In this document: one piece after another, positions 1-64,000 of the stretch
Layout of the letters: every line of letters begins with the position of its first letter
How positions within the stretch are numbered: position 1 is the first letter of the stretch
Origin: Terriglobia bacterium
GTDB lineage: Bacteria; Acidobacteriota; Terriglobia; Acidiferrales; UBA7541
Assembly: GCA_963695545.1 (NCBI GenBank)
Contig: OY968796.1
Span: 1,088,001 to 1,152,000 of the forward strand
Direction: 5' to 3'
Length of the DNA stretch: 64,000 nt
Made by a program: the position numbers and the translations under genes
Notes under the pieces: model-generated
The model's input: the letters and a program-made list of their open reading frames with translations, nothing else
What the model was told of the DNA's origin: nothing
The model's database searches: none

Positions 1-990
1 CAAAAAGTGCTCGACGCGCCCGTCGGAATCGTCACCGAAGCCTACGGCGCGAGCACCGCCGAATCGTGGATCCGCCGAGACGCCATCGCTTCCGATCCCT
101 TGCTCAGGCCCATGCTCGAAAAGTTCGACGCGCTCGAGGAGTTCTATCGCGACAATCCAAATGCCACCACCGCTCAAGCGCCGCCCGCGCCGCAAACCCT
201 CAACGCTCGCCCCGGCGCTCCGGGGCCTTTGCGCGATCCCGTCCAGGACCAGCATGAGCCCACGGTTCTGTTCAACGGCATGATTAATCCTGTAATCCCG
301 TACGCGATTCGCGGCGTGATTTGGTATCAGGGCGAATCCATCGTCGGCGGCGAATCCGGTGTCACGCTCTATGCGCACGTCATGGATACGCTGGTCACGG
401 ACTGGCGCAAACTTTGGGGCGAAGGTAATTTCCCGTTCTATGTTGTGCAGCTTGCCGCGCTCAAGAACGTCAGCAACAATCCCGTAGTGCGCGAAGCGCA
501 AGCGGCGGTTCTCTCGCTGCCGAACACGGGGATGGCCGTCACTATTGATATCGGCGATCCCGACAACGTCCATCCCAAAAATAAAGAACCGCTCGGCGAC
601 CGCCTCTCTCGCATCGCACTGGCCAAAACCTACGGCCGCGAGATTGAATATTCCGGCCCCGTCTACGAATCAATGACCGTGGAAGCCAACGCCATCCGCG
701 TTAAATTTTCCCACGTGGACGGCGGCCTGGTCGCCAAAGATGGACCGCTGAAGTGGTTTCAAATTGCCGGCGCCGATCAGAAATTCGTGGACGCCGAAGC
801 CACCATCGACGGCGACACCGTCGTCGTGCACAGCCCCGAAGTCACCGCCCCCGTCGCCGTTCGCTACGCGTGGGACAATTACCCCGAAGGCTGCAACCTC
901 TACAACGCCGCCGGCCTGCCCGCCGCGCCGTTCCGCAGCGATCAGTGGGACGCCCTCAGCAAAATCGCCCAGGAATTCACAGGCAAATAA
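1..990 (+). CDS. Sialate O-acetylesterase (SASA/SGNH family), 5'-truncated by window edge
   Basis: Motifs IRGVIWYQGES, VREAQ, DNVHPKNK and VAVRYAW...NLYNAAGLPAAPFRSD; frame open from position 1. Confidence 0.85.
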   Translation, partial: QKVLDAPVGIVTEAYGASTAESWIRRDAIASDPLLRPMLEKFDALEEFYRDNPNATTAQAPPAPQTLNARPGAPGPLRDPVQDQHEPTVLFNGMINPVIPYAIRGVIWYQGESIVGGESGVTLYAHVMDTLVTDWRKLWGEGNFPFYVVQLAALKNVSNNPVVREAQAAVLSLPNTGMAVTIDIGDPDNVHPKNKEPLGDRLSRIALAKTYGREIEYSGPVYESMTVEANAIRVKFSHVDGGLVAKDGPLKWFQIAGADQKFVDAEATIDGDTVVVHSPEVTAPVAVRYAWDNYPEGCNLYNAAGLPAAPFRSDQWDALSKIAQEFTGK

Positions 991-1102
991 CGTCTCGGCC
1001 CAGCTAAGACGCCAGTGTAGACCAGCGCATCACCCAAAAAATCGCGGCTAGCGCCCCCTCCTCGACGCCGCGAATCCGCGGGTCTCACTCGCTTGGGATG
1101 TG

Positions 1103-1137
1103 ACTGCGCGCCGGCGCCGTTCGCACCGGCGCGCAGT
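1103..1137. terminator. GC-rich hairpin between convergent genes
   Basis: ACTGCGCGCCGG-N11-CCGGCGCGCAGT, perfect 12-bp arms; no clear U tract. Confidence 0.5.
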
Positions 1138-1146
1138 TCCTCCAGC

Positions 1147-1437
1147 CTAAGCGTGTCGCCCTGGAAAAGTTTGCGCGGTGCTCAGATCCAGCAGCGTGTT
1201 GTAAAGCCAGCCAAACAGAAAGCCGGCAATCGCTCCGTCGATTAGTCCGTCAAATGCGCCAATCGCCACAGTGACGATCTTGTCCGGCGAATGAAACAAC
1301 GGATACACCGAGCCGATCATGGTGAGAAAATACGTTCCGTACGTCGGCCTCGCGAGATTGATTAGACCGACGAGCAGAATCGCCCCGCCCCATAAAAGCG
1401 CCGCGGCAATTGTGGTGCTCTTGATTGAGAGTCGCAT
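1147..1437 (-). CDS. Small conserved-type membrane protein
   Basis: 96 aa with hydrophobic helices; AAGGAG SD upstream. Confidence 0.75.
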   Translation of the reverse strand: MRLSIKSTTIAAALLWGGAILLVGLINLARPTYGTYFLTMIGSVYPLFHSPDKIVTVAIGAFDGLIDGAIAGFLFGWLYNTLLDLSTAQTFPGRHA

Positions 1438-1504
1438 ATCAATTTTCTCCTTTCATGCGATGCTGTTGATCTTGAACATTTCGCCCAAAATTGCGCTCAT
1501 CGGG

Positions 1505-3271
1505 TCAGTTGCCCGAGCCCGAATTGCGCATTTGCGCCGTCTCGCTGCTGTGCGTCTTTGACGCGGATTCGACCGCATGCAAGCTTGGTGTGGGCCGCTC
1601 CCAAAGTATGCGTGCCGCGGGCGCGTCGTTTGGATACGCCTCGGCCGATGCATCTCCCGCCGGCTCGAGAACAATGTCGACCCTGCGGTTGTACGCGAGC
1701 CACGTTGCCTTCTTGTGGTCCATCATCCATTTTTGAGGTGACTGCGGGTCGCGCGACTGGATTCCCATCACTTGAACTTCCGTGAGTTGATCCTTTTTGC
1801 CGTCGGCGCGGATCTCAATCTTGTCCGCCGGCACACCTTGCGACACCAGATATTTTTTCACGAGCTGCGCTCGCCTTTCGCTCAGCCCCAGATTGAATTT
1901 TGCGGACCCGCGCACGTCGGCGTGTCCCACGACCATCAACATGTTCTGCGTGTCATATTTGTCGTTGTTCATGAAAGTTTGTGCAGCTTTCGCGAGCTCC
2001 CGCTCCTGGCTGGGCAGCAGGCCTACGCTCGAATGCCGCCGCTCGGGATATTTTGTGGGATAAAAAATACTCGCCAGCGTCACCGGCGGGGGAGGCTCGA
2101 TCGAGCCGACGATGTGCAAAGTTGCCGTTTTGGTGGTTGTTCCGCCGCAGGCGTTGGCCACATGCAGCGTATACGCCACGTCTTGATTGACGGGACCCGT
2201 GCTCGCTTGCGTGGGCGTCGCTTCAATCGACATGCTGCCGTCGGCCGCGACGCTGCCCAACGGCGTGATCGTGACCGTGCTCCCATCGGCCGTCGACCAG
2301 GTCAAGGTCGCGGCGTCCTGCTCCACGACTTTATCGCCGATCTTGCGGTAGGTAACTTCCGGCTGGCTGAACGCTATCGTGGCCGTCGGCTGCGCGTTCA
2401 CGCCGATCGTCGCGCTCCGTTCCACTTCGCCCCCGGGACCTTTCGCCAGCAGTTCGTAGGTGGTCGTTTGTTTTGGCGTCACCGTCTGATCGCCGCTCAC
2501 CGGTACGTTCCCGATGTTGCCTATCGACGTATCCGCCGCATCGGTGGCGTGCCAGTTCAACGTGGCCGATTGCCCGCAGCTCGCTTGGGTCTGCGACGCG
2601 GAAAGTTCCGCCGAAGGCGGCGCGACCGGAATCATCGTGCTGGCTATCCCTGCTTCGAAGCGCGGCTGCGGCCCTAGCGTAAGACCTCGCTTAAAGTTCC
2701 GCGACTCGATCTTGCCGTCGTGGTTGAGAAACACAATTTGGCGTTGCCCGGCCTTCACGTCCACCGGTCCTGACCAGATCGTTTGCCCCTTCTGCCTTAC
2801 CGTCACTTGATAGGTGCCCGGCCTTACCAGCAGCCATTGATGCCACAACCAGTTGTTATCGAACTCATCGACATGGCCCACGAAGTAGGCCGGAGTAGTG
2901 CCGTTCAGAAAGACGGCGCCTTGCGGATGTCCCTTCAATTCGATGTCGCCGAATGGCCCGCTCACTTTGTCGCCGGTCCTATTCAGGGCGACGCTGAGGT
3001 CGGTCGTTTTTCCGGCAACCACGCTTACCGTTTGAGTGTTCGGCGCATAACCATAGTTGTAAACTCCGATAGTGTGTTGGCCCGGACTCAGCTCGATCGT
3101 TTGATTTCCGAAACGATTGGCCTCCCCATCTACGAATACATAGGCTTGCTTTGGATCAACGTGCACTTTCAGTTTTCCCGTATTTGTGGATGACTGCGTG
3201 AATGCGGGCAATGCACATAAACAACTCACAGCCGACACAGCGAGGGCAAGAATTACGGATTTCGTTCGCAT
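1505..3271 (-). CDS. Secreted PEGA-domain / Ig-like repeat protein with C-terminal OmpA-like domain
   Basis: Signal peptide MRTKSVILALAV; PEGA-like GKLKVHVDPKQAYVFVDG; OmpA motifs VVGHADVRGSAKFNLGLSERRA and NRRVDI. Alternative start 3313. Confidence 0.8.
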   Translation of the reverse strand: MRTKSVILALAVSAVSCLCALPAFTQSSTNTGKLKVHVDPKQAYVFVDGEANRFGNQTIELSPGQHTIGVYNYGYAPNTQTVSVVAGKTTDLSVALNRTGDKVSGPFGDIELKGHPQGAVFLNGTTPAYFVGHVDEFDNNWLWHQWLLVRPGTYQVTVRQKGQTIWSGPVDVKAGQRQIVFLNHDGKIESRNFKRGLTLGPQPRFEAGIASTMIPVAPPSAELSASQTQASCGQSATLNWHATDAADTSIGNIGNVPVSGDQTVTPKQTTTYELLAKGPGGEVERSATIGVNAQPTATIAFSQPEVTYRKIGDKVVEQDAATLTWSTADGSTVTITPLGSVAADGSMSIEATPTQASTGPVNQDVAYTLHVANACGGTTTKTATLHIVGSIEPPPPVTLASIFYPTKYPERRHSSVGLLPSQERELAKAAQTFMNNDKYDTQNMLMVVGHADVRGSAKFNLGLSERRAQLVKKYLVSQGVPADKIEIRADGKKDQLTEVQVMGIQSRDPQSPQKWMMDHKKATWLAYNRRVDIVLEPAGDASAEAYPNDAPAARILWERPTPSLHAVESASKTHSSETAQMRNSGSGN

Positions 3272-3435
3272 TTCGGGATTGATCCTTTCTGGCAATGATT
3301 CCGGCTTGGGCATAAACCATCTCTTTAGAAGTTTTGTTGCGAAGCTGCGGCAAACACTTTATTGGGCCCGCTTCATTTCGCCTCCGTTGACCGCTGGCGG
3401 CCACCCCAGCCAGGAGGCGTAGTCCACAGTTTCAT

Positions 3436-3497
3436 TATATCGTGATGCGATATACTTGTGAAGTGTTGCATGGCGGCATATATCGTAGTACGATAGA
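3436..3497. promoter_or_regulatory. Two palindromic operator-like sites TATATCG-N5-CGATA(T/G)A
   Basis: TATATCGTGATGCGATATA (3436-3454) and TATATCGTAGTACGATAGA (3479-3497), upstream of the OmpA-domain gene. Confidence 0.6.
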
Positions 3498-3734
3498 TCG
3501 CAATTCACGGGTGGGCCAGCCGCCGCCTCGCGCGTTTCCTCCATCGGCGGCATGATCGAGCGCTGGCCCACCAACCCAAAATGCCGCGGGCCGTAACTTC
3601 GCGCTCGCGCCGCCTCTCGCTAGTCCGCGCTGCATGATTCGCTGTATGTGCCGTTATTGCGGGTCGCGCTGTCCCGCGCCGAACACCCGATGGCCGGGTG
3701 CGGTCCGCACGCCAAGTGCGATTTGTACCCTAAA

Positions 3735-4067
3735 TTACAGGCTTCCTTTGAACGCGAATGCCACCGCAGCCAGGATGCATACGAAGCTCGCTACGTAATT
3801 CCACTTCGGCGGGGCGCCCAGATAAAAGTACGCAAATACCGCGAACACGGTGAGCGTGATCACTTCCTGGATGATCTTCAGTTGGTACGCGGTGAACTCA
3901 CCATAGCCCCAGCGATTTGCCGGAACCTGAAAACAATACTCGCCGAGCGCAATCATCCAACTGAACACAATCGCCTTGTACAGAGGCACGCTCGGATATT
4001 TTAAATGCCCGTACCACGCGAAGGTCATGAACGTATTTGAAACGCACAGCAGGAGAATTGTTCGCAT
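3735..4067 (-). CDS. DMT-family small membrane protein (DUF486)
   Basis: SNTFMTFAWYGHLK, EYCFQVPANR and QLKIIQEVITL signatures. Confidence 0.9.
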   Translation of the reverse strand: MRTILLLCVSNTFMTFAWYGHLKYPSVPLYKAIVFSWMIALGEYCFQVPANRWGYGEFTAYQLKIIQEVITLTVFAVFAYFYLGAPPKWNYVASFVCILAAVAFAFKGSL

Positions 4068-4250
4068 CGTGCCCCCTTAGCATCGGCGCCACTGGACGCT
4101 TAAATCCTAACGCAGGAGGGTCCAAGGCGGCAGTTTCAACATGCTAAAATCGACGCGCTTATTTCGGACCAAGAACTATTTGCGAAATCGTTGGCGCGTA
4201 TCGCGTCTCGAAAACAGCACAACTCATTAGAAAGGCAAGGTCCCACGGAC

Positions 4251-5831
4251 ATGACGGAACGAAACGAACGGGCAATTCGCGGCGATCAGCTCGCAATTCT
4301 GACGGCGCTTCTTGTGATGGCGCTGCTCGCGTTCGCGCCGCGGGCGCGCGCGCAATTCGGGCCCCCGAATAACGGCACGTCGCAGCCGGTGGCCACTCAG
4401 CTTCCGCTGTCCGGCCGGACTGGACAATCCGGGTCAGTTGCCACAGCGGATCAGTCCGTGCCCGGAACCACGACCAGCGTCGACACGCTGAACCCCACGG
4501 TGCAAGTGTCCGGCCCCTACACCGGCAGCGCCAGCAGCGCGGCGAAGATGCCGTTCTCCGGCAAGCTATCGCTGCGCGAAGCCATTGCGCGCGGGCTCGC
4601 TTACAATCTCGGCGCCGTTGGCGTAACCCAAGCCGTGCGCCAGGCCGAAGGCCAAAGCCGCGTGGCCCGCAGCACCCTAATGCCGAACGTGAGTGGCGAC
4701 ATCGCCGAGACGTTCGAGACCGAGAATTTAGCCGCGCTCGGCATTCGCATCAACGTTCCGATTTCCGGCTTCACGTTTCCGACGCTTGTGGGTCCGTTCA
4801 ATTACATGGACGTGCGCGCGCGATTGTCGCAGACCGTCGCGAACATGACGGATCTGAATAATTATCGCGCGGCCAAAGAGACCGCAATCGCCGATCAGCT
4901 TTCGGCCGACGACGCGCGCGATCTCGTGGTCCTCGCCGTCAGCGGCGAATATCTCGAAGTGATCGCCGCTCAGGCTCGCGTGCAATCCGCGCAAGCGCAA
5001 CTCGAAACCGCCAACGCCGTCTTCGGCCAAACGCAACAACAATTTCAATTCGGAAAAGTCGCGCAGGTCGACGTCAATCGCAGCCAGGTGGAAGTGTTGA
5101 CCGAGCAGCAGCGCCTGCTCTCGCTCCAGAACGATTTGTCGAAGCAAAAGATCAATCTCGCGCGGCTCACCGGCCTGCCCCCCACCGATCAGTACGAACT
5201 CACCGACGACGTTCCCTATTCCCCCGCGCCGCCGATCACGGTGGACGATGCGTTGAAGCAGGCGTTCGACAATCGTCCGGATCTAAAAGCCGCGGAAGCG
5301 CAGGTCCGCGCAGCGGAGCTTGCCAAGTCCGCCGCGCGCGATGAGCGCCTTCCCTCGCTCGCCGTGAGCGCGGATTTCGGAGCGATCGGCACCAACCCGG
5401 GCGATGCCCGCGCCACTTACACCGTCAGCGGCACGCTCACGGTTCCGATCTGGCAAGGCGGCCGCGCCGGCGGCGACGTCGAAGAAGCCGACGCCGCGTT
5501 GGAACAGCGGCGCGCGGAACTCGACGACGAACACAACCAGATCGAGAGCCAAGTGCGCGAAGCGTATCTCGACGTCGAAGCCGCGGCGAGCCAGGTGGAA
5601 CTGGCCGACAAGAACCGCCAGGTGATCGAGGAGACGCTTGGTGAAACGCGCCTGCGATTGGGCGCCGGCGTCAGCGACAATGTCGAGCTGGTGCAATCGC
5701 AAGAATCGCTGGCCGGCGCGGATCTCGATTACATCGACAGCGTGTTCGCGCACAACGTGGCCAAGCTCAGCCTGGCGCGCGCGATCGGCGGCGCGGCGGA
5801 GAGCCTGCCACAATTCCTGAAAATGCAGTAA
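4251..5831 (+). CDS. TolC-family outer membrane efflux protein
   Basis: Signal peptide; LSLREAIARGLAYN; two OEP-like helical repeats; LTVPIWQGG. ORF track start is 4191. Confidence 0.85.
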   Translation: MTERNERAIRGDQLAILTALLVMALLAFAPRARAQFGPPNNGTSQPVATQLPLSGRTGQSGSVATADQSVPGTTTSVDTLNPTVQVSGPYTGSASSAAKMPFSGKLSLREAIARGLAYNLGAVGVTQAVRQAEGQSRVARSTLMPNVSGDIAETFETENLAALGIRINVPISGFTFPTLVGPFNYMDVRARLSQTVANMTDLNNYRAAKETAIADQLSADDARDLVVLAVSGEYLEVIAAQARVQSAQAQLETANAVFGQTQQQFQFGKVAQVDVNRSQVEVLTEQQRLLSLQNDLSKQKINLARLTGLPPTDQYELTDDVPYSPAPPITVDDALKQAFDNRPDLKAAEAQVRAAELAKSAARDERLPSLAVSADFGAIGTNPGDARATYTVSGTLTVPIWQGGRAGGDVEEADAALEQRRAELDDEHNQIESQVREAYLDVEAAASQVELADKNRQVIEETLGETRLRLGAGVSDNVELVQSQESLAGADLDYIDSVFAHNVAKLSLARAIGGAAESLPQFLKMQ

Positions 5832-5842
5832 CGAGCGCCGCG

Positions 5843-6226
5843 CTATTTATCAGGTTTCTTGCGATCGACTTTGAGCTCGAGATTCACGCTCGTGCGCGAA
5901 TCGAAGCTCGAGATGGTGTGCGTCGAGGAAGTCATTCCCTCACGTTCGGCGTAAATCTGGTAATCGACGTTCGGATCAAGGCCGCTGTAATTGTAGTTGC
6001 CTTGATCGTCCGAGATATGACTCTGCACGCTCTTCGTGCTCATATTCTCGAGGTAAATGATGGCCTCCGCGATGGGGTTTTCGTCCTTATCCACCACCTG
6101 CCCGGCGACGGTGCGCAACTGCGGCCCCTTATTCTTGCCCTTGCCCTGGTCCTGGTCCTGCGCGAGAGCGCAGCCGGCAGCCAGCAACACGCAAATAAAA
6201 ATCGCAGCCGCGCGCGCCTTCATCAC
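5843..6226 (-). CDS. Secreted carboxypeptidase-regulatory-like domain protein
   Basis: Signal peptide; TVAGQVVDKDENPIAEAII...SDDQGNYNYSGL pattern. Confidence 0.8.
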   Translation of the reverse strand: MMKARAAAIFICVLLAAGCALAQDQDQGKGKNKGPQLRTVAGQVVDKDENPIAEAIIYLENMSTKSVQSHISDDQGNYNYSGLDPNVDYQIYAEREGMTSSTHTISSFDSRTSVNLELKVDRKKPDK

Positions 6227-6618
6227 GATTTGCCTCCTCCGACTGGTACCAAGTGCAGCGACAAATCCGCGCGGTCATCTTGCGTGGTGTCGATGTCTTG
6301 CGTCAGCACCTGGTAGCCTTTGGCATCCACGCGCAAGGTGTAGTGCGCGCCCTGCGGAACGTGCAGCGCAAATTCGCCTTCGTCGTCCGAAGCCGTTTCC
6401 CAGCGCCACTTCTTCTCGCCGGCCACGCTCATGCGCACGCGCGCATTCGCGACGGTGAAACCTTGATCGTTGAATATCGTCGCGTGAACCAGGAAATCCG
6501 GTTGGCGCGTTTTCTGCGCAGTGCCCGCGGCGGAAACCGCTACTGCGGCGGCGCAAATCGAAAGCAGTATCACAACGAGACCTGCGCGGAAAATATTCCC
6601 GGACTGCGCGGAGCGCAT
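6223..6618 (-). CDS. Secreted carboxypeptidase-regulatory-like domain protein
   Basis: ASDDEGEFALHVP...YTLRVDAKGYQ pattern; overlaps the next gene (4 bp). Start uncertain. Confidence 0.75.
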   Translation of the reverse strand: MRSAQSGNIFRAGLVVILLSICAAAVAVSAAGTAQKTRQPDFLVHATIFNDQGFTVANARVRMSVAGEKKWRWETASDDEGEFALHVPQGAHYTLRVDAKGYQVLTQDIDTTQDDRADLSLHLVPVGGGKS

Positions 6619-6692
6619 TGCTTCAAACGATTTGACCGGGCTACATCCCAAGGAGATTCTGGCCCTCGATTGCTTTCGACGACGCCTCCGTT

Positions 6693-6941
6693 TCACTCCT
6701 CGTCGTCGTCCTCATCATCGTCATCGTCGTCAGCTTCCAGATCGTCTTCGGGGCCTTTTGCGGGCTCCGGCTCGTCGTCATCGTCGTCGTCATCGTCGTC
6801 GGAAATCACATTCACGTGGACGGGCCGCTTCTGGACGACTTCGAGATCCGTCTCACACTCCAGGCAGGTCAGGATCTCGCCCTCTTCGACCTCGTCCTCG
6901 TCGACATCAACTTCAGCGCCGCATTTCGGACATCGAACCAC
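6693..6941 (-). CDS. LysW-like zinc-ribbon protein with poly-acidic tail
   Basis: GTG start after AAGGAG; CPKC...GEILTCLEC..DLEV followed by Asp/Glu runs. Confidence 0.75.
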   Translation of the reverse strand: MVRCPKCGAEVDVDEDEVEEGEILTCLECETDLEVVQKRPVHVNVISDDDDDDDDDEPEPAKGPEDDLEADDDDDDEDDDEE

Positions 6942-7001
6942 GGTGAGGATCTCCTTCCGAAGGGCTGCTGCCGAGCCACTTCGGCGTATTATATACCGCC
7001 G

Positions 7002-7637
7002 ATGGTAAGCGCGCGACGAACCGAAATCAAGAATCGACGCGAATTCCCAACCCTCCCCGTCGTTGGCGTGGGCGGCGTGGTGATTGACGGCGACACCGCT
7101 CTTCTGATCCGCCGCGGCCACGAACCGCTGAAGAATCAGTGGTCCATTCCCGGCGGCGCGCTCGAACTGGGCGAAACCATTCGCGCCGGGCTCGCGCGCG
7201 AGATGCTCGAAGAAACCGGCTTGATCGTGCGCGTCGGCGAACTGATCGAAGTGTTCGAGCGCATCATCTTGGATGATGGGCCGGACCGCGCGGAGCGCAC
7301 TGCTTCAGCCGATTCAGACCCGAACGCGAAGCCCGATCCAAAATCCGCTTCCGTGCGCGAATCTCAATTGAAGTCGCGGCCGAAGCGCAAGCCGCGCGCG
7401 AAATCGAAACCGGATCGCGCCACGGATCACAGCAATAACGCCGATCGCCCGCGCTACCACTTCGTGATCCTCGACTATCTCTGCGAGCCCATCGGCGGCT
7501 CGCTGCGCGCCGGCAGCGACGTCACGGACGCCCGCTTCGTCCGCCGGCAAGATTTGCCGACGTACGGCCTAACCGAAACCGCCTCCCGCGTTCTGCGTAC
7601 GGCTTTCGAGATGGCGCGCGCACGAGCGAAGAGCTAA
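7002..7637 (+). CDS. NUDIX hydrolase with basic insertion
   Basis: Nudix box GGALELGETIRAGLAREMLEETGL; YHFVILDYLC. Confidence 0.9.
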   Translation: MVSARRTEIKNRREFPTLPVVGVGGVVIDGDTALLIRRGHEPLKNQWSIPGGALELGETIRAGLAREMLEETGLIVRVGELIEVFERIILDDGPDRAERTASADSDPNAKPDPKSASVRESQLKSRPKRKPRAKSKPDRATDHSNNADRPRYHFVILDYLCEPIGGSLRAGSDVTDARFVRRQDLPTYGLTETASRVLRTAFEMARARAKS

Positions 7638-7683
7638 CGCGCGTCGTTCTGTTACGCTCCGCGGTGCGGCCGCCGCCGAGCCG

Positions 7684-8358
7684 TCACCAACCGTACTCGC
7701 CGACCAGCGGCACGAATCGGCAATAATAAAGCGCCACCGACCGCAATTCCCCGGCGACTTTCCGCCCACACATCAACTGCTGTTCATTTGTGCCGCCGAC
7801 CGGCACGATGATCCTGCCGCCCTCGGCCAATTGCTCGATCAGAGGTGGCGGAATCTCCGGCGCCGCGGCCGCCACCAGAATCGCGTCAAACGGCGCAAGG
7901 TCCGGCAATCCCAAAGTGCCATCGCCCGCGTGCACGTGAACGTTGTCGTAGCCGCCGAGCCGCGCCAGTCGCTCGCGCGCGGCAAGCGCCAAGCCCGCGC
8001 GGCTCTCGATCGTGTAAACCTCGCGCGCCAATCGCCCGAGCACCGCCGCCTGATAACCAGACCCCGTGCCCACTTCCAGGACGCGCTCGCAGCCCATGAG
8101 TTCGAGCGCCTCACTCATCGAAGCCACCATGTACGGTTGTGAGATTGTCTGCCCTTCCCCAATCGGCAGCGGCGCGTCGTCATAAGCCCGGGCCCAATAT
8201 TGTTCGGTCACAAATTCGTGCCGCGGCACAACCAGCATCGCCTCCAGCACCCGCTCGGACCGAATTTTCCGCCCGCGTAGTTGCCGACTGACCATTTCCT
8301 CGCGCTTTTCGCGCCGCGCCTCGGCCAGCGTTTCCGGTGTCTCGGGAAGATGATGCAT
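7684..8358 (-). CDS. pcm: Protein-L-isoaspartate O-methyltransferase
   Basis: VPRHEF, GQTISQPYMVA, VLEVGTGSGYQAA and APFDAILV motifs; TATAAT 6 nt before the ATG at 8358. Confidence 0.93.
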   Translation of the reverse strand: MHHLPETPETLAEARREKREEMVSRQLRGRKIRSERVLEAMLVVPRHEFVTEQYWARAYDDAPLPIGEGQTISQPYMVASMSEALELMGCERVLEVGTGSGYQAAVLGRLAREVYTIESRAGLALAARERLARLGGYDNVHVHAGDGTLGLPDLAPFDAILVAAAAPEIPPPLIEQLAEGGRIIVPVGGTNEQQLMCGRKVAGELRSVALYYCRFVPLVGEYGW

Positions 8359-8395
8359 CGAGCGATTATAGCTGCTCACGCTAGTTGACAATATG

Positions 8396-8734
8396 TACCC
8401 CCCCTCCCCCCGGGTGTTTTTTGGAAGTGTTGATTCTGAACGACTTTAAGTCCTTTGCGCCAGAACTGGTGATTCTAATGGGGTTAAAATGCCGTTTTTC
8501 AGAACTGGTCATTCTAAAAGAGTTGGGACGCGAAAATGGCAAAAATGGCCGAATTTGAGTCAAGGAAGCGCCGCGCGACGAGCATGGATGAGACGGGGAA
8601 TGCTCGCGCGGGCGATTTCGTGGGGCGGGGCAGGTTGCCGAAACATTCAGCCGCGAGGGTATGTGGCTGCGATTCATTCCTTATGATAGCATGATGGTAA
8701 TTTCTATGTCAATGTTATTCATCGGCTATTCGAA
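8396..8734 (-). repeat. Dispersed promoter-bearing element, copy A (candidate ncRNA or mobile-element end)
   Basis: Minus strand: TTCGAATA (8734-8727), TTGACA (8712-8707), 18 nt ending TGC, TATCAT, 5 nt, ATG 8677; three motifs at 39-bp period; ends ACCCGGGGGG. Same layout at 34.4 and 55.2 kb. Confidence 0.7.
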
Positions 8735-8815
8735 TGGCTGTGGAAATTATTTCGAATGGGACGGCTATGCCGAAAACATCCTTCACAAATCTCGCGCTTA
8801 AGGATGCGCTGCCGT

Positions 8816-9244
8816 TCAATCGACGCGGAGAGCCTGAGCTATCGCCGGCAAGGCGTCAGAGAAATCGCGGTAGCCGTGGGTACGCCTGCTTGTCAATTCA
8901 ATTTGCCACTTGAAGCAATCGTAGTGAATCCGCCGCTGCCACGCCTCCATGTTGGGGTATTCCTGGGCGACTGCGCGAGCCGTGTCGACGTAGGCGTCGA
9001 GCATTCCAAATTTCCCCCTGGCTCTACCGCGCAGCATTTTCTTATGCAAAACGCGCCCCCTAAACGTGCCAAGCGATTCCGAGGTGGCTTTACCGCCGCT
9101 AGTCGTTGGCGCCGTTATCCTATCCAGAGAAGGAATCGTGAGTTCCGGTTCAACGTGGGGTTGGGTCGACCGCAGCTCGTGACTGGCCCAAACTGTTTCA
9201 TTCGCGATTGCAGTGATCAGAAGAAGTGGCAAGGTGGCTTTCAT
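8816..9244 (-). CDS. Hypothetical protein
   Basis: 142-aa ATG ORF co-oriented with and just downstream of the XRE gene; no recognisable family. Confidence 0.4.
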   Translation of the reverse strand: MKATLPLLLITAIANETVWASHELRSTQPHVEPELTIPSLDRITAPTTSGGKATSESLGTFRGRVLHKKMLRGRARGKFGMLDAYVDTARAVAQEYPNMEAWQRRIHYDCFKWQIELTSRRTHGYRDFSDALPAIAQALRVD

Positions 9245-9286
9245 TGTGTTGGGCTTTGGCTTGCAGCCTAGGATGGGATTGAGTGG

Positions 9287-9619
9287 TCACGCCGCGCTCA
9301 CAACTCGCATGCGTCCAGACCGCCGCGAGCGGGGCGCGGTCCTTACGACAATTTCGACATCGCGGCCGAGAAGGGTTAAAAAGTGCATCAGTCTTCCAGT
9401 GGAGAAACCAGAGAAGTGGCCCCGCAGAAGCCGTGATATTTTCGGTTGGTCGATCTTCAAGATGCGCGCCGCGTGAGCTTGAGTAAGGCGGCGCGCACGG
9501 ATCGCCTCACCGATGCGAAAGGCGAGGCCCGCCTTAGCGATGTGTTCTTCAGGGTTTGGCAGCCCGATGTCGGCGAAAATATTTCCGCTGCTCTCTTCCA
9601 CTTCGATCACCTTGCTCAT
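9287..9619 (-). CDS. XRE/HigA-like helix-turn-helix protein (orphan antitoxin type)
   Basis: EESSGNIFADIGLPNPEE...LTQAHAARILKIDQPKISRLLRG...LGRDVEIVV; AGGAG SD upstream. Confidence 0.9.
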   Translation of the reverse strand: MSKVIEVEESSGNIFADIGLPNPEEHIAKAGLAFRIGEAIRARRLTQAHAARILKIDQPKISRLLRGHFSGFSTGRLMHFLTLLGRDVEIVVRTAPRSRRSGRMRVVSAA

Positions 9620-9730
9620 GTTCGCTTGTCTCCTGCCTGTCGCTCCATCCATTTATGCCTAAACGAGCATAGCCTTCAAGTGAAAATTGCCGTTCGCTTT
9701 CGCGCGGCCTGCAAGGCCCGTACTACGCGA

Positions 9731-10207
9731 TTAGAACCGGGACGCGATCAGCAGGCCGGCGGCGATCGCCAGCGCATCTCCCAAGACGGCGATGACGAAA
9801 TCGGGAACCTTGAGCGCTTTGACGAGACCTGTGCGAAGCGCGTAACCCGCGAAGGCGCCGGCGACGGCACCGACCGCGCCCAAGACGGTGGCGAGCGCGA
9901 TTGATTGCATTCCCGCGGCGGCAAGGCACGCGCCGGAAAGGGCGCCGAGAATGATACGGGCAAACATGCCGCGCGGTTTTAATCGGCTGGGAGTTGAGGG
10001 GAGTTTATCCATGATCAGCTCGAAGACCGCGAGCAGAGTGAAGATCACGACGGAGGCGGTCGAGCCCATGAAGGCAAGGCGCGTGTAGTGGAGATTGAGC
10101 CACTTTAAATGAGCGCCCCAGGCCACGGTGGCGGGCGCGGTGAAGGAGCGCAAGCCAGAGACGGCACCGATAAGAAGTGCCAGAAGCAAAACTTCGGAGG
10201 GATTCAT
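9731..10207 (-). CDS. DUF4126-like membrane protein
   Basis: GLRSFTAPA, ELIMDKLPSTPSR and ARIILGALSGA motifs. Confidence 0.85.
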   Translation of the reverse strand: MNPSEVLLLALLIGAVSGLRSFTAPATVAWGAHLKWLNLHYTRLAFMGSTASVVIFTLLAVFELIMDKLPSTPSRLKPRGMFARIILGALSGACLAAAGMQSIALATVLGAVGAVAGAFAGYALRTGLVKALKVPDFVIAVLGDALAIAAGLLIASRF

Positions 10208-10294
10208 CGGCGATCTCCTCAGTACGTAAGTTGCTCGGGCGTTAGCGGCCCGCCTGCGCCAGACGCCTTCGCTGGCGCTACTGCGGCTTCGTCG

Positions 10295-10660
10295 CGGCTA
10301 GGGCGACGGAGAGATCCCTTCCGCCGCGGCGGACTCGGGATGACCGTGCACGAACCGCACGGTCACGGCTACCGAGAGATCCCTCGACGGAGCTCGGGAT
10401 GACCGTGCACGAACCGCACGGCTACGGCTACCGAGAGATCCCTCGACGGGGCTCGGGATGACCGTGCACGGACCGCGCGGCTAGGGCGGCGGAGAGATCC
10501 CTCGACGGAGCTCGGGATGACCGCGCACGGACCGCACGGCTACGGCTGCCGAGAGATCCCTCGACTGCGCTCGGGATGACCGTGCACGAACCGCACGGCT
10601 ACGGCTGCCGAGAGATCCCTCGACTGCGCTCGGGATGACCGTGCACGAACCGCACGGTCA
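10295..10660. repeat. Tandem array of six REP-like palindromic units, 59-bp period
   Basis: GAGATCCCTCGAC(T/G)GNGCTCGGGATGAC cores start at 10311, 10376, 10435, 10494, 10553 and 10612, with near-identical linkers. Confidence 0.9.
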
Positions 10661-13600
10661 CTTGTAACGCTTGCGGATGATGAAGTCGAGGCCGAAGGTG
10701 CCGTTTTCATCGCGGAGGGCGACGATGGAAAGCGTGCGGCTGATGTCGTATTCGATTTGGATGACTTGCTCCTGCGTGGAGGAGACGTTGGTGACGTAGG
10801 TGACGGAGAGATTGCGATTGACCTGCTGCTCGATGGTGACGCGCGCGGCGTTGGTTTGAATGGAAGTGGGACCGCCGAGAAATGGATCGACGCGGAAACT
10901 GGTGACGCCGAAGAGGCGCTCGACGCGCGAGCCGAGCTGGCTGGAGATGGCTTCGGAGAGCAGGGTGGTGGCGCCGAGCTCGGGCGTGGATGTGCCGGAG
11001 GTTCCGCGCAAGCCGCTTTCTTCGCCGGTCTGGCCGAGAGCGAGGAGCGAGATGATGTCGCTCGAGGGCAGCGGCGGATCGGCGCGATAGGAAAGCGCGA
11101 GGCGGCTGGCGGGTCCGGTGAAATCGAGCGTGACTTCGTATTGCTGGATGGTGGTGGTGGCTTCGACGTTGAGCACGGGATCGAGACGAAACGGATTTGA
11201 GAAATTTAATTCTCCGCGCGTGAGCTTGAACTGATTGCCGCGGAAACTCATTTCGCCCGACAGCAGATGAATGTGTCCAAGCAGGATGGGGCGGTCCCAG
11301 GTGCCGCGGACGCGCAGGCTCGCGTCGATCTGAAAACTCGCGCCGGGCCATTGCATGCGAGCGTCGGGGCTGCCATCGATTTGAAGATCGAATTGCAGAT
11401 TGCGCAGGAAGGGCGAACCGGTGGTGGGCGCGCCGATGGGTTCGTTCGAGGAACTGACGAGCGAGGCGAGATCGAAGCCTTCGGACATGAGCAGGCGGTT
11501 GACGATGACGTGCCCGGAGAGCACGGCGGAATTTGAATCGCCGACGAGGCGAATCGTGCCGCCGGCGAGCCAGCTCATGCCGACGGGGTAGCGCACGCGC
11601 ACTTGATCGGAATTCGCGGAGAGATCGAAGCGCAGCGGGCCATCGCCGTAGGTGATGGCGCCGGTGATCTGCGCGGTGCCGCCGCCGGTTTGCGCGGTGA
11701 CGCCGTCGAGGACCAGGCGCGTGGCGTCAAAAATGAAATTGCCGTTGACGTGGCTGAGGCCGGAGGGGAAATCGCCGTAGTTCGCGGATGCGTCTGCGAC
11801 ACGGATGTTTCCGCGAAGGCGCGGGGCGGAAATGGTGCCGGCGATATCGGCGTTCACTTGCGCGCGGCCGCCGGCTTCGAGTTGCGGCCAGAAGCCGCCG
11901 ACAAGCTGGAGATTAACGGCGCCGACGACGTGCAGATCGAGAGCTGAGTTGGCGCCGAATTTTGCGTCGCCGGAGATGCTGACGTCGGTGTCGGGTCCAT
12001 GGAGATTAGCCTGGCCGATGCGGACTTCGCCGGTGCGGTAATTGAGATGGATGGGGCCGGCGTTTACGAGATCGACGGATTCGACGTGGAACTCGATGCG
12101 CGATAACGCGAGTTCGACAGACAACGTATCGGGCTGCGCGAGGAAACCGGCGAAGGCGGCGTGGCCATCGGCCGAACTGTGTCCGGTGAGGCCGACGAGA
12201 TGCAGAGCAGCGATGAGAAACGGATCGAGATCGAGATGATCGAAGGTCATCTGGCCTTGCACGGGATCGTTGCCGCCGAGGGAGACTTCGAGTTGGCCAT
12301 CGAGATGGCCGGTGGACATGGCGGAACTGAGTTGCAGCGACATCGTGCGCCCATTGCCGGTGAGGCGGCCTTCAAAGCTGCCGACGGTGTCGCCGCCGAG
12401 CTGCAGATTCACTACGCGCAGCGAGCCTTCGGCGGTGGGCGCGGCGAGCGGGCCAGAGCCGCGCAACTCAAAACTCAGTTGGCCGCCGACGGAGAGTTTG
12501 GACAATTGCACGCGCGAAATAGTTTCGAGAGGAATCGCGGCGCCGGTGACATCGAACGAGACGGTGCGATTATTTGTGTTGTACGAGAATCCGCCGGTGA
12601 CGAGGCCGGGCGGCGCTGCGGCCGGCGCTCCCGCGGCGGCGGGCAAGCGGAGCTCGGCATTCGAGATGCTCACCGTGCCGTGGCTGAGCGCGAGTTCGCC
12701 GCGCGCGCGAGCGAGGCGCCAGCCCCAACCTTCAAGATCGGTGACGTCAAATAATCCGGTGAGTTCGGGATCGGCGCGCGTACCACGGCCGTGAAATTCT
12801 CCGGTGAGCGTGCCGTGCGCGGGATACGACCAGCCGAAGATTTGCTGCACGTCGTCGGTATCGGCTCCCGATAAGCTGACGTCGAGCGTCCATGCGGAGG
12901 AGGGAGCGAACGTCCAATCGTCGAGCGCGAGCGTGAGGTCCAATTGCGCGGTGGATTTGCCGCGGCGCGCGACGGTGTGCGCGAGGGTGAATTCGGATGG
13001 ACCGTAAGTGAGCGCGCCGGCGAATTCGTCCCACGCGAGCGAGGCGTAGCGAGCTTGTTGCGCGCGAACGGAACCGGCGAACGTGGGCGAGCCGATCGGG
13101 CCGGAGATCGTGCCGTCCCAATGGACTTGGCCGCCGATCACTTCGGGCTCGGAGTCCACACCGCGCAGGCGATTGATGAAGTCGTCCCAATCGGCGAGGC
13201 GCGTGGTGTCGAACTTCAGATCGAGCGCGGAATTGTACTTGCCGATGACGCCTTGGAAATCGACCGTGCTCGTGGGCGTCGAGATTTGGCTGGGGCCGAT
13301 GCGCACGATTTGCGGCGTGACGAAGTAGTCGAAGTCGATGCGCGCGGTTGTCGGAATCGTGCCGGGGGCGGGCGCGTCGGGGGGAGCGAAGAGAGCGACG
13401 CCGCGCGCTTCGACATCTTTAAAGCCGCCGGTCCACGTGGTGGTCGAGGTGACGGCGACGCTGCCGGACCAACGCAGCGGCGCGAGCGGAAATCCGCGGT
13501 GCTCGACGGCCTTGAAAACCTCGGCGAGATCGGCGCCGCCGCCGGTGGTGTCAGCGCGGAAACGAGGCCCGGCGTAGTCCATGTGCAGGCGACCGGCGAA

Positions 13601-14662
13601 GTGGCCGCCGAGAGCGGCGATTTCGAGATCGGGAACGTCGAGGCCGCCCGGCCCTGCCTGGTAATCGCCGCGCGTGGACATGCCGCGATCGTGAAACCAT
13701 AAATGAGAGATCGCAATCTGCTCGCCATCGTAGTGACCGCTGACGCCCCATTGCGGCGCGGCGTGGCTGGCTGGGCCAGCGGAGGCGTAGCGGCCTTGGC
13801 CGGTGAAATCGACGAGGCCAGTGGGCGCGGTGGGCGCGTGGAAAATGTCGCGAATATCCTGGAGGTCGAGGCGGCCGCGATAGCGGAAGTTCAGGACGGG
13901 CGTTGCGAAACTTTCCAGATCGGCCTGCGCGTCGAGCGTGGAGTGCGGCAATTGCAGAACAAGTTGCGTGAGATGAAAACCGGGCTCGGTGAGCGTGAAT
14001 CGCGCGGCGAGATCGGAAGGAAACGGCAGGAGGCGCCCCTCCTGAAATTCGGCGTGTTTCCATTCGAGATCGCCGATGTAAAGCGGCGCTCCGGAAGGTG
14101 TGGCGTAATCCATGGCGAGGTGAAATTGTTCGGCCTGGAAATCGATGGGGCGGCGTACGTCGTTGTAGAAAAATTCTCCGTCGTCGAGGCGAATCGCGCC
14201 GATGGCCAATTCGAACAGGCGCGTTCGCCACGGAGTCTGCGGCCTTCTTACGGCGGGCGAGGGCACGTTCGTCGAACCGTCGGCCGCGACGAGGAGGTGA
14301 ACCGAGGGATGCTCGACCTCCAGGCTTGAAAGCGAGAGCGCGCGCCGCCAGAGAGCATCTCCGCGAATGCCGACGACGATACGGTCGGCGTGGAACAACG
14401 GCGCGGCGGCGGCGAGTTCAGTGCCGTGGAGCGTGAAATTTTCGAGCGTGACGCGCAGCGAAAACCATTCGATATGCACGCCGCCCAGTTCGGCTCGGCC
14501 GCCGGTGCTTTTCTCGAGTCTTGAAACGACGGCGCGGCGGGCCCATTGTTCGACAACGCCGGTCCAGATCAGAACGCCTGCGACGAGCGCGAGAAGGATC
14601 GCCAAGGCCGCGATGGAAACGAACGCGCGGCGAAGAGAGCGGAAGATTTGCCGGGCCTTCAT
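10658..14662 (-). CDS. tamB: TamB/AsmA-like translocation and assembly module protein
   Basis: N-terminal TM anchor, long beta-rich repeats, C-terminal DUF490-like PPLPSSDIISLLALG; operon with an Omp85 protein. Confidence 0.85.
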   Translation of the reverse strand: MKARQIFRSLRRAFVSIAALAILLALVAGVLIWTGVVEQWARRAVVSRLEKSTGGRAELGGVHIEWFSLRVTLENFTLHGTELAAAAPLFHADRIVVGIRGDALWRRALSLSSLEVEHPSVHLLVAADGSTNVPSPAVRRPQTPWRTRLFELAIGAIRLDDGEFFYNDVRRPIDFQAEQFHLAMDYATPSGAPLYIGDLEWKHAEFQEGRLLPFPSDLAARFTLTEPGFHLTQLVLQLPHSTLDAQADLESFATPVLNFRYRGRLDLQDIRDIFHAPTAPTGLVDFTGQGRYASAGPASHAAPQWGVSGHYDGEQIAISHLWFHDRGMSTRGDYQAGPGGLDVPDLEIAALGGHFAGRLHMDYAGPRFRADTTGGGADLAEVFKAVEHRGFPLAPLRWSGSVAVTSTTTWTGGFKDVEARGVALFAPPDAPAPGTIPTTARIDFDYFVTPQIVRIGPSQISTPTSTVDFQGVIGKYNSALDLKFDTTRLADWDDFINRLRGVDSEPEVIGGQVHWDGTISGPIGSPTFAGSVRAQQARYASLAWDEFAGALTYGPSEFTLAHTVARRGKSTAQLDLTLALDDWTFAPSSAWTLDVSLSGADTDDVQQIFGWSYPAHGTLTGEFHGRGTRADPELTGLFDVTDLEGWGWRLARARGELALSHGTVSISNAELRLPAAAGAPAAAPPGLVTGGFSYNTNNRTVSFDVTGAAIPLETISRVQLSKLSVGGQLSFELRGSGPLAAPTAEGSLRVVNLQLGGDTVGSFEGRLTGNGRTMSLQLSSAMSTGHLDGQLEVSLGGNDPVQGQMTFDHLDLDPFLIAALHLVGLTGHSSADGHAAFAGFLAQPDTLSVELALSRIEFHVESVDLVNAGPIHLNYRTGEVRIGQANLHGPDTDVSISGDAKFGANSALDLHVVGAVNLQLVGGFWPQLEAGGRAQVNADIAGTISAPRLRGNIRVADASANYGDFPSGLSHVNGNFIFDATRLVLDGVTAQTGGGTAQITGAITYGDGPLRFDLSANSDQVRVRYPVGMSWLAGGTIRLVGDSNSAVLSGHVIVNRLLMSEGFDLASLVSSSNEPIGAPTTGSPFLRNLQFDLQIDGSPDARMQWPGASFQIDASLRVRGTWDRPILLGHIHLLSGEMSFRGNQFKLTRGELNFSNPFRLDPVLNVEATTTIQQYEVTLDFTGPASRLALSYRADPPLPSSDIISLLALGQTGEESGLRGTSGTSTPELGATTLLSEAISSQLGSRVERLFGVTSFRVDPFLGGPTSIQTNAARVTIEQQVNRNLSVTYVTNVSSTQEQVIQIEYDISRTLSIVALRDENGTFGLDFIIRKRYK

Positions 14663-14747
14663 CGGGCGCTCCACTTTATTTTGGCGTTCCACATTATCGC
14701 GGCACTCCAAATCATCTTGTAGATGCTGATCATTTTGAACGCACGCG

Positions 14748-15449
14748 TCATTTCGGCGCCCCGGCCGAGCTCGGCGCTCCGCTTGATTCCGCTGCCTGAC
14801 CGGGCGGCGGCACGATTTCGATGCGCAGACGATCCTTCGATTCGTCGATCCATTGGGCGGCGAGGCGATTGATCTGCTGCTGGGTCAGCAGCTCACGGAT
14901 GTGATCCTGCACATCGCCAAGCGGCGGCGCGGCTTGGCCTTGCTTTTGCAAAGCGGGAACGAGTTGATCGTTGTAGTACGCGTCGATTTGCTTGGGATCG
15001 ATCTGCACGGAATCGCGGAATTTTGAATCGAGGTAGCGCTCGAGATACGCCTGCCGCGCCACCATTTGATGCACGTCGTCGGCCGAAAGGCCAAGCTCGG
15101 CCAAACGCGCACGGTACGCGTCGGGCGTCGGGAATTTCTTCTCGATTTCGGCGACGTCGCTTGCTACTTCCGATTCCGGCGCGGCCGGAAAGTGCGCAGA
15201 TTGGGCCTCGGAATTGACGATCCATTGTTCGATCAGCTCTTCCGTGAGGCGGTCGTCGGAATCGGCGCTGCCGGTGACGAGCTTCTGATAAGCGGCCAAT
15301 TGATCGAGATCGCTCTGCGTCAAAATATCGTCTTCGATGCGCACGACGATGCGATCCACGATCTGCTGCGCGCGGAGAAGCGGCGCGGCGAGCGCGGCGA
15401 CAAAGACGGCGGCAAAAAGCAGCGCGGCGGTGAGCGCTTTGGGCCGCAT
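14748..15449 (-). CDS. SurA N-terminal-domain-like periplasmic chaperone
   Basis: Signal peptide then QIVDRIVVRIEDDILTQSDL; no PPIase domain. Confidence 0.75.
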   Translation of the reverse strand: MRPKALTAALLFAAVFVAALAAPLLRAQQIVDRIVVRIEDDILTQSDLDQLAAYQKLVTGSADSDDRLTEELIEQWIVNSEAQSAHFPAAPESEVASDVAEIEKKFPTPDAYRARLAELGLSADDVHQMVARQAYLERYLDSKFRDSVQIDPKQIDAYYNDQLVPALQKQGQAAPPLGDVQDHIRELLTQQQINRLAAQWIDESKDRLRIEIVPPPGQAAESSGAPSSAGAPK

Positions 15450-18400
15450 CAGAAGCCACCTCCCAAATTCACGAAGAATTGGAATGCCGGCAGGCGCTGC
15501 AGCATCAAGCCGCCGCTTGGCGCGGGCAGAAGGAATTGCGCGGGATTGAGCTGATAGCCCAAATCTACGCTGATGGGCCCGACGGGCGTGGCGTAGCGAA
15601 ACTCGAAACCGACGGTGTGAGAAAAATAATCGAGTTGGTTCGAGCAGTTTTCAATGCAAGTGGTCGGACTGGTTGAGCTGAAGACCGGAGTCGGCGGCGA
15701 GGCGCGCAGCGTGATGGCCTTGAAATCGCTGAAGACGTTGCCGCCGTCGTAGAAAATTCCGCCGCCCAGACGATTGCCGATCCACGGCAAGTGCATGGGG
15801 AAGCGCAGATCCTGATTGAACTCCAGGAGAGCGAGACCGCCGACGGGAAATCCCGTGAGCGGATCGCGAGGGCCGGCCTGATTCAAACCGAATCCCTGCA
15901 AGGAACCCCCGCCGCCGGCGAAGAATCGCTCGGGGAGCGGAATATCGTCGGCGACACTTCCGGCGTAGGGAGATTGCACGCCGAAAGATGTGGAGCGGGC
16001 GAAGACCAGGTGGCGGCCGAGAGGGGTGTATGTGGAATCCTGCACGAAAAATCGAATGAAATTGGAGCTCGAATCGAGCGCCTTGGTAGCGATGCTCAAG
16101 TCCGCGTTGTCGAATTCGCCGTGTGTGGGATCGCCCGGGTTGTCGCGGCGGTCTCGCTCCCAGGCCAAGCCGAAACCCGAGGCTTGCGTCGGCTGGCTGA
16201 ACAAGGGAATTTCTTCCGGATCGATCTGGAGGTCGCTGGCCAGCACGCGGCGATAGAAATATCGCCCGAGAAGTTTACTCGATGACGAAAGGCGGTCGGT
16301 GAGCTGGAACGAGCCTTCTTCGCGCGTCGAAGTGAAGGTCTGAATGTCGCGCGTCTTGTCGGCGTAAGCGGTGACCTGCAGGCTGAAGCGCGCCTTGCCG
16401 AATGCGTTGGGATGGTCGTAACTCAACACGGCGCGGCCCTGCAGGGTGCTTGCGCGGATCTTGAAACTCAGCGTGTCGGCGCGGCCGGTTAGATTCAATT
16501 TGGCGATCTCAAAGGTGACGCGCGGGCTGAATTCCAGTACGGTGCCGGTGGGGCCGGAACTCGCGGTGCCGATGCGTTGCGCTTCAAAACCGATGCCGTA
16601 GGCCAGCGTGAGACTTTTCGCCTCCTGGACCAGAACGACCATGGTCTTATTCGGATCGTCGCCGGCGGGATTTTGCGGCGCAACCTGCACGCTCGAAAAA
16701 ATTCCCAGATTGTAGAGGCGGCGCTGCGTCTCAAAAACCTGGCCTTCGGAAAGTGGCTGGCCCGCTTTGATGGTGATCTCGCGCTCGATCACGCCGAGCC
16801 GCGTGCGCTCGAAACCGGCCACATAGACGCCCGCAACTTCTTGCTGCGTACCTTCGGCGATCGAGTATGTGAGATCGACGCGAGGCGTGCCACCGGACTC
16901 GGCGGACGGCAGATTCTCGATGCGGCTGGTGAATTGGGCGTCGGGAAAACCCTCATCGTAATAGAGCGCGAGGACGTTGGCGCGGTCCGTGGCGACGTTG
17001 AATTCGGAATACGGTTGGCCGACCGAAGAGCCGATGACTTTTTGCAATTCGGCGGTCGAGAGAACTTGGTTGCCTTGCACCTGCAGTTCGCCGACACGCG
17101 TCTGCGCGCCCTCGTGAACGTGAAACTGGACGAAGATATCTTCGCTCTTGCCGTGATAGTTTTCCGAGGTCTCGGCATCCACCTGAGCCGCGAGAAATCC
17201 GTTGGCCTGGTAGAGAGCGAGGATCGAAGCGGTGTCCTGATCGAGCAACTCGCGACTGAATCGGCTGCGCACGGCGAAGGTGGCGGGCTCGATGTGCAGA
17301 CGGTTGCGCAAGAGAGCGTCGCTGAAATACAGATTGCCATCGAACGAGACGCCGACGAGGCGGCGTCGGTCTCCGCGATTCACGGTGTAGATGATGTTCT
17401 CGGTTTTGCCGGCGGCGGGAGTTGTGGCAGGCGCCGCGATTGGCCCCGGACCGGCTGCGGCGGCCTGACCTTCGTCGACTGCGGTGGTCTGGCCTTCGGG
17501 GTTCGGCGCCGGTTGCTGAGTTTCCCTATTGGCGGGAACCGCACCGGGAGGCTGAGCCACCGAATAATTTACGGTGGCGTCGAAATAGCCATCGCGTTCA
17601 AGAGCGTTGCGCAGGTCGCGGCGCCCTTCCTGGAGCAGATCGTCATCGACGGCGCCCTCCTGATAAATCGGCAGCAACTGGCGCAGATCGTGGCTGGATA
17701 TCTTCCATCCGACGACCTGGACGGTTACTTTGAGGCCGGTGGTGACGGCGACGGCGAGCGGGATGGTGTTCGATGCCGCGGCGTAATCGCCGCGAGTGAG
17801 CGTGACGCGCGCGCTGAGGTAGCCGCGTCCGACGAGCCAGTTCCGCAATCGGTCGGTGGCCTTCTCCAATTGATCGGAGGTGACTTCCTTTCCGGATTTC
17901 AATTTGAGGTGGGCGCGCAGATCTTCGGAGGACATTCTCTGAGACGCTTCGATGGCGATGGCGCCGAGGCGCGCGCGCGGTCCGGGCGTGACGCGCACGG
18001 TGATGTTCATCGCGTTTTGGTCGGGGAGCGGCGTTAGCTCGGGATCGAGCTGCGCTTGGTAAAAACCATCGTTCGCCAACGTCTGACGGAGGCGCGCGAG
18101 CGCGGGATCCAGATCGCTCTGGCGAAAAGGAACGCCGAGCGCCAACTGAAGCGAGGATTCGGCCAGCCCCTCGCTGGGCGGCTCGCGCAAGCCGGTGACG
18201 AGAACTTGATTGATGAAAAGATTCGGGCGCACGACGTAATCGAGGCGCACACCTCCAGCGACCGGCGTGAGCACGGCGCGCAAGTCGGCATAGCGACCCG
18301 TGAGAAACAGCTCACGCAGGGTTTGGCGTTCGGCGTCCAAAGAGAAGAGCTGGCCGGGCTGGAGCGTCAGTCGTGCGGGATTCTCTTCGAGAACGGCGCC

Positions 18401-18550
18401 GGATTCAGCGACGATGCGGACGGCCACGACTCGCGGCGCCGCAGCCGGCGAGCCGGACTGCGCGGCCGCGAAAACGGCCGAGCCGAGGCAAAGCAGCGCC
18501 AGGCAAACGGCGAGCCGTCGCGAGACATTCCAATCGATCGACATAAACAT
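15449..18550 (-). CDS. Omp85 (BamA/TamA) family POTRA-domain outer membrane protein
   Basis: Multiple POTRA repeats; barrel motifs PERFFAGGGGSLQGF and RYATPVGPISVDLGY; C-terminal Phe. Confidence 0.9.
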   Translation of the reverse strand: MFMSIDWNVSRRLAVCLALLCLGSAVFAAAQSGSPAAAPRVVAVRIVAESGAVLEENPARLTLQPGQLFSLDAERQTLRELFLTGRYADLRAVLTPVAGGVRLDYVVRPNLFINQVLVTGLREPPSEGLAESSLQLALGVPFRQSDLDPALARLRQTLANDGFYQAQLDPELTPLPDQNAMNITVRVTPGPRARLGAIAIEASQRMSSEDLRAHLKLKSGKEVTSDQLEKATDRLRNWLVGRGYLSARVTLTRGDYAAASNTIPLAVAVTTGLKVTVQVVGWKISSHDLRQLLPIYQEGAVDDDLLQEGRRDLRNALERDGYFDATVNYSVAQPPGAVPANRETQQPAPNPEGQTTAVDEGQAAAAGPGPIAAPATTPAAGKTENIIYTVNRGDRRRLVGVSFDGNLYFSDALLRNRLHIEPATFAVRSRFSRELLDQDTASILALYQANGFLAAQVDAETSENYHGKSEDIFVQFHVHEGAQTRVGELQVQGNQVLSTAELQKVIGSSVGQPYSEFNVATDRANVLALYYDEGFPDAQFTSRIENLPSAESGGTPRVDLTYSIAEGTQQEVAGVYVAGFERTRLGVIEREITIKAGQPLSEGQVFETQRRLYNLGIFSSVQVAPQNPAGDDPNKTMVVLVQEAKSLTLAYGIGFEAQRIGTASSGPTGTVLEFSPRVTFEIAKLNLTGRADTLSFKIRASTLQGRAVLSYDHPNAFGKARFSLQVTAYADKTRDIQTFTSTREEGSFQLTDRLSSSSKLLGRYFYRRVLASDLQIDPEEIPLFSQPTQASGFGLAWERDRRDNPGDPTHGEFDNADLSIATKALDSSSNFIRFFVQDSTYTPLGRHLVFARSTSFGVQSPYAGSVADDIPLPERFFAGGGGSLQGFGLNQAGPRDPLTGFPVGGLALLEFNQDLRFPMHLPWIGNRLGGGIFYDGGNVFSDFKAITLRASPPTPVFSSTSPTTCIENCSNQLDYFSHTVGFEFRYATPVGPISVDLGYQLNPAQFLLPAPSGGLMLQRLPAFQFFVNLGGGF

Positions 18551-18683
18551 TCACAGGAGCAAGGGTAGCACAGGCGCGCAAGGACGCCTCCGCGGATTCT
18601 GTCTGGCGTGCGTTCGGCGCTATGATGGACGAGGCGAGTCGGCCTGCGCGGAGCGCATTGCTTTAATAGATTCAAGATCGGGT

Positions 18684-19748
18684 ATGGACCCAAAACTCTA
18701 CGAACGATATTCACGGCAGATTCTGTTCGAGGGGATCGGCGAAGCCGGGCAGCAGCGCTTGCTCGAGAGTTCCGCCGTGCTCATTGGCTGCGGGGCGCTG
18801 GGCACGGCCGTGGCGAATCTTCTGGTGCGCGCGGGACTTGGCCGGCTGCGGATTGTGGATCGTGACTTCGTGGAACCGTCAAACCTGCAGCGGCAAACGC
18901 TGTTCACCGAATCCGACGCACGGCAGGCGCTGCCGAAGGCGATTGCGGCCGAACGGCGGCTGGGCGAAATCAATTCCGGTGTGCGCGTGGAAGGCGTGGT
19001 GGCGGATCTGCAACCCGCGAATGCCGCGGAGCTGCTGGGTGGATTTCCTTTGATTCTTGACGCCGCGGACAATTTCGAGACGCGCTTGCTGATCAACGAC
19101 GCGAGCGCGAAATTTGGCGTGCCGTGGATTTACGCGGCGGTGGTCGCAAGCTACGGCGTGACCATGACGATTCATCCGGGACGAACGCCGTGCCTTGCGT
19201 GCCTGGTGGAATCGGGCGGCGAGGAAGATTCGCTCGCGCCGGGCTCGGGCGCCGAGGCGACTTGCGACACGGCCGGCGTGCTGGCATCGGCGGCGACAGC
19301 GATCGCCGCGCTCGAGGCCGCAGCGGCGATTCGTCTGCTTAGCCGCGCTCCAGGTGAATCAGATGAATCGGAAAGCGCGGGCGGGCGATTGCTTTCGCTC
19401 GACGTGTGGTGGGGCCGCTCGCAAGCGATTCGCGTGGCGCGGCGCGAGAATTGCCGCGCGTGCGTGCGCCACGATTTGCGATTCCTCGAGGGCCATGCGC
19501 AGCCGCACTTGACGATGTGCGGGCGCGATTCGGTGCAGATCCACGAGCGGCGGAGGCAGCTTGATCTGGCCGCGCTCGAGACGCGTCTTGCGGCGACGGC
19601 GTCCGATGTTCGGCAAAACCACTTCTTGCTGCAATTCCGCGTGCCTCCGTATCAGATGACGGTGTTTGCCGACGGCCGCGCGATCGTCAAGGGCACGCGC
19701 GATCCGGCCGTGGCGCGATCACTTTACGCGCGCTACATCGGAACTTAG
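18684..19748 (+). CDS. ThiF/MoeB-family adenylyltransferase
   Basis: ERYSRQILF, GCGALG, DRDFVEPSNLQRQ, DNFETR and two CxxC motifs. Confidence 0.9.
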   Translation: MDPKLYERYSRQILFEGIGEAGQQRLLESSAVLIGCGALGTAVANLLVRAGLGRLRIVDRDFVEPSNLQRQTLFTESDARQALPKAIAAERRLGEINSGVRVEGVVADLQPANAAELLGGFPLILDAADNFETRLLINDASAKFGVPWIYAAVVASYGVTMTIHPGRTPCLACLVESGGEEDSLAPGSGAEATCDTAGVLASAATAIAALEAAAAIRLLSRAPGESDESESAGGRLLSLDVWWGRSQAIRVARRENCRACVRHDLRFLEGHAQPHLTMCGRDSVQIHERRRQLDLAALETRLAATASDVRQNHFLLQFRVPPYQMTVFADGRAIVKGTRDPAVARSLYARYIGT

Positions 19749-19782
19749 ATAAATAAATCAGGACGGCGGGAGTGGAGTTCGT

Positions 19783-20127
19783 TCAGTTGCCGCCGGTGCG
19801 GCCGACGGGGGCGCGCAAGGCGGCGCGATCTAGATTTTCGCGGAGATTGATGAGCGTGAGGAAGGTGTTGAGCGCGCGGGCCTTCAATTCGTCGGTGAGA
19901 TGCACGCCGCTGGTGGTGACGCGCGCGAGCAATTCGCCGTGTGTGGCGATAAAATTGATGATTTCCACCTGGCGTTCGCGCGCCGCGTTGCCCAGCACGG
20001 TTTCGCGGCGCATTTCGGCGCAGGAGCGTTCGATTTCAAGCGTGAAATGCAGAACGCAGAATTGCTCCTCTTTGAGCGCCGGCGGCACATCGCTTTTGCA
20101 TCCCGCCGCTTTGCAAGTGGAAGCCAT
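19783..20127 (-). CDS. Hypothetical protein with N-terminal Cys/His motif
   Basis: CKAAGC...FCVLHF followed by a helical region; fills the gap between convergent moeB and divergent yebC. Confidence 0.65.
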   Translation of the reverse strand: MASTCKAAGCKSDVPPALKEEQFCVLHFTLEIERSCAEMRRETVLGNAARERQVEIINFIATHGELLARVTTSGVHLTDELKARALNTFLTLINLRENLDRAALRAPVGRTGGN

Positions 20128-20394
20128 AGAATTGAGAGCGAACTCGAGTGTCTGCCCAGTAAGTGCCCGGCGAATTGCCAATCCGTTTCCGATGACGGAT
20201 CAGTTCCCGTAGGACGATTGTTAGCATCACGGCCGGGGAAAATCTACAAACTCGAATCCGCGTGGCGCGAAATGAACATCGGGCGGGAGGCGGGCGTGGC
20301 CAGAGCGCTTTTCGGCTCACGGCCGGGGCGGCGCGCATGCTACACTGACCCGGCAAAACCGATAATATAGACCGCAGGCGCAAGGAGTTCTTCG

Positions 20395-21150
20395 ATGTCC
20401 GGGCATTCAAAGTGGGCAACCATCAAGCATAAGAAGGCGGCCACCGACGCCAAGCGCGGCCGCATCTTCACCAAGCTGATCCGCGAAATCACCATTGCGG
20501 CGCGCGTCGGCGGGGGCGACGCGGACTCAAATCCGCGGCTGCGCACCGCCATACTGGCGGCCAAGAATGAAAACATGCCCAACGACAATATCGAGCGCGC
20601 GCTGCAGCGCGGCACGGGACAGCTCGAGGGCGAGCAATTCGAGGAAGTGAATTTCGAGGGATACGGTCCCGGCGGCGTGGGGATGATCGTGCAGGTGGTC
20701 ACCAGCAATCGCAACCGCATCGTCAGCGACCTGCGCCACATGATGAGCAAGCACGGCGGCAACATGGCGGAAACCGGAAGCGTGGGCTGGATGTTCCAGC
20801 GCAAGGGCGACATCACGGTGCCGAAGGATCAAGCGAACGAAGACAAAATGCTTGGGATCGTGCTCGACGCGGGGGCCGAGGATTTGCGCGACGACGGAAC
20901 GGAGTGGGAAGTGGTTTCGCCGCCGGAAAGTTTCGAGACCGTACGCGAGGCGTTGACCAAAGGCGGGATCACGCCGTCAGGCGCAGAGATCGCCTGGGTG
21001 CCGCAGAACTACGTGAAGCTGACCGGCACACAAGCGGGACAGATGCTGCGCCTGGTGGAAGCGCTTGAAGAGCACGACGACGTGCAGCATGTCTTCGCCA
21101 ACTTCGATATCGACGAAAAAGAGATGCAGGCCGTGATGGCGGAGAACTGA
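20395..21150 (+). CDS. yebC: YebC/PmpR family protein
   Basis: MSGHSKWATIKHKK, EGYGPGG and DDVQHVFANFDI; AAGGAG SD. Confidence 0.97.
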   Translation: MSGHSKWATIKHKKAATDAKRGRIFTKLIREITIAARVGGGDADSNPRLRTAILAAKNENMPNDNIERALQRGTGQLEGEQFEEVNFEGYGPGGVGMIVQVVTSNRNRIVSDLRHMMSKHGGNMAETGSVGWMFQRKGDITVPKDQANEDKMLGIVLDAGAEDLRDDGTEWEVVSPPESFETVREALTKGGITPSGAEIAWVPQNYVKLTGTQAGQMLRLVEALEEHDDVQHVFANFDIDEKEMQAVMAEN

Positions 21151-21234
21151 GCGTTTCAGTTCGCGTCACCGCGGCGGCAACTCGCGATTAAAAATTCCTA
21201 CCCCTCGTGTTTCTCCGGGCCGTACACTCTTGCC

Positions 21235-21960
21235 GTGAATACGCATATCGACGTCGTGCGCTCCGAGGACGTGACTCTGCTGCGCGTTCTGGGATTGGAC
21301 CCCGCGCTTGCGGGCGCGACGGGTTACGGCGTGGTTGAAAGCGACGGCCGGCACTGCCGCATGGTGCGGCTGGGCGCGCTGCGGCCGGCGCGCGTTTCGA
21401 TGTCGCAGCGCAAGCGTGACGGCGCGGGCCTGGCGGCCACGACGATCGCGCACGAACATCTTTGCCGGATTCATCAGCTGGTTTCGGAATTGATCGAAGA
21501 GTTTGCGCCGCATAGCGTGGCGGTGGAATCCGTTTTCACGGCGCTCAATCGGCAAACGGCACTGCGTTTGGCGGAAGTGCGCGGCGTGGTGCTGCTGGCC
21601 GCGGCGCAAAAGGGCGTGCCGGTGCGAAGCTATTCGCCGCGCGAGATCAAGGCGCACGTTTCGGGCTACGGCAACGCCGGAAAAGAGCAGATGCAGCAGA
21701 TGGTGCGCGCTCTGCTGGGACTGGCCGAAACGCCGGAGCCTGCGGACGCGGCCGACGCGTTGGCCGTGGCGCTGTGCCACATCCAGGCGGCACAAGCCGA
21801 ATCGCGGATGGCCGCGGGCTTGGCGCGCGGCGGCAAGCTCGCGGGCCGCAATGCGCGCACAACGCCACGGGCGTCATCGGCGCCAGCATCGCGCGCGCCG
21901 CGTCAGGCGAGCCCTCGACAAATAACTCGGCTAGGCCCCACAATCCCAGTTTCGCGATGA
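21235..21960 (+). CDS. ruvC: Holliday junction resolvase RuvC with basic C-terminal tail
   Basis: VLGLDP, VAVESVF, GYGNAGKEQMQQMV and DAADALAVALCH; follows yebC. Confidence 0.92.
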   Translation: MNTHIDVVRSEDVTLLRVLGLDPALAGATGYGVVESDGRHCRMVRLGALRPARVSMSQRKRDGAGLAATTIAHEHLCRIHQLVSELIEEFAPHSVAVESVFTALNRQTALRLAEVRGVVLLAAAQKGVPVRSYSPREIKAHVSGYGNAGKEQMQQMVRALLGLAETPEPADAADALAVALCHIQAAQAESRMAAGLARGGKLAGRNARTTPRASSAPASRAPRQASPRQITRLGPTIPVSR

Positions 21961-22688
21961 CTCTCAGCCGGCCTCTGCGTCTCGCTCGGATCTGTATTTC
22001 GCTCGGGGTGCTGTGCCTCGCGTGGGCCGCGCCGGGCCGCGCCGGCGACGCCACCGTCATTTACAAGAAAATATTCCCGGGCAGTTCGCCGGAGTTCGTG
22101 GAAATTCATGTCGGTCAGGTTCAGGGCGCTAGTTGGGACGTCCGGCAGCTCAGCGATCCAGCCGACCCCGAACCGCTCGAGATTCGGCCCGCGCTGCGCG
22201 CCAGAATCTTCGAGTTGGCCGCGGCGCTGAATAATTTCGCGGGGCTGCAATTGGATGTACATCGGCGGCTCGCCAATCTCGGACAAAAAACATTTCGCTA
22301 CGAGGACGGCGGGGTGGTGCACGAGACGACGTTCAACTACACGACGGACCAGAACGCCAATCAATTGCTGGACATTTTCGAGGGGCTGAGCCGGCAGCAG
22401 CAGGATTTGCAAGCCATCAAGCACAGCATGAAATACGACCGGCTAGGCGTGAACGACGCACTGCTCCAATTTGAAAGCGACCTGGATCGCGAGTCGTTGC
22501 CGGAGCCCGATTGCCTGCTGCCGGCGCTCGACCAATTGGCGGCGGATTCTCGGTTTCTGAATATGGCGCGGGAGCGGGCGCGCTCGCTGGCGCAACGCAT
22601 CCGCGCGGCCGAAAATCTTCCGCTGAGCCCGCCCAGTTCACAGAACCAGCAAGCTCCCCAAAACCCAGCGAACGCCCAGAATCCTTGA
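21957..22688 (+). CDS. Secreted hypothetical protein
   Basis: ATGA overlap with ruvC; signal peptide; globular-looking 243 aa. Confidence 0.75.
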   Translation: MTLSRPLRLARICISLGVLCLAWAAPGRAGDATVIYKKIFPGSSPEFVEIHVGQVQGASWDVRQLSDPADPEPLEIRPALRARIFELAAALNNFAGLQLDVHRRLANLGQKTFRYEDGGVVHETTFNYTTDQNANQLLDIFEGLSRQQQDLQAIKHSMKYDRLGVNDALLQFESDLDRESLPEPDCLLPALDQLAADSRFLNMARERARSLAQRIRAAENLPLSPPSSQNQQAPQNPANAQNP

Positions 22689-22863
22689 AAATGGCCGTGC
22701 TTGTTTCTGGAACCTCCCAGGCTTGACACCGAGCGCGGGCAGGACCAGGATGTGGGAACGGTGAGAGCGCCCGACGCTGCGGTGCGCCGGTCCGGCGGGA
22801 AGAAGCCGGCACTTTCGAGATCCGAGCTCCCCGAAGAAGTGGTCCTTTCGCAGGGGGTGTGCT

Positions 22864-24402
22864 GTGCGCAAGCGATCGATTCCCACAATATTGCTGCTGC
22901 TCGCAGGGATGAGTTGTGCGCTTTCCGCGCGCGCTGGGTCCATTACCAACAATCAGACGAGCTACGCACGCGTGGTTCGGCTGAGCTTGGTTGACGGCGC
23001 TGTGAGCATCGCGCATGCGGGCGAGTCCTACTGGCAACCGGCGCTGGCCAACATGCCGATTCAGGAAGGCGATACGCTCGCGAGCGCGAGCGGATTCGCG
23101 GAAGTCGAATTTGAAAATGGATGTGTGGCTTACCTGGCCTCGAATTCCACGCTGCAATTCACGAAGCTGTCGCTTGAAAACGGCGGCCGCATGAGCGAAA
23201 TGACGGTCACGCAAGGAGCGGCGAGCTTCTATGCCAATCCGGCCAGCCAGGATTCCTTTGAGGCGTCCACGCCGGATCTGAGCGTGGCGGTCCCCAACAA
23301 GGGGCAGTTCCGCGTGGATGTCACGACCGGCGGCAGCTCGGTGAGCGTGTATTCGGGCGCGGTTTCGGTGAGTTCGAGCGCGGGGACGAATTCGCTGGCG
23401 AAAGGCCAGACGCTCACATTTCGCGCGGAAGGCAGCCAGGAAGTGAGCGTCGCGAGAAATTCTGAAGCGGACGCTTTCGATCGTTGGGTCAGCGGCCAGA
23501 CACAGTCGATTCTCGCTGCGACGAACGATTCGCGCGGTTACCTGAATTCGCCTTACTCGTACGGGCTCGCCGATCTCGATGGCTATGGCTCGTGGCTTGA
23601 CTGCCCGGGTGTGGGCACGTGCTGGCAACCGGGGGGAATGGCCGCGGGTTGGATTCCGTATGCCGACGGATTCTGGTCACCGTTCGACGGATTGGGCATG
23701 ACGTGGATCAGCTATGAACCGTGGGGATGGATGCCCTATCATTTCGGAACTTGGGAAATGTCGCCGATGTACGGTTGGGTGTGGGCGCCCGGCATGATGA
23801 CCGAATGGCAGCCGGCGATGGTGGCTTGGGTGCAATCCGGAGGACAAGTGGGATGGGTTCCGCTTGCGCCGAACGACGCAACAGGCAGGCCGCTCGCAAA
23901 TCTGCAGCGCGCGTTTGTGGTGAGCCCTGCGGCGACGGCCGTGGGCGCGGCCGCGGTGAATCACGCGACCCCAGTTGCCGACGCGCACGCGACGATCGTC
24001 ATCGCGCATCCGCCCACAGGTTTCGTGAGCGGAACGTCGCCATCTTTCGCGCGGACCTCCACTCCGGGCGCGGGCTTTGCGGGGCGCGGGCCGCAGCCGG
24101 TGGTGTTTGATCGGGCCACGCACGCGTTCGTAAACGCACCTGCTTCGGGGGCGTTCCGCGCGCCACAAAATTCCGATGTCGCCAGGAACACGTTCCGCTC
24201 GGCTCCCGCTCCGATGGCCATGCCCAGCCGCTCGTTCGGCGGGCAGGGCGGAGGGGGGCAAGATCAATTCGGCGGCGCCGCGGCTCGCGGTGGCCAAGGA
24301 AACTCAGCGTCGATGAACTCGACACCGCGAGCTTCTGGACCGGTCGCGCCCGCGACAGCGCCAGCGGCAACCGCGCCGGCGCAAGCCGCGGGGCGCCATT
24401 AG
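22864..24402 (+). CDS. FecR + DUF6600-type secreted protein
   Basis: ARVVRLSLVDG...NMPIQEGD FecR-like start; Trp-rich WISYEPWGWMPYHFGTW...GWVWAPG; low-complexity tail. Confidence 0.85.
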   Translation: MRKRSIPTILLLLAGMSCALSARAGSITNNQTSYARVVRLSLVDGAVSIAHAGESYWQPALANMPIQEGDTLASASGFAEVEFENGCVAYLASNSTLQFTKLSLENGGRMSEMTVTQGAASFYANPASQDSFEASTPDLSVAVPNKGQFRVDVTTGGSSVSVYSGAVSVSSSAGTNSLAKGQTLTFRAEGSQEVSVARNSEADAFDRWVSGQTQSILAATNDSRGYLNSPYSYGLADLDGYGSWLDCPGVGTCWQPGGMAAGWIPYADGFWSPFDGLGMTWISYEPWGWMPYHFGTWEMSPMYGWVWAPGMMTEWQPAMVAWVQSGGQVGWVPLAPNDATGRPLANLQRAFVVSPAATAVGAAAVNHATPVADAHATIVIAHPPTGFVSGTSPSFARTSTPGAGFAGRGPQPVVFDRATHAFVNAPASGAFRAPQNSDVARNTFRSAPAPMAMPSRSFGGQGGGGQDQFGGAAARGGQGNSASMNSTPRASGPVAPATAPAATAPAQAAGRH

Positions 24403-24436
24403 AAATTAGAAATCGCGGCGTTGGGCGCGTTTCGCG

Positions 24437-25297
24437 TCAGCGAATGACGACGCCGGCATAGCCCACAACTTCTTCGCGCTCGCCGTTGACGTCACCGGAA
24501 GTCGCGTAGCGAATCAAGTCCGATTCGGTCGCGCCCAAATCGCGCGCCGCGATCAGCACGCTCACCGCAGGGCCAACGCCACACATCGAGATCTGTTCGC
24601 GCCGCACAACGTCGAATAGCCCCTGCGGATCGAGCGCGAGAATGCGGTCGAGCGCTTTGCGATCTTTTGCGCGCGTGACGGCGTCGGACTCGTGGTGATT
24701 CATGTCGGAGCTGACGACAATCAGCACCGGCTCGGCGGCGTGCACAACCGCTTTGGCGATGGCGCTCCCGAGCAATTCAAGTTCATCGTAGCGAACGTTT
24801 CCGAGCGCGATGGGAACGAAACGAAAATCGCGCGCGCGGCGCTGCAGAAATGGCAACTGCACTTCGAGCGCGTGCTCGCTTTGGTGGGCCACGGCGTCCT
24901 CGCGCAGCACCGGACTCGCGGCCCGCAACTCGGCCGCGAGCGGCGCGTCGATCTGCGCGTCGCCAAGCGGCGTGCGCCACGCGCCCTCGGACAAAATGGC
25001 CATTTGCGCGCCGCGCGGATAATGGCGCGGGCCGACTAGAATAAAACGTGCGGGCAAATCGAGCTGCGCGTAAACGGCTCCTGCGACGTGCCCGGAATAA
25101 ATGTATCCGGCATGAGGAACAAGGCAAGCGATGGCCGGACGCGGTGCAACTTCAGCGGGTGCGCGAACCGCGCGAAGACCGTTGTTTTGAAATTCGGCGA
25201 GGGGCGCGGTTTTCTGAAGCAGCGAATCCACTTGCTGTTCGAGCAGAGCGCGCTCGGCGGGATAAAATCTGCCGGCGACGGCGGCGGGACGAATCAG
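24437..25297 (-). CDS. amrB: AmmeMemoRadiSam protein B (MEMO1 family); probable CTG start
   Basis: IRPAAVAGRFYP lies in frame upstream of the tracked GTG at 25231; PHAGYIYSG, EHALEVQLPFLQ, SSDMNH and VVGYAG motifs. Confidence 0.9.
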   Translation of the reverse strand: MIRPAAVAGRFYPAERALLEQQVDSLLQKTAPLAEFQNNGLRAVRAPAEVAPRPAIACLVPHAGYIYSGHVAGAVYAQLDLPARFILVGPRHYPRGAQMAILSEGAWRTPLGDAQIDAPLAAELRAASPVLREDAVAHQSEHALEVQLPFLQRRARDFRFVPIALGNVRYDELELLGSAIAKAVVHAAEPVLIVVSSDMNHHESDAVTRAKDRKALDRILALDPQGLFDVVRREQISMCGVGPAVSVLIAARDLGATESDLIRYATSGDVNGEREEVVGYAGVVIR

Positions 25298-25314
25298 GGG
25301 AAAGCCTCGCTGAC

Positions 25315-25701
25315 TTAGGCGGGCTTCGAGGGCCTGCCGCGAACGTCCAGCGCTATTTTTGAGCCGGCGAGCGTGGTGACCACGACTTTATCGCCGTTCT
25401 GATAGCCGCCGGCATCCAGAATTCTTTGCATCTTCGGCTTCAGCTGTGGCGAAAAAGTGAACGTGCGGAGTTCGTTCGGGTGATTGGGATCCAAACTGCG
25501 CACGGTAATGAAGTCCGGAGACTGATTGACGACTCCGCCGTGAAACTTCACACGTTTCGGGTGCGGCGCCGGAAGCGTGGCGACTTGCGTGGTCTGCGCG
25601 GCCGGCGAACGAACCGCTGCGGCGCGGGCGGCGGATGCGCAAAAGGCAACCGAAGCAAGGCCGGCAACCAGCAGCGGCGCGATGAGTTTAGAGCGATTCA
25701 T
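25315..25701 (-). CDS. Secreted hypothetical protein
   Basis: Signal peptide; beta-rich 128 aa; overlaps the upstream gene. Confidence 0.7.
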   Translation of the reverse strand: MNRSKLIAPLLVAGLASVAFCASAARAAAVRSPAAQTTQVATLPAPHPKRVKFHGGVVNQSPDFITVRSLDPNHPNELRTFTFSPQLKPKMQRILDAGGYQNGDKVVVTTLAGSKIALDVRGRPSKPA

Positions 25702-26038
25702 CCAGTGAAATCTTGAGCGATTTCAGAAAGCGGAGATCCTGTGGCGTCATCTCGAATTTCGACGCCTGGCCTTCTTCCTCGAAAACTTCTTGATCCACCT
25801 GAATGTGCAGCGCCTCGAGGAAGGTGCGGTCGTTCGAGGTGATGCGCTCGGGCTGGCCGGCTTCCGAAGGCGGGCGGCGGGCAAGGCCGATTGTCGCGTC
25901 AAGCTTGAGCACGATGTCATAACCGGCGGCGCGCACACCGGCGATCGCCGCGACGATGCGCTCGGATTCCGAGACCGTGTCGTTGATGGCGTGGCCCAGC
26001 TCACGCAACAGCTGCTTCAAGTGATCGTCGAGTTGCAC
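25688..26038 (-). CDS. Hypothetical protein with duplicated D..FL..L.I motif
   Basis: GTG after GGAGG; MQLDDHLKQLLRELGHAIN...; ITSNDRTFLEALHI and MTPQDLRFLKSLKI. Confidence 0.75.
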   Translation of the reverse strand: MQLDDHLKQLLRELGHAINDTVSESERIVAAIAGVRAAGYDIVLKLDATIGLARRPPSEAGQPERITSNDRTFLEALHIQVDQEVFEEEGQASKFEMTPQDLRFLKSLKISLDESL

Positions 26039-26229
26039 GGAGTGCCCTCCTCCAAGTTCGACCCTATTTGCATTGTAGGATGGGGGTGCACGGCAAACAA
26101 GCCCCCAGAGCGGCCTGCGCGTGCCCAATCCGTCCCCTCCCTGCCCCTTTTGATGAAAATGACGAGAACAACGAGACGCGGCGCGCGCAATTTCTTCGCA
26201 TCCACGCAGCTCTGTACTAAAATCCGCAT

Positions 26230-26478
26230 GTGAGTCTTGGGGCGATTTACGCGGCGGTGCGAGGTTTCTTGAAGGCGCTGTGGCGCGCCACGCGGCAAGT
26301 GTTCCATGAAACCACCGGAACGCTGTTTCTGCTGCTCGCGCTGTCGGGCGCGGTTTCGGTGCTGCGCAATTGGCAGCACGGTCCGCCGCTGTGGCCGACG
26401 TGGCTGGCCCTGGCCTACACGCTGATGATGGCGGGATTCGGCGTCTCATCATTTCGCATGGCGCGGCGCGTGCGCTAA
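26230..26478 (+). CDS. Small two-helix membrane protein
   Basis: 82 aa with two hydrophobic segments; TAAAAT 6 nt before the GTG. Confidence 0.7.
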   Translation: MSLGAIYAAVRGFLKALWRATRQVFHETTGTLFLLLALSGAVSVLRNWQHGPPLWPTWLALAYTLMMAGFGVSSFRMARRVR

Positions 26479-26517
26479 GGCGGGCGTTGCGCTGCGCTCT
26501 CGAATTCCACGAATGCG

Positions 26518-28152
26518 ATGAAACAGACCTCCGACAAATCCGCTGCTTCCGATCCGCGCAAACCGAGACTCACTACGCTCGGCGGAATCCCGCTCGCGCC
26601 ATGCTACGGACCGGAAGATGGCGCGAACGAAAACGACGAAGAGTCGATCGGCTATCCCGGCGAATTTCCGTTCACGCGCGGAATCTACCCGACGATGTAT
26701 CGCGGGCGCCTGTGGACCATGCGCCAGTACGCCGGGTTCGGCGCCGCCGCGGAATCGAATCGCCGCTATCGCTATCTGCTCGAACAGGGACAGACGGGGC
26801 TTTCGGTGGCTTTCGATCTGCCGACGCAGATCGGACTCGATTCCGATCATCCGCGCGCACTCGGGGAAGTCGGACGCGTCGGCGTGGCCATCGATTCGCT
26901 CGAAGACATGTTGACGCTATTCGATCAAATTCCACTCGAGCGCGTTTCCACTTCGATGACCATCAACGCCACGGCAGCGATTCTTCTGGCGCTATACGTC
27001 GCGGTTGCGAAACGGCAGGGCGCGGATTTAACGAAACTCTCCGGCACCGTGCAGAACGACATTCTGAAGGAATACATCGCGCGCGGCACATACATATATC
27101 CCGTGCGCCCCGCGATGCGCATTGTGACGGATTTATTCGCATGGTGCCGCACTGAACTGCCCGCGTGGAACACAATTTCAATTTCCGGTTATCACATTCG
27201 CGAGGCCGGATCGACCGCCGCGCAGGAAGTGGCCTTCACGCTGGCCGATGGAATCGCTTATGTGGAGGCGGCCATTGCCGCCGGCAGCGCCGTGGATGAA
27301 TTCGGGCCGCGGCTTTCTTTCTTCTTCAACGCGCACAATGATCTGCTGGAAGAAATCGCGAAGTTTCGCGCCGCGCGGCGTTTGTGGGCGCGTATCATGC
27401 GCGAACGATTCGGCGCGCGCGATCCCCGATCAATGATGCTGCGCTTCCACGCGCAAACTGCCGGCAGCTCGCTCACTGCGCAGCAACCGGAAAACAATTT
27501 GGTGCGCGTGGCGATTCAGGCGCTCGCGGCCGTGCTAGGCGGCTGCCAATCGCTGCACACAAATGCGCTCGATGAAGCCCTCGCGCTGCCGAGCGAGAAC
27601 GCGGCCCTGCTGGCGCTGCGCACGCAACAGATCCTGGCGCACGAGACCGGCGTGGCGCAGACTGTCGATCCGGTCGGCGGCTCCTACGCGATCGAGCATC
27701 TGACCGACGAGATCGAAACGCGCGCCCGCGCGGCGATCGAAAGAATCGACGCGCTGGGAGGCATGCTGCGCGCCATCGAGACCGGCTACGTGCAGCGCGA
27801 AATCCAAAAATCGGCGTATGAATATCAACAGGCCGTCGAGCGGCGCGATGAAATTGTGGTCGGCGTGAACCAGTACGCCGCGAGCGAACAAGGTGAGCAA
27901 CCCCGCGTGCCGCTGCTGCGCATCGATGAAACTACCGAGCGCGATCAGATCGAACGGCTTCGCGCCCTTCGCGCGCGCCGCGATTCGGCCCGCGCCGCGT
28001 TGGCCGTCGCAGAAGTCGGGCGGCGCGCGCGCACAGCGGAGAATCTTTTGCCGGCGATTCAAACGGCGGTCGAGGCGTTCGCTACCGTCGGAGAAGTCTC
28101 CGACGCGATGCGACAGGTTTTCGGCGAGTATCAGGAAACTGTGAGTCTCTAA
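26518..28152 (+). CDS. Methylmalonyl-CoA mutase family, substrate-binding subunit (no B12-binding domain)
   Basis: [47 protein letters not shown] and [12 protein letters not shown]. Confidence 0.95.
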
Positions 28153-28160
28153 TCTCCATC

Positions 28161-28781
28161 ATGGAAGGCAAACCTTCGCTCATTCTGGCTTCGGCTTCGC
28201 CGCGGCGCGCGCAAATCCTGCGCGATGCGGGCATCCCATTTGAAGTCGTTGCGCGGCATGTCGACGAAACTGTCGTGCCTGGAGAATCCGCCGAGGCGAT
28301 GGTGCTTCGCTTGGCTGAGGCTAAGGCCCGCGCTGCGGCAGGATCGCTGCCGGCCAACGAGCGCGGGATTTTCGTGCTGGGAGCGGACACGACGGTCGTC
28401 GCCGACGACGGCGCGACGATTCTGGGCAAACCCAGTTCGCCGGCGGACGCGGCGCGCATGCTGCGTTTACTGAGCGGCCGCACGCATCGCGTGCTCACCG
28501 GCATCGCCGCGATCCGGCTGCCCGGCGGTGAATTTCGCAGCGCGGTGGAATCCACTCTCGTCACATTCGCGGAATTTGGTGCCGACGAAATTGCGCGCGC
28601 CATCGCGAGCGGAGAGCCATTCGACAAAGCCGGCGCATACGCGATTCAGGGCCGCGCGGGCCGTTTCGTCGAGCGCGTGGATGGATGCTATTTCAATGTC
28701 GTGGGACTGCCTCTCCATCTCGCGTGCAAGCTGCTCGGCGAGTTGGGCTGGTCCGCCGAGCCAGCTTCGTCTTCGGGGTAA
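28161..28781 (+). CDS. maf: Maf family nucleotide pyrophosphatase
   Basis: LILASASPRRAQIL, GADTTVV, DKAGAYAIQG and NVVGLP. Confidence 0.95.
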   Translation: MEGKPSLILASASPRRAQILRDAGIPFEVVARHVDETVVPGESAEAMVLRLAEAKARAAAGSLPANERGIFVLGADTTVVADDGATILGKPSSPADAARMLRLLSGRTHRVLTGIAAIRLPGGEFRSAVESTLVTFAEFGADEIARAIASGEPFDKAGAYAIQGRAGRFVERVDGCYFNVVGLPLHLACKLLGELGWSAEPASSSG

Positions 28782-28802
28782 AAACGCTCGCGTGAGGCGT
28801 CG

Positions 28803-28837
28803 AAAAAAAATCGAGCGGCCCGCAAAGGCCGCTCGAT
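28803..28837 (-). terminator. Intrinsic terminator after tatA
   Basis: ATCGAGCGGCC-N6-GGCCGCTCGAT stem followed by a T run on the minus strand. Confidence 0.85.
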
Positions 28838-28878
28838 GGAAATTCGCAAAATCTCAGTATTCGATGCTGTGCCGCGGG

Positions 28879-29085
28879 CTACTTCCTCTCTTCGGTCGCA
28901 GACGGCGGCGGCGCGGTGGTCGTGCTCGAAGGCGGGGCCGTCGGCGGCGGATCGCCGCGCATCCCTTCCTTAAAGCTGCGGACTCCCTCGCCCATCCCCT
29001 TCATGACCTCGGGGATCTTTTTCCCGCCAAACAAGATTATCACGACTGCCGCGATGATCAGCAAATGCCATGGAGAGAATTCCAT
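28879..29085 (-). CDS. tatA: Twin-arginine translocase TatA
   Basis: FSPWHLLIIAAVVIILFGGKKIPEVMKGMGEGVRSFKEGM; AAGGAG SD. Confidence 0.95.
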   Translation of the reverse strand: MEFSPWHLLIIAAVVIILFGGKKIPEVMKGMGEGVRSFKEGMRGDPPPTAPPSSTTTAPPPSATEERK

Positions 29086-29262
29086 ACAGATAACTCCTTC
29101 GCGCCCTGCCCGCGGCAAGCGCGCACTTCCGGACGGAACAACTTGGCCGCAATCGGCAAGCTGCAGTATAACACGTTCGGATCGTGGCGGCGGCGATCCT
29201 CGCTGCAATCGCCCTCTAAGTTACCCAATTGCCGAGCTGGCTCCGCTACGGAGGCCGAGCGT

Positions 29263-30015
29263 TCAGGAAGGCAACGCCGCAGCCATTTCTTCGACGATCG
29301 CATTGGCCGCCGCGACTGGATCCGCCGCAGCTGTGATGGGCCGGCCGATGACGAGGTAGTCTGCTCCCGCGCGAATCGTGGCGCCTGGCGTCGCGGTGCG
29401 CGACTGGTCGTCCTTCTTCGCTCCACCGAGCGCCAGCCCAACGGCCGGGCGTATACCCGGCACCACGATCAGGAATTCCGGTCCGCAGGCCCGGCGAATC
29501 GCCTTTACTTCGTGTGGCGAGGCCACCACGCCGTCGAGGCCCGCCTGGCGCGCCAACACGGCCAGGCGCCGAACTTCTCGTTCGACTGGGCCTGAGATCC
29601 CCACCCGGCGCAGGCCGGCGGCGGAGTGGCTGGTTAGAATTGTTACAGCAATCACGCCAGGCCGGCTCGAGCCGCCCCCGCCCGAGCGGCCGGCCTCGGC
29701 GGCCGCGGCCATTGCTTCGGTGCCGGCCAGGGCGTGCATGTTCACCAGCCGCACGCCGGGCGATGCCACGGCTGATCGTATCGCACCCGCGACTACGCTG
29801 GGAATATCATGGAATTTGAGATCCAGGAAGACTCCTGGGCCAAGGCCGGCGAGTTTCTCGACCGCAAACGGGCCGACGGCTGTAAATAAGTGTGTATTTA
29901 TCTTAAACATACCAACGTGCGGGGCTAACAACTTGGCGAGAGGGAATGCGGATTCGAGATTATCAAAATCGAGGGCGAGGATCAGGCGCTTACGGGCAGC
30001 GTCTATTCGTGACGT
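29263..30015 (-). CDS. pyrF: Orotidine-5'-phosphate decarboxylase; probable non-canonical start
   Basis: RLILALD (upstream of the tracked TTG), FLDLKFHDIP, VTILTS, VPGIRP and ADYLVIGRPIT. Confidence 0.93.
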   Translation of the reverse strand, partial: TSRIDAARKRLILALDFDNLESAFPLAKLLAPHVGMFKINTHLFTAVGPFAVEKLAGLGPGVFLDLKFHDIPSVVAGAIRSAVASPGVRLVNMHALAGTEAMAAAAEAGRSGGGGSSRPGVIAVTILTSHSAAGLRRVGISGPVEREVRRLAVLARQAGLDGVVASPHEVKAIRRACGPEFLIVVPGIRPAVGLALGGAKKDDQSRTATPGATIRAGADYLVIGRPITAAADPVAAANAIVEEMAAALPS

Positions 30016-30431
30016 GGGGGCACCTCCAGAAGTTCGATTCTGAGCCGCGATACGCCGCGCCCGACCATTCCCAAATTACACGCCACTTGATACGAAACGT
30101 CAAGATCGCGCCCATCAACATACGGTCCGCGGTCGTTGATACGGACCAATTGGGACTTTCCAGTTCTCATATTCTTGAGCCGGACGATCGAGCCGAAGGG
30201 CAGATTGGGCTCCGCGGCTGTATTGGCGTTCATGTCGAAAGGCTCGCCGCTGGCGGTCGTTCGGCCCTGAAATTCCTGGCCGTACCAGCTGGCATTCGCC
30301 ATCCAAACACGGATGGGCTTGTTCGGCTGAGGGGCAAGGGCGACGACGGGTTCCTGCGCAAGAGGGATAGCCAGAAAGAGGAAGAGCGCCCAGAAAATCC
30401 CTCCCCGAACGATCTTCAGGAGGCGGCGCAT
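30003..30431 (-). CDS. rlpA: RlpA-like (DPBB) lytic transglycosylase family protein
   Basis: ASWYGQEFQGRTTASGEPFDMNANTAA...VRINDRGPYVDGRDLDVS. Confidence 0.9.
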   Translation of the reverse strand: MRRLLKIVRGGIFWALFLFLAIPLAQEPVVALAPQPNKPIRVWMANASWYGQEFQGRTTASGEPFDMNANTAAEPNLPFGSIVRLKNMRTGKSQLVRINDRGPYVDGRDLDVSYQVACNLGMVGRGVSRLRIELLEVPPRHE

Positions 30432-30488
30432 AGTGTCTCGCTTATGGTACACATCACGACTAATTATACCAGGGCGCGAAGCCTAAAT

Positions 30489-31424
30489 TCAATCAGAAAC
30501 GTCAGAGAGTGATCCTCGTATCTTGCTGATACTATGTATCTTGTTGGATTTACATAGCTTTCTTAGGCCCTCAATGATGCGCTCGCAGGCCTTGGGGTCC
30601 GCAAACGAGGCCGTGCCCACCTGTACCGCAGTGGCACCCACGAGCATATATTCCACTACATGCTCCGGCGATTCGATGCCGCCGAGGCCGATAACGGGAA
30701 CTCGAACCGCGTGGCAAACCTGATAGACCTGCCGGAGGGTGATGGGCTTGATTGCGGGTCCGGAAAGGCCGCCGCTGATCCGCCCGAGACGCGAGCGGCC
30801 CGTTTCGGAATCAACGGCCATCGCTGGGTAGGTGTTGGCGACCGTCAGGGCGTCGGCGCCGGACTCCTCGGCGGCCCGGGCGATAGACGCGATATCTGTA
30901 ACTAAAGGTGACAGCTTCACCCAGAGCGGGTGCCGCGCCACCGGGCGGGCGGCCGCGACGAGCTGGGCGACCAAGCGGGCATCGGCGCCGAATTCCATGC
31001 CGCCGCTTGAAACGTTGGGGCAGGAAACGTTCAGCTCATAGGCGGCAACGCCATCGGCCTCTTCGAGCACGCGGATCACGCCCAGGTACTCGTCGATGCT
31101 GCGTCCGAAAACGTTGGCGATGATCGGTGTGCGATAGGCTCGGAGCTGCGGCAGTTTTTCGGCGACGAACGCGCGCACGCCGATATTTTGCAGACCGATG
31201 GCATTCAGCATCCCCCCACGCACTTCGCAAACGCGCGGCGCGGGAGCGCCCGCCATCGGCTCGAGCGAGAGCCCTTTGACCACGATGCCGCCAAGCTTGT
31301 TGAGATCGACGAGGTGAGCGAATTCGACGCCGTAGCCAAATGTGCCGCTTGCGGCGATGACGGGATTCTCGAAGCGTAACGCGCCGATCGTTACGCTCAA
31401 ATCGACTGCGTTCGGCGGAGCCAC
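30489..31424 (-). CDS. pyrD: Dihydroorotate dehydrogenase, class 1
   Basis: NPVIAASGTFGYG, ELNVSCPN, GGLSGPAIKP and GATAVQVGTA; GTG 7 nt after TGnTACAAT. Confidence 0.95.
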   Translation of the reverse strand: MAPPNAVDLSVTIGALRFENPVIAASGTFGYGVEFAHLVDLNKLGGIVVKGLSLEPMAGAPAPRVCEVRGGMLNAIGLQNIGVRAFVAEKLPQLRAYRTPIIANVFGRSIDEYLGVIRVLEEADGVAAYELNVSCPNVSSGGMEFGADARLVAQLVAAARPVARHPLWVKLSPLVTDIASIARAAEESGADALTVANTYPAMAVDSETGRSRLGRISGGLSGPAIKPITLRQVYQVCHAVRVPVIGLGGIESPEHVVEYMLVGATAVQVGTASFADPKACERIIEGLRKLCKSNKIHSISKIRGSLSDVSD

Positions 31425-31520
31425 TGCGCGAATTGTAACATGACGCCACAAGTTGCCGGCGACGGCGCGCTCGCGGCGGCTCTGTCGGGGCGACGGACAG
31501 TGTGCTAGAATACGCAACCA

Positions 31521-32069
31521 ATGCGGGTCGTCGAGAAGACGCAGTTGATGTCTGCGACGGAGATTGACCGCACCCTCCAACGGGTAGCTCACGAAATTGT
31601 CGAGCGCAGCGGTGGCACTGCGCATTTGGCGCTGATTGGAGTGCGCCGGCGCGGCGTGCCGCTCGCGCAACGCATTGCGCGAGCGATGCGCGCGATTGAC
31701 GGCGTGGATGTGCCCGTCGGCACGCTGGACATCACTTTATATCGCGACGATCTCTCGATGGTCGCGGCGCAGCCCGTTTTGCAATCAAGCGAAATCCCGT
31801 TCTCCGTCGACGGCAAAGATTTGATTCTGGTGGACGACGTGCTGTACACCGGCCGCACGATCCGCGCCGCAATGAATGGCCTGTTTGATCTCGGGCGGCC
31901 GAGCCGCGTGCGCCTGTGCGTGCTGATCGATCGCGGCCACCGCGAGATGCCGATCGAAGCGGCGTTTATCGGGCGCACAGTACAAACCAGCGACATGGAA
32001 ATTATCGAAGTGCGCCTGAATGAAATCGACCAGGAAGAGCGCGTGATGCTGGTCGAGCGCGTTCCTTGA
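31521..32069 (+). CDS. pyrR: PyrR regulator / uracil phosphoribosyltransferase
   Basis: LDITLYRDDL, LVDDVLYTGRTIRAA and DRGHREMPI. Confidence 0.96.
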   Translation: MRVVEKTQLMSATEIDRTLQRVAHEIVERSGGTAHLALIGVRRRGVPLAQRIARAMRAIDGVDVPVGTLDITLYRDDLSMVAAQPVLQSSEIPFSVDGKDLILVDDVLYTGRTIRAAMNGLFDLGRPSRVRLCVLIDRGHREMPIEAAFIGRTVQTSDMEIIEVRLNEIDQEERVMLVERVP

Positions 32070-33082
32070 TTCACCCGGAGACATCTGCTGCCGCCGAAGC
32101 GCGGATCGCTCCCGAAGAGATCGTGCCTTTTCGGTTCAACGACTTCCTGGCCATCGAGCCGCTTCACGCGGACGAAATCACTTTTCTTCTGGACCAAGCC
32201 AAACCCTTCCAGGAAATTCAGCGCCATCCGTTGAAAAAATTGGCGACGCTGCGCGGAAAAACGGTGGGCATCGCGTTTTTCGAGGCGTCCACGCGCACGC
32301 GCATCAGTTTCTCAACAGCCGCGGCTCGGCTCGGCGCCGATACCATGCAGTTGCAGGCGGAATCGTCGAGCCTGCAAAAGGGCGAATCGCTGCTCGATAC
32401 CGTGCGCACGCTGGATGCGATGAAGCCGGATTGCATCGTGATGCGCCACCGCTCGTCGGGCGCGGCGGAATTCGTCGCGCGGCACCTTGAAATTCCCGTG
32501 CTCAACGCCGGCGACGGCACGCACGAACATCCCACGCAAGCGCTGCTCGACGCGCTGACGATTCGCGATCGGCTCGGACGCCTGGACGGATGGAACGTTT
32601 CGATCATCGGCGACATTTTGCACAGCCGCGTGGCGCGCTCGAACATTCATCTGCTTTCAAAATTCGGTTGCCGCATCACGCTCTGCGGGCCGCCGATGTG
32701 GGTGCCTCCGGAAATGGAACGCATCACCGGCGGCGAGCCGGTGCGGCGCGTGGCGCGCGTGGAAGAAGCGCTCGACGGCGCGGACATCGTCCACGTGCTG
32801 CGCGTGCAGCAGGAGCGGCTGCACGAACCGAAGCTGCCGCTCGACGAATACGTGATGCTCTATCAACTCACGCCCGATCGCCTGCGTCTGGCGCGGCCCG
32901 GCGCGCTCGTGCTGCATCCGGGGCCGATGATTCGCGGCCTTGAAATCGATCCGGCCGTGGCCGATGGGCCGCAATCGTGCGTGCTCGAACAAGTGACCAA
33001 CGGTCTGGCCGTGCGCATGGCGCTGCTGTTCCTGCTGATCGGCCACGGCGGCGAAGAATCTCCCGCGAAGGACTCGATCTAA
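32066..33082 (+). CDS. pyrB: Aspartate carbamoyltransferase catalytic subunit
   Basis: FFEASTRTRISF, NAGDGTHEHPTQALLD, GDILHSRVARSN and HPGPMIRG. Confidence 0.96.
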   Translation: MIHPETSAAAEARIAPEEIVPFRFNDFLAIEPLHADEITFLLDQAKPFQEIQRHPLKKLATLRGKTVGIAFFEASTRTRISFSTAAARLGADTMQLQAESSSLQKGESLLDTVRTLDAMKPDCIVMRHRSSGAAEFVARHLEIPVLNAGDGTHEHPTQALLDALTIRDRLGRLDGWNVSIIGDILHSRVARSNIHLLSKFGCRITLCGPPMWVPPEMERITGGEPVRRVARVEEALDGADIVHVLRVQQERLHEPKLPLDEYVMLYQLTPDRLRLARPGALVLHPGPMIRGLEIDPAVADGPQSCVLEQVTNGLAVRMALLFLLIGHGGEESPAKDSI

Positions 33083-34355
33083 ATGTTGCTGATCAAGGCC
33101 GGGCACCTGCTCGATCCGGCCAGCAGGACCGATGCCCCCCGCGACATCCTCCTCGATGGCGACCGCATCGTCGCTGTCGAAGCGCCCGGAACGATTGGCG
33201 CGCGCAACGGTGACGTGCAACTGCTTGACGTTGCCGGCCTGATCGTGGCGCCGGGATTTATCGACCTGCACTGCCATCTGCGCGAGCCCGGCGGCGAAAG
33301 TTCCGAGACCATCGAAACTGGTACGCGCGCCGCGGCGCGCGGCGGCTTTACGGCCGTCTGCCCGATGCCCAACACGCGGCCGGTAACGACAACGCATCGG
33401 TGACGCGCTCGATTCTCGAACGCGCACAATCCGCGCACACGCGCGTGTGGCCGATCGGCGCGGCGTCGGCGGGCAGCCAAGGCGAGGCGCTTGCGGAAAT
33501 CGCGGCGATGCAAAAAGCGGGCGTAGTCGCCGTGTCCGACGACGGGCATCCGATCGCGACGGCGAAACTTTTGCGGCAGGTGATGGATTATTGCCGCTCG
33601 CTCGGCATGCCCGTGATCGATCACTGCGAGGACAGTCCGCTTGCTGCGGGCGCCGTCCATGCGCGAAGGGCCGGCGTCGATCCGCACTGGCGTGCGCGGC
33701 ATGCCTGCGGCCGCGGAATCCATCGGCGTGGGGCGCGACATCCAGATCGCCGAACTCACCGGTTGCCGCTTTCACATGGCGCATCTTTCGGCGCGCGCGT
33801 CGCTCGAGATGGTGCGCATCGCAAAGCACAAGCGCTTGGCGGTGTCCTGCGAAGTCACGCCGCATCATTTCACGATGATCGACGAAGAGGTCGGCTACGA
33901 TACGCAATCGCAAAATGAATCCGCCGCTCGGATCGCGCGAGGATCGCGACGCGCTGATCGAAGGATTGGCCGACGGAACCGTGGACGCCATCGCCACCGA
34001 CCACGCCCCGCACGAGCCGGCCACGAAAGAAGTGGAATTCGACCGCGCGCCATTCGGCATCACGGGGTTTGAAACCGCGCTGGGTCTCGCGCTCGAGCTC
34101 GTGCACGCAAAGAAACTCGGTCTTGGGCGCATGGTCGAGCTCTTCACCGTGGGCCCCGCGCATGTTCTGGGAATGCGTCGCCAAGTCTCCGCCGGCGAGC
34201 CAGCCGATCTGACGGTTTTTTCGACCGAGCATCGCTGGACGTTTCGCGCCGCCGAATCCGCCAGCAAATCGCGCAACACTCCCTTCGATGGCCGCGAATT
34301 CCGCGGCGGCCCCATGGCCACGATCGTCGCCGGGCGCGTCGTATATCGGCGATAA
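33083..34355 (+). pseudogene. pyrC: Dihydroorotase split by three single-base indels (pseudogene or assembly error)
   Basis: PGFIDLHCHLREPG, DHCED, CEVTPHHF and KMNPPL...IATDHAPH lie in four successive reading segments; shifts near 33385, 33658 and 33905. Confidence 0.88.
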
Positions 34356-34429
34356 TTCTGCAGCGCCCCAGCCGCATGACTCTTTTTGACGACGGCTAAA
34401 CTCTGTCTTATCAATGCGACGATTTGGGG

Positions 34430-34757
34430 GGTACACACCCCCGGGTATGTTTTGCGTAAGAGTGGCAAACACAGGGCTTGCAGCAAAAGAGTGACAAAGA
34501 GTGCGCAATTGATTGAGCGGGATAGACTTGCGCGCGTTTATTTTCAATGAGTTGCGCACTCTTTTGAAAGAATGTGTATGGGTCTGAAAATTAAGGGGTT
34601 CTTGGGGCGTGACAAAATGGACGCGGACGGATGATGAGGATGGGGTGCACGCAGGGGGAAAAGTCGGGGCAGTGGACGATTCGAATTGATCTCGGGCGAA
34701 CATTCAGAAGCGTCGCATATATTCAAACACATGTCAAGTATTAATTGAGTATTCGAA
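34430..34757 (-). repeat. Dispersed promoter-bearing element, copy B
   Basis: TTCGAATA (34757-34750), TTGACA (34737-34732), 17 nt ending TGC, GACGCT, 5 nt, ATG 34703; 13-bp inverted repeat at 34496-34508 / 34552-34564; ends ACCCGGGGG. Confidence 0.7.
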
Positions 34758-34815
34758 ATAATATCCGCAGGGCAAGCGCAACGTCGCGGAATGGACGATC
34801 GCGCTTCTTATGAGG

Positions 34816-34849
34816 CGGGGTTTTAAGAACCGAAGATTCCTTAAACCCC
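34816..34849 (-). terminator. Imperfect hairpin right after the Nmad2-like stop codon
   Basis: GGGGTTTTAAGAAC...TTCCTTAAACCCC imperfect inverted repeat. Confidence 0.4.
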
Positions 34850-35524
34850 TATTCACAAGAGCACTTGCGTTGGCAGCATGTTGTTCTTGACGGTGAAGAA
34901 AGCAATCGCTTGGTCGGCTCGGAAACCCATTCAATTACTCTGCGGGCTGCAATTCCGGTTAGCAGCGCATGTTTTCCTCTCGGATTCTCGGTCAGGGGAT
35001 TTTGAACGGTCGCGTGGCCCCTCCAAGTGACTCCTTCTCGAAGGAGTTCGACTAGCTCCTCGGTTACGACTGGTCCGCCTTTCCCGGCAACCCAGGAGCG
35101 GCTTTCTCCTGTAAAAAAGGCATCTCTTCTCCCCTTAATATCCGTTCGCCAATCCGTCGAATGCGCAGCGCGACGAATATGCTCGTATGTTTCGGGGGCA
35201 CCGTCTACATGACCAACCCCTCTTTTGGGACGAACGTGAATTGCGTTTCGCCGAGCAAGTCTAAAAAGTCTGTCGGTCTCCCCGCTGATATGCGCTTGCG
35301 AAAGTCATTTTCTTGTCAACCCGCATCCAAAGCAGGACTCGACGTTGCCTGCCCACCCCGGCAGGAGAGATGCCCATGATGTAGTCTCCTTCCTCCACTT
35401 CCGGACGCATGTTTTTCTTACACGGTCCAAAAAAGACTTTGCCTTCCTTCACCCACGGTACCGAACCTATCAGGCGGTAGTCCGGGCCAACTGTGGAGAT
35501 GATGTATGCAAAGACGCGAAGCAT
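34849..35524 (-). pseudogene. Nmad2-like (nucleotide modification associated domain 2) protein with one frameshift
   Basis: GPCKKNMRPEVEEGDYIMGIS...LLWMRVDKKMTF resembles the Nmad2 CKPxIR..GDWxxG pattern; adding one G at ~35281 joins a further ~140-codon open frame ending CCQRKCSCE at 34849. Confidence 0.6.
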
Positions 35525-35528
35525 TTTC

Positions 35529-36515
35529 TTACCCCGCTTGGTCCGAGCGCTTGTTTGAGAGTTCCTCTGCCTCGGAAATGGTTTTGGCAACGAACAACGT
35601 ATCCAACATGCACCACGAGCGCCGATTTCTCTGTATTCTCGGCCCCGTTCTTATTGTCCTGGCCGGTGAAAACGCGGGGCCCAGCTTGTAAAGGAAATGA
35701 GGCCCCCATTCGGCGTTGTTCGGAATCTCGGCGAACTTGTCGTGCGGGTTGAGGAAAATGTCATAGCCTTCAATGTGATGAATGGACTGAAGCTTTCCGT
35801 GATACCGGAAAGCCACGTAGTTCGGAGGTTCTTTAGGCCAAGTTTTCCCTACCGGGTGAAAGTAGCGTCGTCTTTTCTTAACGATGTCGATCAAAGATAT
35901 TTTCCAGCCTTCAGGCGTGCCGCTGCCGAGCGAAACTACATACACCCAATTGGAATCAATGTTTTGCATAGTCATCAACCCCCGCAAATACGTGAGCAGT
36001 TCCCGCAAAATGCGCCTTTCCGCATGCGAGCAATCGGACTGCGCCTCGACTGCGAGCCGAGCCATCTGTTTCCAAGAAATTGGGTGAATCTCTACACCCG
36101 ATGTCTTTCGAGTTTCAAGATTGAGGAGGGCGAATTCACGACTGCATTCGCTCATCACCAGAATCCGCCTCGGCAACCCCTTGCTCGCACGGAAGGAGGG
36201 CCGCTGTGCATACGTCTTCAATTGTTTCTGGCTCGGCAAAGTCCAGCCCCGCTTCGCCTCGACGATTAGAAAAAACTTGCCCGGTGACTCAATCTCGATG
36301 TCTGTGATGCCCGCCTGCTTCTCATGCTGTTGAAGACGGATAACCACGTTGCTCAAATCGGGCGCTATTCCCAAGGCATAGTGAACGAAATTGCCCAGAA
36401 GGTGTGGTGACTGCGAGAGTGCCCAGGCTACGCTGTACGTGATGGCATTTTCGTGTTCGCCAAGGAGGCTGAAAACGCTCTTGACTGTTCTCTTGTGTAG
36501 AAGGAGTTCCGTCAT
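35529..36515 (-). CDS. PD-(D/E)XK superfamily nuclease with extra C-terminal domain
   Basis: HENAITYSVAW, ITDIEI...LIVEAKRG...QLKTY and ISWKQM restriction-like motifs; SD GAGG. Confidence 0.75.
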   Translation of the reverse strand: MTELLLHKRTVKSVFSLLGEHENAITYSVAWALSQSPHLLGNFVHYALGIAPDLSNVVIRLQQHEKQAGITDIEIESPGKFFLIVEAKRGWTLPSQKQLKTYAQRPSFRASKGLPRRILVMSECSREFALLNLETRKTSGVEIHPISWKQMARLAVEAQSDCSHAERRILRELLTYLRGLMTMQNIDSNWVYVVSLGSGTPEGWKISLIDIVKKRRRYFHPVGKTWPKEPPNYVAFRYHGKLQSIHHIEGYDIFLNPHDKFAEIPNNAEWGPHFLYKLGPAFSPARTIRTGPRIQRNRRSWCMLDTLFVAKTISEAEELSNKRSDQAG

Positions 36516-36702
36516 CGCGCCTCACCTAAGGACGCATAATACGCTCGCAGATGATTCTTACCACCGCCGCCCGATAAAAACTTACGTAGTCCGAGCGCTT
36601 GCGGTACACTCTCGCTCTGGACTGTTGCGGAATTTTTCTCGCTCGCGTTGCTACGAAGCCTCGGGTTATTCCTGCGAAACAGCCCAGTAAGGCGGGGCTG
36701 CG

Positions 36703-38757
36703 ATGAAATCCACTGGGCCAATCGGAAACTTCGCGCGACTCTGTATTGCGGCTGCGATTCTGGCGATGGCGCCGGGCGTCGCGCACGCTCAGGCGCAGAA
36801 AACAAAACAGCCGGTTGCGACGAAGCCCGCTGCTAGCACTACGCCTCCGAGGCCCGCCACGACTTCAAGACGCACTACAACTTCAAAAACCACCACGACT
36901 ACCACGACGAAAGCGCCTTCCACCTGGAAGTCCGTCTTTCACAAGCCGGCATCCACGACAAAAACTGCCGGCACTTCAAAAACTGTTTCTAAATCGAAAT
37001 CGGGTTCCGCGTCGACGCCCGGTGCTCGTGCGAAAACCGTCTCCAACTCGAAAGCTTCCCCGCCGCCAAAAACGACCGCCACTTCAAAAAGCGTATCCAC
37101 TTCCAAGCCTGCCGCCACTTCGCATGCGGGCGCGGAGCCTCACGGCGCGACGAGCGACGGCGGCCTGAGCGCCACAAAATCCGGCGGGCGCGACGCGGGT
37201 GCGGGCAAGGGCGCCGGTCTGACCGATGCGGGGCGCGGCACCATGACTCCAGCGAGCCGCGGCGCGACGACGGCCGAGAGAAAAACTCCGGATAAAGCCG
37301 AGCCCGACGTGAAGGCGCCGGAGAGCCACGCGCCTGAGACTCACGCAGCGGAGAATCACGCAGAAGGCGCGCGAACCGTGACGCGCCCCAATGGCGACCG
37401 CGCTGAATACAACAGCGCGGGCAAGCCAACAAGATTGACGACAAAAGACGGAGATGAAGCGCGGTTCGATTCACGAGGCCAGATTCGCGCGATTCACACA
37501 CAAGATTCGACAATTCGCCTCGGCCCTCGCGGCGGTCGCACCGTGGTGACCGAGCGCCCCGATCACACGCGCTTGGTGAGCATGGGGCCGCACTACGGTT
37601 ACGTGGATCATCCCGTTGTGCGCAATGGACGACCTTATCTCGAGAGAACCTACGTCGCCGGGGGTCGCGTTTACGCGCGAGCGTATCCCGGCTACTACTA
37701 CCGCGGGGCGCTCTATTATCATTACGTGCCGGCATACACCTACGCTCCGGCGTTCTACGTATGGGCGGTTCGTCCATGGCATGCGCGCGCCAAGTGCAAC
37801 TGGAATTGGGGGCCATGGTATAGCGATTACGCGTCGTACTTCACACCCTATCCCGATTACGACGACGCCTCGCTGTGGCTCACGGATTACGTGATCGCCC
37901 AGCAGCTCCAGGGCGCATACGAATCCCGGCAGCAAGCGCCGCCGGTTTCGCAACCAATCGCGTCCGTTTCCGGCAGCGACGCGAACGCCGGAAGCACGGG
38001 CGCGCCCGCGGGGAGCGCCCCACTCAGTCCCGAGGTCAAGCAAGCGATCGCCGCCGAAGTCACGGCACAGCTCGCCGCCGAAAAAAACTCCGCGATGAAT
38101 ACTCAGGCGGCGTCAGGCACGTCCGCGCCGAGCGGCGACGTGCTGCCGGACGCGCTCAATCCTTCGGAGCGCACCTTCATCGCGGACATCTCGCTCGACG
38201 AGGATACGGTGGACGGCGGAACCTGTTCGGTGGGCGCCGGCGATGTGCTCACGCGCGTCGACACTTCGCCAAACGCGGGTCAAAAGGTTGACGTCATCGT
38301 CCGCAGCAGCCAAAAGGGCGATTGCGCCGCGGGCATACACGTTGCGGTCTCCGTTTCGGACTTGCAGGACATGGCGAACCACTTCCACGAAAAAGTGGAC
38401 GATGGCGTCGATAATCTCGCGAAGAACCAAGCACAGAGCGGAATGCCTCCCGCCCCTCCCTCCGATCCCGTGCAGGTGGCGGACGCGCAGGCCAAACCGG
38501 ATCTCGATGCGCAACGCCTCTTGCATCAGCAACAGCAGTCCGCGGACCAGACCGAGAAGAACGTTCAGCAGTCCGTGAATCACCTGGGCGCAATTTCTTC
38601 GCGGTTCGTTGATCGAGGGACGAGCGCGGCGCTCGCGATCGAGGGCGGCGGCCTCGGCGGGACGCGATTCGCAGATTCCGCGAACGAAGACGCCGCAATT
38701 CTTCCGTCGAATTCCGAAACGCAGGTTCGCACACGCCACAAATCCTCGACGCCGTAA
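36703..38757 (+). CDS. Large secreted low-complexity hypothetical protein
   Basis: Signal peptide; S/T/K-rich N-terminus; Tyr/Trp-rich middle; Gln-rich C-terminal region with two Cys. Confidence 0.8.
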   Translation: MKSTGPIGNFARLCIAAAILAMAPGVAHAQAQKTKQPVATKPAASTTPPRPATTSRRTTTSKTTTTTTTKAPSTWKSVFHKPASTTKTAGTSKTVSKSKSGSASTPGARAKTVSNSKASPPPKTTATSKSVSTSKPAATSHAGAEPHGATSDGGLSATKSGGRDAGAGKGAGLTDAGRGTMTPASRGATTAERKTPDKAEPDVKAPESHAPETHAAENHAEGARTVTRPNGDRAEYNSAGKPTRLTTKDGDEARFDSRGQIRAIHTQDSTIRLGPRGGRTVVTERPDHTRLVSMGPHYGYVDHPVVRNGRPYLERTYVAGGRVYARAYPGYYYRGALYYHYVPAYTYAPAFYVWAVRPWHARAKCNWNWGPWYSDYASYFTPYPDYDDASLWLTDYVIAQQLQGAYESRQQAPPVSQPIASVSGSDANAGSTGAPAGSAPLSPEVKQAIAAEVTAQLAAEKNSAMNTQAASGTSAPSGDVLPDALNPSERTFIADISLDEDTVDGGTCSVGAGDVLTRVDTSPNAGQKVDVIVRSSQKGDCAAGIHVAVSVSDLQDMANHFHEKVDDGVDNLAKNQAQSGMPPAPPSDPVQVADAQAKPDLDAQRLLHQQQQSADQTEKNVQQSVNHLGAISSRFVDRGTSAALAIEGGGLGGTRFADSANEDAAILPSNSETQVRTRHKSSTP

Positions 38758-38758
38758 T

Positions 38759-39718
38759 TCACGCGCGCGGGTGCGCTTTGTCGTAAACGTCCATCAGCTG
38801 GCTGATCGTGGCGTGAGTATATTTTTGCGTGGTGGAAAGCGATGCGTGGCCCAGCAATTCCTGGATGGCGCGCAGATCGGCGCCGTCGGCGAGCAGATGC
38901 GTAGCGAAGGCGTGGCGCAGTGAGTGGGGATGCAGGCTCCAATTGATGTTCACCAGAGCCGCATATTTTTTGAGGATGCGATTCACCGAACGCGGCGAGA
39001 GGCGCGTGCCCGCGTAGTTCAGAAACACGGCTTGCGCATCGGTTCGTCCCTTCGCGTGCTCCAGAATCCCGGTGCGCACTTCCCAATACGCGGCGATGGC
39101 GCGCTCGGCTTTGCTGCCGAACGGCACGATGCGCTCCTTATTTCCTTTGCCGAGCACGCGCAGCATTTTTTCCTTGCGGTCCATGTCGGCGATGTTCAGT
39201 CCGGTCAACTCGCTCACGCGCAAGCCTGAAGCGTAAAGCAACTCGAAGAGAGCCAGATCGCGCTTCACCAGCAGATGCGATTCGTGCGGCGAAGCGCCCG
39301 GCCGCGACGCTTTTCCAGCCAGCGCTCCCTCACCGGCGGCAACCATTTGATCGAGAAAACCGTTCATCTCCTCCGCGCTCAAAACCCTGGGCAAGCGCTT
39401 CGGCAGCTTCGGCGTCGAAACCAATCGCGCTGGACTGCTTTCCAAAATGCCCTCGCGCACGCAATATTTAAAAAGCGAGCGGATCGAAGCCAGCTTTCGC
39501 GCCATCGTGCTTTTCTGCAAACCACGGCCGTGCAGATGGCCCAGGAATTCGCGAATCGTGCGGTGATCGATTTTGTCGAGCTGAGGCGGCGCCGCGCCGG
39601 GTGGCGTGAGATAGGCGACGAAATCGAGCAGGTCGGTCTGGTAATTGCGCAGCGTGCTCGGCGAAGCGTTGCGGACCGAGCGCAGGTAATCGATGTAACG
39701 CGCGATTACAGCTTTCAT
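38759..39718 (-). CDS. xerC: Tyrosine recombinase XerC
   Basis: LYASGLRVSEL, GKGNKERIVP, HPHSLRHAFATHLL and LLGHASLSTTQKYT; downstream of topA. Confidence 0.9.
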   Translation of the reverse strand: MKAVIARYIDYLRSVRNASPSTLRNYQTDLLDFVAYLTPPGAAPPQLDKIDHRTIREFLGHLHGRGLQKSTMARKLASIRSLFKYCVREGILESSPARLVSTPKLPKRLPRVLSAEEMNGFLDQMVAAGEGALAGKASRPGASPHESHLLVKRDLALFELLYASGLRVSELTGLNIADMDRKEKMLRVLGKGNKERIVPFGSKAERAIAAYWEVRTGILEHAKGRTDAQAVFLNYAGTRLSPRSVNRILKKYAALVNINWSLHPHSLRHAFATHLLADGADLRAIQELLGHASLSTTQKYTHATISQLMDVYDKAHPRA

Positions 39719-39806
39719 CTAAGGCACGCCGCGCGCGCCGGCCCGCGCGCCAAAATCCGAGACGCATTGCGCGCCGCGTTCTGCGCGGCCCGGTTCGAGA
39801 CCGGCT

Positions 39807-42506
39807 TCAAGGCGTGGCCGAGACAATCGCCTCGGGCGCAACCGCAGGTTGCGGCTCGGGCAGCGGCATCTCCCAATCGCAGCCTTCCTTGATGCACGCG
39901 CGCACTGCGCCATACTTGCTGAACTTTTCGACGATGAACGGCGCGCCGCATTTCGGGCACGGCTCCGCGATCGGCTTATGCGGGCTGGTGAAATCGCACG
40001 CCGGATATTTGTTGCAGCCGTAGAACACGCGCCGCCGTCCTTTTTTCGCCACGCGTTCCACCAGTTCGCCCTCCCCGCACTTCGGGCAATTAATTCCCAG
40101 CGTTTTCGAGCGGATGAAGCGGCACTTCGGATATCCCGTGCAGCCGATGAATTCGCCGTACTGGCCGTGCTTGCGCACGAGTTGCTTTCCGCAGTCGGGA
40201 CAATTCTCTTCCAGCAATTGATCAGGCTGGAGCGCTTTTCGCGTGCCTTGGACCAGGCGGCGCGTCGTCTTGCATTCCGGATAGGCGCTGCACGCCAGAA
40301 AGGTTCCGAATCGCCCGCGCTTGATCACCATGCTCTTGCCGCATTCCGGGCAAGCTTCGGTGGGATGTTCGCCGTCGGTGGGCAGCTCGGGCGAAAGGTC
40401 GCGTGTGTAATCGCAATCCGGATAGCGGTCGCAGCCCATGAAAAATCCATTGCGGCTGATGCGCTCGAGCAAATGTCCTTTCCCGCACTTCGGACAAAGC
40501 TCATTCGTCGCAATTCCCTTTTTGTAAGACTCCATGTCCTCGCGAGCCACGCCCAAATCCTTCACAAAGCGCGTGTAGAAATCTCCGACCGCTTCCTTCC
40601 ACGGCAGCTTTCCTTCTTCCACTTCGTCCAATTCCTCTTCCATTCGCGCCGTGAAGCCCGGATCGAAAATGTCCTCGAAGCTCTTCACCAGCAGGGCAAT
40701 TACTTTTTCGCCCAGCATCGTCGGCGTGAAGCGACCCATCTCTTTGGTCACATACTCGCGCTCCACAATCGTGGAAATGATCGCCGCATACGTCGAAGGG
40801 CGCCCGATGCCCTCTTCTTCCAGCTCTTTCACCAGAGTCGCTTCCGTGTAGCGCGGAGGAGGCTCCGTAAAATGTTGTTCGGAGCGCACCGGAGGCGTGG
40901 TCTCGCCTCCTTCAGCAGGCTCCACGGCGGCCAACTTCAATATTTCCTTTTCGCTTACGCGCGGCAGGCGCTTGCCTTCTTCCTCCGCGTCGTCGCCCTT
41001 CTCAAGATCTTCTTCGCCCGAGCGGTAGGCCGCCAGGAATCCCGCGAATTTCTCCACCGATCCCGACGCGCGGAAAGTGTAATCTCCCGCCGCCACATCG
41101 ATGGTGGTCTGATCGAACACCGCCGGAACCATTTGCGAGGCCACGAATCTCTGCCAGATCAATTGGTAGAGCTTGAACGCTTCATCTTCCAAATAGCGCC
41201 GCACCGAATCCGGCGTGCGCGCCGCGTCCGTGGGACGAATCGCTTCGTGCGCATCCTGCGCGTCCTTCTTGCTCTTATAAAAGTTGGGGCTCTCCGGCAG
41301 ATATTCCGCGCCATACTGCGCCGGAATCAGCGCGCGCACCTGCTCGAGCGCGTCACTCGACACGCGCACCGAATCCGTGCGCATATAAGTGATCAGGGCG
41401 ACCGAGCCTTCATCGCCCAGGTCCACTCCCTCATACAATTTCTGCGCAATTCCCATGGTGCGCTTCGCCGTGTAGCGCAAACGGTTATACGCAGCCTGCT
41501 GCAATTTGGATGTGGTAAACGGCGGCGGAGCGTGGCGCCGCTTTTCTTTCTGCACCACTTCGGAGACTCGCCACTGCGCCTTCTTCAGTTCTTCCAATAT
41601 CCGTCCGGCTTGCGCGCCGTCAGAGATCTCGATCTCTTCGCCTTTGTACTTGGTAAGTTTCGCCTGAAAAATCGGCAATTCCGCCGCCTGCAGGCGCGCA
41701 TGAATCGTCCAATATTCCTTGGGAACGAACGCCTTGATCTCGAGCTCGCGTTCGGCGATCAGCCGCAGCGCCACCGTCTGCACGCGTCCCGCGGAAAGTC
41801 CGCGCCGCACCTTTTCCCACAAGAGCGGAGAAATCTTGTATCCCACAATGCGATCCAGCACGCGGCGCGCCTGTTGCGCGTCCACCAGGCGCTCGTCCAC
41901 TTGCCCCGCGGCATCGAACGCCGCATGAATTGCCTTGGGCGTAATTTCGTTGAACATCACGCGGAATATTTTTTTCCGCATGTCTTTCGGCACGTCAGCC
42001 GCGACCGGCGGCGCGATCGCTTTCGCTTCTGCCGTTTCCGCCGCGGTCTGTCTGCCTCTTCGACCCCAGCGGTTCACCGCGGGCACGTATCCGTCGAAAA
42101 GTTCGTCCTTCGACATCGTCAGCACTTCCGTCAGATGCGCGCAGATCGCCTCGCCTTCGCGATCGGGGTCGGCGGCCAGATAAATCGCGTCCGCCGTGGA
42201 CGCGGCTTTCCTCAAATCGTTTACGACTTTATCTTTGCCGGGGATCACCACGTAGGTCGGCTCGAATATTTTGGCTGGATTGTACGGACGCACCTTCACT
42301 TCCGGTTTTTTCTTCGCGCTGGCGCGCTTCTTGGTCTTTTTCTTCGCGGGCTTGTCGCCGTCCGGCGGCAACACGATGCCGATGTCCTTTTTCGGCAGGT
42401 CCATGATGTGACCAATGGAAGCCTTGACGCTGAAACCGCGCCCCAAATATTTATTGATCGTCTTAGCCTTGGCCGGCGATTCGACGATAACCAGAGATTT
42501 TGCCAT
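39807..42506 (-). CDS. topA: DNA topoisomerase I with C-terminal zinc ribbons
   Basis: LVIVESPAKAKTI, DPDREGEAI, SAGRVQ, ITYMRTDS and GIGRPSTYA; repeated CPxCG ribbons. Confidence 0.97.
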   Translation of the reverse strand: MAKSLVIVESPAKAKTINKYLGRGFSVKASIGHIMDLPKKDIGIVLPPDGDKPAKKKTKKRASAKKKPEVKVRPYNPAKIFEPTYVVIPGKDKVVNDLRKAASTADAIYLAADPDREGEAICAHLTEVLTMSKDELFDGYVPAVNRWGRRGRQTAAETAEAKAIAPPVAADVPKDMRKKIFRVMFNEITPKAIHAAFDAAGQVDERLVDAQQARRVLDRIVGYKISPLLWEKVRRGLSAGRVQTVALRLIAERELEIKAFVPKEYWTIHARLQAAELPIFQAKLTKYKGEEIEISDGAQAGRILEELKKAQWRVSEVVQKEKRRHAPPPFTTSKLQQAAYNRLRYTAKRTMGIAQKLYEGVDLGDEGSVALITYMRTDSVRVSSDALEQVRALIPAQYGAEYLPESPNFYKSKKDAQDAHEAIRPTDAARTPDSVRRYLEDEAFKLYQLIWQRFVASQMVPAVFDQTTIDVAAGDYTFRASGSVEKFAGFLAAYRSGEEDLEKGDDAEEEGKRLPRVSEKEILKLAAVEPAEGGETTPPVRSEQHFTEPPPRYTEATLVKELEEEGIGRPSTYAAIISTIVEREYVTKEMGRFTPTMLGEKVIALLVKSFEDIFDPGFTARMEEELDEVEEGKLPWKEAVGDFYTRFVKDLGVAREDMESYKKGIATNELCPKCGKGHLLERISRNGFFMGCDRYPDCDYTRDLSPELPTDGEHPTEACPECGKSMVIKRGRFGTFLACSAYPECKTTRRLVQGTRKALQPDQLLEENCPDCGKQLVRKHGQYGEFIGCTGYPKCRFIRSKTLGINCPKCGEGELVERVAKKGRRRVFYGCNKYPACDFTSPHKPIAEPCPKCGAPFIVEKFSKYGAVRACIKEGCDWEMPLPEPQPAVAPEAIVSATP

Positions 42507-42881
42507 GCGCTTGTTGTAATCCTTATTGCGACTCGAAGATAGCTCTGTGCCCTTCTAAGTACCGCACACCGCGTGGACCCGCTCGCGACCTTTCATCCAA
42601 TTAGATGTTGCTCAACGCAAAAAAGTCCAGGCAACGATGGGAAGCGTTCCGAACCGATTCGGGCACGAGGCCCTCGGCACCGGGCGCTCGCACAATAAAT
42701 AAGGATGCGGAAGGGGCACAATTAGTCTACACGACCTGTCAAGATACTTCTTCAACGCGGCGGATTCGCCCGCTCGAAGCGCGCGCTTCCGCCCCGAGAC
42801 ACGCTCGGGTGCGCGCTCTACTTCGAGCCCGCCAGAGTAATGTAGAATCCGTATGCAACAATTCGCGGCCTCGCGCTGAAA

Positions 42882-43622
42882 ATGAAAATCAAACTCGATC
42901 TACTGGCCATCGCGCCGCATCCGGACGACGTCGAGCTCACCTGCGGCGGCACGCTGCTGAAAATGGCGGACGCAGGCTACCGCACCGGCATCCTCGATCT
43001 CACCGAAGGCGAAACCGGCACTCGCGGCACGCCCGCCACGCGCCTGCGCGAAGCCGCGCGCGCCGCGAAATTTCTGCGCGTCGCGGTGCGCCGAAATCTC
43101 GCGCTGCCCGACGCGCATCTCCGCGTCACCGACGAGTACAAAGAAGCCATCGCCAAAGTCATCCGCGAATTCGAGCCGCACACCGTAATTCTTCCCTACT
43201 GGGAGGGCCGTCATCCAGATCACTACACGGCCTCGGAGCTCGGCTACCAAGCCTGCTTCATCGCCGGCCTGCAGAATTACGCGCTCGAAGGTGAAGCGTT
43301 TCGCCCATCCAAGATTATCTACGCCGCCGCGTACGCTGACGTGAAACCGAGCTTCGCGGTGGACATCACGAAATATTACGAGCAGCGCCGCCGCGCGATT
43401 CTGGCTTACGCCTCGCAATTCGATCCGCCCGCGCGCGAAAAGCGCTCACAGGCCGCTCTTGCCAAGAGGGTCGCCCTGCCGCTCGATCAACTCGAGCAGC
43501 GCATGAACCTAATCGCCCGCAACTACGGCGCGATGATCGGCGTGCAATACGCCGAAGGTTTTGTGGTGAAGGAAATTTTCGAGGTGGACGACGTCGTGCG
43601 CATGCCCGTTCGCTCGATGTAA
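42882..43622 (+). CDS. bshB1: PIG-L family deacetylase, BshB1-like
   Basis: APHPDDVELTCGGTL, DLTEGETGTRG, RHPDH and YAEGF. Confidence 0.85.
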   Translation: MKIKLDLLAIAPHPDDVELTCGGTLLKMADAGYRTGILDLTEGETGTRGTPATRLREAARAAKFLRVAVRRNLALPDAHLRVTDEYKEAIAKVIREFEPHTVILPYWEGRHPDHYTASELGYQACFIAGLQNYALEGEAFRPSKIIYAAAYADVKPSFAVDITKYYEQRRRAILAYASQFDPPAREKRSQAALAKRVALPLDQLEQRMNLIARNYGAMIGVQYAEGFVVKEIFEVDDVVRMPVRSM

Positions 43623-43654
43623 TCGCTCGGCGCCGCCCGCGCGTCGAGCATCGC

Positions 43655-44782
43655 TCACACCAACGCGCGGAGAAATTGTTTTCCAGGCAATTGCCGCACC
43701 ACGCCGCGCATTTCCATCTCGCACAGCGCCGCTAGCACCTCCGAAGAATTCAGGCCCGTGGATTCGACCAGTTCATCCACATGCACGCTCTCGTCGGCCT
43801 TGAGCAGCGCATAAATTTTTCGCTCGGTATCGCCCATGGCCTGCTCGACGAGTAGCTCGCGCTCTTTCGCCGGCGCCTCGTCGACCGGAAAAAGCTCGGT
43901 CCGCACCGGCGTCGGCAACTCCTCGATCACGTCTTCCCACCCGGCCGCGAGTTTCGCGCCCTGGCGAATCAATTGATGCGGCGCGAAGCTCATCGGCTCG
44001 GTCACGTTGCCCGGCACCGCGTAAATCTCTCGCCCGAATTCCATTCCCAGCCGCGCGGTGATGATCGAGCCGGAATATTGCTCGCCCTGCACCACCACCA
44101 CTCCCAGCGCCAGGCCGGCAACCACGCGATTGCGTATCGGGAAATTTTCGGGTGCAGGAGGCGTGCCCAGCGGAAACTCCGAGATGATCACGCCGCGCCG
44201 TTCGACTTCGGAATACAGCTTGCGATTCTCTTTTGGGTATTGGATGTCGAGCCCCGTCCCCAGGACTCCAATCACGCCGCCGCGCGAAGCGGCGATCGCG
44301 CCGCGATGCGCCGAAGCGTCGATCCCCCGCGCAAGGCCGCTTGCGATCACAAGCCCCCGCTCCGCCAAGTCGCGCCCGAGCCGCTCAGCCACCTGATTTC
44401 CGTACGGCGTAGGCCGGCGCGTCCCGACGATCGAGATCACGTGCCGGTCAAGCACGCTCGCATCACCGCGAAAATAAAGCAGGGGCGGTGGGTCGTAGAT
44501 CGAGCGCAACAGCTTGGAATACGCCGGTTCGTCCCAATGCAGAAGCTGCCCGCCGATTTTCCGCAGCTCCGCCAGTTCTTTTTCCGCCGCCGAAAGCGCG
44601 CGCTGCCCGTGCAGCGATTGCGCCACCGGCGCCGGCAAGCGGCACGCTTCGAGCTCCGTCAAGCTCGCGCGAAAAACCATTTCGGGCGTCTTGAAATGCG
44701 CGAGCAATCGCCCCGTCAGCCGCGCGCCCAAACCCGGCGTGAGGGCCAACCCCAACCAATAGAGGGAAGCATCCAGTTCCAC
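43655..44782 (-). CDS. dprA: DNA-processing protein DprA
   Basis: IVGTRRPTPYG, SGLARGIDASAH and FPIRNRVVAG; C-terminal winged helix. Confidence 0.95.
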   Translation of the reverse strand: MELDASLYWLGLALTPGLGARLTGRLLAHFKTPEMVFRASLTELEACRLPAPVAQSLHGQRALSAAEKELAELRKIGGQLLHWDEPAYSKLLRSIYDPPPLLYFRGDASVLDRHVISIVGTRRPTPYGNQVAERLGRDLAERGLVIASGLARGIDASAHRGAIAASRGGVIGVLGTGLDIQYPKENRKLYSEVERRGVIISEFPLGTPPAPENFPIRNRVVAGLALGVVVVQGEQYSGSIITARLGMEFGREIYAVPGNVTEPMSFAPHQLIRQGAKLAAGWEDVIEELPTPVRTELFPVDEAPAKERELLVEQAMGDTERKIYALLKADESVHVDELVESTGLNSSEVLAALCEMEMRGVVRQLPGKQFLRALV

Positions 44783-44883
44783 GGCGGCGACACTACCCGC
44801 GTGTTGGTCGAACTGTCAAGTCTGCGTGAGGTTACCTGAACAGGTGGCCGCGGGCGGCCGCTCCGCGCGTGGAATTGCTGGCG

Positions 44884-45504
44884 TCAATCGGGAATCAGAC
44901 CAACCTTCACGAGCTCGCGACGAAGCGCCGGCGGATCGGTGAACACGATCCCGTGCATGCCCAGCGCGATCGCCGCCTCCACATTCGCTCGCCGATCGTC
45001 GATGTAAGCAACGTGCGCTGCATCGATCCCGAACGTCTCAAGAAAAAGTTCAAAAATTCGCGCGTCGGGCTTCAACAGCTTCACGTCACCCGACACCAAC
45101 ACTCCGCGAAACCATTTCATAAACTCGAACCGCCTGACCGCCGCCGGATACGTTTCCGACGACCAGTTGGTCAGCGCATACACCGGAACTCCGCGAGCGC
45201 GCAGCTCCGCCAGAATTTCAACCGTGCCGGAGATCTCCCCGCCCAACATCTCTTCATAGCGTTCAATCCATGCGTCGATCAATTCCGCCTTATCAGGATG
45301 AGCGAGTTTCAGCGACGCGCAGGCCTCCGCAAACGTCCGTCCCGCATCCTGTTGATCGTTCCACTCCGCCGTGCAGACGTTCTCGAGAAAATGCTCCATC
45401 GCCGCGTCGTCTCCGCCAAATAGCTGGCGATACAAATAGCGCGGGTTCCAATCGATCAGCACGCCGCCGAGATCGAACACCACCACACTTCGATTTATCG
45501 TCAT
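44884..45504 (-). CDS. HAD-family phosphatase
   Basis: VVFDLGGVLIDWNP, ALTNWS, KPDARIF and YIDDRRANV. Confidence 0.92.
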   Translation of the reverse strand: MTINRSVVVFDLGGVLIDWNPRYLYRQLFGGDDAAMEHFLENVCTAEWNDQQDAGRTFAEACASLKLAHPDKAELIDAWIERYEEMLGGEISGTVEILAELRARGVPVYALTNWSSETYPAAVRRFEFMKWFRGVLVSGDVKLLKPDARIFELFLETFGIDAAHVAYIDDRRANVEAAIALGMHGIVFTDPPALRRELVKVGLIPD

Positions 45505-45611
45505 GCCTGTAATTCTATCGAAGCGCCGCGCGGACGGAAATCCGCAGCGTTTCCTAATTGCGCAAGCAGACGCGAATGATGAACGCGCCAAACCTTGGTC
45601 GTCGCGCGCGC

Positions 45612-45644
45612 AAAAAATTAGGGCCGGACATTAGCGTCCGGCCC
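45612..45644 (-). terminator. Intrinsic terminator after the PEP-CTERM gene
   Basis: GGGCCGGAC-N6-GTCCGGCCC then TAATTTTTT on the minus strand. Confidence 0.75.
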
Positions 45645-45679
45645 CTCCGATTTAATCCGAGCGTATCAGTTCAGAACAA

Positions 45680-46351
45680 TTACGAATCGCTGCGCGCCAA
45701 TGATCCGCGCATTCCAAACCATTCGCGGCGCTTCACGAAAATCAACGCGCACAGCCCCATGCCCAGAAGCAGTAAGCCCGACGGCTCCGGCGTGTACACC
45801 ATAAATTCCTGACCCTGGCCGCCCGCCGCGTTGTCAGGCGTCAGGATCTCCCACCCCTGCCCCGTGAAGCCGCTATCCACCGCGTCCAGCGCCTGGCCCA
45901 GCAAAAACGTCGCGTTGTCCGTCGGCCCCGTGTACGGATCGTTCCCGCCGCTCAAACTCCAGATCGCCCATTGGTCCGCGGCAGCCGCGTCGTTGCTCGG
46001 AGCACTCATCTCCTGAGTAATCAGCCACGCAAATTCCTGGTAGATGGTCTCGGTCGTGGCGTTATTCCCGGTGTAGAGATACGTCGGGCTGTAATTCGAT
46101 GTATTCGAGAGGGGCGTGACAATCGCGGGCCAGGTGTCCCATGCCACGATGTCGTGGCTGAAATCCACGCAGTAGAATTCTTCCGATTGCCCGTTCAGTG
46201 TCCCGCCGTAGGGCGGAATGCCGACTCCATTGTTGCCGAACGCGTAGCTTCCGTTGAAGACGACCGTGCTGTCGGCATCGGCAAAGGCGCTCGGCGCCAC
46301 GAACATCAGAACGCTTGCCGCGACAATCAAAAGTTTCCCAATATTCCGCAT
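45680..46351 (-). CDS. PEP-CTERM sorting-domain protein
   Basis: Signal peptide; C-terminal TPEPSGLLLLGMGLCALIFVKRR. Confidence 0.9.
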   Translation of the reverse strand: MRNIGKLLIVAASVLMFVAPSAFADADSTVVFNGSYAFGNNGVGIPPYGGTLNGQSEEFYCVDFSHDIVAWDTWPAIVTPLSNTSNYSPTYLYTGNNATTETIYQEFAWLITQEMSAPSNDAAAADQWAIWSLSGGNDPYTGPTDNATFLLGQALDAVDSGFTGQGWEILTPDNAAGGQGQEFMVYTPEPSGLLLLGMGLCALIFVKRREWFGMRGSLARSDS

Positions 46352-46547
46352 GCCACTCTCCCGTGGGGTTCTCATCTTCACTTGTGATTCTGCGGGAAGC
46401 GCCTAAAAAAACCCATAGTACGGTTCTCTCGCTTTCGTCGGTACGAACCCGCTGGTACCCCTAGTACCGCGCCGCACCGCCATTGAAGTCTTCCCCTCTT
46501 CGGAGTACTTTTCTGCCGCGAGCCATTCGCCAACCCGAGGTGCCCGT

Positions 46548-47579
46548 TTGCCGATTTCCGCCGCGGATGCCATCAATCCCGCTTTTGAGCACACCAAGCA
46601 GCAGCTCCTGCACCCGTTCCGCTTCGCCCAATGGGCGCGCCTCGCTCTCGTCGGCTTTCTCGCGGGAGAACTGGGTTCCGGCGGATGCAACTTCAATTCC
46701 GCGGTCCCAAATCTCCACGGCAAATCGCAGCCATTTCCCGGCACGGCCCTGCCTCCAGAAATCGCTAATCACTTCGCCGCGATTGCCGCACTGATCGCGG
46801 GTCTGGCCGTGATTGGACTCGGCCTAACCCTGCTCTTCCTCTACATCGGCAGCGTAATGCGCTTCATCCTTTTCGATAGCGTGGTCGCCAAGCAATGCCA
46901 CATCCGCGAAGGATGGTCGCGTCGCCGCAGCCACGGCCGCCGATTATTTGTCTGGCAACTATGGTTCCTGCTGGCGACTTTCGCGGCGCTCATCATCCTG
47001 ATCGGCATTCCCGCGGCGTGTGCCTGGTCGATGGGCTGGTTCACGCACCCGGGCGATCACGTCCTGCCGCTGGTGCTCGGCGGCATCGTGGTGTTCTCGC
47101 TCTTCGCCGCGCTCCTGGTGGCTCTCGTTGTGATTCAGGTGTTCACCAAGGATTTCGTCGTCCCCCAAATGGCGCTCGAAGACATCACCGCCGTCGAAGG
47201 ATGGCGCAGATTATGGTTGTTGCTTAAAGCGGAGAAGGGCGGCTACGCCGGCTACATCGGAATGAAAATTGTGCTGGCCATCGCGGCCAGCATCGTTCTC
47301 GGAATCGCCACGGTGATTTTGGTTCTCGTGCTGCTTATCCCCGTTGGTGGCGTGGGAGTGATCGCCGTGCTGGGCGGCAAAGCGGCGGGACTCTCCTGGA
47401 CCGTCTCCACCATCGCGCTGGCCGTGATTGCAGGCTGCCTCGCGCTCGCGATTCTGATCTTCGCAATTGCGTTGATCAACGTCCCGGCCATCGTGTTCTT
47501 CCCGGCCTATTCAATTTATTTCTTCGCCGCGCGATATCCGCCTTTGGCCGCGCTGCTTCAGCACGCGCCTCCCGCATAA
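46548..47579 (+). CDS. Polytopic membrane protein of unknown function
   Basis: 343 aa with several TM segments. Confidence 0.75.
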   Translation: MPISAADAINPAFEHTKQQLLHPFRFAQWARLALVGFLAGELGSGGCNFNSAVPNLHGKSQPFPGTALPPEIANHFAAIAALIAGLAVIGLGLTLLFLYIGSVMRFILFDSVVAKQCHIREGWSRRRSHGRRLFVWQLWFLLATFAALIILIGIPAACAWSMGWFTHPGDHVLPLVLGGIVVFSLFAALLVALVVIQVFTKDFVVPQMALEDITAVEGWRRLWLLLKAEKGGYAGYIGMKIVLAIAASIVLGIATVILVLVLLIPVGGVGVIAVLGGKAAGLSWTVSTIALAVIAGCLALAILIFAIALINVPAIVFFPAYSIYFFAARYPPLAALLQHAPPA

Positions 47580-47607
47580 GCGGCGGCTCCGCCCTATGTT
47601 GCGCTGG

Positions 47608-48774
47608 TCACGTTGCGTTGGTGAAGAAGTGAATCACGTAAATCACTTCGTGCGACGGCGCAATCGCGCCCGGCGCCGTTCCCGGTCCGCAGCCGCATTG
47701 CATCGCCGCAACTTTATTCGCGCGATCCAGCGCCGCCTCGTTTAAACCCGCGGCCGTCGTCGTCAGAATCTCCGATTCTGCCAGTTGACCGTCGCTCCCC
47801 GTGATCCCCGCCACCACCACGATCTGCAGCGATAGCGCCGAATTCACATTTAGCGGAGCCATACTCTGCATCGGCGCCAGCACGCTATAGATCGCCGCGC
47901 CCCACGTCGAAGGCCCCACGCCCAGCGCCTTCAGACCGTCGCCGCTAAATAGCGCGCTATCCGCGCCCACCGGATCGGTCACGCTCAAAGTTCTCGCGTC
48001 CACCACGGTTCGCCCGCCTTCCGAAATCGTGAATTCGTCGGGGATGATCTTGTCGTGAAAGTGGATCGCGCTGGCGTAATCGTAATGGTAGTAAATCCCC
48101 GGCACCGGCGAGTAGGTCGCCAGCAATCCGGTGTTCGGGTCCACGCAATATTCGTATTCGTCCCAATTGCGCGCGCCGGTCGGCGTGTGCGTGCCCACAT
48201 CGTGCGCGACCAGAACGCACTGCAGCTCCACGCCGTTCAATGTCCCCGTCGCCATGCGCACCGACGCGTGCTGATGCACCCAGGTGTACGCGAAGAAAAT
48301 CGCATCGCGTACCTGCGCGAGGCGCAACGGCACAGCATTCGTCGGGCGGTTGCTCGATAGTAAGTCTCCCTTGCTTAGAAAAATTCCCGAAAAGGAAGGT
48401 CCCTCGGCCGACCAGCGATAGATGTCCCGCGCCGGAGAGATATCCTCGAGCACCCATTCGCTGCTCGCGCCCGTGGCGTCAACCGAAGTAAAAATAGTGT
48501 TCAGATCGTACGGGTGCGCACGCAGGTTCGAGAGATTCTGCGCGTTCCGCAGCAAATTCATTGCGTCCGCGCGCTGCTCGGCATCGTTCGCCGGCTGCGC
48601 CTCGCCCGTCACCAGCTCCAGCGGATCGTCTGGCACGGCCGGCGGCGGAACGCCCGCGAACGGTGTGTGCGCAGCGCGCGCTGGCGTCGGCGGAGGACTG
48701 GCGTCCTGCGCCCGCGCCGCGCACGGAATCAATAAAGCCGCCACCGCGGCCCAGCACAAGCAGCGAAGTGTCAT
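47608..48774 (-). CDS. Secreted hypothetical protein, possible degenerate TonB C-terminal-like end
   Basis: Signal peptide; C-terminal IVVVAGITGSDGQLAESEIL...LNEAALD pattern. Confidence 0.65.
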   Translation of the reverse strand: MTLRCLCWAAVAALLIPCAARAQDASPPPTPARAAHTPFAGVPPPAVPDDPLELVTGEAQPANDAEQRADAMNLLRNAQNLSNLRAHPYDLNTIFTSVDATGASSEWVLEDISPARDIYRWSAEGPSFSGIFLSKGDLLSSNRPTNAVPLRLAQVRDAIFFAYTWVHQHASVRMATGTLNGVELQCVLVAHDVGTHTPTGARNWDEYEYCVDPNTGLLATYSPVPGIYYHYDYASAIHFHDKIIPDEFTISEGGRTVVDARTLSVTDPVGADSALFSGDGLKALGVGPSTWGAAIYSVLAPMQSMAPLNVNSALSLQIVVVAGITGSDGQLAESEILTTTAAGLNEAALDRANKVAAMQCGCGPGTAPGAIAPSHEVIYVIHFFTNAT

Positions 48775-48904
48775 AGCATCTGACCTCGCCAGCAAAACGA
48801 TTATTCGATTCCTGCCTTAACCCCTAAGCCAACGCATCCTACATCCATCGCCAGCAGCACGCAAGATTTCGCCTGGGCGTGCGCCGCGCACCTCTCGTAA
48901 CACG

Positions 48905-49618
48905 CTATCCGCTCCGCGCGGAATCATGCGCCAGCAGAATTTCCTTCGCCCGCGCCTGAAGGCCCGGAACCAGCCAGCGGAACAGCAACGTCGCCGCAAT
49001 TCCCCCCAGAAATTGCGCCGCAACGAACGGCGCGACATCTCTGGGCCGTATGCCCGCGAACGTGTCGCTCAAACATCGCGCAATCGTAACCGCCGGATTC
49101 GCAAACGAAGTTGACGCCGTGAACCAGTACGCCGCCGTGATGTACGCTCCGACGGCGAACGGCACCGCGCTTGATCGCAGCCGCGAACAACCCCAAATCA
49201 CCGACATCAGCCCAAACGTCGCCACAAACTCACTAAAGACTTGCGCGGGTCCGCTTCGAGTGTGACGCGAATACGAAACGACTGGCAGCCCGAACATCAT
49301 GTGCGCAACAATGGCCCCGCTGATCCCGCCCGCGATCTGAACCACCGCGTAACAAGGCGTCTCCTTCCAAGGCAGCCCACGCTCGAATGCGTCCATCAGC
49401 GTGACGACCGGATTCAAGTGCGCGCCGGAGATCCCGCCGAACGCGAAAATCAGCGCCACCAGCGCGGCGCCCGTGGCCACCGTGTTCGCAAGCAGCGCCA
49501 AGGCGACGTTTCCGCCCGCCAGCCGCTCTCCCATAATCCCGGATCCAACAACGGCGGCCACGAGGAACGCGGTGCCAATGAACTCCGCGACAACCCTTCG
49601 CGCCAGCGACGCTCTCAT
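48905..49618 (-). CDS. MIP/aquaporin family channel (AqpS-like, ars operon)
   Basis: SGAHLNPVVT and STSFANPAVT motifs; ATGA overlap with arsC. Confidence 0.9.
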   Translation of the reverse strand: MRASLARRVVAEFIGTAFLVAAVVGSGIMGERLAGGNVALALLANTVATGAALVALIFAFGGISGAHLNPVVTLMDAFERGLPWKETPCYAVVQIAGGISGAIVAHMMFGLPVVSYSRHTRSGPAQVFSEFVATFGLMSVIWGCSRLRSSAVPFAVGAYITAAYWFTASTSFANPAVTIARCLSDTFAGIRPRDVAPFVAAQFLGGIAATLLFRWLVPGLQARAKEILLAHDSARSG

Positions 49619-50106
49619 TCGTGTCCGATGCGATCGATTTCTTTCTTGATGGCGAGCTTGTCCAGACTCGAGAGTGGCAAACACAAAAACAGACTGATCC
49701 TGCGATCGAGGATCATGAACGCGTCTCGGAATGCCTTTTGGATTTGTTCCGGTGTGCCGGCCACCGCCGCCGGATCAGCCACGCCCCAATGAGCCGTCAT
49801 CGGCTGGCCGGGCCAAATCGGGCAAACTTCCTTGGCCGCGTTGTCGCACACTGTGAAAACAAAATGAAGCTCAGGCGCGCCGGGCTTGGCGAATTCGTCC
49901 CAATTCTTGCTGCGCGCGCCATCCGTAGGCAAGCCCGCAATCTCAAGCTGTCGCAGCGCCTCTGGACGAACTCGCCCTGTCGCGTGGCTCCCCGCGCTGT
50001 ACGCGGTGAAATTTGGCCGCCCTTTTCGATTCATGATCGCCTCGGCCATGATCGAGCGCGCCGAATTCCCTGTGCATAGAAACAGAACGTTGTATTGCCC
50101 TTGCAT
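49615..50106 (-). CDS. arsC: Arsenate reductase, LMW-PTP type
   Basis: VLFLCTGNSARS, TVCDNAAKEVCPIWPG and HWGVADPA. Confidence 0.93.
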   Translation of the reverse strand: MQGQYNVLFLCTGNSARSIMAEAIMNRKGRPNFTAYSAGSHATGRVRPEALRQLEIAGLPTDGARSKNWDEFAKPGAPELHFVFTVCDNAAKEVCPIWPGQPMTAHWGVADPAAVAGTPEQIQKAFRDAFMILDRRISLFLCLPLSSLDKLAIKKEIDRIGHE

Positions 50107-50126
50107 CGCTGAATTCTCGATTCGCT

Positions 50127-50987
50127 CTAGTTGCAGCAGGTGGGTCCGCAGCAGGTCTTTTCGCCCAAGCTGCCGGGTTTGACGGCCCTGATGAACGCGC
50201 TCATGAACTTCCCGTCCACCTGCGGCGCCAAAGCATCCACATCCAAACCTTCTCCGGCCAGAAATTCCCGCGCGTCCTCCAAGCGATAAATGCGCGTCGG
50301 CTCGATTTCGATCTCTCCAAATCCGGCGCGATCCAGTTTGCTCCGGTATTCCCACTCATCGAGCGCTCCCGCGATGCATCCAACCCACAACAGCACGCTC
50401 TTACGAATTTCCGGCAGGATTTCTCCGCGAGTCACGACGTCGGAGACAGCCAAGCGGCCGCCCGGTTTCAGCACCCGAAAAGTCTCCCGGAGCACGCGAT
50501 CCTTGTCCGCCGAAAGATTGATCACGCAGTTTGAAATCACCACGTCCACGGAATTGTCCGGCAGCGGGATGCGCTCGATTTCGCCCTTCACAAATTCCAC
50601 GTTCTCGATCCCGGCTTTCCGCTTATTTTCATTAGCCAGCGCCAACATTTCGTCCGTCATGTCGAGGCCATACGCCTTACCGGTGGGCCCCACTCGTTTC
50701 GCCGAGAGCAGAACGTCGATCCCGCCCCCTGACCCCAAGTCGAGCACCACCTCGCCCGGATTCAATTTCGCAAGGGCTGTCGGATTCCCGCACCCCAGCG
50801 AAGCCATCATGGCCTCGGCTGGAATTTGATCCGCCTGCGACGCGTCATAAAGACAGGAAGTAATCGGGTCCGCGCCCGAACCGCCAGCCGCGGTGGCTCC
50901 GCAACACGCGCTTCCGCCGCGATTCACTCGCAGCGCGGCCTGCCCATATCTTTCCTTCACCGCGTCTCTTAAGTCTTCGCCGCTCAT
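50127..50987 (-). CDS. arsM: Arsenite S-adenosylmethionine methyltransferase
   Basis: SLGCGNP, VLDLGSGGGID, ISNCVINLS, WVGCIAGA and C-terminal CCGPTCC. Confidence 0.93.
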   Translation of the reverse strand: MSGEDLRDAVKERYGQAALRVNRGGSACCGATAAGGSGADPITSCLYDASQADQIPAEAMMASLGCGNPTALAKLNPGEVVLDLGSGGGIDVLLSAKRVGPTGKAYGLDMTDEMLALANENKRKAGIENVEFVKGEIERIPLPDNSVDVVISNCVINLSADKDRVLRETFRVLKPGGRLAVSDVVTRGEILPEIRKSVLLWVGCIAGALDEWEYRSKLDRAGFGEIEIEPTRIYRLEDAREFLAGEGLDVDALAPQVDGKFMSAFIRAVKPGSLGEKTCCGPTCCN

Positions 50988-50997
50988 CGCCTCGCTC

Positions 50998-51354
50998 CTA
51001 TTTGCATATCTGAACCACGTCTTGCGGCCGCACCGCCTTATTTCGCGTGCAACATTCCGCATAGAGGAATTGCAGAACCTCCTGCAGCGCTTCGACGTTT
51101 GCGGTGTAGTGCAGAAACGTACTCTCCCGGCGCACCAGCACAAGATCCTCGTTCTTCAATTTGTCCAAGTGATGCGAAAGCGTCGAGCTCGGAATCTCCA
51201 GCTCGGCCTGAATCTCTCCGGCAACCAGCCCCTCCGGATGCGCCGAGAGCAACAATTGCATGATCCTCAGCCGCGGCTCTGCCCCCATCGCCGAGAACAT
51301 GTCCGCATACCTGGCTACGCGCTCCGTATTCTTCTTGCTCTCACTGATCGACAT
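50998..51354 (-). CDS. arsR: ArsR/SmtB repressor with C-terminal Cys-Cys
   Basis: RLRIMQLL...STLSHHL...FLYAECC; heads the ars operon. Confidence 0.92.
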   Translation of the reverse strand: MSISESKKNTERVARYADMFSAMGAEPRLRIMQLLLSAHPEGLVAGEIQAELEIPSSTLSHHLDKLKNEDLVLVRRESTFLHYTANVEALQEVLQFLYAECCTRNKAVRPQDVVQICK

Positions 51355-51389
51355 ATTTCGATGGTTGCGGAAATAGCGAGTAATGTCAA
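51354..51389 (-). promoter_or_regulatory. arsR leaderless-type promoter overlapped by an imperfect palindrome
   Basis: TTGACA-17-AACCAT-6-ATG; TATTTC-N10-GAAATA overlaps the -10 and start. Confidence 0.6.
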
Positions 51390-51628
51390 GCCATTCCTCG
51401 CGCCACCGGGCCTCAACGGATCCGTTCCCAACCCACGCCCGCCGAAAACGAAATCTTAGGAAGTGGACGCAGGCGCGACGGCACCGCCCTCTTCAACTGG
51501 GGCGCGGACGTAACAGGAAACCGGTGTCAGTGCTTCGAAGCGATCGATTGTCGAGCGGCGGCGCGGATGACATCGATCACCGAGTTCGGGTTGGCGAGCG
51601 TGGGGGCGTGCCTGGTTGCGATCGAAGG

Positions 51629-52327
51629 TCACCGCAGCTGTTGACGTAGAAATTCGCTTGTCCGCCCGTTCGCGAGAGTTGCCGCGGCGGCATTGTAGTG
51701 TGCGCCATTGTGCCGAGAGAACGCATGATTCTGACCCGGATAGCTGTAGACTGTCGTGTTTGGTTTCTTAGCAAGCGCCGCTTTAATCTCAGCTTGCGCG
51801 GCCTTGGAAATGAACTCATCCTCCTCGGCCAGATGCATTAGAAGTGGCGCATTAAGCCCATCGACCTCGCCTAGATATTTTTCGGTGTCGCCGCCGTGAT
51901 AAGCGACCGCGGCGTCGACGCCGTGGCAACGCACGGCTGTGAGAAAGACCATCAGCGCACCGAGGCAATAGCCGAGGAGCGCGACCTTCCCGTTGCACTC
52001 CGGCAGATTGCGCACGGCGTTGACGGTGTCCTTGACGTCCCTGGCGCCGGCGTCTCGGTCATAAGCTGCGTACAGACGAAGGCCGTGTTGCCAGTCGGCC
52101 TCGGAGGTGACGGTGAGGTCGACGCCCGGCTCCTGACGCCAGAAGAGGTCTGGCGCAACGGCGAGGAAGCCTTGTTCCGCCAGTTCGTCGCAATGTTTGC
52201 GGATGTCGGCGTTCACACCGAACAGCTCCTGCAGAACGACGACAGCGGGAGCCGGCACGGTTTTCGGTCTTGCTATATAGGCGGCGAACGCGCCGTCATG
52301 TCCTGCTACCGTGATGTAATCGTTCAT
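51629..52327 (-). CDS. Dienelactone hydrolase family protein
   Basis: QELFGVN, GYCLGA nucleophile elbow and YPGQNHAF. Confidence 0.92.
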   Translation of the reverse strand: MNDYITVAGHDGAFAAYIARPKTVPAPAVVVLQELFGVNADIRKHCDELAEQGFLAVAPDLFWRQEPGVDLTVTSEADWQHGLRLYAAYDRDAGARDVKDTVNAVRNLPECNGKVALLGYCLGALMVFLTAVRCHGVDAAVAYHGGDTEKYLGEVDGLNAPLLMHLAEEDEFISKAAQAEIKAALAKKPNTTVYSYPGQNHAFSRHNGAHYNAAAATLANGRTSEFLRQQLR

Positions 52328-52416
52328 GGTGTTCTCCTCGGATGACGAAATTCATCCAGGCCTCCGCCGATGCGGTCGTCTGGATCGGCGGAGACCCACT
52401 GTCGAGTGAGGCGGTT

Positions 52417-53118
52417 TCAGCCGGCGGCACGCATCGAGGCCGCAGCCGCAGCAGCCTCTTCGATGAGCTTGGCTGTTTCCTTCGGATGAGACACGTAGGC
52501 CACATGGCTCGACTTCACTTCGACCGTCTTGGCCTTGGCGCGCTTCGCCATCATGCGCTCCTGATCCGGATTGATCGACCGGTCTTCGCTGGCCACCATG
52601 TACCAGGTGGGCTTGTTCTTCCAGGCGGGCGACTTAACCTGATGGGTGAACGAGTCGGTGGAGATTGGCACTTGCGAGATGGCCATGAACCACGCCTTCT
52701 CCGGCGGAATATCCGCTGCGAAGTCGGCCGCGAAATGCTCCTGATCTATCCACCAGTTGTTATTGCTGTCCGGCGTGAACGCCTTGGACGCTTGCGGCAG
52801 AGCCTGTTCGATCGACGCACAGCTCTCGCCTTCGTCGAGCGCAAATGCGGCAATGTAGACGAGCGCCACAACCTTTGGATGATTGCCGGCCTCGGTGATG
52901 ATGGACCCTCCATAACTGTGGCCCACCAGAACCACTGGCCCGTCCATGGCGTCGATGGCCGCCTTCGTGTACTTTTGGTCGTCGGCGTAGGAGGTTTCCG
53001 GGGGCTGCGCCACCGACACCTTGTAACCATCATTCTTCAGGATGTTAGCGACGGGTTCCCAACCGGAGCCGTCGGCGAATGCACCGTGCACCAGAACCAC
53101 GTTCTTGATGTTCGTCAT
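52417..53118 (-). CDS. Alpha/beta hydrolase
   Basis: VLVHGAFADGSGW and LVGHSYGG; AGGAG SD. Confidence 0.92.
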   Translation of the reverse strand: MTNIKNVVLVHGAFADGSGWEPVANILKNDGYKVSVAQPPETSYADDQKYTKAAIDAMDGPVVLVGHSYGGSIITEAGNHPKVVALVYIAAFALDEGESCASIEQALPQASKAFTPDSNNNWWIDQEHFAADFAADIPPEKAWFMAISQVPISTDSFTHQVKSPAWKNKPTWYMVASEDRSINPDQERMMAKRAKAKTVEVKSSHVAYVSHPKETAKLIEEAAAAAASMRAAG

Positions 53119-53361
53119 GGTTACTCTCCTCTTCAGTTTGAGCTTCAACGAGTCATGCAAGTTCTGTGTAATCGACCCGCGCATCAAGGTAGGCGCACGC
53201 AACCTCTCCGCTCTTGCAGGATTTTGCGGATTTTGTTGTTTTCTGTCGGGACATGGACGTATGGGCTTGCCCAGGTATGGGGTCGCCGAATGAAGATCTA
53301 GCAAGTAAGCCGTACCGGACGCTTGAAGGGTAAGCGCAACCTTCCGCCGATTCGTAAGGGA

Positions 53362-54354
53362 TTAGGCAGGGTTCTTAGGTTCGATAGCTCTGGCGGCGAT
53401 GTAGCGGCGCCATTGTCCCGGGCTGATTCCCATTACTTGGCGGAAGGTGCGCGTGAAGGCGGCCTGATCGCCGAAGCCGGACTGAATTGCTATGTCCGCA
53501 ATCGGCGTGGTCGTCTGCCGAAGTAATTCTTTGGCGTGCTCGATGCGACGCCCAATCAACCACCTATGAGGTGCCGTGCCGAAGGTCGCTTTGAATGATC
53601 GGGCAAAGTGACTCACGGAGAGCGAGCACTCGCGCGCAACTTCCGTTAGACGTATCCGACCATCCAAATTTTCCCGGAGTAGTTCCGCCGCGCGGCGCTT
53701 TTGCCAAGGGGCAAGACCGCCTTTGGAAACCTCGCCCATTTTTTGGAGTACACCGTACCGTTGAAGCAGATGCGCTCCCAAAATCAGGCTGAACTGATCG
53801 AGCGCAAGCAGCGAGGGACCATCGCGGCGCCCGATAAAGGGGAGAATGCTCCTGGTGATCTGGGCTAGAACCAAATCGTCTTCGACAACCGATAACCTGT
53901 AACTGCGTACACGGCCGAAGCCAAGATCAGCTGCGATGTCATCAAGCTCGACACGCGGCACCGTGTAGTGAACGTAATCGAACGCCTTACCCGCCCAGCA
54001 GCTTGGTTCGGAATCGAAATCAATGACATTACTCCGAAACGACGGAATGATCGGGGTGGGTATAACTTTGTCTGCGACCCACACTTGGTAGCTATTGAGT
54101 GGCAAAGATTTGAGACAGATCGACACGAGCAGAGCTGGCACACTTGATACCTTCGTGATGCGATCAGGCAGTCCAGCTGATGACTCAAGGCGCGTTACCG
54201 TAAAAGTGCCTGGAGTACGAAACGGCGAGGGGACCGAGGAGCTCCGGTCCAATTTAATGTGAGTCGTAAAAGGGTCCTCGGACCAAGCTTCAGGCGAGTG
54301 CGTGAAATCCCGATTCTCTTCGCCGGTGCGAGTTTTATTCAAAGCAAACTCCAC
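53362..54354 (-). CDS. AraC-family transcriptional regulator
   Basis: GGLAPWQKRR, LSVSHFARSFK and GFGDQAAFTRTF. Confidence 0.9.
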   Translation of the reverse strand: MEFALNKTRTGEENRDFTHSPEAWSEDPFTTHIKLDRSSSVPSPFRTPGTFTVTRLESSAGLPDRITKVSSVPALLVSICLKSLPLNSYQVWVADKVIPTPIIPSFRSNVIDFDSEPSCWAGKAFDYVHYTVPRVELDDIAADLGFGRVRSYRLSVVEDDLVLAQITRSILPFIGRRDGPSLLALDQFSLILGAHLLQRYGVLQKMGEVSKGGLAPWQKRRAAELLRENLDGRIRLTEVARECSLSVSHFARSFKATFGTAPHRWLIGRRIEHAKELLRQTTTPIADIAIQSGFGDQAAFTRTFRQVMGISPGQWRRYIAARAIEPKNPA

Positions 54355-54510
54355 ACATAAGACGACCGGTCACCTTATCGCCGAAGAATATCAGCTTTTC
54401 TGCTCGTTTAGCGAAGGGCCTAAAAAGAGATTGAGATTTTCGGCAGGAATTAACAAATTCAGTCATTTTCGACAAGCCGGGGACGGGTGATTTTTTGCCA
54501 GATTCAATTT

Positions 54511-55107
54511 ATGTCTCCGAGTCAGGGCGAGATCTCACATCGAGAGCACGATCCGCGCGAAATGCTTCTGCTCTCCGCTGGCAAACTGTTTCAGGACGTC
54601 GGCTATGTCCAAGCGAGCATTTACCGTATCGCATCTGCGATAAACGCGCCTAAAGGCACTTTCTATAATTACTTCAGGAGCAAAGAAGACCTCGCATCGA
54701 GACTTGTAGATCGCCAGTTCGATGCCCTTCGTGAATCGCTTTCTCGCTCAACGGGTCATAGCGCGAGCCATCAACTGAAGAAACATTGCAGCTTCCTGGC
54801 AATAAAACCGCCGATGGTTGAAGTGGCCCCGCTCCAACTTCTGGCGACCCTCGCTGCGGAGGCACCGGCAATCCCCGTCGCCCTTACGCAACGTATCGCT
54901 CATGGCACAGACATCTGGATCGCTCATGTAAGCGACTTGATCTCACTCGCTCAGATAGAAAGCGGAACAACTGCGCAAGATCCCAAAAAGCTGGCGTCAC
55001 TGTTGGTCACTTGCTGGTACGGAGCGATCGTTCGTAGGAAATCGGACCCATCTTTGAAACTTCTCGAGGACTTTCTTCCGTTCTTCATCCGCAGCGGTGT
55101 CCCCTGA
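54511..55107 (+). CDS. TetR-family regulator (divergent)
   Basis: KGTFYNYFRSKEDL HTH; C-terminal WYGAIVR. Confidence 0.8.
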   Translation: MSPSQGEISHREHDPREMLLLSAGKLFQDVGYVQASIYRIASAINAPKGTFYNYFRSKEDLASRLVDRQFDALRESLSRSTGHSASHQLKKHCSFLAIKPPMVEVAPLQLLATLAAEAPAIPVALTQRIAHGTDIWIAHVSDLISLAQIESGTTAQDPKKLASLLVTCWYGAIVRRKSDPSLKLLEDFLPFFIRSGVP

Positions 55108-55203
55108 AAAGGACTTCTATCAAAATATTCTCTTTTCGAAAGACATCGCCGCCGTTCGAAGCGAACGAGGAACCAAGACCACGTCACTTTTCTACCCATT
55201 CTA

Positions 55204-55535
55204 TTCGAATAACTCATTCATTATCATTGACGTGCTGCTACTCTATATGCTAAACTCAGGTGTGCGCTGCGAACTGAAACTTTCGCCAAAGAACCTGCGG
55301 ACAACGCGCCGCGCCCCGCGCAACATTTGCGCATCAAGTGCGCATTCACGCGCAAAAAACGCCCCCGCAACTCCTTTCCTTTCAGGCTTATACGCACTCG
55401 TCCAAAAGAGTGCGCATCTCATTGAAAAAAAACGATATCAACACGCTTGTTTTCATACTCATCCGCACTCTTTCCCTGCAAATCCTTTGGTTACATCATT
55501 TTACATATTTGATACCGGGGGTGGATGGAGGGGCC
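55204..55535 (+). repeat. Dispersed promoter-bearing element, copy C
   Basis: TTCGAATA (55204), TTGACG (55227), 18 nt ending TGC, TAAACT, 5 nt, GTG 55262; 55359-55473 aligns without gaps to copy B; ends ACCGGGGG (55514). Confidence 0.7.
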
Positions 55536-55671
55536 CCTCGGAAATTATCCCAAAAATCGGGCAATGCTCAGGCGAGCCCACCGCCGGGCAACCATCTCCC
55601 GGACTTCGCACGATGCGTCGGGCGCATCTAACCTTCTATGATATAGTTCGCCAGTTGAAACGGTCGCTGCC

Positions 55672-56580
55672 ATGAGCAAACTTCGCGTCTCCGTCGTCGA
55701 GTTCCTGAACACCGCGCCACTGGTTTGGGGTTTCACCGACGGCCCGCTCGAAGGCCGCTACGATCTTTCCTTTGCCGTGCCCTCGCGCTGCGCCGATGAC
55801 CTGCGCGCAGGCCGCGTGGATATCGGCGTGATCCCCGCGATCGAATATCAGCGCATCGACAATCTTGAAATTCTGCCCGGCATGGCCGTGGCCGCCCGCA
55901 ACGAAGTGCGCAGCATCCTGGTGGTCTCGAAGCGCCCCATCGACCGCGTCCGTCGCTTCGCTCTCGATCGCAATTCGCGCAGCTCCATCGCTCTCGTTCG
56001 CCTTTTGTGCCGCGGCCTTTGGGGAATCGATCCTGAATTTGTGCAAGCCGCGCCCGATCCCGCAGCCATGCTTGCCGAAGCTGACGCCGCCCTTTTGATC
56101 GGCGATCCCGCTCTGCGCGTGCGCATGAAAGTGGATGCCCTCGCCAGCAAAACGCCCGGCGCCGGAGGCTGCTGCGGAGGCCGGGACGACGAGCAGCCGG
56201 TTCCGGGTGTCGACATGCTCTTCGTCTACGATGTCGCCCAGCAGTGGCGCGAGATGACGGGTCGTCCCTGCGTTCTCGCCGTGTGGGCCGCGCGCCGCGG
56301 CGTCGTCACGCGCGCAGTTCTGGACGATTTCGAGGCCTCAAAGGCGTACGGCCTGGCGCACCTCGAGGACATCGCCGAAGGCGCCGCGCTCAAACTCGAT
56401 TTGCCGCCACGCGCGCTCGAATCCTACTTGCGCGAAAATATCGACTATTCGCTCGACGACGAAAATCTCGCCGGCCTCGATCTGTTTTATCGCCTGGCCG
56501 CCTCTGCGAAATTGATCCCCGACGAGCGCCCGATCGAATTCGCCGCCGCGCCAGCATCGATCGCGCGCGCCGCGCGCTAA
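55672..56580 (+). CDS. mqnA: Chorismate dehydratase (futalosine pathway)
   Basis: FLNTAPL, SRSSIAL, LLIGDPAL and WREMTGRPCVLAVWA; adjacent to mqnC. Confidence 0.9.
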   Translation: MSKLRVSVVEFLNTAPLVWGFTDGPLEGRYDLSFAVPSRCADDLRAGRVDIGVIPAIEYQRIDNLEILPGMAVAARNEVRSILVVSKRPIDRVRRFALDRNSRSSIALVRLLCRGLWGIDPEFVQAAPDPAAMLAEADAALLIGDPALRVRMKVDALASKTPGAGGCCGGRDDEQPVPGVDMLFVYDVAQQWREMTGRPCVLAVWAARRGVVTRAVLDDFEASKAYGLAHLEDIAEGAALKLDLPPRALESYLRENIDYSLDDENLAGLDLFYRLAASAKLIPDERPIEFAAAPASIARAAR

Positions 56581-56625
56581 GAATATCAGGGGAATTTTCG
56601 CAGTAAGGAAGACAAGAAGCAGCCT

Positions 56626-57663
56626 ATGGGAATTTCGTCACAAGAAGCGCTCGATCTTTTCCGCTCCGACGACCTGATCGGCATCGGCATGGCGGCCATG
56701 GAAGTGCGCCGCAAAAAAACCGATCCGCGCGTGGCCACCTACCAGATCGACCGCAATATCAACTACACGAATTTTTGCACCGAGTATTGCTCCTTCTGCG
56801 CCTTCTATCGGCCTCTGGGCTCCCGCGAAGGCTATCTGCTCTCCTTCGAGTCCATCTACAAAAAAATCGAAGAGATGATCGAGCTCGGCGGCACCGGAAT
56901 TCTGCTTCAAGGCGGCCTGCATCCCGATCTGCGCATCGAGTATTACGAAAATCTGCTGCGCTCGCTCAAAGAGCGTTTTCCGCGCGTTCATCTGCACTGT
57001 TTTTCCGCGCCCGAAATCCTCTGCATCGCCGAAGTCTCCGGCCTTTCCGTGCGCGATACCATCGCGCGCCTGATCGCCGCCGGCCTTGATTCCATTCCCG
57101 GCGGCGGCGCCGAAATTCTGGACAACGAAATTCGCGCGCGCATCTCGCGCCTCAAATGCACCGTCGATGAATGGGTGGATATGCATCGCGTCGCCCACTC
57201 GCTCGGCCTGCGCACCACCGCCACCATGATGTTCGGCTGCGGCGAAGAATATCGCCATCGCGTGAATCATCTTGAAACCGTGCGCCGCATTCAGGAAGAA
57301 ACCGGCGGCTTCACCGCCTTTATCCCCTGGATGTTCGCGCCCGAGAACACGCCGCTCGGCAAAAAAGTGCCCGAAGCCACTGCGTTCGATTATCTGAAGA
57401 CTCTGGCCATCAGCCGCCTTTATCTCGACAACATCGATCACATTCAATCCAGTTGGCTCACGCCCGGAATCAAGATCTGCCAGCTCGGACTGCAGTTCGG
57501 CGCCGACGACATCGGCAGTATTCTGATCGAGGAAAATGTCGTCTTCGCCGCAGGCGTGCGCAACCGCACCAACGAAACCGAGCTTCGCCGCATCATTTTT
57601 GACGCCGGCTACACCCCCGCGCAGCGCGACACGCTCTATCGCTCATACGCTTTGAAATCTTAG
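56626..57663 (+). CDS. mqnC: Cyclic dehypoxanthine futalosine synthase (radical SAM)
   Basis: DRNINYTNFCTEYCSFCAFYR, LLQGGLHP, SIPGGGAEIL and EENVV. Confidence 0.92.
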   Translation: MGISSQEALDLFRSDDLIGIGMAAMEVRRKKTDPRVATYQIDRNINYTNFCTEYCSFCAFYRPLGSREGYLLSFESIYKKIEEMIELGGTGILLQGGLHPDLRIEYYENLLRSLKERFPRVHLHCFSAPEILCIAEVSGLSVRDTIARLIAAGLDSIPGGGAEILDNEIRARISRLKCTVDEWVDMHRVAHSLGLRTTATMMFGCGEEYRHRVNHLETVRRIQEETGGFTAFIPWMFAPENTPLGKKVPEATAFDYLKTLAISRLYLDNIDHIQSSWLTPGIKICQLGLQFGADDIGSILIEENVVFAAGVRNRTNETELRRIIFDAGYTPAQRDTLYRSYALKS

Positions 57664-57758
57664 CTTTTCTTGCGGTCTTGGTTTTGATTTAAGCCGTAAC
57701 GCTCTTTGAAAACTTATCTGAGTTCCTGGCGGGCCTCAAAAAGCTCGCAGTACAAGCT

Positions 57759-58379
57759 CTAGCCGGGTTTTGTGCGGCGAATCGGCTCGATGGTCACGAT
57801 CACTTCGTCGCCTTCAACCAGATCCAGCGGCATCACCGGCACCAGCGTGCCGCCCGCGTACCGCGCGCGCGTGCGAATCGGCCGCGCGATCGGCGCTGGC
57901 GCGGCGTTTCGCCCCGCGGTGTTGTCGAGCGCCGCATTCGCCACCGCGTCGGCGTCGGCGTTGCGTTCGCGCGGAATGTGTTCGAGCGCGAAATATTCGA
58001 GCGTCTTCGCGGCTTTCTGCGCGCGCTCATGCAGCGGCCGCAAATCGGCGCTGCGCACTTTGTAGTGGCCCTGCATCTGCCGCACCAGCAGCTCGGAATC
58101 GCTCTCGACGCGCAGTCTGCGAATTTCGCGCGCCGCCGCCGCATCGAGCGCCGCGATCAGTCCGAAGTATTCGGCCACGTTGTTGGTCGCGCGACCGATG
58201 TACTTGCCGAACGATTCGATGCGCGCGCCGTCCGGTCCGCGCAACACCACGGCGTACGCCGCCGGCCCCGGATTACCGCGCGCCGCGCCGTCAATCTGCG
58301 CGACGTGCACCGGCCCTATGGGCGCGCTCGCGGCCGGCTCGTGAAACAGCCGCCCCGCGTTTTTTGTGAACCGTTTCAT
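57759..58379 (-). CDS. Ribonuclease HI-like protein fused to a DUF104/AF2212-like domain
   Basis: IDGAARGNPGPA, ATNNVAEY, SDSELLVRQ and PRERNADAD; tail RARYAGGTLVPVMPLDLVEGDEVIV. Confidence 0.88.
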   Translation of the reverse strand: MKRFTKNAGRLFHEPAASAPIGPVHVAQIDGAARGNPGPAAYAVVLRGPDGARIESFGKYIGRATNNVAEYFGLIAALDAAAAREIRRLRVESDSELLVRQMQGHYKVRSADLRPLHERAQKAAKTLEYFALEHIPRERNADADAVANAALDNTAGRNAAPAPIARPIRTRARYAGGTLVPVMPLDLVEGDEVIVTIEPIRRTKPG

Positions 58380-58454
58380 GCGGGAAAATTGCGGAGCAGG
58401 CAGGTCGCGGCCAAGCAAAAATTGGCAGCAAGGGCTTGGGCTGGCGAGACGCGA

Positions 58455-59234
58455 CTAATCTTCACGGCGCTCCGCGCTTTGCGATCCAGCGCCCGGAGCG
58501 GAAGCGGCCGCAGCGGCTCCGGCCGAGTCGGCAAGCCAGAGAATGCGCGTGCAAGTCTCGCAATGGAAAATGTCGTCTGATCCCGCGCGACCCAGATCCT
58601 GCACCACGTGCGGAAGAATGCGCACGCCGCACTGCCCGCAACTTTCGTGGCGCACTTCGGCGAGGCCAATTCCGTGGCGGCGAATTGCGATTTTCTGGTA
58701 GTCCTCGAGTAAATCCTCGGGGACGCCTTGCGCGGCTTCATCGTAGCGCGCTTGCGCCGCGGCGAGTTCGCGTTCGACGGCGGCTTTTTCGGCTTCGATC
58801 GCGCGCCGCTCGGCAGCAGTGGCGGCTTCGGCTTCGGCCAGTGCGCGGACGGCCGCGGGAACGCGGCGCTCGAATTCTTCGCCGGCCATCATGCGCTCGA
58901 GCAAGCGGTCTTCGGCGCGAGCCATTTCGGCTTCGGCGTTCTGGATTTCGTGCTGGAGGGCTTTGAATGCTTCGTTGGTCTTAACCTGGAAACTTTGATC
59001 GCGATACTTTCGCGCGCTTTCTTTCCACTGCTCGACGTCCAGCTCGAATTTCTTGCGGTCTTTTTGGCTCCCGAGCAGGGTTTCCTTGGCCGTGGCTAGA
59101 TCATGGCGCGCGCTCTCCAGACGCGCATCCACCTCGGCGAATCGGCGAGGAAATTCCGCCAGCCGCGCGCGCAGTTGGTTCAGGCTCAGGTCGACGGCCT
59201 GCAACTCGGAAAGATGCTTCAGGGCCGGATTCAT
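58455..59234 (-). CDS. Coiled-coil protein with C4 zinc ribbon (DUF164 / CT398-HP0958 type)
   Basis: LSELQAVD, long coiled coil, CGQC...CETCTRILW. Confidence 0.9.
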   Translation of the reverse strand: MNPALKHLSELQAVDLSLNQLRARLAEFPRRFAEVDARLESARHDLATAKETLLGSQKDRKKFELDVEQWKESARKYRDQSFQVKTNEAFKALQHEIQNAEAEMARAEDRLLERMMAGEEFERRVPAAVRALAEAEAATAAERRAIEAEKAAVERELAAAQARYDEAAQGVPEDLLEDYQKIAIRRHGIGLAEVRHESCGQCGVRILPHVVQDLGRAGSDDIFHCETCTRILWLADSAGAAAAASAPGAGSQSAERRED

Positions 59235-59313
59235 CCGACGGGTATCTTAACACACGCCTTCGTCCGTACTTCTTAGCGCGGCGGATGGCCTAACTTGGAG
59301 CCTTTGCGGATCC

Positions 59314-59727
59314 CTAATCGCCGGTGTGAACTTCCATGGTCTGGTCGACCCACATCGAGGGATAGTGCAGAGGAATCGCCGCAGGCTGTCCCATCGGAGG
59401 CGGAGGAGGTGGCGGAGCCGTGTAAGTCGCGGTCACCGTAAATCCGGCCCCGGAAGTTGCGACCGAATAGGTATAGCCGTCGCGGCCGGAGCGCTGCATG
59501 GTGAGTGCGCCGGTTGAAGTGAGCTCGTCGAGAGAAGCGTAGCTGCCATTCTGCGCGTCGTAGGTGCGCTCGGCCTGCGCGATCGCCAACAGGTCCATCT
59601 GCACGCCTGTGAGCGAAATGTTCTGCACCACGGTAGTGCCCGGCGCCGGCGCCGCGGATTTGAGGTAGTAATAATAGATGCCCAGGGCGATCACGGCGAC
59701 GACGAGAGTTGAGATCATTGAGCGCAT
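59314..59727 (-). CDS. Pilin-like membrane-anchored hypothetical protein
   Basis: N-terminal TM; LLAIAQAERTY...YASLDEL...GYTYSV...FTVTA resembles a pilin globular domain. Confidence 0.6.
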   Translation of the reverse strand: MRSMISTLVVAVIALGIYYYYLKSAAPAPGTTVVQNISLTGVQMDLLAIAQAERTYDAQNGSYASLDELTSTGALTMQRSGRDGYTYSVATSGAGFTVTATYTAPPPPPPPMGQPAAIPLHYPSMWVDQTMEVHTGD

Positions 59728-60000
59728 GGCACCTTTAATTATAAGACTGTCGGAGCCAGACGCTGGTGCATCGAGCATGGCGTGTGCTCATCTTGTCGAC
59801 AGGGAGGGCCAACGCGGGAGGAGGCCGGCTGAGCGAAGCGAGGCAGCTCAGCGTACGATGGCTCATCGTTCCTAAACTAGATTCCGATATGATCGGAGTG
59901 GCCGATACGGGACAGCATTTCTTTGGGGGCGTTGACACTTGACATCAAGTCCGGTAACAAAGCGTAGGGGTTATCTCAAAAAATCCTGGGAGAAGACGTT

Positions 60001-60813
60001 ATGAACACGCGTTCGCCCTTGGGGGCGGTGGTGGTCGCAGTGTTGACATTGGCGATGGCGTTTCCGCCGTCGGGAGTGGCGCAGGCGCCGGCGGCTGATC
60101 ACGCCGGACAAATTGCGCGCGTGATTCCGTCGGTGGACATCGCGCGCGGCTCGCAGCAAATGACAGCGGAAGTGAAGACTCCGGTGGACTGGGGCGACGT
60201 GGTGAAGACGGAGCCGGACGGGCGCGCGCGCGTCGGTCTGGACGACGGTTCGGTGTTGAACGTGGGCGCGGATTCGACGATGGAGATCACCCAGCACAAT
60301 TCCGCGCAGCAGCAGACACAGATCGATCTGACTTACGGACGAGTGCGCGCGCAGGTAGTGAAATTCACGCGGCCCAATGCGAAGTTCGAGGTGCACACGG
60401 CGGTCGGAGTCGCGGGCGTCGTCGGCGGCGATGTGTACGTATTCTTTGAAAACGACATGATGAGCGTGATCGACTTCGAGGGGCTGGTTCACTTCTGCAA
60501 CACTACGGGCGCGTGCGTGGACCTGGTGGCCGGGCAGTTTTCGATGATCCGCCTCGACCATAATCCGGATGCAGCGTCGCAAGCTTCGCCCGATGAATTA
60601 GCCGAAGCTATTGCCGGTACATCGGTCGACTATGTGGGCGGAAACGGGCCGCCGCCACCGCTGCATCATATAGGTTTCGGCGAAGCGTTCGGCTTGACGA
60701 TGCTTGTGGTGATTCCGCTGGTGGTGGTATCCATCGCGCTGCACGGCAAAGCTGCGCCCGGGCCGACTAACGGGCCAACGTGCGTGCCGGTCTACCCGTT
60801 AACAGCCTGCTGA
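60001..60813 (+). CDS. FecR-domain protein
   Basis: WGDVVKTEPDGRARVGLDDGSVLNVG...FEVHTAVGVAGVVG; C-terminal TM. Confidence 0.85.
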   Translation: MNTRSPLGAVVVAVLTLAMAFPPSGVAQAPAADHAGQIARVIPSVDIARGSQQMTAEVKTPVDWGDVVKTEPDGRARVGLDDGSVLNVGADSTMEITQHNSAQQQTQIDLTYGRVRAQVVKFTRPNAKFEVHTAVGVAGVVGGDVYVFFENDMMSVIDFEGLVHFCNTTGACVDLVAGQFSMIRLDHNPDAASQASPDELAEAIAGTSVDYVGGNGPPPPLHHIGFGEAFGLTMLVVIPLVVVSIALHGKAAPGPTNGPTCVPVYPLTAC

Positions 60814-61022
60814 GAATTGCGCGGCTGGCCGGCAGATTGCCGCTAGGGCGCGCGACGCCAGCGACTTCCGGCGGACACGCGTAGATTTGCCGGGGATTTC
60901 GCCGCAAGGAACGGTAAGGTCCGCCCGGGCTGCTTTTTCGGGGGCGGCAGCATCCAAATGTGTTGCGGTGCGTCTATTGTGTCTGTGGGGCCGAACCGCC
61001 GGCTGACGACGAAAATATATCC

Positions 61023-62441
61023 GTGAAAAATCGATCTCTCGCTCTTCCTCTTATTGTTGTCGCGTTTTTGTTTCTTGCGTCGTCGGGCGCGCCGGCCGCT
61101 CGCGGCCAGACGCCCGCGCCTTCCCCCACGCCGGCGACCTCCGCCATGGCAGAGCCTGCGGCGCGGCCCGCGCAACTGCAGATCGTGACGCGCACGCTCG
61201 ACAACGGATTGCGCCTGGTGATGGTCGAGAATCACAACGCGCCGGTGATCAGCTTGCAGATGTGGTATCACGTGGGTTCAAAGGATGAACGGCCGGGACA
61301 CACGGGATTCGCGCATTTGTTCGAGCACCTGATGTTTCAAGGCTCCACGCACGTGGAGCCCGAGCAACACACGCGGGTGATCGAAGCGCTGGGGGGCGAA
61401 TCGGACGCGTTCACACAGGACGACGTTACGGTGTTTTACGAAACGTTTCCGAGCAACGCGCTCGCGCGCGTGATGTGGCTTGAAGCGGATCGCATGGGCG
61501 GATTGAAGATCACGGAGGAACATTTCGAGTCCGAGCGCCAAGTGGTGGAAGAAGAGCGGCGTCTGCGCGTGGACAACCGGCCCTACGGCCGAGTGATCGA
61601 AGATCTTTACGCCGCGGCGTTCACCGTACATCCTTACAAACACACAACGATCGGCAGCATGGCGGATCTGGACAAGGCCACGCTGCCGGACGTTCAAGAG
61701 TTCTTCAACACCTACTATCGTCCTGACAACTGCACGATGATTCTGGTGGGCGATTTTTCCGCGGACAACGCGGTGGCCATGGCCGAGAAATATTTCGGCG
61801 GCATTCCAAAGCCGTCGACGCCGATTCCGCGCGTGACCGTGGTCGAGCCGCCGCAGACGGCGGAGCGGCGCCTCGAGAAAACCTATCCGAATTCGCCGCT
61901 TCCTGCGTTCGTCTACGGCTACAAGATGCCGGCGGAATATTCGCCCGATTCGTACGCGCTCGATCTGGTTTCCAATCTTTTGGCGAGCGGTGAGAGCAGT
62001 TGGCTCTATCGCAAACTCGTATATGAGGATCGCATCGCCGTGGAAGTGGACGGCGGCGGAAATTTCACCGAGGACCCGAACCTGTTTTTCGTGGTCGCGG
62101 TGATGAATCAGGGGCACACGAACGCCGAGGGAGAAAAAGAGACGCAAGCCGTGCTCGAGCAGATCAAGGCGGCGCCACTCGATACGCATGACCTGGAAAA
62201 AGCCAAGAACCAGCAGACCGCGGCATTCATACTTGGCCGCGAAAGCGACGAGGAAGTGGCCTCGGCGCTAGGTCCTTACGCCGTGATCGGGCGCGATCCT
62301 GGTTTGTATAACACCGATCTCGAGCGGTATTTGAGCGTGACCCCGGAAGATATCGAGCGCGTGGCGAAAGAATATTTCGTGCCGGAACGCGCGACGCTCT
62401 TGGAAGTGGAAGTGCCGAGCGCGCCGCAAACTGGGAACTGA
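61023..62441 (+). CDS. M16 (pitrilysin) family zinc peptidase, catalytic subunit
   Basis: TLDNGL, HVGSKDE, inverted zinc motif HLFEH and WLEADRM. Confidence 0.93.
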   Translation: MKNRSLALPLIVVAFLFLASSGAPAARGQTPAPSPTPATSAMAEPAARPAQLQIVTRTLDNGLRLVMVENHNAPVISLQMWYHVGSKDERPGHTGFAHLFEHLMFQGSTHVEPEQHTRVIEALGGESDAFTQDDVTVFYETFPSNALARVMWLEADRMGGLKITEEHFESERQVVEEERRLRVDNRPYGRVIEDLYAAAFTVHPYKHTTIGSMADLDKATLPDVQEFFNTYYRPDNCTMILVGDFSADNAVAMAEKYFGGIPKPSTPIPRVTVVEPPQTAERRLEKTYPNSPLPAFVYGYKMPAEYSPDSYALDLVSNLLASGESSWLYRKLVYEDRIAVEVDGGGNFTEDPNLFFVVAVMNQGHTNAEGEKETQAVLEQIKAAPLDTHDLEKAKNQQTAAFILGRESDEEVASALGPYAVIGRDPGLYNTDLERYLSVTPEDIERVAKEYFVPERATLLEVEVPSAPQTGN

Positions 62442-62454
62442 GGAGATTCTGGGA

Positions 62455-64000
62455 TTGAGATTGATTTTGTATCGCAGACTCGGCGTGTGTATGGCGCTTG
62501 CGGGCGTGATCGCGTTGGGCGCTGTGCGAATCGCGGCACAACAAAGCACCGCGGGACAACAGAGCGCCGCAGGACAGGCGCCCGCCGCGCCCGCGCCAAC
62601 AGCGCAATTGGTGCCGGATATGCCGCCACTCGCGCCGCCGCACGCGTTTGTATTTCCCAAGGTCGCCACAAAAACATTTGAGAACGGCTTGCGCGTGTTC
62701 GTGGCTTCGGATCCAGATCCCGATCATGCGCAACCCTCGGTGAGCATCGAATTGCTGTTGCCCGACGCGGGCACGGCCTCCGATCCCACCGGCAAGCCTG
62801 GAGTTGCGGATATGACGGCCAGCTTGCTGACGGAAGGTACGGAGAAGCGCTCTGCGCAGGACATCGCCAGCGCCATCGATTTCGTGGGTGGGACGCTCGA
62901 AGCCGACGCTTCCGAAGACTGCACGACGGTGGAAGCGAGCGTGGTGAAGAAAGATTTCGACGAGGCGATGGACTTGTTGTCAGACGTAACGCTGCACGCG
63001 AGCTTCGCCGCGCCCGAACTCGAGCGGCGCAGGGAGCAGGCGCTCTCCGATCTCTCGATGTCTTATGACGACACCGAATATCTGGCCTCGACGACGTTTC
63101 GCCGCGTGGTATTCGGCGGAAATCCCTATGGAATGCCGGGCGAGGGCACGCCGGCGACTGTGCGCGGACTTACGCGCGACGATATTGTGGCATTCCGCGA
63201 CAAACACTACTTTCCGAAGGGCGCGCTTCTGGCGTTTGCGGGCGACATAACGCCGGAAGAAGCGTTCGCGGCGACGGAAAAATATCTAGGATCGTGGACG
63301 AACCCGACCGCGGCCGCAGCGGCTCCTGCGGCGACGTCCGCTGATTCGGGAAGCGGCGCGGCTCGCCCGAAGGGTTTGCGGGTTTTTCTGGTGGACAAGC
63401 CCGACGCGGTGCAGACACAGATTCGCATTGGGCGGCCCGGAATCGCGCGCGGCAATCCGGACTATCTTGCGTTGCAGGTAACCAATCAAATTTTTGGAGG
63501 CTCTTACAACGCGCGGCTGAACACGGCGGTGCGCCTGAAAAAGGGACTGACGTACGACGCTTCCTCGGCCTTCCCGAGCTACCGGACGGCCGGGGATTTT
63601 CAAGTGACCACGTTTACGCGGACCGACGAAACTGTTCCGGCGACACAGTTGGTGTTGGACGAACTGCGCAAAATGTCGTCGGGCGAGGTGACGCCGGACG
63701 AACTGGGCGTGGCCCGGGATTTTCTGGCCGGCGTTTTCCCGCTGCATGCGGAAACACCTTCGGACGTGGCCGACCGCGTACTGGGCGCGGCGTTCTACGG
63801 ATTGCCGGCGGATTATCTGGACACGTATCAGGAGCGCATTCGCGCGGTGACGGCCGACGATGTGAAAAGGATGGCGCAAAAATATCTCGACCCGCAGGAC
63901 CTGGATGTGGTTTTTGTAGGCAACGTAGCGGGGTTCCGCGACGCCATCGCGAAGATGTTGCCAGGCGCGAGCATCGTCGAGATTCCGGCCGAAGACGTGG
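62455..64000 (+). CDS. M16 family peptidase partner subunit lacking HxxEH, 3'-truncated
   Basis: Frame 1 read by hand: GAGGAG SD, TTG start, FPKVATKTFENGLRVF, GVADMTASLLTEGT and IFGGSYNARLN; open to the window end (absent from the ORF track). Confidence 0.88.
   Translation, partial: MRLILYRRLGVCMALAGVIALGAVRIAAQQSTAGQQSAAGQAPAAPAPTAQLVPDMPPLAPPHAFVFPKVATKTFENGLRVFVASDPDPDHAQPSVSIELLLPDAGTASDPTGKPGVADMTASLLTEGTEKRSAQDIASAIDFVGGTLEADASEDCTTVEASVVKKDFDEAMDLLSDVTLHASFAAPELERRREQALSDLSMSYDDTEYLASTTFRRVVFGGNPYGMPGEGTPATVRGLTRDDIVAFRDKHYFPKGALLAFAGDITPEEAFAATEKYLGSWTNPTAAAAAPAATSADSGSGAARPKGLRVFLVDKPDAVQTQIRIGRPGIARGNPDYLALQVTNQIFGGSYNARLNTAVRLKKGLTYDASSAFPSYRTAGDFQVTTFTRTDETVPATQLVLDELRKMSSGEVTPDELGVARDFLAGVFPLHAETPSDVADRVLGAAFYGLPADYLDTYQERIRAVTADDVKRMAQKYLDPQDLDVVFVGNVAGFRDAIAKMLPGASIVEIPAEDV

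Follow-up and report, generated by a model that had tools for sequence, protein, structure and literature searches.

Single operons have provided the known cases both of leaderless translation and of Rho-dependent attenuation, and translation shields C-rich, G-poor RNA from Rho; dispersed repeats are mostly regarded as selfish or structural DNA. The Correia elements of Neisseria, ERIC and the Rickettsia palindromic elements are short palindromic units with inverted ends; some such dispersed repeats carry promoter activity, and those of Rickettsia stay open inside genes. The element described here resembles these repeats in being intergenic, multicopy and promoter-bearing, but it lacks terminal inverted repeats, opens a frame of its own from its own promoter, and exceeds them three- to fourfold in length.

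Leaderless transcripts and small ORFs are reported from mycobacteria (PMC4633059), where polycysteine leaderless short ORFs act as attenuators (bioRxiv 10.1101/834739). In the available parts of these accounts, the transcript begins with AUG or GUG and an unannotated ORF forms the first cistron, whose translation is proposed to govern the genes that follow, as may be the case here; the mycobacterial upstream ORFs are, however, short, belong to one operon each and sense particular codons, whereas those of the present cassette run to 60-190 codons across copies without conserved residues, number about 80 per genome and have their own boxed promoter. The Mbox of M. tuberculosis, with its small upstream ORF, is reported to exert Rho-dependent control through a translated leader (PMC12810186). 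Compared with the available part of that account, the cassette has in common with it an upstream ORF in a leader that is C-rich and G-poor, the presence of rho in the genome, and a proposed translation-dependent downstream expression, but no ligand-sensing RNA was recognised in it, its multicopy dispersal is without counterpart there, and its Rho dependence is putative. Finally, putative mobile promoters, studied as promoter reuse in prokaryotes (PMC3575422), are likewise similar promoter-bearing sequences that stand before unrelated genes in one genome and its relatives; they are defined, in the part of the report available, by upstream-region similarity alone, and the cassette differs from them in its putatively translated, stop-free, leaderless C-rich leader and its common 3′ module.

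The window analysed here, 64,000 nucleotides of the 4.16-Mb metagenome-assembled genome (MAG) of a soil acidobacterium (Acidobacteriota, Acidoferrales-type), holds three segments, A, B and C only, which we read, with about even confidence, as copies of a dispersed promoter and translated-leader cassette of ~300-450 bp (Table 1). The multicopy dispersed family, with many copies per genome, that the first-pass annotation had proposed was recovered in the genome itself, by a promoter-head profile as well as by pattern; it is also abundant in the genus and occurs in many related MAGs. The profile (nhmmer) matched 96 places in the genome at E<=1e-3, 74 of these at E<1e-8, and TTCGAATA followed after 10-17 nt by TTGAC gave 61 matches; a tighter version of this pattern gave 53 against 0 for the same pattern read backwards, and the motif order is far above chance expectation. 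The strict pattern found 29, 20, 4 and 4 matches in four genomes of the same genus (reversed control 0), and among the matches listed from public MAGs there are at least 85 loci, mostly titled Acidobacteriota, Terriglobia or Acidiferrales/Acidoferrum. Region 7700-9300 of the window is also matched by five soil-metagenome DNA runs from two studies, and by no RNA run.

Table 1. Features of copies A, B and C and of their neighbouring genes, in window coordinates.
Copy	Feature	Position	Strand	Basis	Remark
A	Composite 19-nt unit of a distal TTCGAA box and ATTTCCACAG, element left end	8738..8756	-	Sequence read
A	Proximal box TTCGAATA, ~55 nt 5′ of start codon	8727..8734	-	Sequence read, pattern search
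A	Promoter: TTGACA 8712-8707, 18-nt spacer ending TGC, TATCAT 8688-8683	8683..8712	-	Promoter scan	Score 11/12, TG present; TATCAT, 5 nt, ATG 8677
A	Predicted leaderless frame, ATG 8677 to TAG 8383-8381, 98 codons	8381..8677	-	Frame analysis
A	3′ end motif ACCCGGGGGG-A-GGGGGGG	8398..8415	-	Sequence read	ACCCGGGGGG at 8415-8406, 263 nt past ATG
A	Protein-L-isoaspartate O-methyltransferase gene (pcm), co-oriented, downstream	7684..8379	-	Pfam PCMT E 1.5e-62 (L120)	Predicted GTG start 1 nt past leader stop codon
B	CTGCGGATAT + TTCGAATA, composite unit inverted	34750..34770	-	Sequence read	TTCGAATA at 34757-34750
B	Promoter: TTGACA 34737-34732, 17 nt ending TGC, weak -10 GACGCT 34714-34709	34709..34737	-	Sequence read	GACGCT, 5 nt, ATG 34703
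B	Frame from ATG 34703, open 277 codons	33870..34703	-	Frame analysis	Second TTCGAAT inside, 34685-34679
B	Inverted repeat AAAGAGTGCGCAA..TTGCGCACTCTTT, 21-nt arms, 90% complementary, 27 nt apart	34496..34564	-	Repeat search, centroid fold
B	End motif ACCCGGGGG + hairpin GGGGGT-GTGT-ACCCCC	34425..34446	-	Sequence read, terminator scan	ACCCGGGGG at 34446-34438, 260 nt past ATG; hairpin terminator-like when read on + strand
C	Palindromic box TATTCGAATA	55202..55211	+	Sequence read
C	Promoter: TTGACG 55227-55232, 18 nt, TGC then TAAACT 55251-55256, TG-extended	55227..55256	+	Promoter scan	Score 9/12, TG present; TAAACT, 5 nt, GTG 55262
C	Predicted leaderless frame, GTG 55262 to TGA 55673-55675, 137 codons	55262..55675	+	Frame analysis	TGA overlaps ATG of next gene (ATGA)
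C	Inverted repeat AAAGAGTGCG..CGCACTCTTT, 30-nt arms, 73% complementary	55405..55473	+	Repeat search, fold
C	End motif ACCGGGGG, 253 nt past GTG	55514..55521	+	Sequence read
C	MqnA-like menaquinone (futalosine-route) biosynthesis gene, co-oriented, downstream	55672..56580	+	Pfam VitK2_biosynth E 2.1e-51 (L121)

The copies are single and dispersed across the whole chromosome. Homology between them spans from ~-70/-95 to ~+230/+400 relative to the ATG or GTG; the closest pair is 87% identical over 542 nt, the median best match is 81%, and heads and bodies are mosaically combined. Because the copies are related by descent, the counts over copies given below overstate their independence. No description of such an element was found in the open-access literature searched, and some 80 copies of a strong promoter and a long stop-free frame placed before unrelated genes suggest an undescribed form of expression wiring.

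At the head of the element, every motif that had been claimed for a boxed promoter of fixed geometry was found in its place in A, B and C. The bounds drawn earlier around these motifs were too narrow on the 5′ side, where copy A extends to a second box with ATTTCCACAG (8756-8738). Each copy carries one to three TTCGAA boxes, one at about -55 and a second at about -85 or +15, with 72 boxes at -65 to -51 over 76 copies; the perfect palindrome TATTCGAATA is present in 31 of the 76, whilst the composite unit of box and ATTTCCACAG occurs in the orientation of copy A in 18 and inverted, as CTGTGGAAAT, in 19. The promoter is of sigma-70 type and near consensus (TTGACA, 17-18 nt, extended -10 TGnTAnnnT), although the -10 of copy B, GACGCT, is poor and its promoter was not called by the promoter scan. 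Genome-wide, 79 of the 115 matches to the promoter plus RTG fall in element copies, and in 77 of these 79 the gap between TAnnnT and ATG/GTG is exactly 5 nt. The start codon is ATG in 46 copies and GTG in 30, with an in-frame stop a median of 11 codons upstream. This is the geometry of a leaderless mRNA; leaderless genes of Deinococcus have their -10 some 6-7 bp 5′ of the ORF (PMC12340547). Since ATG or GTG stands exactly 5 nt past the -10, transcription is expected to start at or beside the start codon, which would yield a leaderless mRNA.

In 65 of 68 copies, the frame that opens at this codon meets no stop before the CCGGGG end; frames 1 and 2 are each stop-free in 5 of 68. In total, the 68 copies contain 6, 156 and 189 stops in sense frames 0, 1 and 2, respectively, and 194, 291 and 200 in the antisense frames. 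Amongst copies from other MAGs, 60 of 79 are stop-free across the first 80 codons, compared with 8 and 6 in the other frames. In a rough neutral simulation, 26% of copies were still without stops once divergence had reached 20%; between the closest copies, the difference is at least 13%.

The encoded peptide, by contrast with its frame, is not conserved. Over 20 copy pairs the differences are spread evenly over the codon positions (270, 291 and 255) with no third-position excess, and of 123 indels 30 are multiples of three and 93 shift the frame. Composition is flat over the codon positions (G 0.19, 0.16, 0.19), and one nucleotide motif is translated KRVRNSLK in some copies and QKSAHLIE in others. 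No residue is conserved over the subfamilies, frames vary between copies, and no conserved run of regulatory codons was found, which sets these frames apart from codon-sensing attenuators of the mycobacterial polycysteine or trp/his leader type; a Pfam search with the three window frames gave no family at E<=1. With even changes over positions, frame-shifting indels and alternate frames, the peptide bears no mark of purifying selection. Avoidance of stops in one frame, together with even substitutions and shifting indels, therefore points to a leader that is translated yet encodes no conserved protein, and we infer from the stop avoidance that the frame is translated. Such a pattern would be a clean, countable mark of selection for translating the leader rather than for what is made from it, the only visible constraint on the leader being the absence of stops. 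For annotation it means that frames of this kind are missed or called hypothetical proteins, and that in-frame read-through wrongly extends downstream genes.

Alternatively, the open frames might encode genuine small leaderless proteins that form a large paralogous family, the protein then being the product that counts; such proteins would be 60-190 aa long, basic, Ser/Pro/Arg-rich, disordered and fast evolving. Apart from the frame being open in 65 of 68 copies, 12 of 12 type-I copies read the conserved module in one frame, with the peptide ..SGAKDLKSFRINTSKKHPGG.., and a large protein collection contains eight ‘hypothetical protein’ matches, which share the conserved module only. The type-I module is, however, stop-free in one frame only, so the constancy of its frame follows from stop avoidance alone. 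The lack of a third-position excess, the 93 of 123 indels that shift the frame, the reading of the same nucleotide motifs in two frames in different subfamilies, the flat and G-poor codon-position composition, and the lack of a Pfam family all argue against protein products, which we consider unlikely.

By a rough gene caller, 56 of 74 copies are followed by a gene in the same orientation, and Pfam families were assigned to 53 of 68 co-oriented downstream ORFs (53 of 76 copies); since these span many unrelated functions, no single pathway emerges. Genes behind copies include secA, relA, ligA, icd, mqnA and pcm, and the occurrence of head matches upstream of genes with unrelated Pfam families resembles what is described for putative mobile promoters. 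Of 58 copies, 8 have a leader stop that overlaps the predicted start (ATGA), against 2 and 3 in the control frames; in 15, against 8 and 8, the stop lies within 20 nt of the gene start; and in 14, against 9 and 6, the leader reads through into the gene in frame. This frame-0 excess of stops at gene starts past the element end is modest and rests on home-made gene calls and start predictions (codon log-odds). Several downstream genes carry their own Shine-Dalgarno-like sequence, and coupling would therefore be unnecessary for them.

Behind 18 of the 74 copies, B included, the neighbouring gene is convergent, with its 3′ end toward the copy. These copies stay stop-free nonetheless, which is not accounted for by a model in which the element is simply a promoter for the gene behind it. 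The frame of copy B continues antisense into a convergent amidohydrolase-like gene. A 609-aa ORF on the same strand was considered as the gene downstream of B and rejected, as it has no Pfam family and the opposite strand carries amidohydrolase pieces; that the gene next to copy B is convergent stands.

Positions of the element are in part shared within the genus. Heads precede the orthologues of relA, icd and mqnA, for each gene in three other species. At mqnA, where the head is present in genomes G001, G002 and G003, an ATGA closes the leader in G000; in G002 and G003 leader and MqnA share one frame, and in G001 the leader overlaps the gene out of frame. Among the relatives compared, none carries the element before pcm or secA, and G003 alone has it at ligA. 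Because the DNA 5′ of the A, B and C elements is unalignable with G001-G005, no exact empty site or target duplication is definable at these copies. The presence and absence of the element at orthologous loci show that it has been gained and lost over evolutionary time within the genus, and under the cassette reading it would nonetheless be old and maintained by selection.

Variable presence at orthologous loci (pcm, secA, ligA) would also be expected of a non-autonomous mobile element, MITE-like or served by a recombinase in trans, which carries an outward promoter and has ends that are enzyme sites. The ends would be the TTCGAAT/ATTTCCACAG unit and the CCGGGGG hairpin, and the many dispersed copies, the left-end unit found in both orientations and the mosaic combinations of heads and bodies are in keeping with such an element. 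Against it, A, B and C have no terminal inverted repeats (an end-to-end search found none in A or C, and in B one 11-nt pair that is absent from A and C), there are no near-identical copies (best 87%, median best match 81%), and no target duplications were seen by eye. No transposase stands beside A, B or C as far as inspected, in agreement with the earlier annotation, and the sole one nearby in the family is an ordinary IS1595 ORF downstream of one copy. Furthermore, the relA, icd and mqnA positions are common to several species, and frame selection in each copy points to a host function. Integron attC sites or cassette arrays are not indicated either, the copies being single and dispersed and their ends not palindromic partners. 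The lack of terminal inverted repeats, a best pair of 87%, single copies before unrelated genes, and some positions conserved across the genus likewise weigh against the earlier suggestion that the segments are the end, or a recombination platform, of a mobile or gene-capture system; we regard a mobile element as improbable.

The body of the leader has two parts. Its first half is C-rich and G-poor, whilst the second is conserved at the nucleotide level, with repeated short units and an inverted repeat, and ends in CCGGGGG; in copy A, three AGAAT..TTC units (~8518-8424) follow the C-rich variable leader, and the frame covers both as well as the end motif. The C-G skew at +20..+140 has a median of 0.30 and exceeds 0.15 in 95% of copies, compared with a median of 0.01 and 15% above 0.15 for genes. 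A rho gene is present (Rho_RNA_bind, E 2.8e-35, in a 448-aa open frame), so that the sequence features of a Rho-dependent attenuator, a C-rich, G-poor RNA before a gene in a genome with rho, are in place; the cassette may respond to Rho and be coupled to the gene behind it. Read on the opposite strand, the end motif resembles a terminator in 18 of 68 copies, whereas a terminator-like hairpin with a T-run on the sense strand was found in 3 of 68. The conserved inverted repeat and the opposite-strand terminator-like end are without a role in the cassette model.

These features of the second half, namely its nucleotide conservation and the inverted repeat with arms of 10-21 nt, could alternatively belong to a multicopy regulated ncRNA of ~260 nt, as first proposed, in which the inverted repeats are the functional structure and the start codon and open frame are incidental; the element has its own strong promoter, and behind copies such as B there is no gene in the same orientation. 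An untranslated RNA cannot, however, explain stop avoidance in one frame (65 of 68 against 5 and 5). Rfam gave 0 matches at gathering thresholds across the whole window, as expected from the earlier statement that no named RNA family was recognised, with only chance-level matches (E>1) in 8300-8800, and a tRNA/tmRNA search found none. Whole-transcript folds are unremarkable (z -1.41, -1.21 and -1.44), and covariation did not reveal a structured RNA: RNAalifold on 42 type-II bodies returned no consensus structure, and manual pair counts over a 10-bp stem in 42 copies gave one compensatory change versus several breaking ones, the inverted repeat being nearly invariant. With a sense terminator in so few copies as well, we consider an ncRNA very unlikely.

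Least probable of all, and in our view very unlikely, is a deliberately non-stop, leaderless short mRNA that ends at the 3′ hairpin and serves tmRNA rescue or ribosome sequestration: there is no stop before CCGGGGG in 65 of 68 copies, many have a GC hairpin at the end, and past the end frame 0 stops somewhat later (median 206 nt versus ~120), but 65 of 68 lack a sense T-run after the hairpin, co-orientation (56 of 74) and ATGA overlap are in excess, and positions upstream of essential genes are conserved.

For the cassette, the arrangement of its parts is consistent with a mechanism in which a regulator bound at the TTCGAA boxes would set promoter activity, and ribosomes, loading at the 5′-terminal start codon, would translate the leader from end to end. 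Their passage would keep Rho off the C-rich RNA and would deliver ribosomes to the downstream start, by ATGA overlap in some copies and by in-frame run-on in others. The expression of ~50 or more unrelated genes would then hinge on one promoter type and on leaderless translation. We tentatively extend this to a possible, though rather doubtful, proposal that a domesticated, transposase-less, self-propagated cassette has placed ~2% of genes under one operator-controlled consensus promoter and a long, sequence-free, obligatorily translated leaderless leader, together forming a genome-wide translation-capacity sensor and attenuation regulon. In such a regulon, failure of 70S/leaderless initiation would lead Rho to terminate in the C-rich leader, whilst successful initiation would allow transcription to proceed and ribosomes to be handed to the gene; the genes under the cassette in these Acidoferrales-type acidobacteria would include secA, relA/spoT, ligA and icd.

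Dozens of unrelated genes, some of them essential, thus appear to receive a promoter, a start codon and a long, probably translated leader from a single repeat family. If the proposed mechanism is true, the cassette would provide a natural system for the regulatory use of leaderless initiation, would show how a regulon can be built by the spread of a cassette, and would bear on the control of core genes in an abundant, uncultured soil lineage.

The window lies within a single 4.16-Mb contig of 60.6% G+C, and the motifs that the first-pass annotation had described for three intergenic segments (copies A, B and C) are present in all three, in identical order and with near-identical spacings; the distance from start codon to CCGGGG motif is 263, 260 and 253 nt, respectively. 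The expectation of many copies per genome is borne out by a profile of the promoter head, which finds 96 places genome-wide at E<=1e-3, 82 at E<1e-6 and 74 at E<1e-8, with A, B and C as its only places inside the window. The box TTCGAATA followed after 10-17 nt by TTGAC has 61 matches in the genome. A stricter pattern, run over 41 genomes, gives 53 matches in the genome under study (G000). Four congeneric genomes yield 29, 20, 4 and 4, three further genera of the family yield 3, 1 and 1, and the other 33 genomes yield none; the reversed pattern gives none in any of them. These genome-wide copies, set against the empty control, support the claim that the family is new, dispersed and equipped with a boxed promoter. 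G013, a genome flagged as unpublished, supplies one of the single matches, and no other result depends on it. When one genome per species was scanned, at least 85 loci with the element were identified, and the host lineage is named from the titles of the metagenome-assembled genomes (MAGs), most of which, among the matches listed, are Acidobacteriota, Terriglobia or Candidatus Acidiferrales/Acidoferrum. Typical heads also occur on contigs titled Methylomirabilota, Dormiibacterota or Alphaproteobacteria (loci L002, L020, L052, L080, L058 and L074), which may be mis-binned acidobacterial contigs.

Coordinates of element features and neighbouring genes (window numbering, except for the last line)
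Feature	Position	Strand	Remark
Copy A proximal box TTCGAATA	8734-8727	-	
Copy A -35 TTGACA	8712-8707	-	then 18-nt spacer ending TGC
Copy A -10 TATCAT	8688-8683	-	five bases before ATG
Copy A start codon ATG	8677	-	
Copy A end motif ACCCGGGGGG	8415-8406	-	
ORF 5′ of copy A	8816-9244	-	142 aa
Copy B start codon ATG	34703	-	motif order as in A
Copy B terminator-like end motif	34422-34446		opposite-strand reading; hairpin and T-rich tail
ORF 5′ of copy B	35529-36515	-	328 aa
pyrB-like gene	32066-33082		
Amidohydrolase/dihydroorotase-like gene	33083-34355	+	at least three reading frames
Amidohydro_1, N-terminal part	33083-33400		
Amidohydro_1, C-terminal part	33915-34352		
Copy C start codon GTG	55262	+	motif order as in A
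Copy C body with repeats	55368-55510	+	three direct copies of ~32-nt unit
Copy C repeat 1	55368-55399	+	
Copy C repeat 2	55439-55470	+	72% identical to repeat 1
Copy C repeat 3	55479-55510	+	63% identical to repeat 1
IS1595-family transposase ORF	G000:C1:246628-247554	-	element head directly upstream, ~247989

All-against-all comparison places the sequence common to the copies from about -70/-95 to +230/+400 relative to the ATG/GTG. Over the 76 copies that fit a promoter regular expression (of the 82 at E<1e-6; copy B is among the six not fitting), 72 TTCGAA boxes lie at about -65 to -51; the box is a perfect palindrome, TATTCGAATA, in 31 copies, and one or two further boxes, at about -85 or +15, are present in 56. 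A 10-nt motif adjoins the box, reading CTGTGGAAAT in 19 copies and, in the opposite orientation, ATTTCCACAG in 18. TTGAC, 16-19 nt, TAnnnT and an RTG 4-8 nt on occur together at 115 places in the genome, 79 of which are element copies, and in 77 of these 79 the distance from TAnnnT to RTG is exactly 5 nt. A promoter scan scored copy A at 11/12 and copy C at 9/12, each with a TG extension; it called no promoter in copy B, whose -10 (GACGCT) is poor.

The first ~120 nt of the body are variable and barely alignable, yet C-rich and G-poor throughout, whilst the second half shows conservation of its nucleotide sequence. Among the 68 copies in which the end motif could be placed, this half takes at least two forms: AAAGAGTGCGCA..CTCATTGAAAA..CGCACTCTTT in 42, three AGAATCAnCAnTTC units plus AAAGGACTTAAAG in 13, and other or mixed in 13. 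Every form ends in AAAACAYACC(C)GGGGG, with a short G/C hairpin often coming after it, and head and body types are combined mosaically. MAFFT alignment shows B and C to be plainly similar, with A sharing their head, tail and architecture and little besides. Since copy C contains three direct copies of one ~32-nt unit, its 'motif array' was built by internal reiteration. Taken on the opposite strand, the end motif resembles an intrinsic terminator (hairpin and T-run) in 18 of the 68 copies. The sense strand shows this in three, and control segments in 1-2 of 76; the motif might stop transcription entering the cassette from downstream.

The start codon is ATG in 46 of the 76 copies and GTG in 30. 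From it to the end motif, frame 0 is without a stop in 65 of the 68 copies, against five in frame 1 and five in frame 2; the three frames contain 6, 156 and 189 stops in all. The antisense frames contain 194, 291 and 200 stops, and the open frame is therefore not the shadow of an opposite-strand gene. The nearest in-frame upstream stop lies within the promoter, a median of 11 codons before the start codon. The frame of copy B is open for 277 codons from its ATG. In 79 copies from the listed public MAG loci, the first 80 codons are stop-free in 60 for frame 0 and in 8 and 6 for frames 1 and 2 (total stops 30, 199 and 209); this count excludes L010, L030, L037, L056 and L067, titled as unrelated phyla, and includes those under the names Methylomirabilota, Dormiibacterota and Alphaproteobacteria. 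These are old copies: the two most similar ones share 87% identity over 542 nt, and the best match per copy has a median identity of 81% over ~210 nt. In a rough simulation of neutral change, 26% of copies were still stop-free at 20% divergence, and the frame contrast is too large for inherited chance, though the counts are non-independent because copies share descent.

A real small-protein family, which we give lower weight, would also keep a frame open. Related copies, compared in 20 pairs, differ about equally at the three codon positions (270, 291 and 255), and 93 gaps are not multiples of three, against 30 that are, with both partners still open. One nucleotide motif reads as either KRVRNSLK or QKSAHLIE, depending on the copy, from its two stop-free frames; the type-I module has a single stop-free frame, used by 12 of 12 copies. 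Base composition is flat across codon positions, with G scarce at all three. Pfam has no family for the frames of the three window copies, and a large protein collection holds only eight 'hypothetical proteins' with the module. The peptide itself is not selected; the even changes, frame-shifting gaps and alternative frames indicate selection for uninterrupted translation, and a separate selection acts on the second half as nucleotide sequence.

The first-pass annotation had also offered a non-coding RNA, and correctly recognised no named RNA family, as Rfam gives no match. Inverted-repeat analysis finds a real inverted repeat; its 10-bp stem, AAAGAGTGCG/CGCACTCTTT, is near-invariant, a single compensatory change standing beside several that break pairing. 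Folds of the whole transcripts score z = -1.41, -1.21 and -1.44, and RNAalifold gave no consensus structure for 42 type-II bodies. So far as testable, a structured RNA is not supported, nothing points to the repeat acting as RNA rather than DNA, and the non-coding reading carries lower weight.

The next downstream gene is co-oriented in 56 of 74 copies (rough gene caller), and 53 of 68 co-oriented downstream ORFs match mutually unrelated Pfam families (E<=1e-5), including SecA, RelA/SpoT, NAD-dependent DNA ligase, EPSP synthase, isocitrate dehydrogenase, phosphoglycerate mutase, LpxD, FabH, ThiI, MoaA, MqnA, Pcm, proteases and glycoside hydrolases. Copy A precedes pcm and copy C an mqnA-like gene; copy B is directed antisense into the 3′ end of an opposite-strand amidohydrolase-like gene. 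The latter follows a pyrB-like gene and is split, the pieces between its two Amidohydro_1 parts being without a match; this reflects either assembly frameshift errors or a pseudogene, and frame-based counts elsewhere could be slightly affected if assembly indels are common. The ORFs 5′ of copies A and B have no Pfam family.

With gene starts predicted from codon statistics, 58 copies were usable for comparing frame ends. For frames 0, 1 and 2, the stop overlaps the gene start as ATGA in 8, 2 and 3, lies within 20 nt of it in 15, 8 and 8, and the frame continues in frame into the gene in 14, 9 and 6, a modest frame-0 excess that depends on our own start calls. The ATGA overlaps include the mqnA-like gene of copy C, secA, two hydrolases and a fucosidase, with Shine-Dalgarno-like sequences before several of the overlapped genes. 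The open frame could also be read as a deliberately non-stop mRNA, to which we give lower weight.

The head profile was also run on the orthologous loci of five congeneric genomes (G001-G005). Co-oriented upstream heads are found in G001, G002 and G003 for the mqnA-like gene (none in G004; no gene match in G005 at E<=1e-20), relA (none in G005; too little upstream DNA in G004) and icd (none in G004; too little upstream DNA in G005). For ligA a head is found in G003 and in none of the other four; for secA there is none in G001, G003 or G004 (too little upstream DNA in G002; no match in G005 at E<=1e-30), and pcm and the copy B neighbour have none in any of the five. At mqnA the promoter is recognisably shared and body types differ. 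The leader frame of G000 ends there as ATGA, those of G002 and G003 form an in-frame fusion with MqnA, and that of G001 is out of frame with the gene. The five genomes offer no alignable counterpart to the DNA upstream of A, B or C, placing all three at synteny breaks.

A mobile element with an outward promoter likewise has lower weight, and the earlier suggestion of a recombination platform is not supported: the copies have no terminal inverted repeats in common, none are near-identical, and the only transposase among 68 downstream ORFs is a lone IS1595 case (DDE_Tnp_IS1595, E 1e-31; locus L108). Together with the shared and absent orthologous heads, this pattern indicates gain and loss at single loci; most of the family is old and has been kept.

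The best-supported reading is a cassette of promoter plus translated, leaderless leader. It carries a boxed, near-consensus promoter, a start codon at a fixed 5-nt distance, a frame that is stop-free but of no set sequence, a C-rich leader, a bias to co-oriented unrelated genes and some conserved positions. Median C-G skew over +20..+140 is 0.30 and exceeds 0.15 in 95% of copies, compared with medians of 0.01 for the first 120 nt of genes and 0.00 for gene-upstream regions (15% above 0.15). Rho loads on C-rich, G-poor, poorly structured RNA, and a rho gene is present in the genome. We infer that transcription would begin at the start codon, without a 5′ untranslated leader, and that frame 0 would be translated; a regulator would act on the TTCGAA boxes, leader translation would shield the transcript from Rho, and ribosomes would be handed on to the downstream gene. 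The mechanism as a whole is a proposal read from sequence, and it leaves unexplained the stop-free orphan copies (18 of 74, including B, have no co-oriented gene and are likewise open), the conserved second half and the opposite-strand terminator-like end.

The leaderless geometry is supported by Deinococcus leaderless genes, in which the -10 lies ~6-7 bp before the ORF (PMC12340547). We found no account of such an element in the open-access literature searched. Among the closest described systems are attenuators formed in mycobacteria by leaderless upstream ORFs (10.1101/834739, PMC4633059) and 'mobile' promoters that are reused (PMC3575422); as far as the accessible parts of these sources go, neither joins a leaderless upstream ORF and a reused promoter in one repeat family, as the element does. 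We class it with two known kinds, leaderless upstream ORFs and promoter-bearing repeats; the sign that translation itself is selected is unusually clean, and core genes are involved.

Follow-up and report, generated by a model that had tools for sequence, protein, structure and literature searches.

We lean towards reading the three elements at positions 8402-8767 (E1), 34396-34792 (E2) and 55187-55578 (E3) of the window, by which we mean the whole 64,000-nt stretch analysed here, as copies of a genus-specific mobile cassette that joins a promoter to a leaderless leader ORF and marks where resident transcription units have their fixed 5' edge. An earlier note made from the letters of this DNA had described three related elements with accessory cargo on one side and housekeeping genes on the other, and had taken them for polar gene-acquisition hotspots, integron-like or arising by one-ended mobilisation. 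Its observation was partly confirmed and its interpretation partly supported. The elements are real and homologous, and lineage-specific DNA does lie on one side of all three, but promoter/leader cassettes of the downstream genes are a better reading than the integron-like one.

Using nhmmer, we assigned E1, E2 and E3 to a family of 111 loci in the 4.16-Mb genome (G000), that of an uncultured soil acidobacterium assembled from a soil metagenome; 96 of these loci have both ends, the promoter and the tail. The copies are old, at ~70-80% identity to one another, and because they share ancestry the counts over copies given below are not fully independent. The family is present in all five same-genus genomes, and nowhere convincing in the genomes of other genera and families that were searched. 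A pattern made of the 5' box plus the -35 element occurs 58 times in G000 and 35 times in the same-genus genome G003; the family's other genera have it 0-7 times, and 16 genomes of other families not at all. A full element was also seen on a 3.8-kb contig of a 'Bradyrhizobium' assembly, which is probably mis-binned, and one 20-mer match in a Planctomycetia assembly, where nhmmer found no element, was taken as chance. Among the papers listed in a literature search for the TATTCGAATA box, none deals with this element. None of the 96 copies has a large insert between its two ends that would mark an autonomous copy. The elements show no regional strand bias, GC skew being too weak for placing the origin, and the window contains no tRNA or tmRNA.

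In each copy the TATTCGAATA palindrome is followed, in the 5' to 3' direction, by a near-consensus sigma-70 promoter, then by a variable C-rich stretch and finally by a conserved tail of ~170 nt; the total length is ~350-450 bp. Each copy carries one to three TTCGAA palindromes, which are putative sites for a dimeric regulator. The promoter follows the pattern TTGAC[AG]-N17/18-TAnnnN in 83/96 copies. The 5' edge of homology is not tied to the box but varies among subfamilies, while the 3' edge lies at ...GTATATA with no conserved terminator. The tail is G-poor, and 3-nt periodicity was not visible in it by eye. The consensus 5' end (box and promoter) is not complementary to the 3' end (...ACCGGGGGTGTATATA), so there are no terminal inverted repeats, and a repeat search of the window listed no inverted repeat with one arm at each end of the same element. 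The sequence TTCGAATA occurs four times in the window, always inside E1-E3, a count reached by 9 of 100 shuffles. By eye, short subfamily-specific hairpins are found near the 5' end, and some copies have a GGGGG...CCCCC hairpin at the tail end; REP-like hairpins headed by GTAG are separate repeats in the flanks and do not belong to the element. A candidate second promoter at the tail end (TTTACG-18-TATATA) matches the consensus at ~8 of 12 positions by eye; it was absent from the consensus scan and was dropped.

A start codon (ATG in 51 copies, GTG in 32) stands 5 nt after the -10 element in 80 of 83 copies. Its frame is free of stops to the end of the tail in 78/83 copies, versus 6/83 and 8/83 for the other two frames, and in the relatives it is open in 16/21 copies versus 1/21 and 0/21. 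As the ATG or GTG sits where transcription should start, we infer that the mRNA would be leaderless; this, like the transcript start and translation of the leader, is a prediction, and the leaderless case is drawn only from the spacing between the start codon and the -10. Of the 20 sequencing runs listed, 19 are of DNA, and the one RNA run contained 5% of the sampled words. Across 2421 genes of the genome, a -10 element lies 4-7 nt before the start in 83 versus 80 in a shifted control, a comparison that used crude gene starts and does not demonstrate wide leaderless use in this organism. The tail is read in different frames in different copies, so that the leader is not a conserved protein, and a search of 5.8 billion proteins with the E3 leader product gave two matches, itself and one hypothetical protein. 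Frame calls are blurred by indel errors that the assembly carries.

In 25/58 copies the end of the leader ORF falls between -20 and +15 nt relative to the predicted start of the downstream gene, compared with 20/126 control frames (p 1.6e-4; gene calls came from a home-made caller), and leader and gene overlap as ATGA in 10/58 copies versus 8/126 control frames (p 0.03). These figures suggest translational coupling from leader to downstream gene in G000. The relatives did not replicate it: 2 of 13 mapped loci, some of which duplicate one genome, fall within -20 to +15, which equals the control rate, and the end of the leader ORF is not conserved at four orthologous loci. At mqnA, where relatives G001, G002 and G003 also carry an element upstream of the gene, G003 and G002 have the leader joined in frame to the gene, and G001 has it out of frame. 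Several leader ORFs contain, within their end, motifs that by eye resemble Shine-Dalgarno sequences.

The three window copies illustrate the range of these arrangements. E3 (plus strand; nhmmer 1143187-1143578 on the contig, E 5.6e-75) has its box, found as a sequence match, at 55202-55211, a promoter at 55227-55256 (TTGACG-18-TAAACT with TG) that was found by the consensus scan, and a conserved tail that ends near 55527. Its 137-aa leader ORF (55262-55675) starts with GTG 5 nt after the -10, and the TGA of this ORF overlaps the ATG of mqnA (ATGA), which is co-oriented downstream at 55672-56580 (Pfam VitK2_biosynth, E 2e-51). E1 (minus strand; nhmmer 1096402-1096767, E 2.4e-30) belongs to a variant-tail subfamily. 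The same scan found its promoter at 8712-8683 (TTGACA-18-TATCAT with TG, 11 of 12 matches), and its 98-aa leader ORF (8381-8677) begins with an ATG 5 nt after the -10, the stop ending 1 nt before the ATG, at 8379, of the co-oriented pcm directly downstream (7684-8379; Pfam PCMT, E 1.5e-62). E2 (minus strand; nhmmer 1122396-1122792, model positions 27-444, E 8e-73) is conserved from ~34792 at its 5' end to ~34428, where the tail ends in ...CCCGGGGGTGTGTA. Its TTCGAATA box (34750-34757) lies within a palindrome upstream of the -35, and the promoter (34709-34737) consists of TTGACA at 34737-34732, a 17-nt spacer and GACGCT at 34714-34709, a poor -10; this promoter was not listed by the scan. The E2 leader ORF (33870-34703, 277 aa, with no Pfam match for its product) starts with ATG at 34703, 5 nt after the -10, stays open through the tail and continues antisense into the 3' part of pyrC, the dihydroorotase gene convergent with E2 (33083-34355, plus strand; recognised by Amidohydro_1 pieces in Pfam). 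In the window pyrC is split over three frames because of assembly indels, with 1-nt indels at 33385, 33655 and 33905 in contigs from up to four sequencing runs; it is a single frame in relatives. Pfam thus bore out the housekeeping genes that the earlier note had placed on the tail side, namely pcm, pyrC and mqnA.

Over the whole family, the gene on the tail side is co-oriented with the element in 73/96 copies. The remaining 23, E2 included, face a convergent gene and so would drive no annotated gene. The tail-side genes are ordinary ones of varied function: of 38 sampled, 32 have a Pfam family, and the families are unrelated to each other. On the box side, the nearest gene is co-oriented in 45/96 copies and opposed in 51, and cargo pointing into the element is therefore not the general rule that had been proposed from the window. 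Sampled box-side ORFs are mostly ordinary genes as well, and no protein family recurs upstream, the biggest cluster spanning three loci.

The flanks themselves are asymmetric. GC is lower on the box side than on the tail side over ~2 kb; within 0-500 bp the values are 0.587 and 0.617 (70/96 copies, p 5e-8), and the asymmetry is absent at 679 element-free gene starts used as a control. The suggested GC bias extends beyond the window, whose cargo kilobases, with a GC of 0.51-0.56 versus 0.606 for the genome, are less GC-rich as had been judged by eye. Non-self repeat matches number 640 in box-side flanks and 45 in tail-side flanks. Among elements of the relatives, 21/30 share their tail-side flank with an element of G000, while the box-side flank is kept in only 6 of 17 loci with an informative flank and is non-syntenic in 10 of the 17. 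Flanks are recombinant at two loci, L062 and L082.

At the pcm, pyrC and mqnA loci, the box side varies between genomes of the genus: E1, E2 and E3 each adjoin box-side DNA that two same-genus genomes lack at the corresponding locus. Beside E1 lie genes for an unknown 142-aa protein (8816-9244) and an HTH_37 protein (9287-9652), both on the minus strand, and the region between pcm and a large gene differs in all five relatives. Beside E3 is a block of four genes (51390-55186), including those for an AraC protein (53362-54354, minus strand) and a TetR protein (54487-55107, plus strand); the block together with E3 (51390-55637, 4.25 kb) corresponds to 833 bp in G003. E2 occurs only in G000, where it and its cargo form a block of 2.2 kb (34356-36598); in G003 and G004 the gap from pyrC to the following gene is ~41 bp instead. 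Its first cargo gene (34850-35590, minus strand) has an N-terminal part, 35261-35590, that is weakly Nmad2-like (PF18753, E 4e-4, below the Pfam cut-off), the remainder being broken over several frames, with four stops in 247 codons of the frame ending near 34849/34850. The second (35529-36515, minus strand) encodes a 328-aa protein with no Pfam, NCBIfam or PADLOC match. The nearest cargo stops had been placed at 8816, 34849 and 55107. Those at 8816 (82 bp from the box) and at 55107, that of the TetR gene (97 bp), hold; no intact ORF of at least 50 aa ends at 34849, and the frame ending there looks like the broken 3' part of the weakly Nmad2-like gene. The cargo thus consists of HTH_37 with an unknown protein at E1, the weakly Nmad2-like gene with the 328-aa protein at E2, and TetR with AraC at E3, and no PADLOC defence family was matched.

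Two further explanations take the element for a gene in its own right. A set of multicopy non-coding RNA genes, in which a promoter precedes a variable targeting part and a conserved scaffold, would account for a conserved promoter and 170-nt tail around a variable middle; the consensus tail can form a long hairpin (-37.8 kcal/mol), and the E3 leader has a folding z of -1.96. We nevertheless hold this to be very unlikely. RNAalifold found no consensus structure in 66 copies, compensatory changes among 129 distinct tails amount to 105 cells versus 112-134 in shifted controls, and Rfam 15 gave no match at gathering score in the window, with only chance-level matches for E2 at E up to 10 (E at least 0.47). 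The strand is G-poor, homology stops with no conserved terminator, and a stop-free frame in 78/83 copies would be unexpected. That open frame favours instead a real small-protein family of 100-180 aa, with an N-terminal part rich in Pro, Ser and Ala and C-terminal conservation such as ...FHTHPHSFP..., lying upstream of other genes by chance; the FHTHPHSFP motif is repeated in many translations, and some frame switches could be artefacts of assembly indels. Against it, at least two tail frames are used across copies, with switches within the tail, conservation is at the nucleotide level with no visible codon periodicity, the E2 product lacks a Pfam family, and the E3 product has a single non-self homologue among 5.8 billion proteins. 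We give the small-protein explanation as little credence as the RNA one.

Two other explanations rest on movement. If the elements were recombination sites, such as integron-like attI sites or ends for one-ended transposition, with a recombinase acting in trans to insert genes on the TTCGAATA side, one would understand the lineage-specific DNA abutting the box side of all three window copies, the genome-wide GC asymmetry, the non-syntenic box sides in relatives, the palindrome at the boundary, and the position of all six Y1-transposase matches (four loci), each box-side of an element at a distance of 0.1-4.5 kb. Box-side genes, however, show neither a preferred orientation nor a recurring family, and no recombinase could be linked to the elements. 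None of the five tyrosine recombinases in the genome (PF00589) is tied to them. The only one inside the window (38759-39718) is separated from E2 by 4 kb and an unrelated gene, and both G003 and G004, where E2 is absent, have it at the same position. As in the earlier note, no distal end or target duplication was seen, here at the E2 and E3 junctions; nor does any repeat recur at a fixed place after cargo genes, box-side repeats lying at scattered distances, and the 5' edge of homology shifts with the subfamily. The idea of a fixed element with changing cargo fails at pyrC, where the element arrived together with its cargo and was not there first. Homologues of E2 cargo 2 were found in 0/5 same-genus genomes, 0/24 same-family genomes and 2/15 genomes of family f3, with no element beside either. 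Contigs of four sequencing runs over 31000-41000 contained no joint that skips the cargo, although rare cargo-less forms could escape a comparison of contigs rather than reads; the joints listed have short sides of 21-47 letters, and the contigs break inside the repeated tail. Taken together, this makes recombination sites a distinctly improbable explanation. Also unlikely, in our judgement, is a transposable element of a non-autonomous, MITE- or REP-like kind, possibly mobilised by Y1 or RAYT transposases, with the promoter and frame as incidental passengers. It would fit ~100 dispersed copies in unrelated flanks, presence and absence that differ between species, the six Y1_Tnp genes (PF01797) at four loci, all near elements, and the recombinant flanks at L062 and L082, which imply that copies take part in rearrangements. 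On the other side stand the absence of terminal inverted repeats from the consensus, the failure to find TnpB (PF07282) in the genome, and the strong orientation bias towards downstream genes. At two sites G004 has an element and G000 has none; no target duplication is visible when these sites are aligned, though divergence of the intergenic DNA keeps the junctions from being placed. In copies as old as these (~70-80% identity), retention of the promoter, start codon and open frame in ~80-94% argues for selection on expression and not only on mobility.

On the promoter and leader-cassette reading, each copy would supply a complete front end for gene expression. Three quarters of copies point towards a resident gene, into which the transcript would be expected to continue, and ribosomes loaded at the 5' end might be handed on to that gene by termination-reinitiation; alternatively, translation of the leader could shield a long leader from premature termination. 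Because the cassette and its downstream gene would form one unit, insertions and rearrangements would be tolerated only on the box side, and foreign or variable DNA, REP-like hairpins and Y1-transposase genes would pile up there, giving rise to the polarity that was first noticed. We put forward only tentatively, as a possibility with the odds against it, that the cassette is a self-contained, propagating unit of regulator box, strong promoter, leaderless start and stop-free leader, which activates transcription of the downstream gene and, by passing ribosomes on to it, its translation, gathers ~100 loci into one genus-specific regulon through TTCGAA, and fixes 5' borders with new DNA just beyond. 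If the cassette reading is right, a single repeat would have given ~2-3% of the genes of this acidobacterium their promoter and possibly also their start of translation. Few examples of a mobile promoter rewiring regulation would be as clear, and such repeats would gain a feature not described for them, a leaderless leader cistron whose frame selection keeps open. This raises questions about how promoters spread within genomes, about leaderless translation beyond well-studied phyla, and about a TTCGAA-based regulon of unrelated genes. For annotation, leader ORFs are likely to be missed or miscalled, and in-frame read-through can give falsely extended genes, such as the "mqnA" ORFs of 488 aa in G003 and 504 aa in G002. 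More generally, a repeat flanked by variable DNA need not be a recombination site.

Among known systems, an integron is a fixed promoter-bearing site with variable genes on one side and an integrase encoded beside it, and its cassettes have a uniform orientation, each ending in attC. The elements resemble integrons in the first respect; they differ in having no IntI beside them, no attC-like repeat after the cargo and no uniform cassette orientation, and in a promoter that would fire away from the cargo. Related promoter-bearing repeats include ERICs, REPINs and Correia elements, the last of which differ in having terminal inverted repeats and a TA duplication, neither seen here. With IS200/IS605 or REP-RAYT systems there is a partial agreement, in that Y1 (HUH) transposase genes are present in the genome. 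In mycobacteria, only ATG or GTG at +1 starts leaderless translation, according to PMC4633059. As in the leaderless mRNAs and 5' small ORFs described there, the start codons of the family are ATG or GTG only, at the expected +1, a few bases after a TAnnnT -10 and with no Shine-Dalgarno sequence, and the ORFs lie at predicted transcript 5' ends upstream of annotated genes. They differ from the mycobacterial ones in being a repeated homologous cassette rather than independent promoters, in ORFs of 100-180 codons, and in coming from an acidobacterium with predicted starts only. The order of a promoter and then a fore-cistron whose stop overlaps or abuts the gene start recalls the synthetic bicistronic design, as set out in PMC8601185; the ATGA overlap is found at mqnA and nine further loci. 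Unlike that design, the family is natural and dispersed, its fore-cistron is long and predicted to be leaderless, and its coupling is statistical and seen in one genome; if the coupling is real, the family would be a natural counterpart of the synthetic design. A close parallel in form is with putative mobile promoters (PMPs), most families of which are pairs at ~92% identity in PMC3575422 (Matus-Garcia, Nijveen and van Passel 2012). Like PMPs as presented there, the elements are homologous non-coding promoter sequences upstream of unrelated genes, with an obscure mode of moving and no Rfam match; 73/96 copies lie upstream of co-oriented genes that are non-paralogous, their tail-side flanks sharing only the 45 non-self matches. 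Beyond the PMPs of that account, the family described here comprises ~100 copies at ~70-80% identity, 350-450 bp long and of fixed architecture, and has in addition a start codon where the transcript is predicted to begin, together with a frame that is open throughout.

The three copies of the dispersed repeat in the window, E1 (8402–8767, minus strand), E2 (34396–34792, minus strand) and E3 (55187–55578, plus strand), could be aligned with one another, and a profile built from them found about 100 places in the genome under study, G000 (a single contig of 4,159,512 bp with 60.6% GC). A refined profile gave 122 matches, with exactly these three family members in the window, and merged to 111 loci: 10 with the 5' part only, 5 with the 3' part only, and 96 with both promoter and tail ends, copies whose shared descent applies to every count across them. 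In the consensus, a subfamily-specific 5' edge of 10–45 nt is followed by the palindrome TATTCGAATA, frequently with one or two further TTCGAA boxes, about 16 AT-rich nt, and a promoter (TTGACA or TTGACG, a 17- or 18-nt spacer and TAnnnN, often with TG before the -10) that was found in 83 of the 96 copies. Five nucleotides after the -10 comes ATG or GTG, then some 25 semi-conserved nt, a C-rich segment highly variable in length and sequence, and a highly conserved, G-poor tail of ~170 nt. By eye, three degenerate units that all close with CAAGTCCCTTTGTTTTCA make up the tail, together with the inverted pair AAAGAGTGCG / CGCACTCTTT, and family homology stops sharply after ...ACCGGGGGTGTATATA. 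TTCGAA is nearly as common genome-wide as base composition predicts (564 observed versus 576 expected), and 206 of the 564 occurrences fall in the 1.45% of the genome formed by the elements plus 80 bp per side.

A start codon stands beside the -10 in all 83 promoter-bearing copies (ATG in 51, GTG in 32), exactly 5 nt past it in 80, where transcription is predicted to begin. The frame that it opens, here the leader ORF, is stop-free to the end of the tail in 78 of the 83 copies, versus 6 and 8 for the other two frames. The same held for 21 copies from relatives (16 open, versus 1 and 0), and for the variable part alone, with the start codon chosen less carefully, the frame was open in 68/76 versus 27/76 and 50/76. 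The tail is translated in differing frames among copies, and by eye there is no codon periodicity in the conservation of the element. The E2 leader product matched no Pfam family, and a protein search with the E3 product found only itself and one hypothetical protein. The leader product thus does not look like a conserved protein, and selection therefore appears to act on an uninterrupted reading frame rather than on a peptide. For mycobacteria, an excerpt of PMC4633059 states that leaderless translation starts from ATG or GTG at +1 and from no other codon. Our home-made caller gave 3151 genes over 84% of G000 with crude calls and starts, and on these starts a genome-wide leaderless signature was at control level, which lends no support to general leaderless use in this organism. 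At window 51345–51395, TTGACA, a 17-nt spacer, AACCAT, 6 nt and ATG open the gene at 50998–51354 (minus strand), by eye a possible native leaderless promoter; the matching G003 sequence, from a same-genus relative, likewise has TTGACA.

Measured from the predicted start of a co-oriented gene, the leader ORF in G000 ends between -20 and +15 nt in 25/58 copies, versus 20/126 for the other two frames read from the tail end (Fisher p 1.6e-4). This control also counts a few stops located within the final 9 nt of the tail, a small bias favouring the result. ATGA-type overlaps occurred at 10/58 leader ORFs and 8/126 control frames (p 0.03). The E3 leader (55262–55675, plus strand) makes such an overlap with the mqnA ATG, a single nucleotide separates the end of the E1 leader (8381–8677, minus strand) from the pcm ATG, and the E2 leader runs antisense into pyrC. 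Among relatives, the start could be mapped at 13 loci, some of them one genome counted twice, and only 2 of these leaders ended within -20 to +15; at four orthologous loci the leader end point was unlike that of G000, and at mqnA the leader forms an in-frame fusion with the gene in G003 and G002 but is out of frame in G001. Translational coupling, in which the leader ORF would hand over to the downstream gene, is therefore a suggestion rather than a result. The in-frame leader-mqnA ORFs, of 488 aa in G003 (L031, 943–2409) and 504 aa in G002 (L033, 211–1725), would be merged by an annotator into one long gene.

The two flanks of the element differ. Over the first four 500-bp bins, the box side, upstream of the palindrome, had mean GC values of 0.587, 0.594, 0.598 and 0.601, and the tail side 0.617, 0.622, 0.615 and 0.620. 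The earlier note had judged the cargo less GC-rich by eye; genome-wide, the box side was the lower in 70, 68, 61 and 60 of the 96 copies (bins 1–4), whereas 679 element-free gene starts with a 200–900-bp upstream gap had no GC asymmetry. Over the first 1.5 kb, GC below 0.57 was found on 19/96 box sides versus 2/96 tail sides, and short repeats common to flanks gave 640 non-self matches on the box side versus 45 on the tail side. These repeats include several families of GTAG-headed short hairpins (GTAGCGGAGGCCTTCAGGCCTCC, CCCCGTAGGGGCGACAC, GTAGGGGCGGAGCTTGCCTCCGCCC), typical REP-like sequences that are concentrated upstream of elements, for example at G000 contig positions 2548170–2548600, with none clear in the window.

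The window was also compared with relatives. The interval from pyrC to the next gene, 2.2 kb in G000 with E2 and its cargo, is 41 bp in G003 and G004. An element also lies upstream of mqnA in G001, G002 and G003, and 51390–55637, four box-side genes and E3, is matched by a stretch of only 833 bp in G003. From pcm to the large gene, the interval is different in all five relatives (123 bp to >2 kb). All three element-bearing intervals were thus variable. Of some 50 other intervals, counted from 56 home-made gene calls, roughly 4 were, and our own calculation puts the hypergeometric probability of this difference near 0.0015. The element-free variable spots in the first 60 kb were 913–3736, 9601–9730, 22606–22946 (in G004) and 45544–47610. 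The 2.8-kb stretch at 913–3736, with a 568-aa gene (1505–3211, minus strand), has 324 bp at the orthologous place in G003 and 42 bp in G004, and is a lineage-specific insertion with no adjoining element. A tandem array of six to seven copies of a 59-nt unit (147-nt register, 64–100% identity) lies at 10275–10716, at or just past the 3' end of the large gene 10658–14710 (minus strand). For 30 elements fetched from G003 and G004, the tail-side flank lay directly beside a G000 element in 21; among the 17 of these with an informative box side, 6 were syntenic, 1 partly and 10 not, their box sides being unmatched, matched far away or matched to the flank of a different element. For nine, G000 lacks an element in the corresponding position, and L022 and L072 among these are clean empty sites. 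In two fetched stretches, L062 and L082, flanks that belong to separate elements in G000 are joined, so copies serve as rearrangement substrates.

The pyrC gene (33083–34355) occupies three frames in the window versus one in relatives. Short-read contigs from up to four runs agree on three 1-nt differences, an insertion at 33385 and deletions at 33655 and 33905, that restore a single frame; the frameshifts are therefore assembly errors and not marks of a pseudogene. All four runs covering most of the window are soil metagenomes. The G000 assembly thus contains indel errors, and other genes may be affected by the same kind; its completeness score is 93.76% despite a closed genome.

By our gene calls, the tail-side gene is co-oriented with the element in 73/96 copies and the box-side gene in 45/96 (37 divergent, 36 tandem co-oriented, 14 tandem anti-oriented and 9 convergent arrangements). 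Every second element, 40 less two window copies, gave 38 tail-side genes, of which 32 could be assigned to a Pfam family (E ≤ 1e-5), ordinary and diverse (ThiI, FabH-like, iPGM, LigA, EPSP-synthase family protein and Usp among them). The box side of the same elements was represented by the longest ORF (≥90 aa) lying no more than 700 bp from the box, a choice biased to long native genes. These had a family in 26/38 and were for the most part ordinary (Ddl, enolase, PNPase, LptD, acetate kinase), with only one PIN and one HNH protein clearly accessory.

The earlier note took the elements for polar gene-acquisition hotspots, integron-like or mobilised from one end. The side bias in GC and synteny supports the polarity, but we did not adopt the integron-like reading. 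The cargo is randomly oriented, neither a recombinase nor any other protein turns up repeatedly next to the elements, and no second end or duplication was seen; the 5' homology edge varies by subfamily and is not fixed at the box, the promoter faces away from the cargo, and at pyrC the element arrived together with its cargo. One result bears on what the note had named as counting against its proposal, the same cargo in relatives without the element: the E2 cargo gene (328 aa, 35529–36515), found in 0/5 same-genus and 0/24 same-family genomes, has homologues of 49–51% identity in 2/15 genomes of another family, and these have no adjoining element. Six Y1_Tnp genes (IS200-like or RAYT-like), two of them near-identical 208-aa copies, lie outside the window at four loci (G000 contig positions 1198935–1199192, 1387492–1387803, 1424860–1425102 and 1474552–1479267), each of them on the box side of an element at a distance of 0.1–4.5 kb; by our own arithmetic, about 4% of the genome is within 1.6 kb of some box side. 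This clustering is either part of the same box-side accumulation or a hint at a mobilising enzyme. A ~930-bp stretch common to the upstream regions of two elements has, by BLAST, a reverse self-match over about 170 bp at each end.

The polarity is most simply explained if the cassette and its downstream gene form one unit, so that change is tolerated only beyond the box. However, this does not explain why element-free promoters have no asymmetry, and the elements may therefore contribute actively, either as portable homology or because strong transcription draws insertions.

By BLAST, the family is present in 5/5 same-genus genomes, and such matches as there were in 35 further relatives were short GC-rich stretches. 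Counts of the box plus -35 pattern were 58 for G000, 35 for G003, 7 for G008 (another genus of the family), 0–2 for the remaining family members and 0 for the 16 genomes from other families (reversed control, 0 or 1); the BLAST, E2-cargo and pattern tallies include the unpublished genomes G031 and G013, on which no conclusion depends. The seven G008 copies are of a related module, TTCGAATAACCACT.AGTACCGCTTGACA and a second type, which suggests a smaller sister family. A 3.8-kb contig recorded as a Bradyrhizobium sp. MAG (L087) holds a full element (nhmmer E 3.9e-73); with the family otherwise confined to one acidobacterial genus, this contig is probably mis-binned. A search by box motif and mobile promoters, far from exhaustive, found no publication on the element. 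Among concepts already described, the 'putative mobile promoter', as excerpted from PMC3575422, comes nearest, and the leader ORF with its gene resembles the stop/start arrangement of the bicistronic design, as described in part of PMC8601185.
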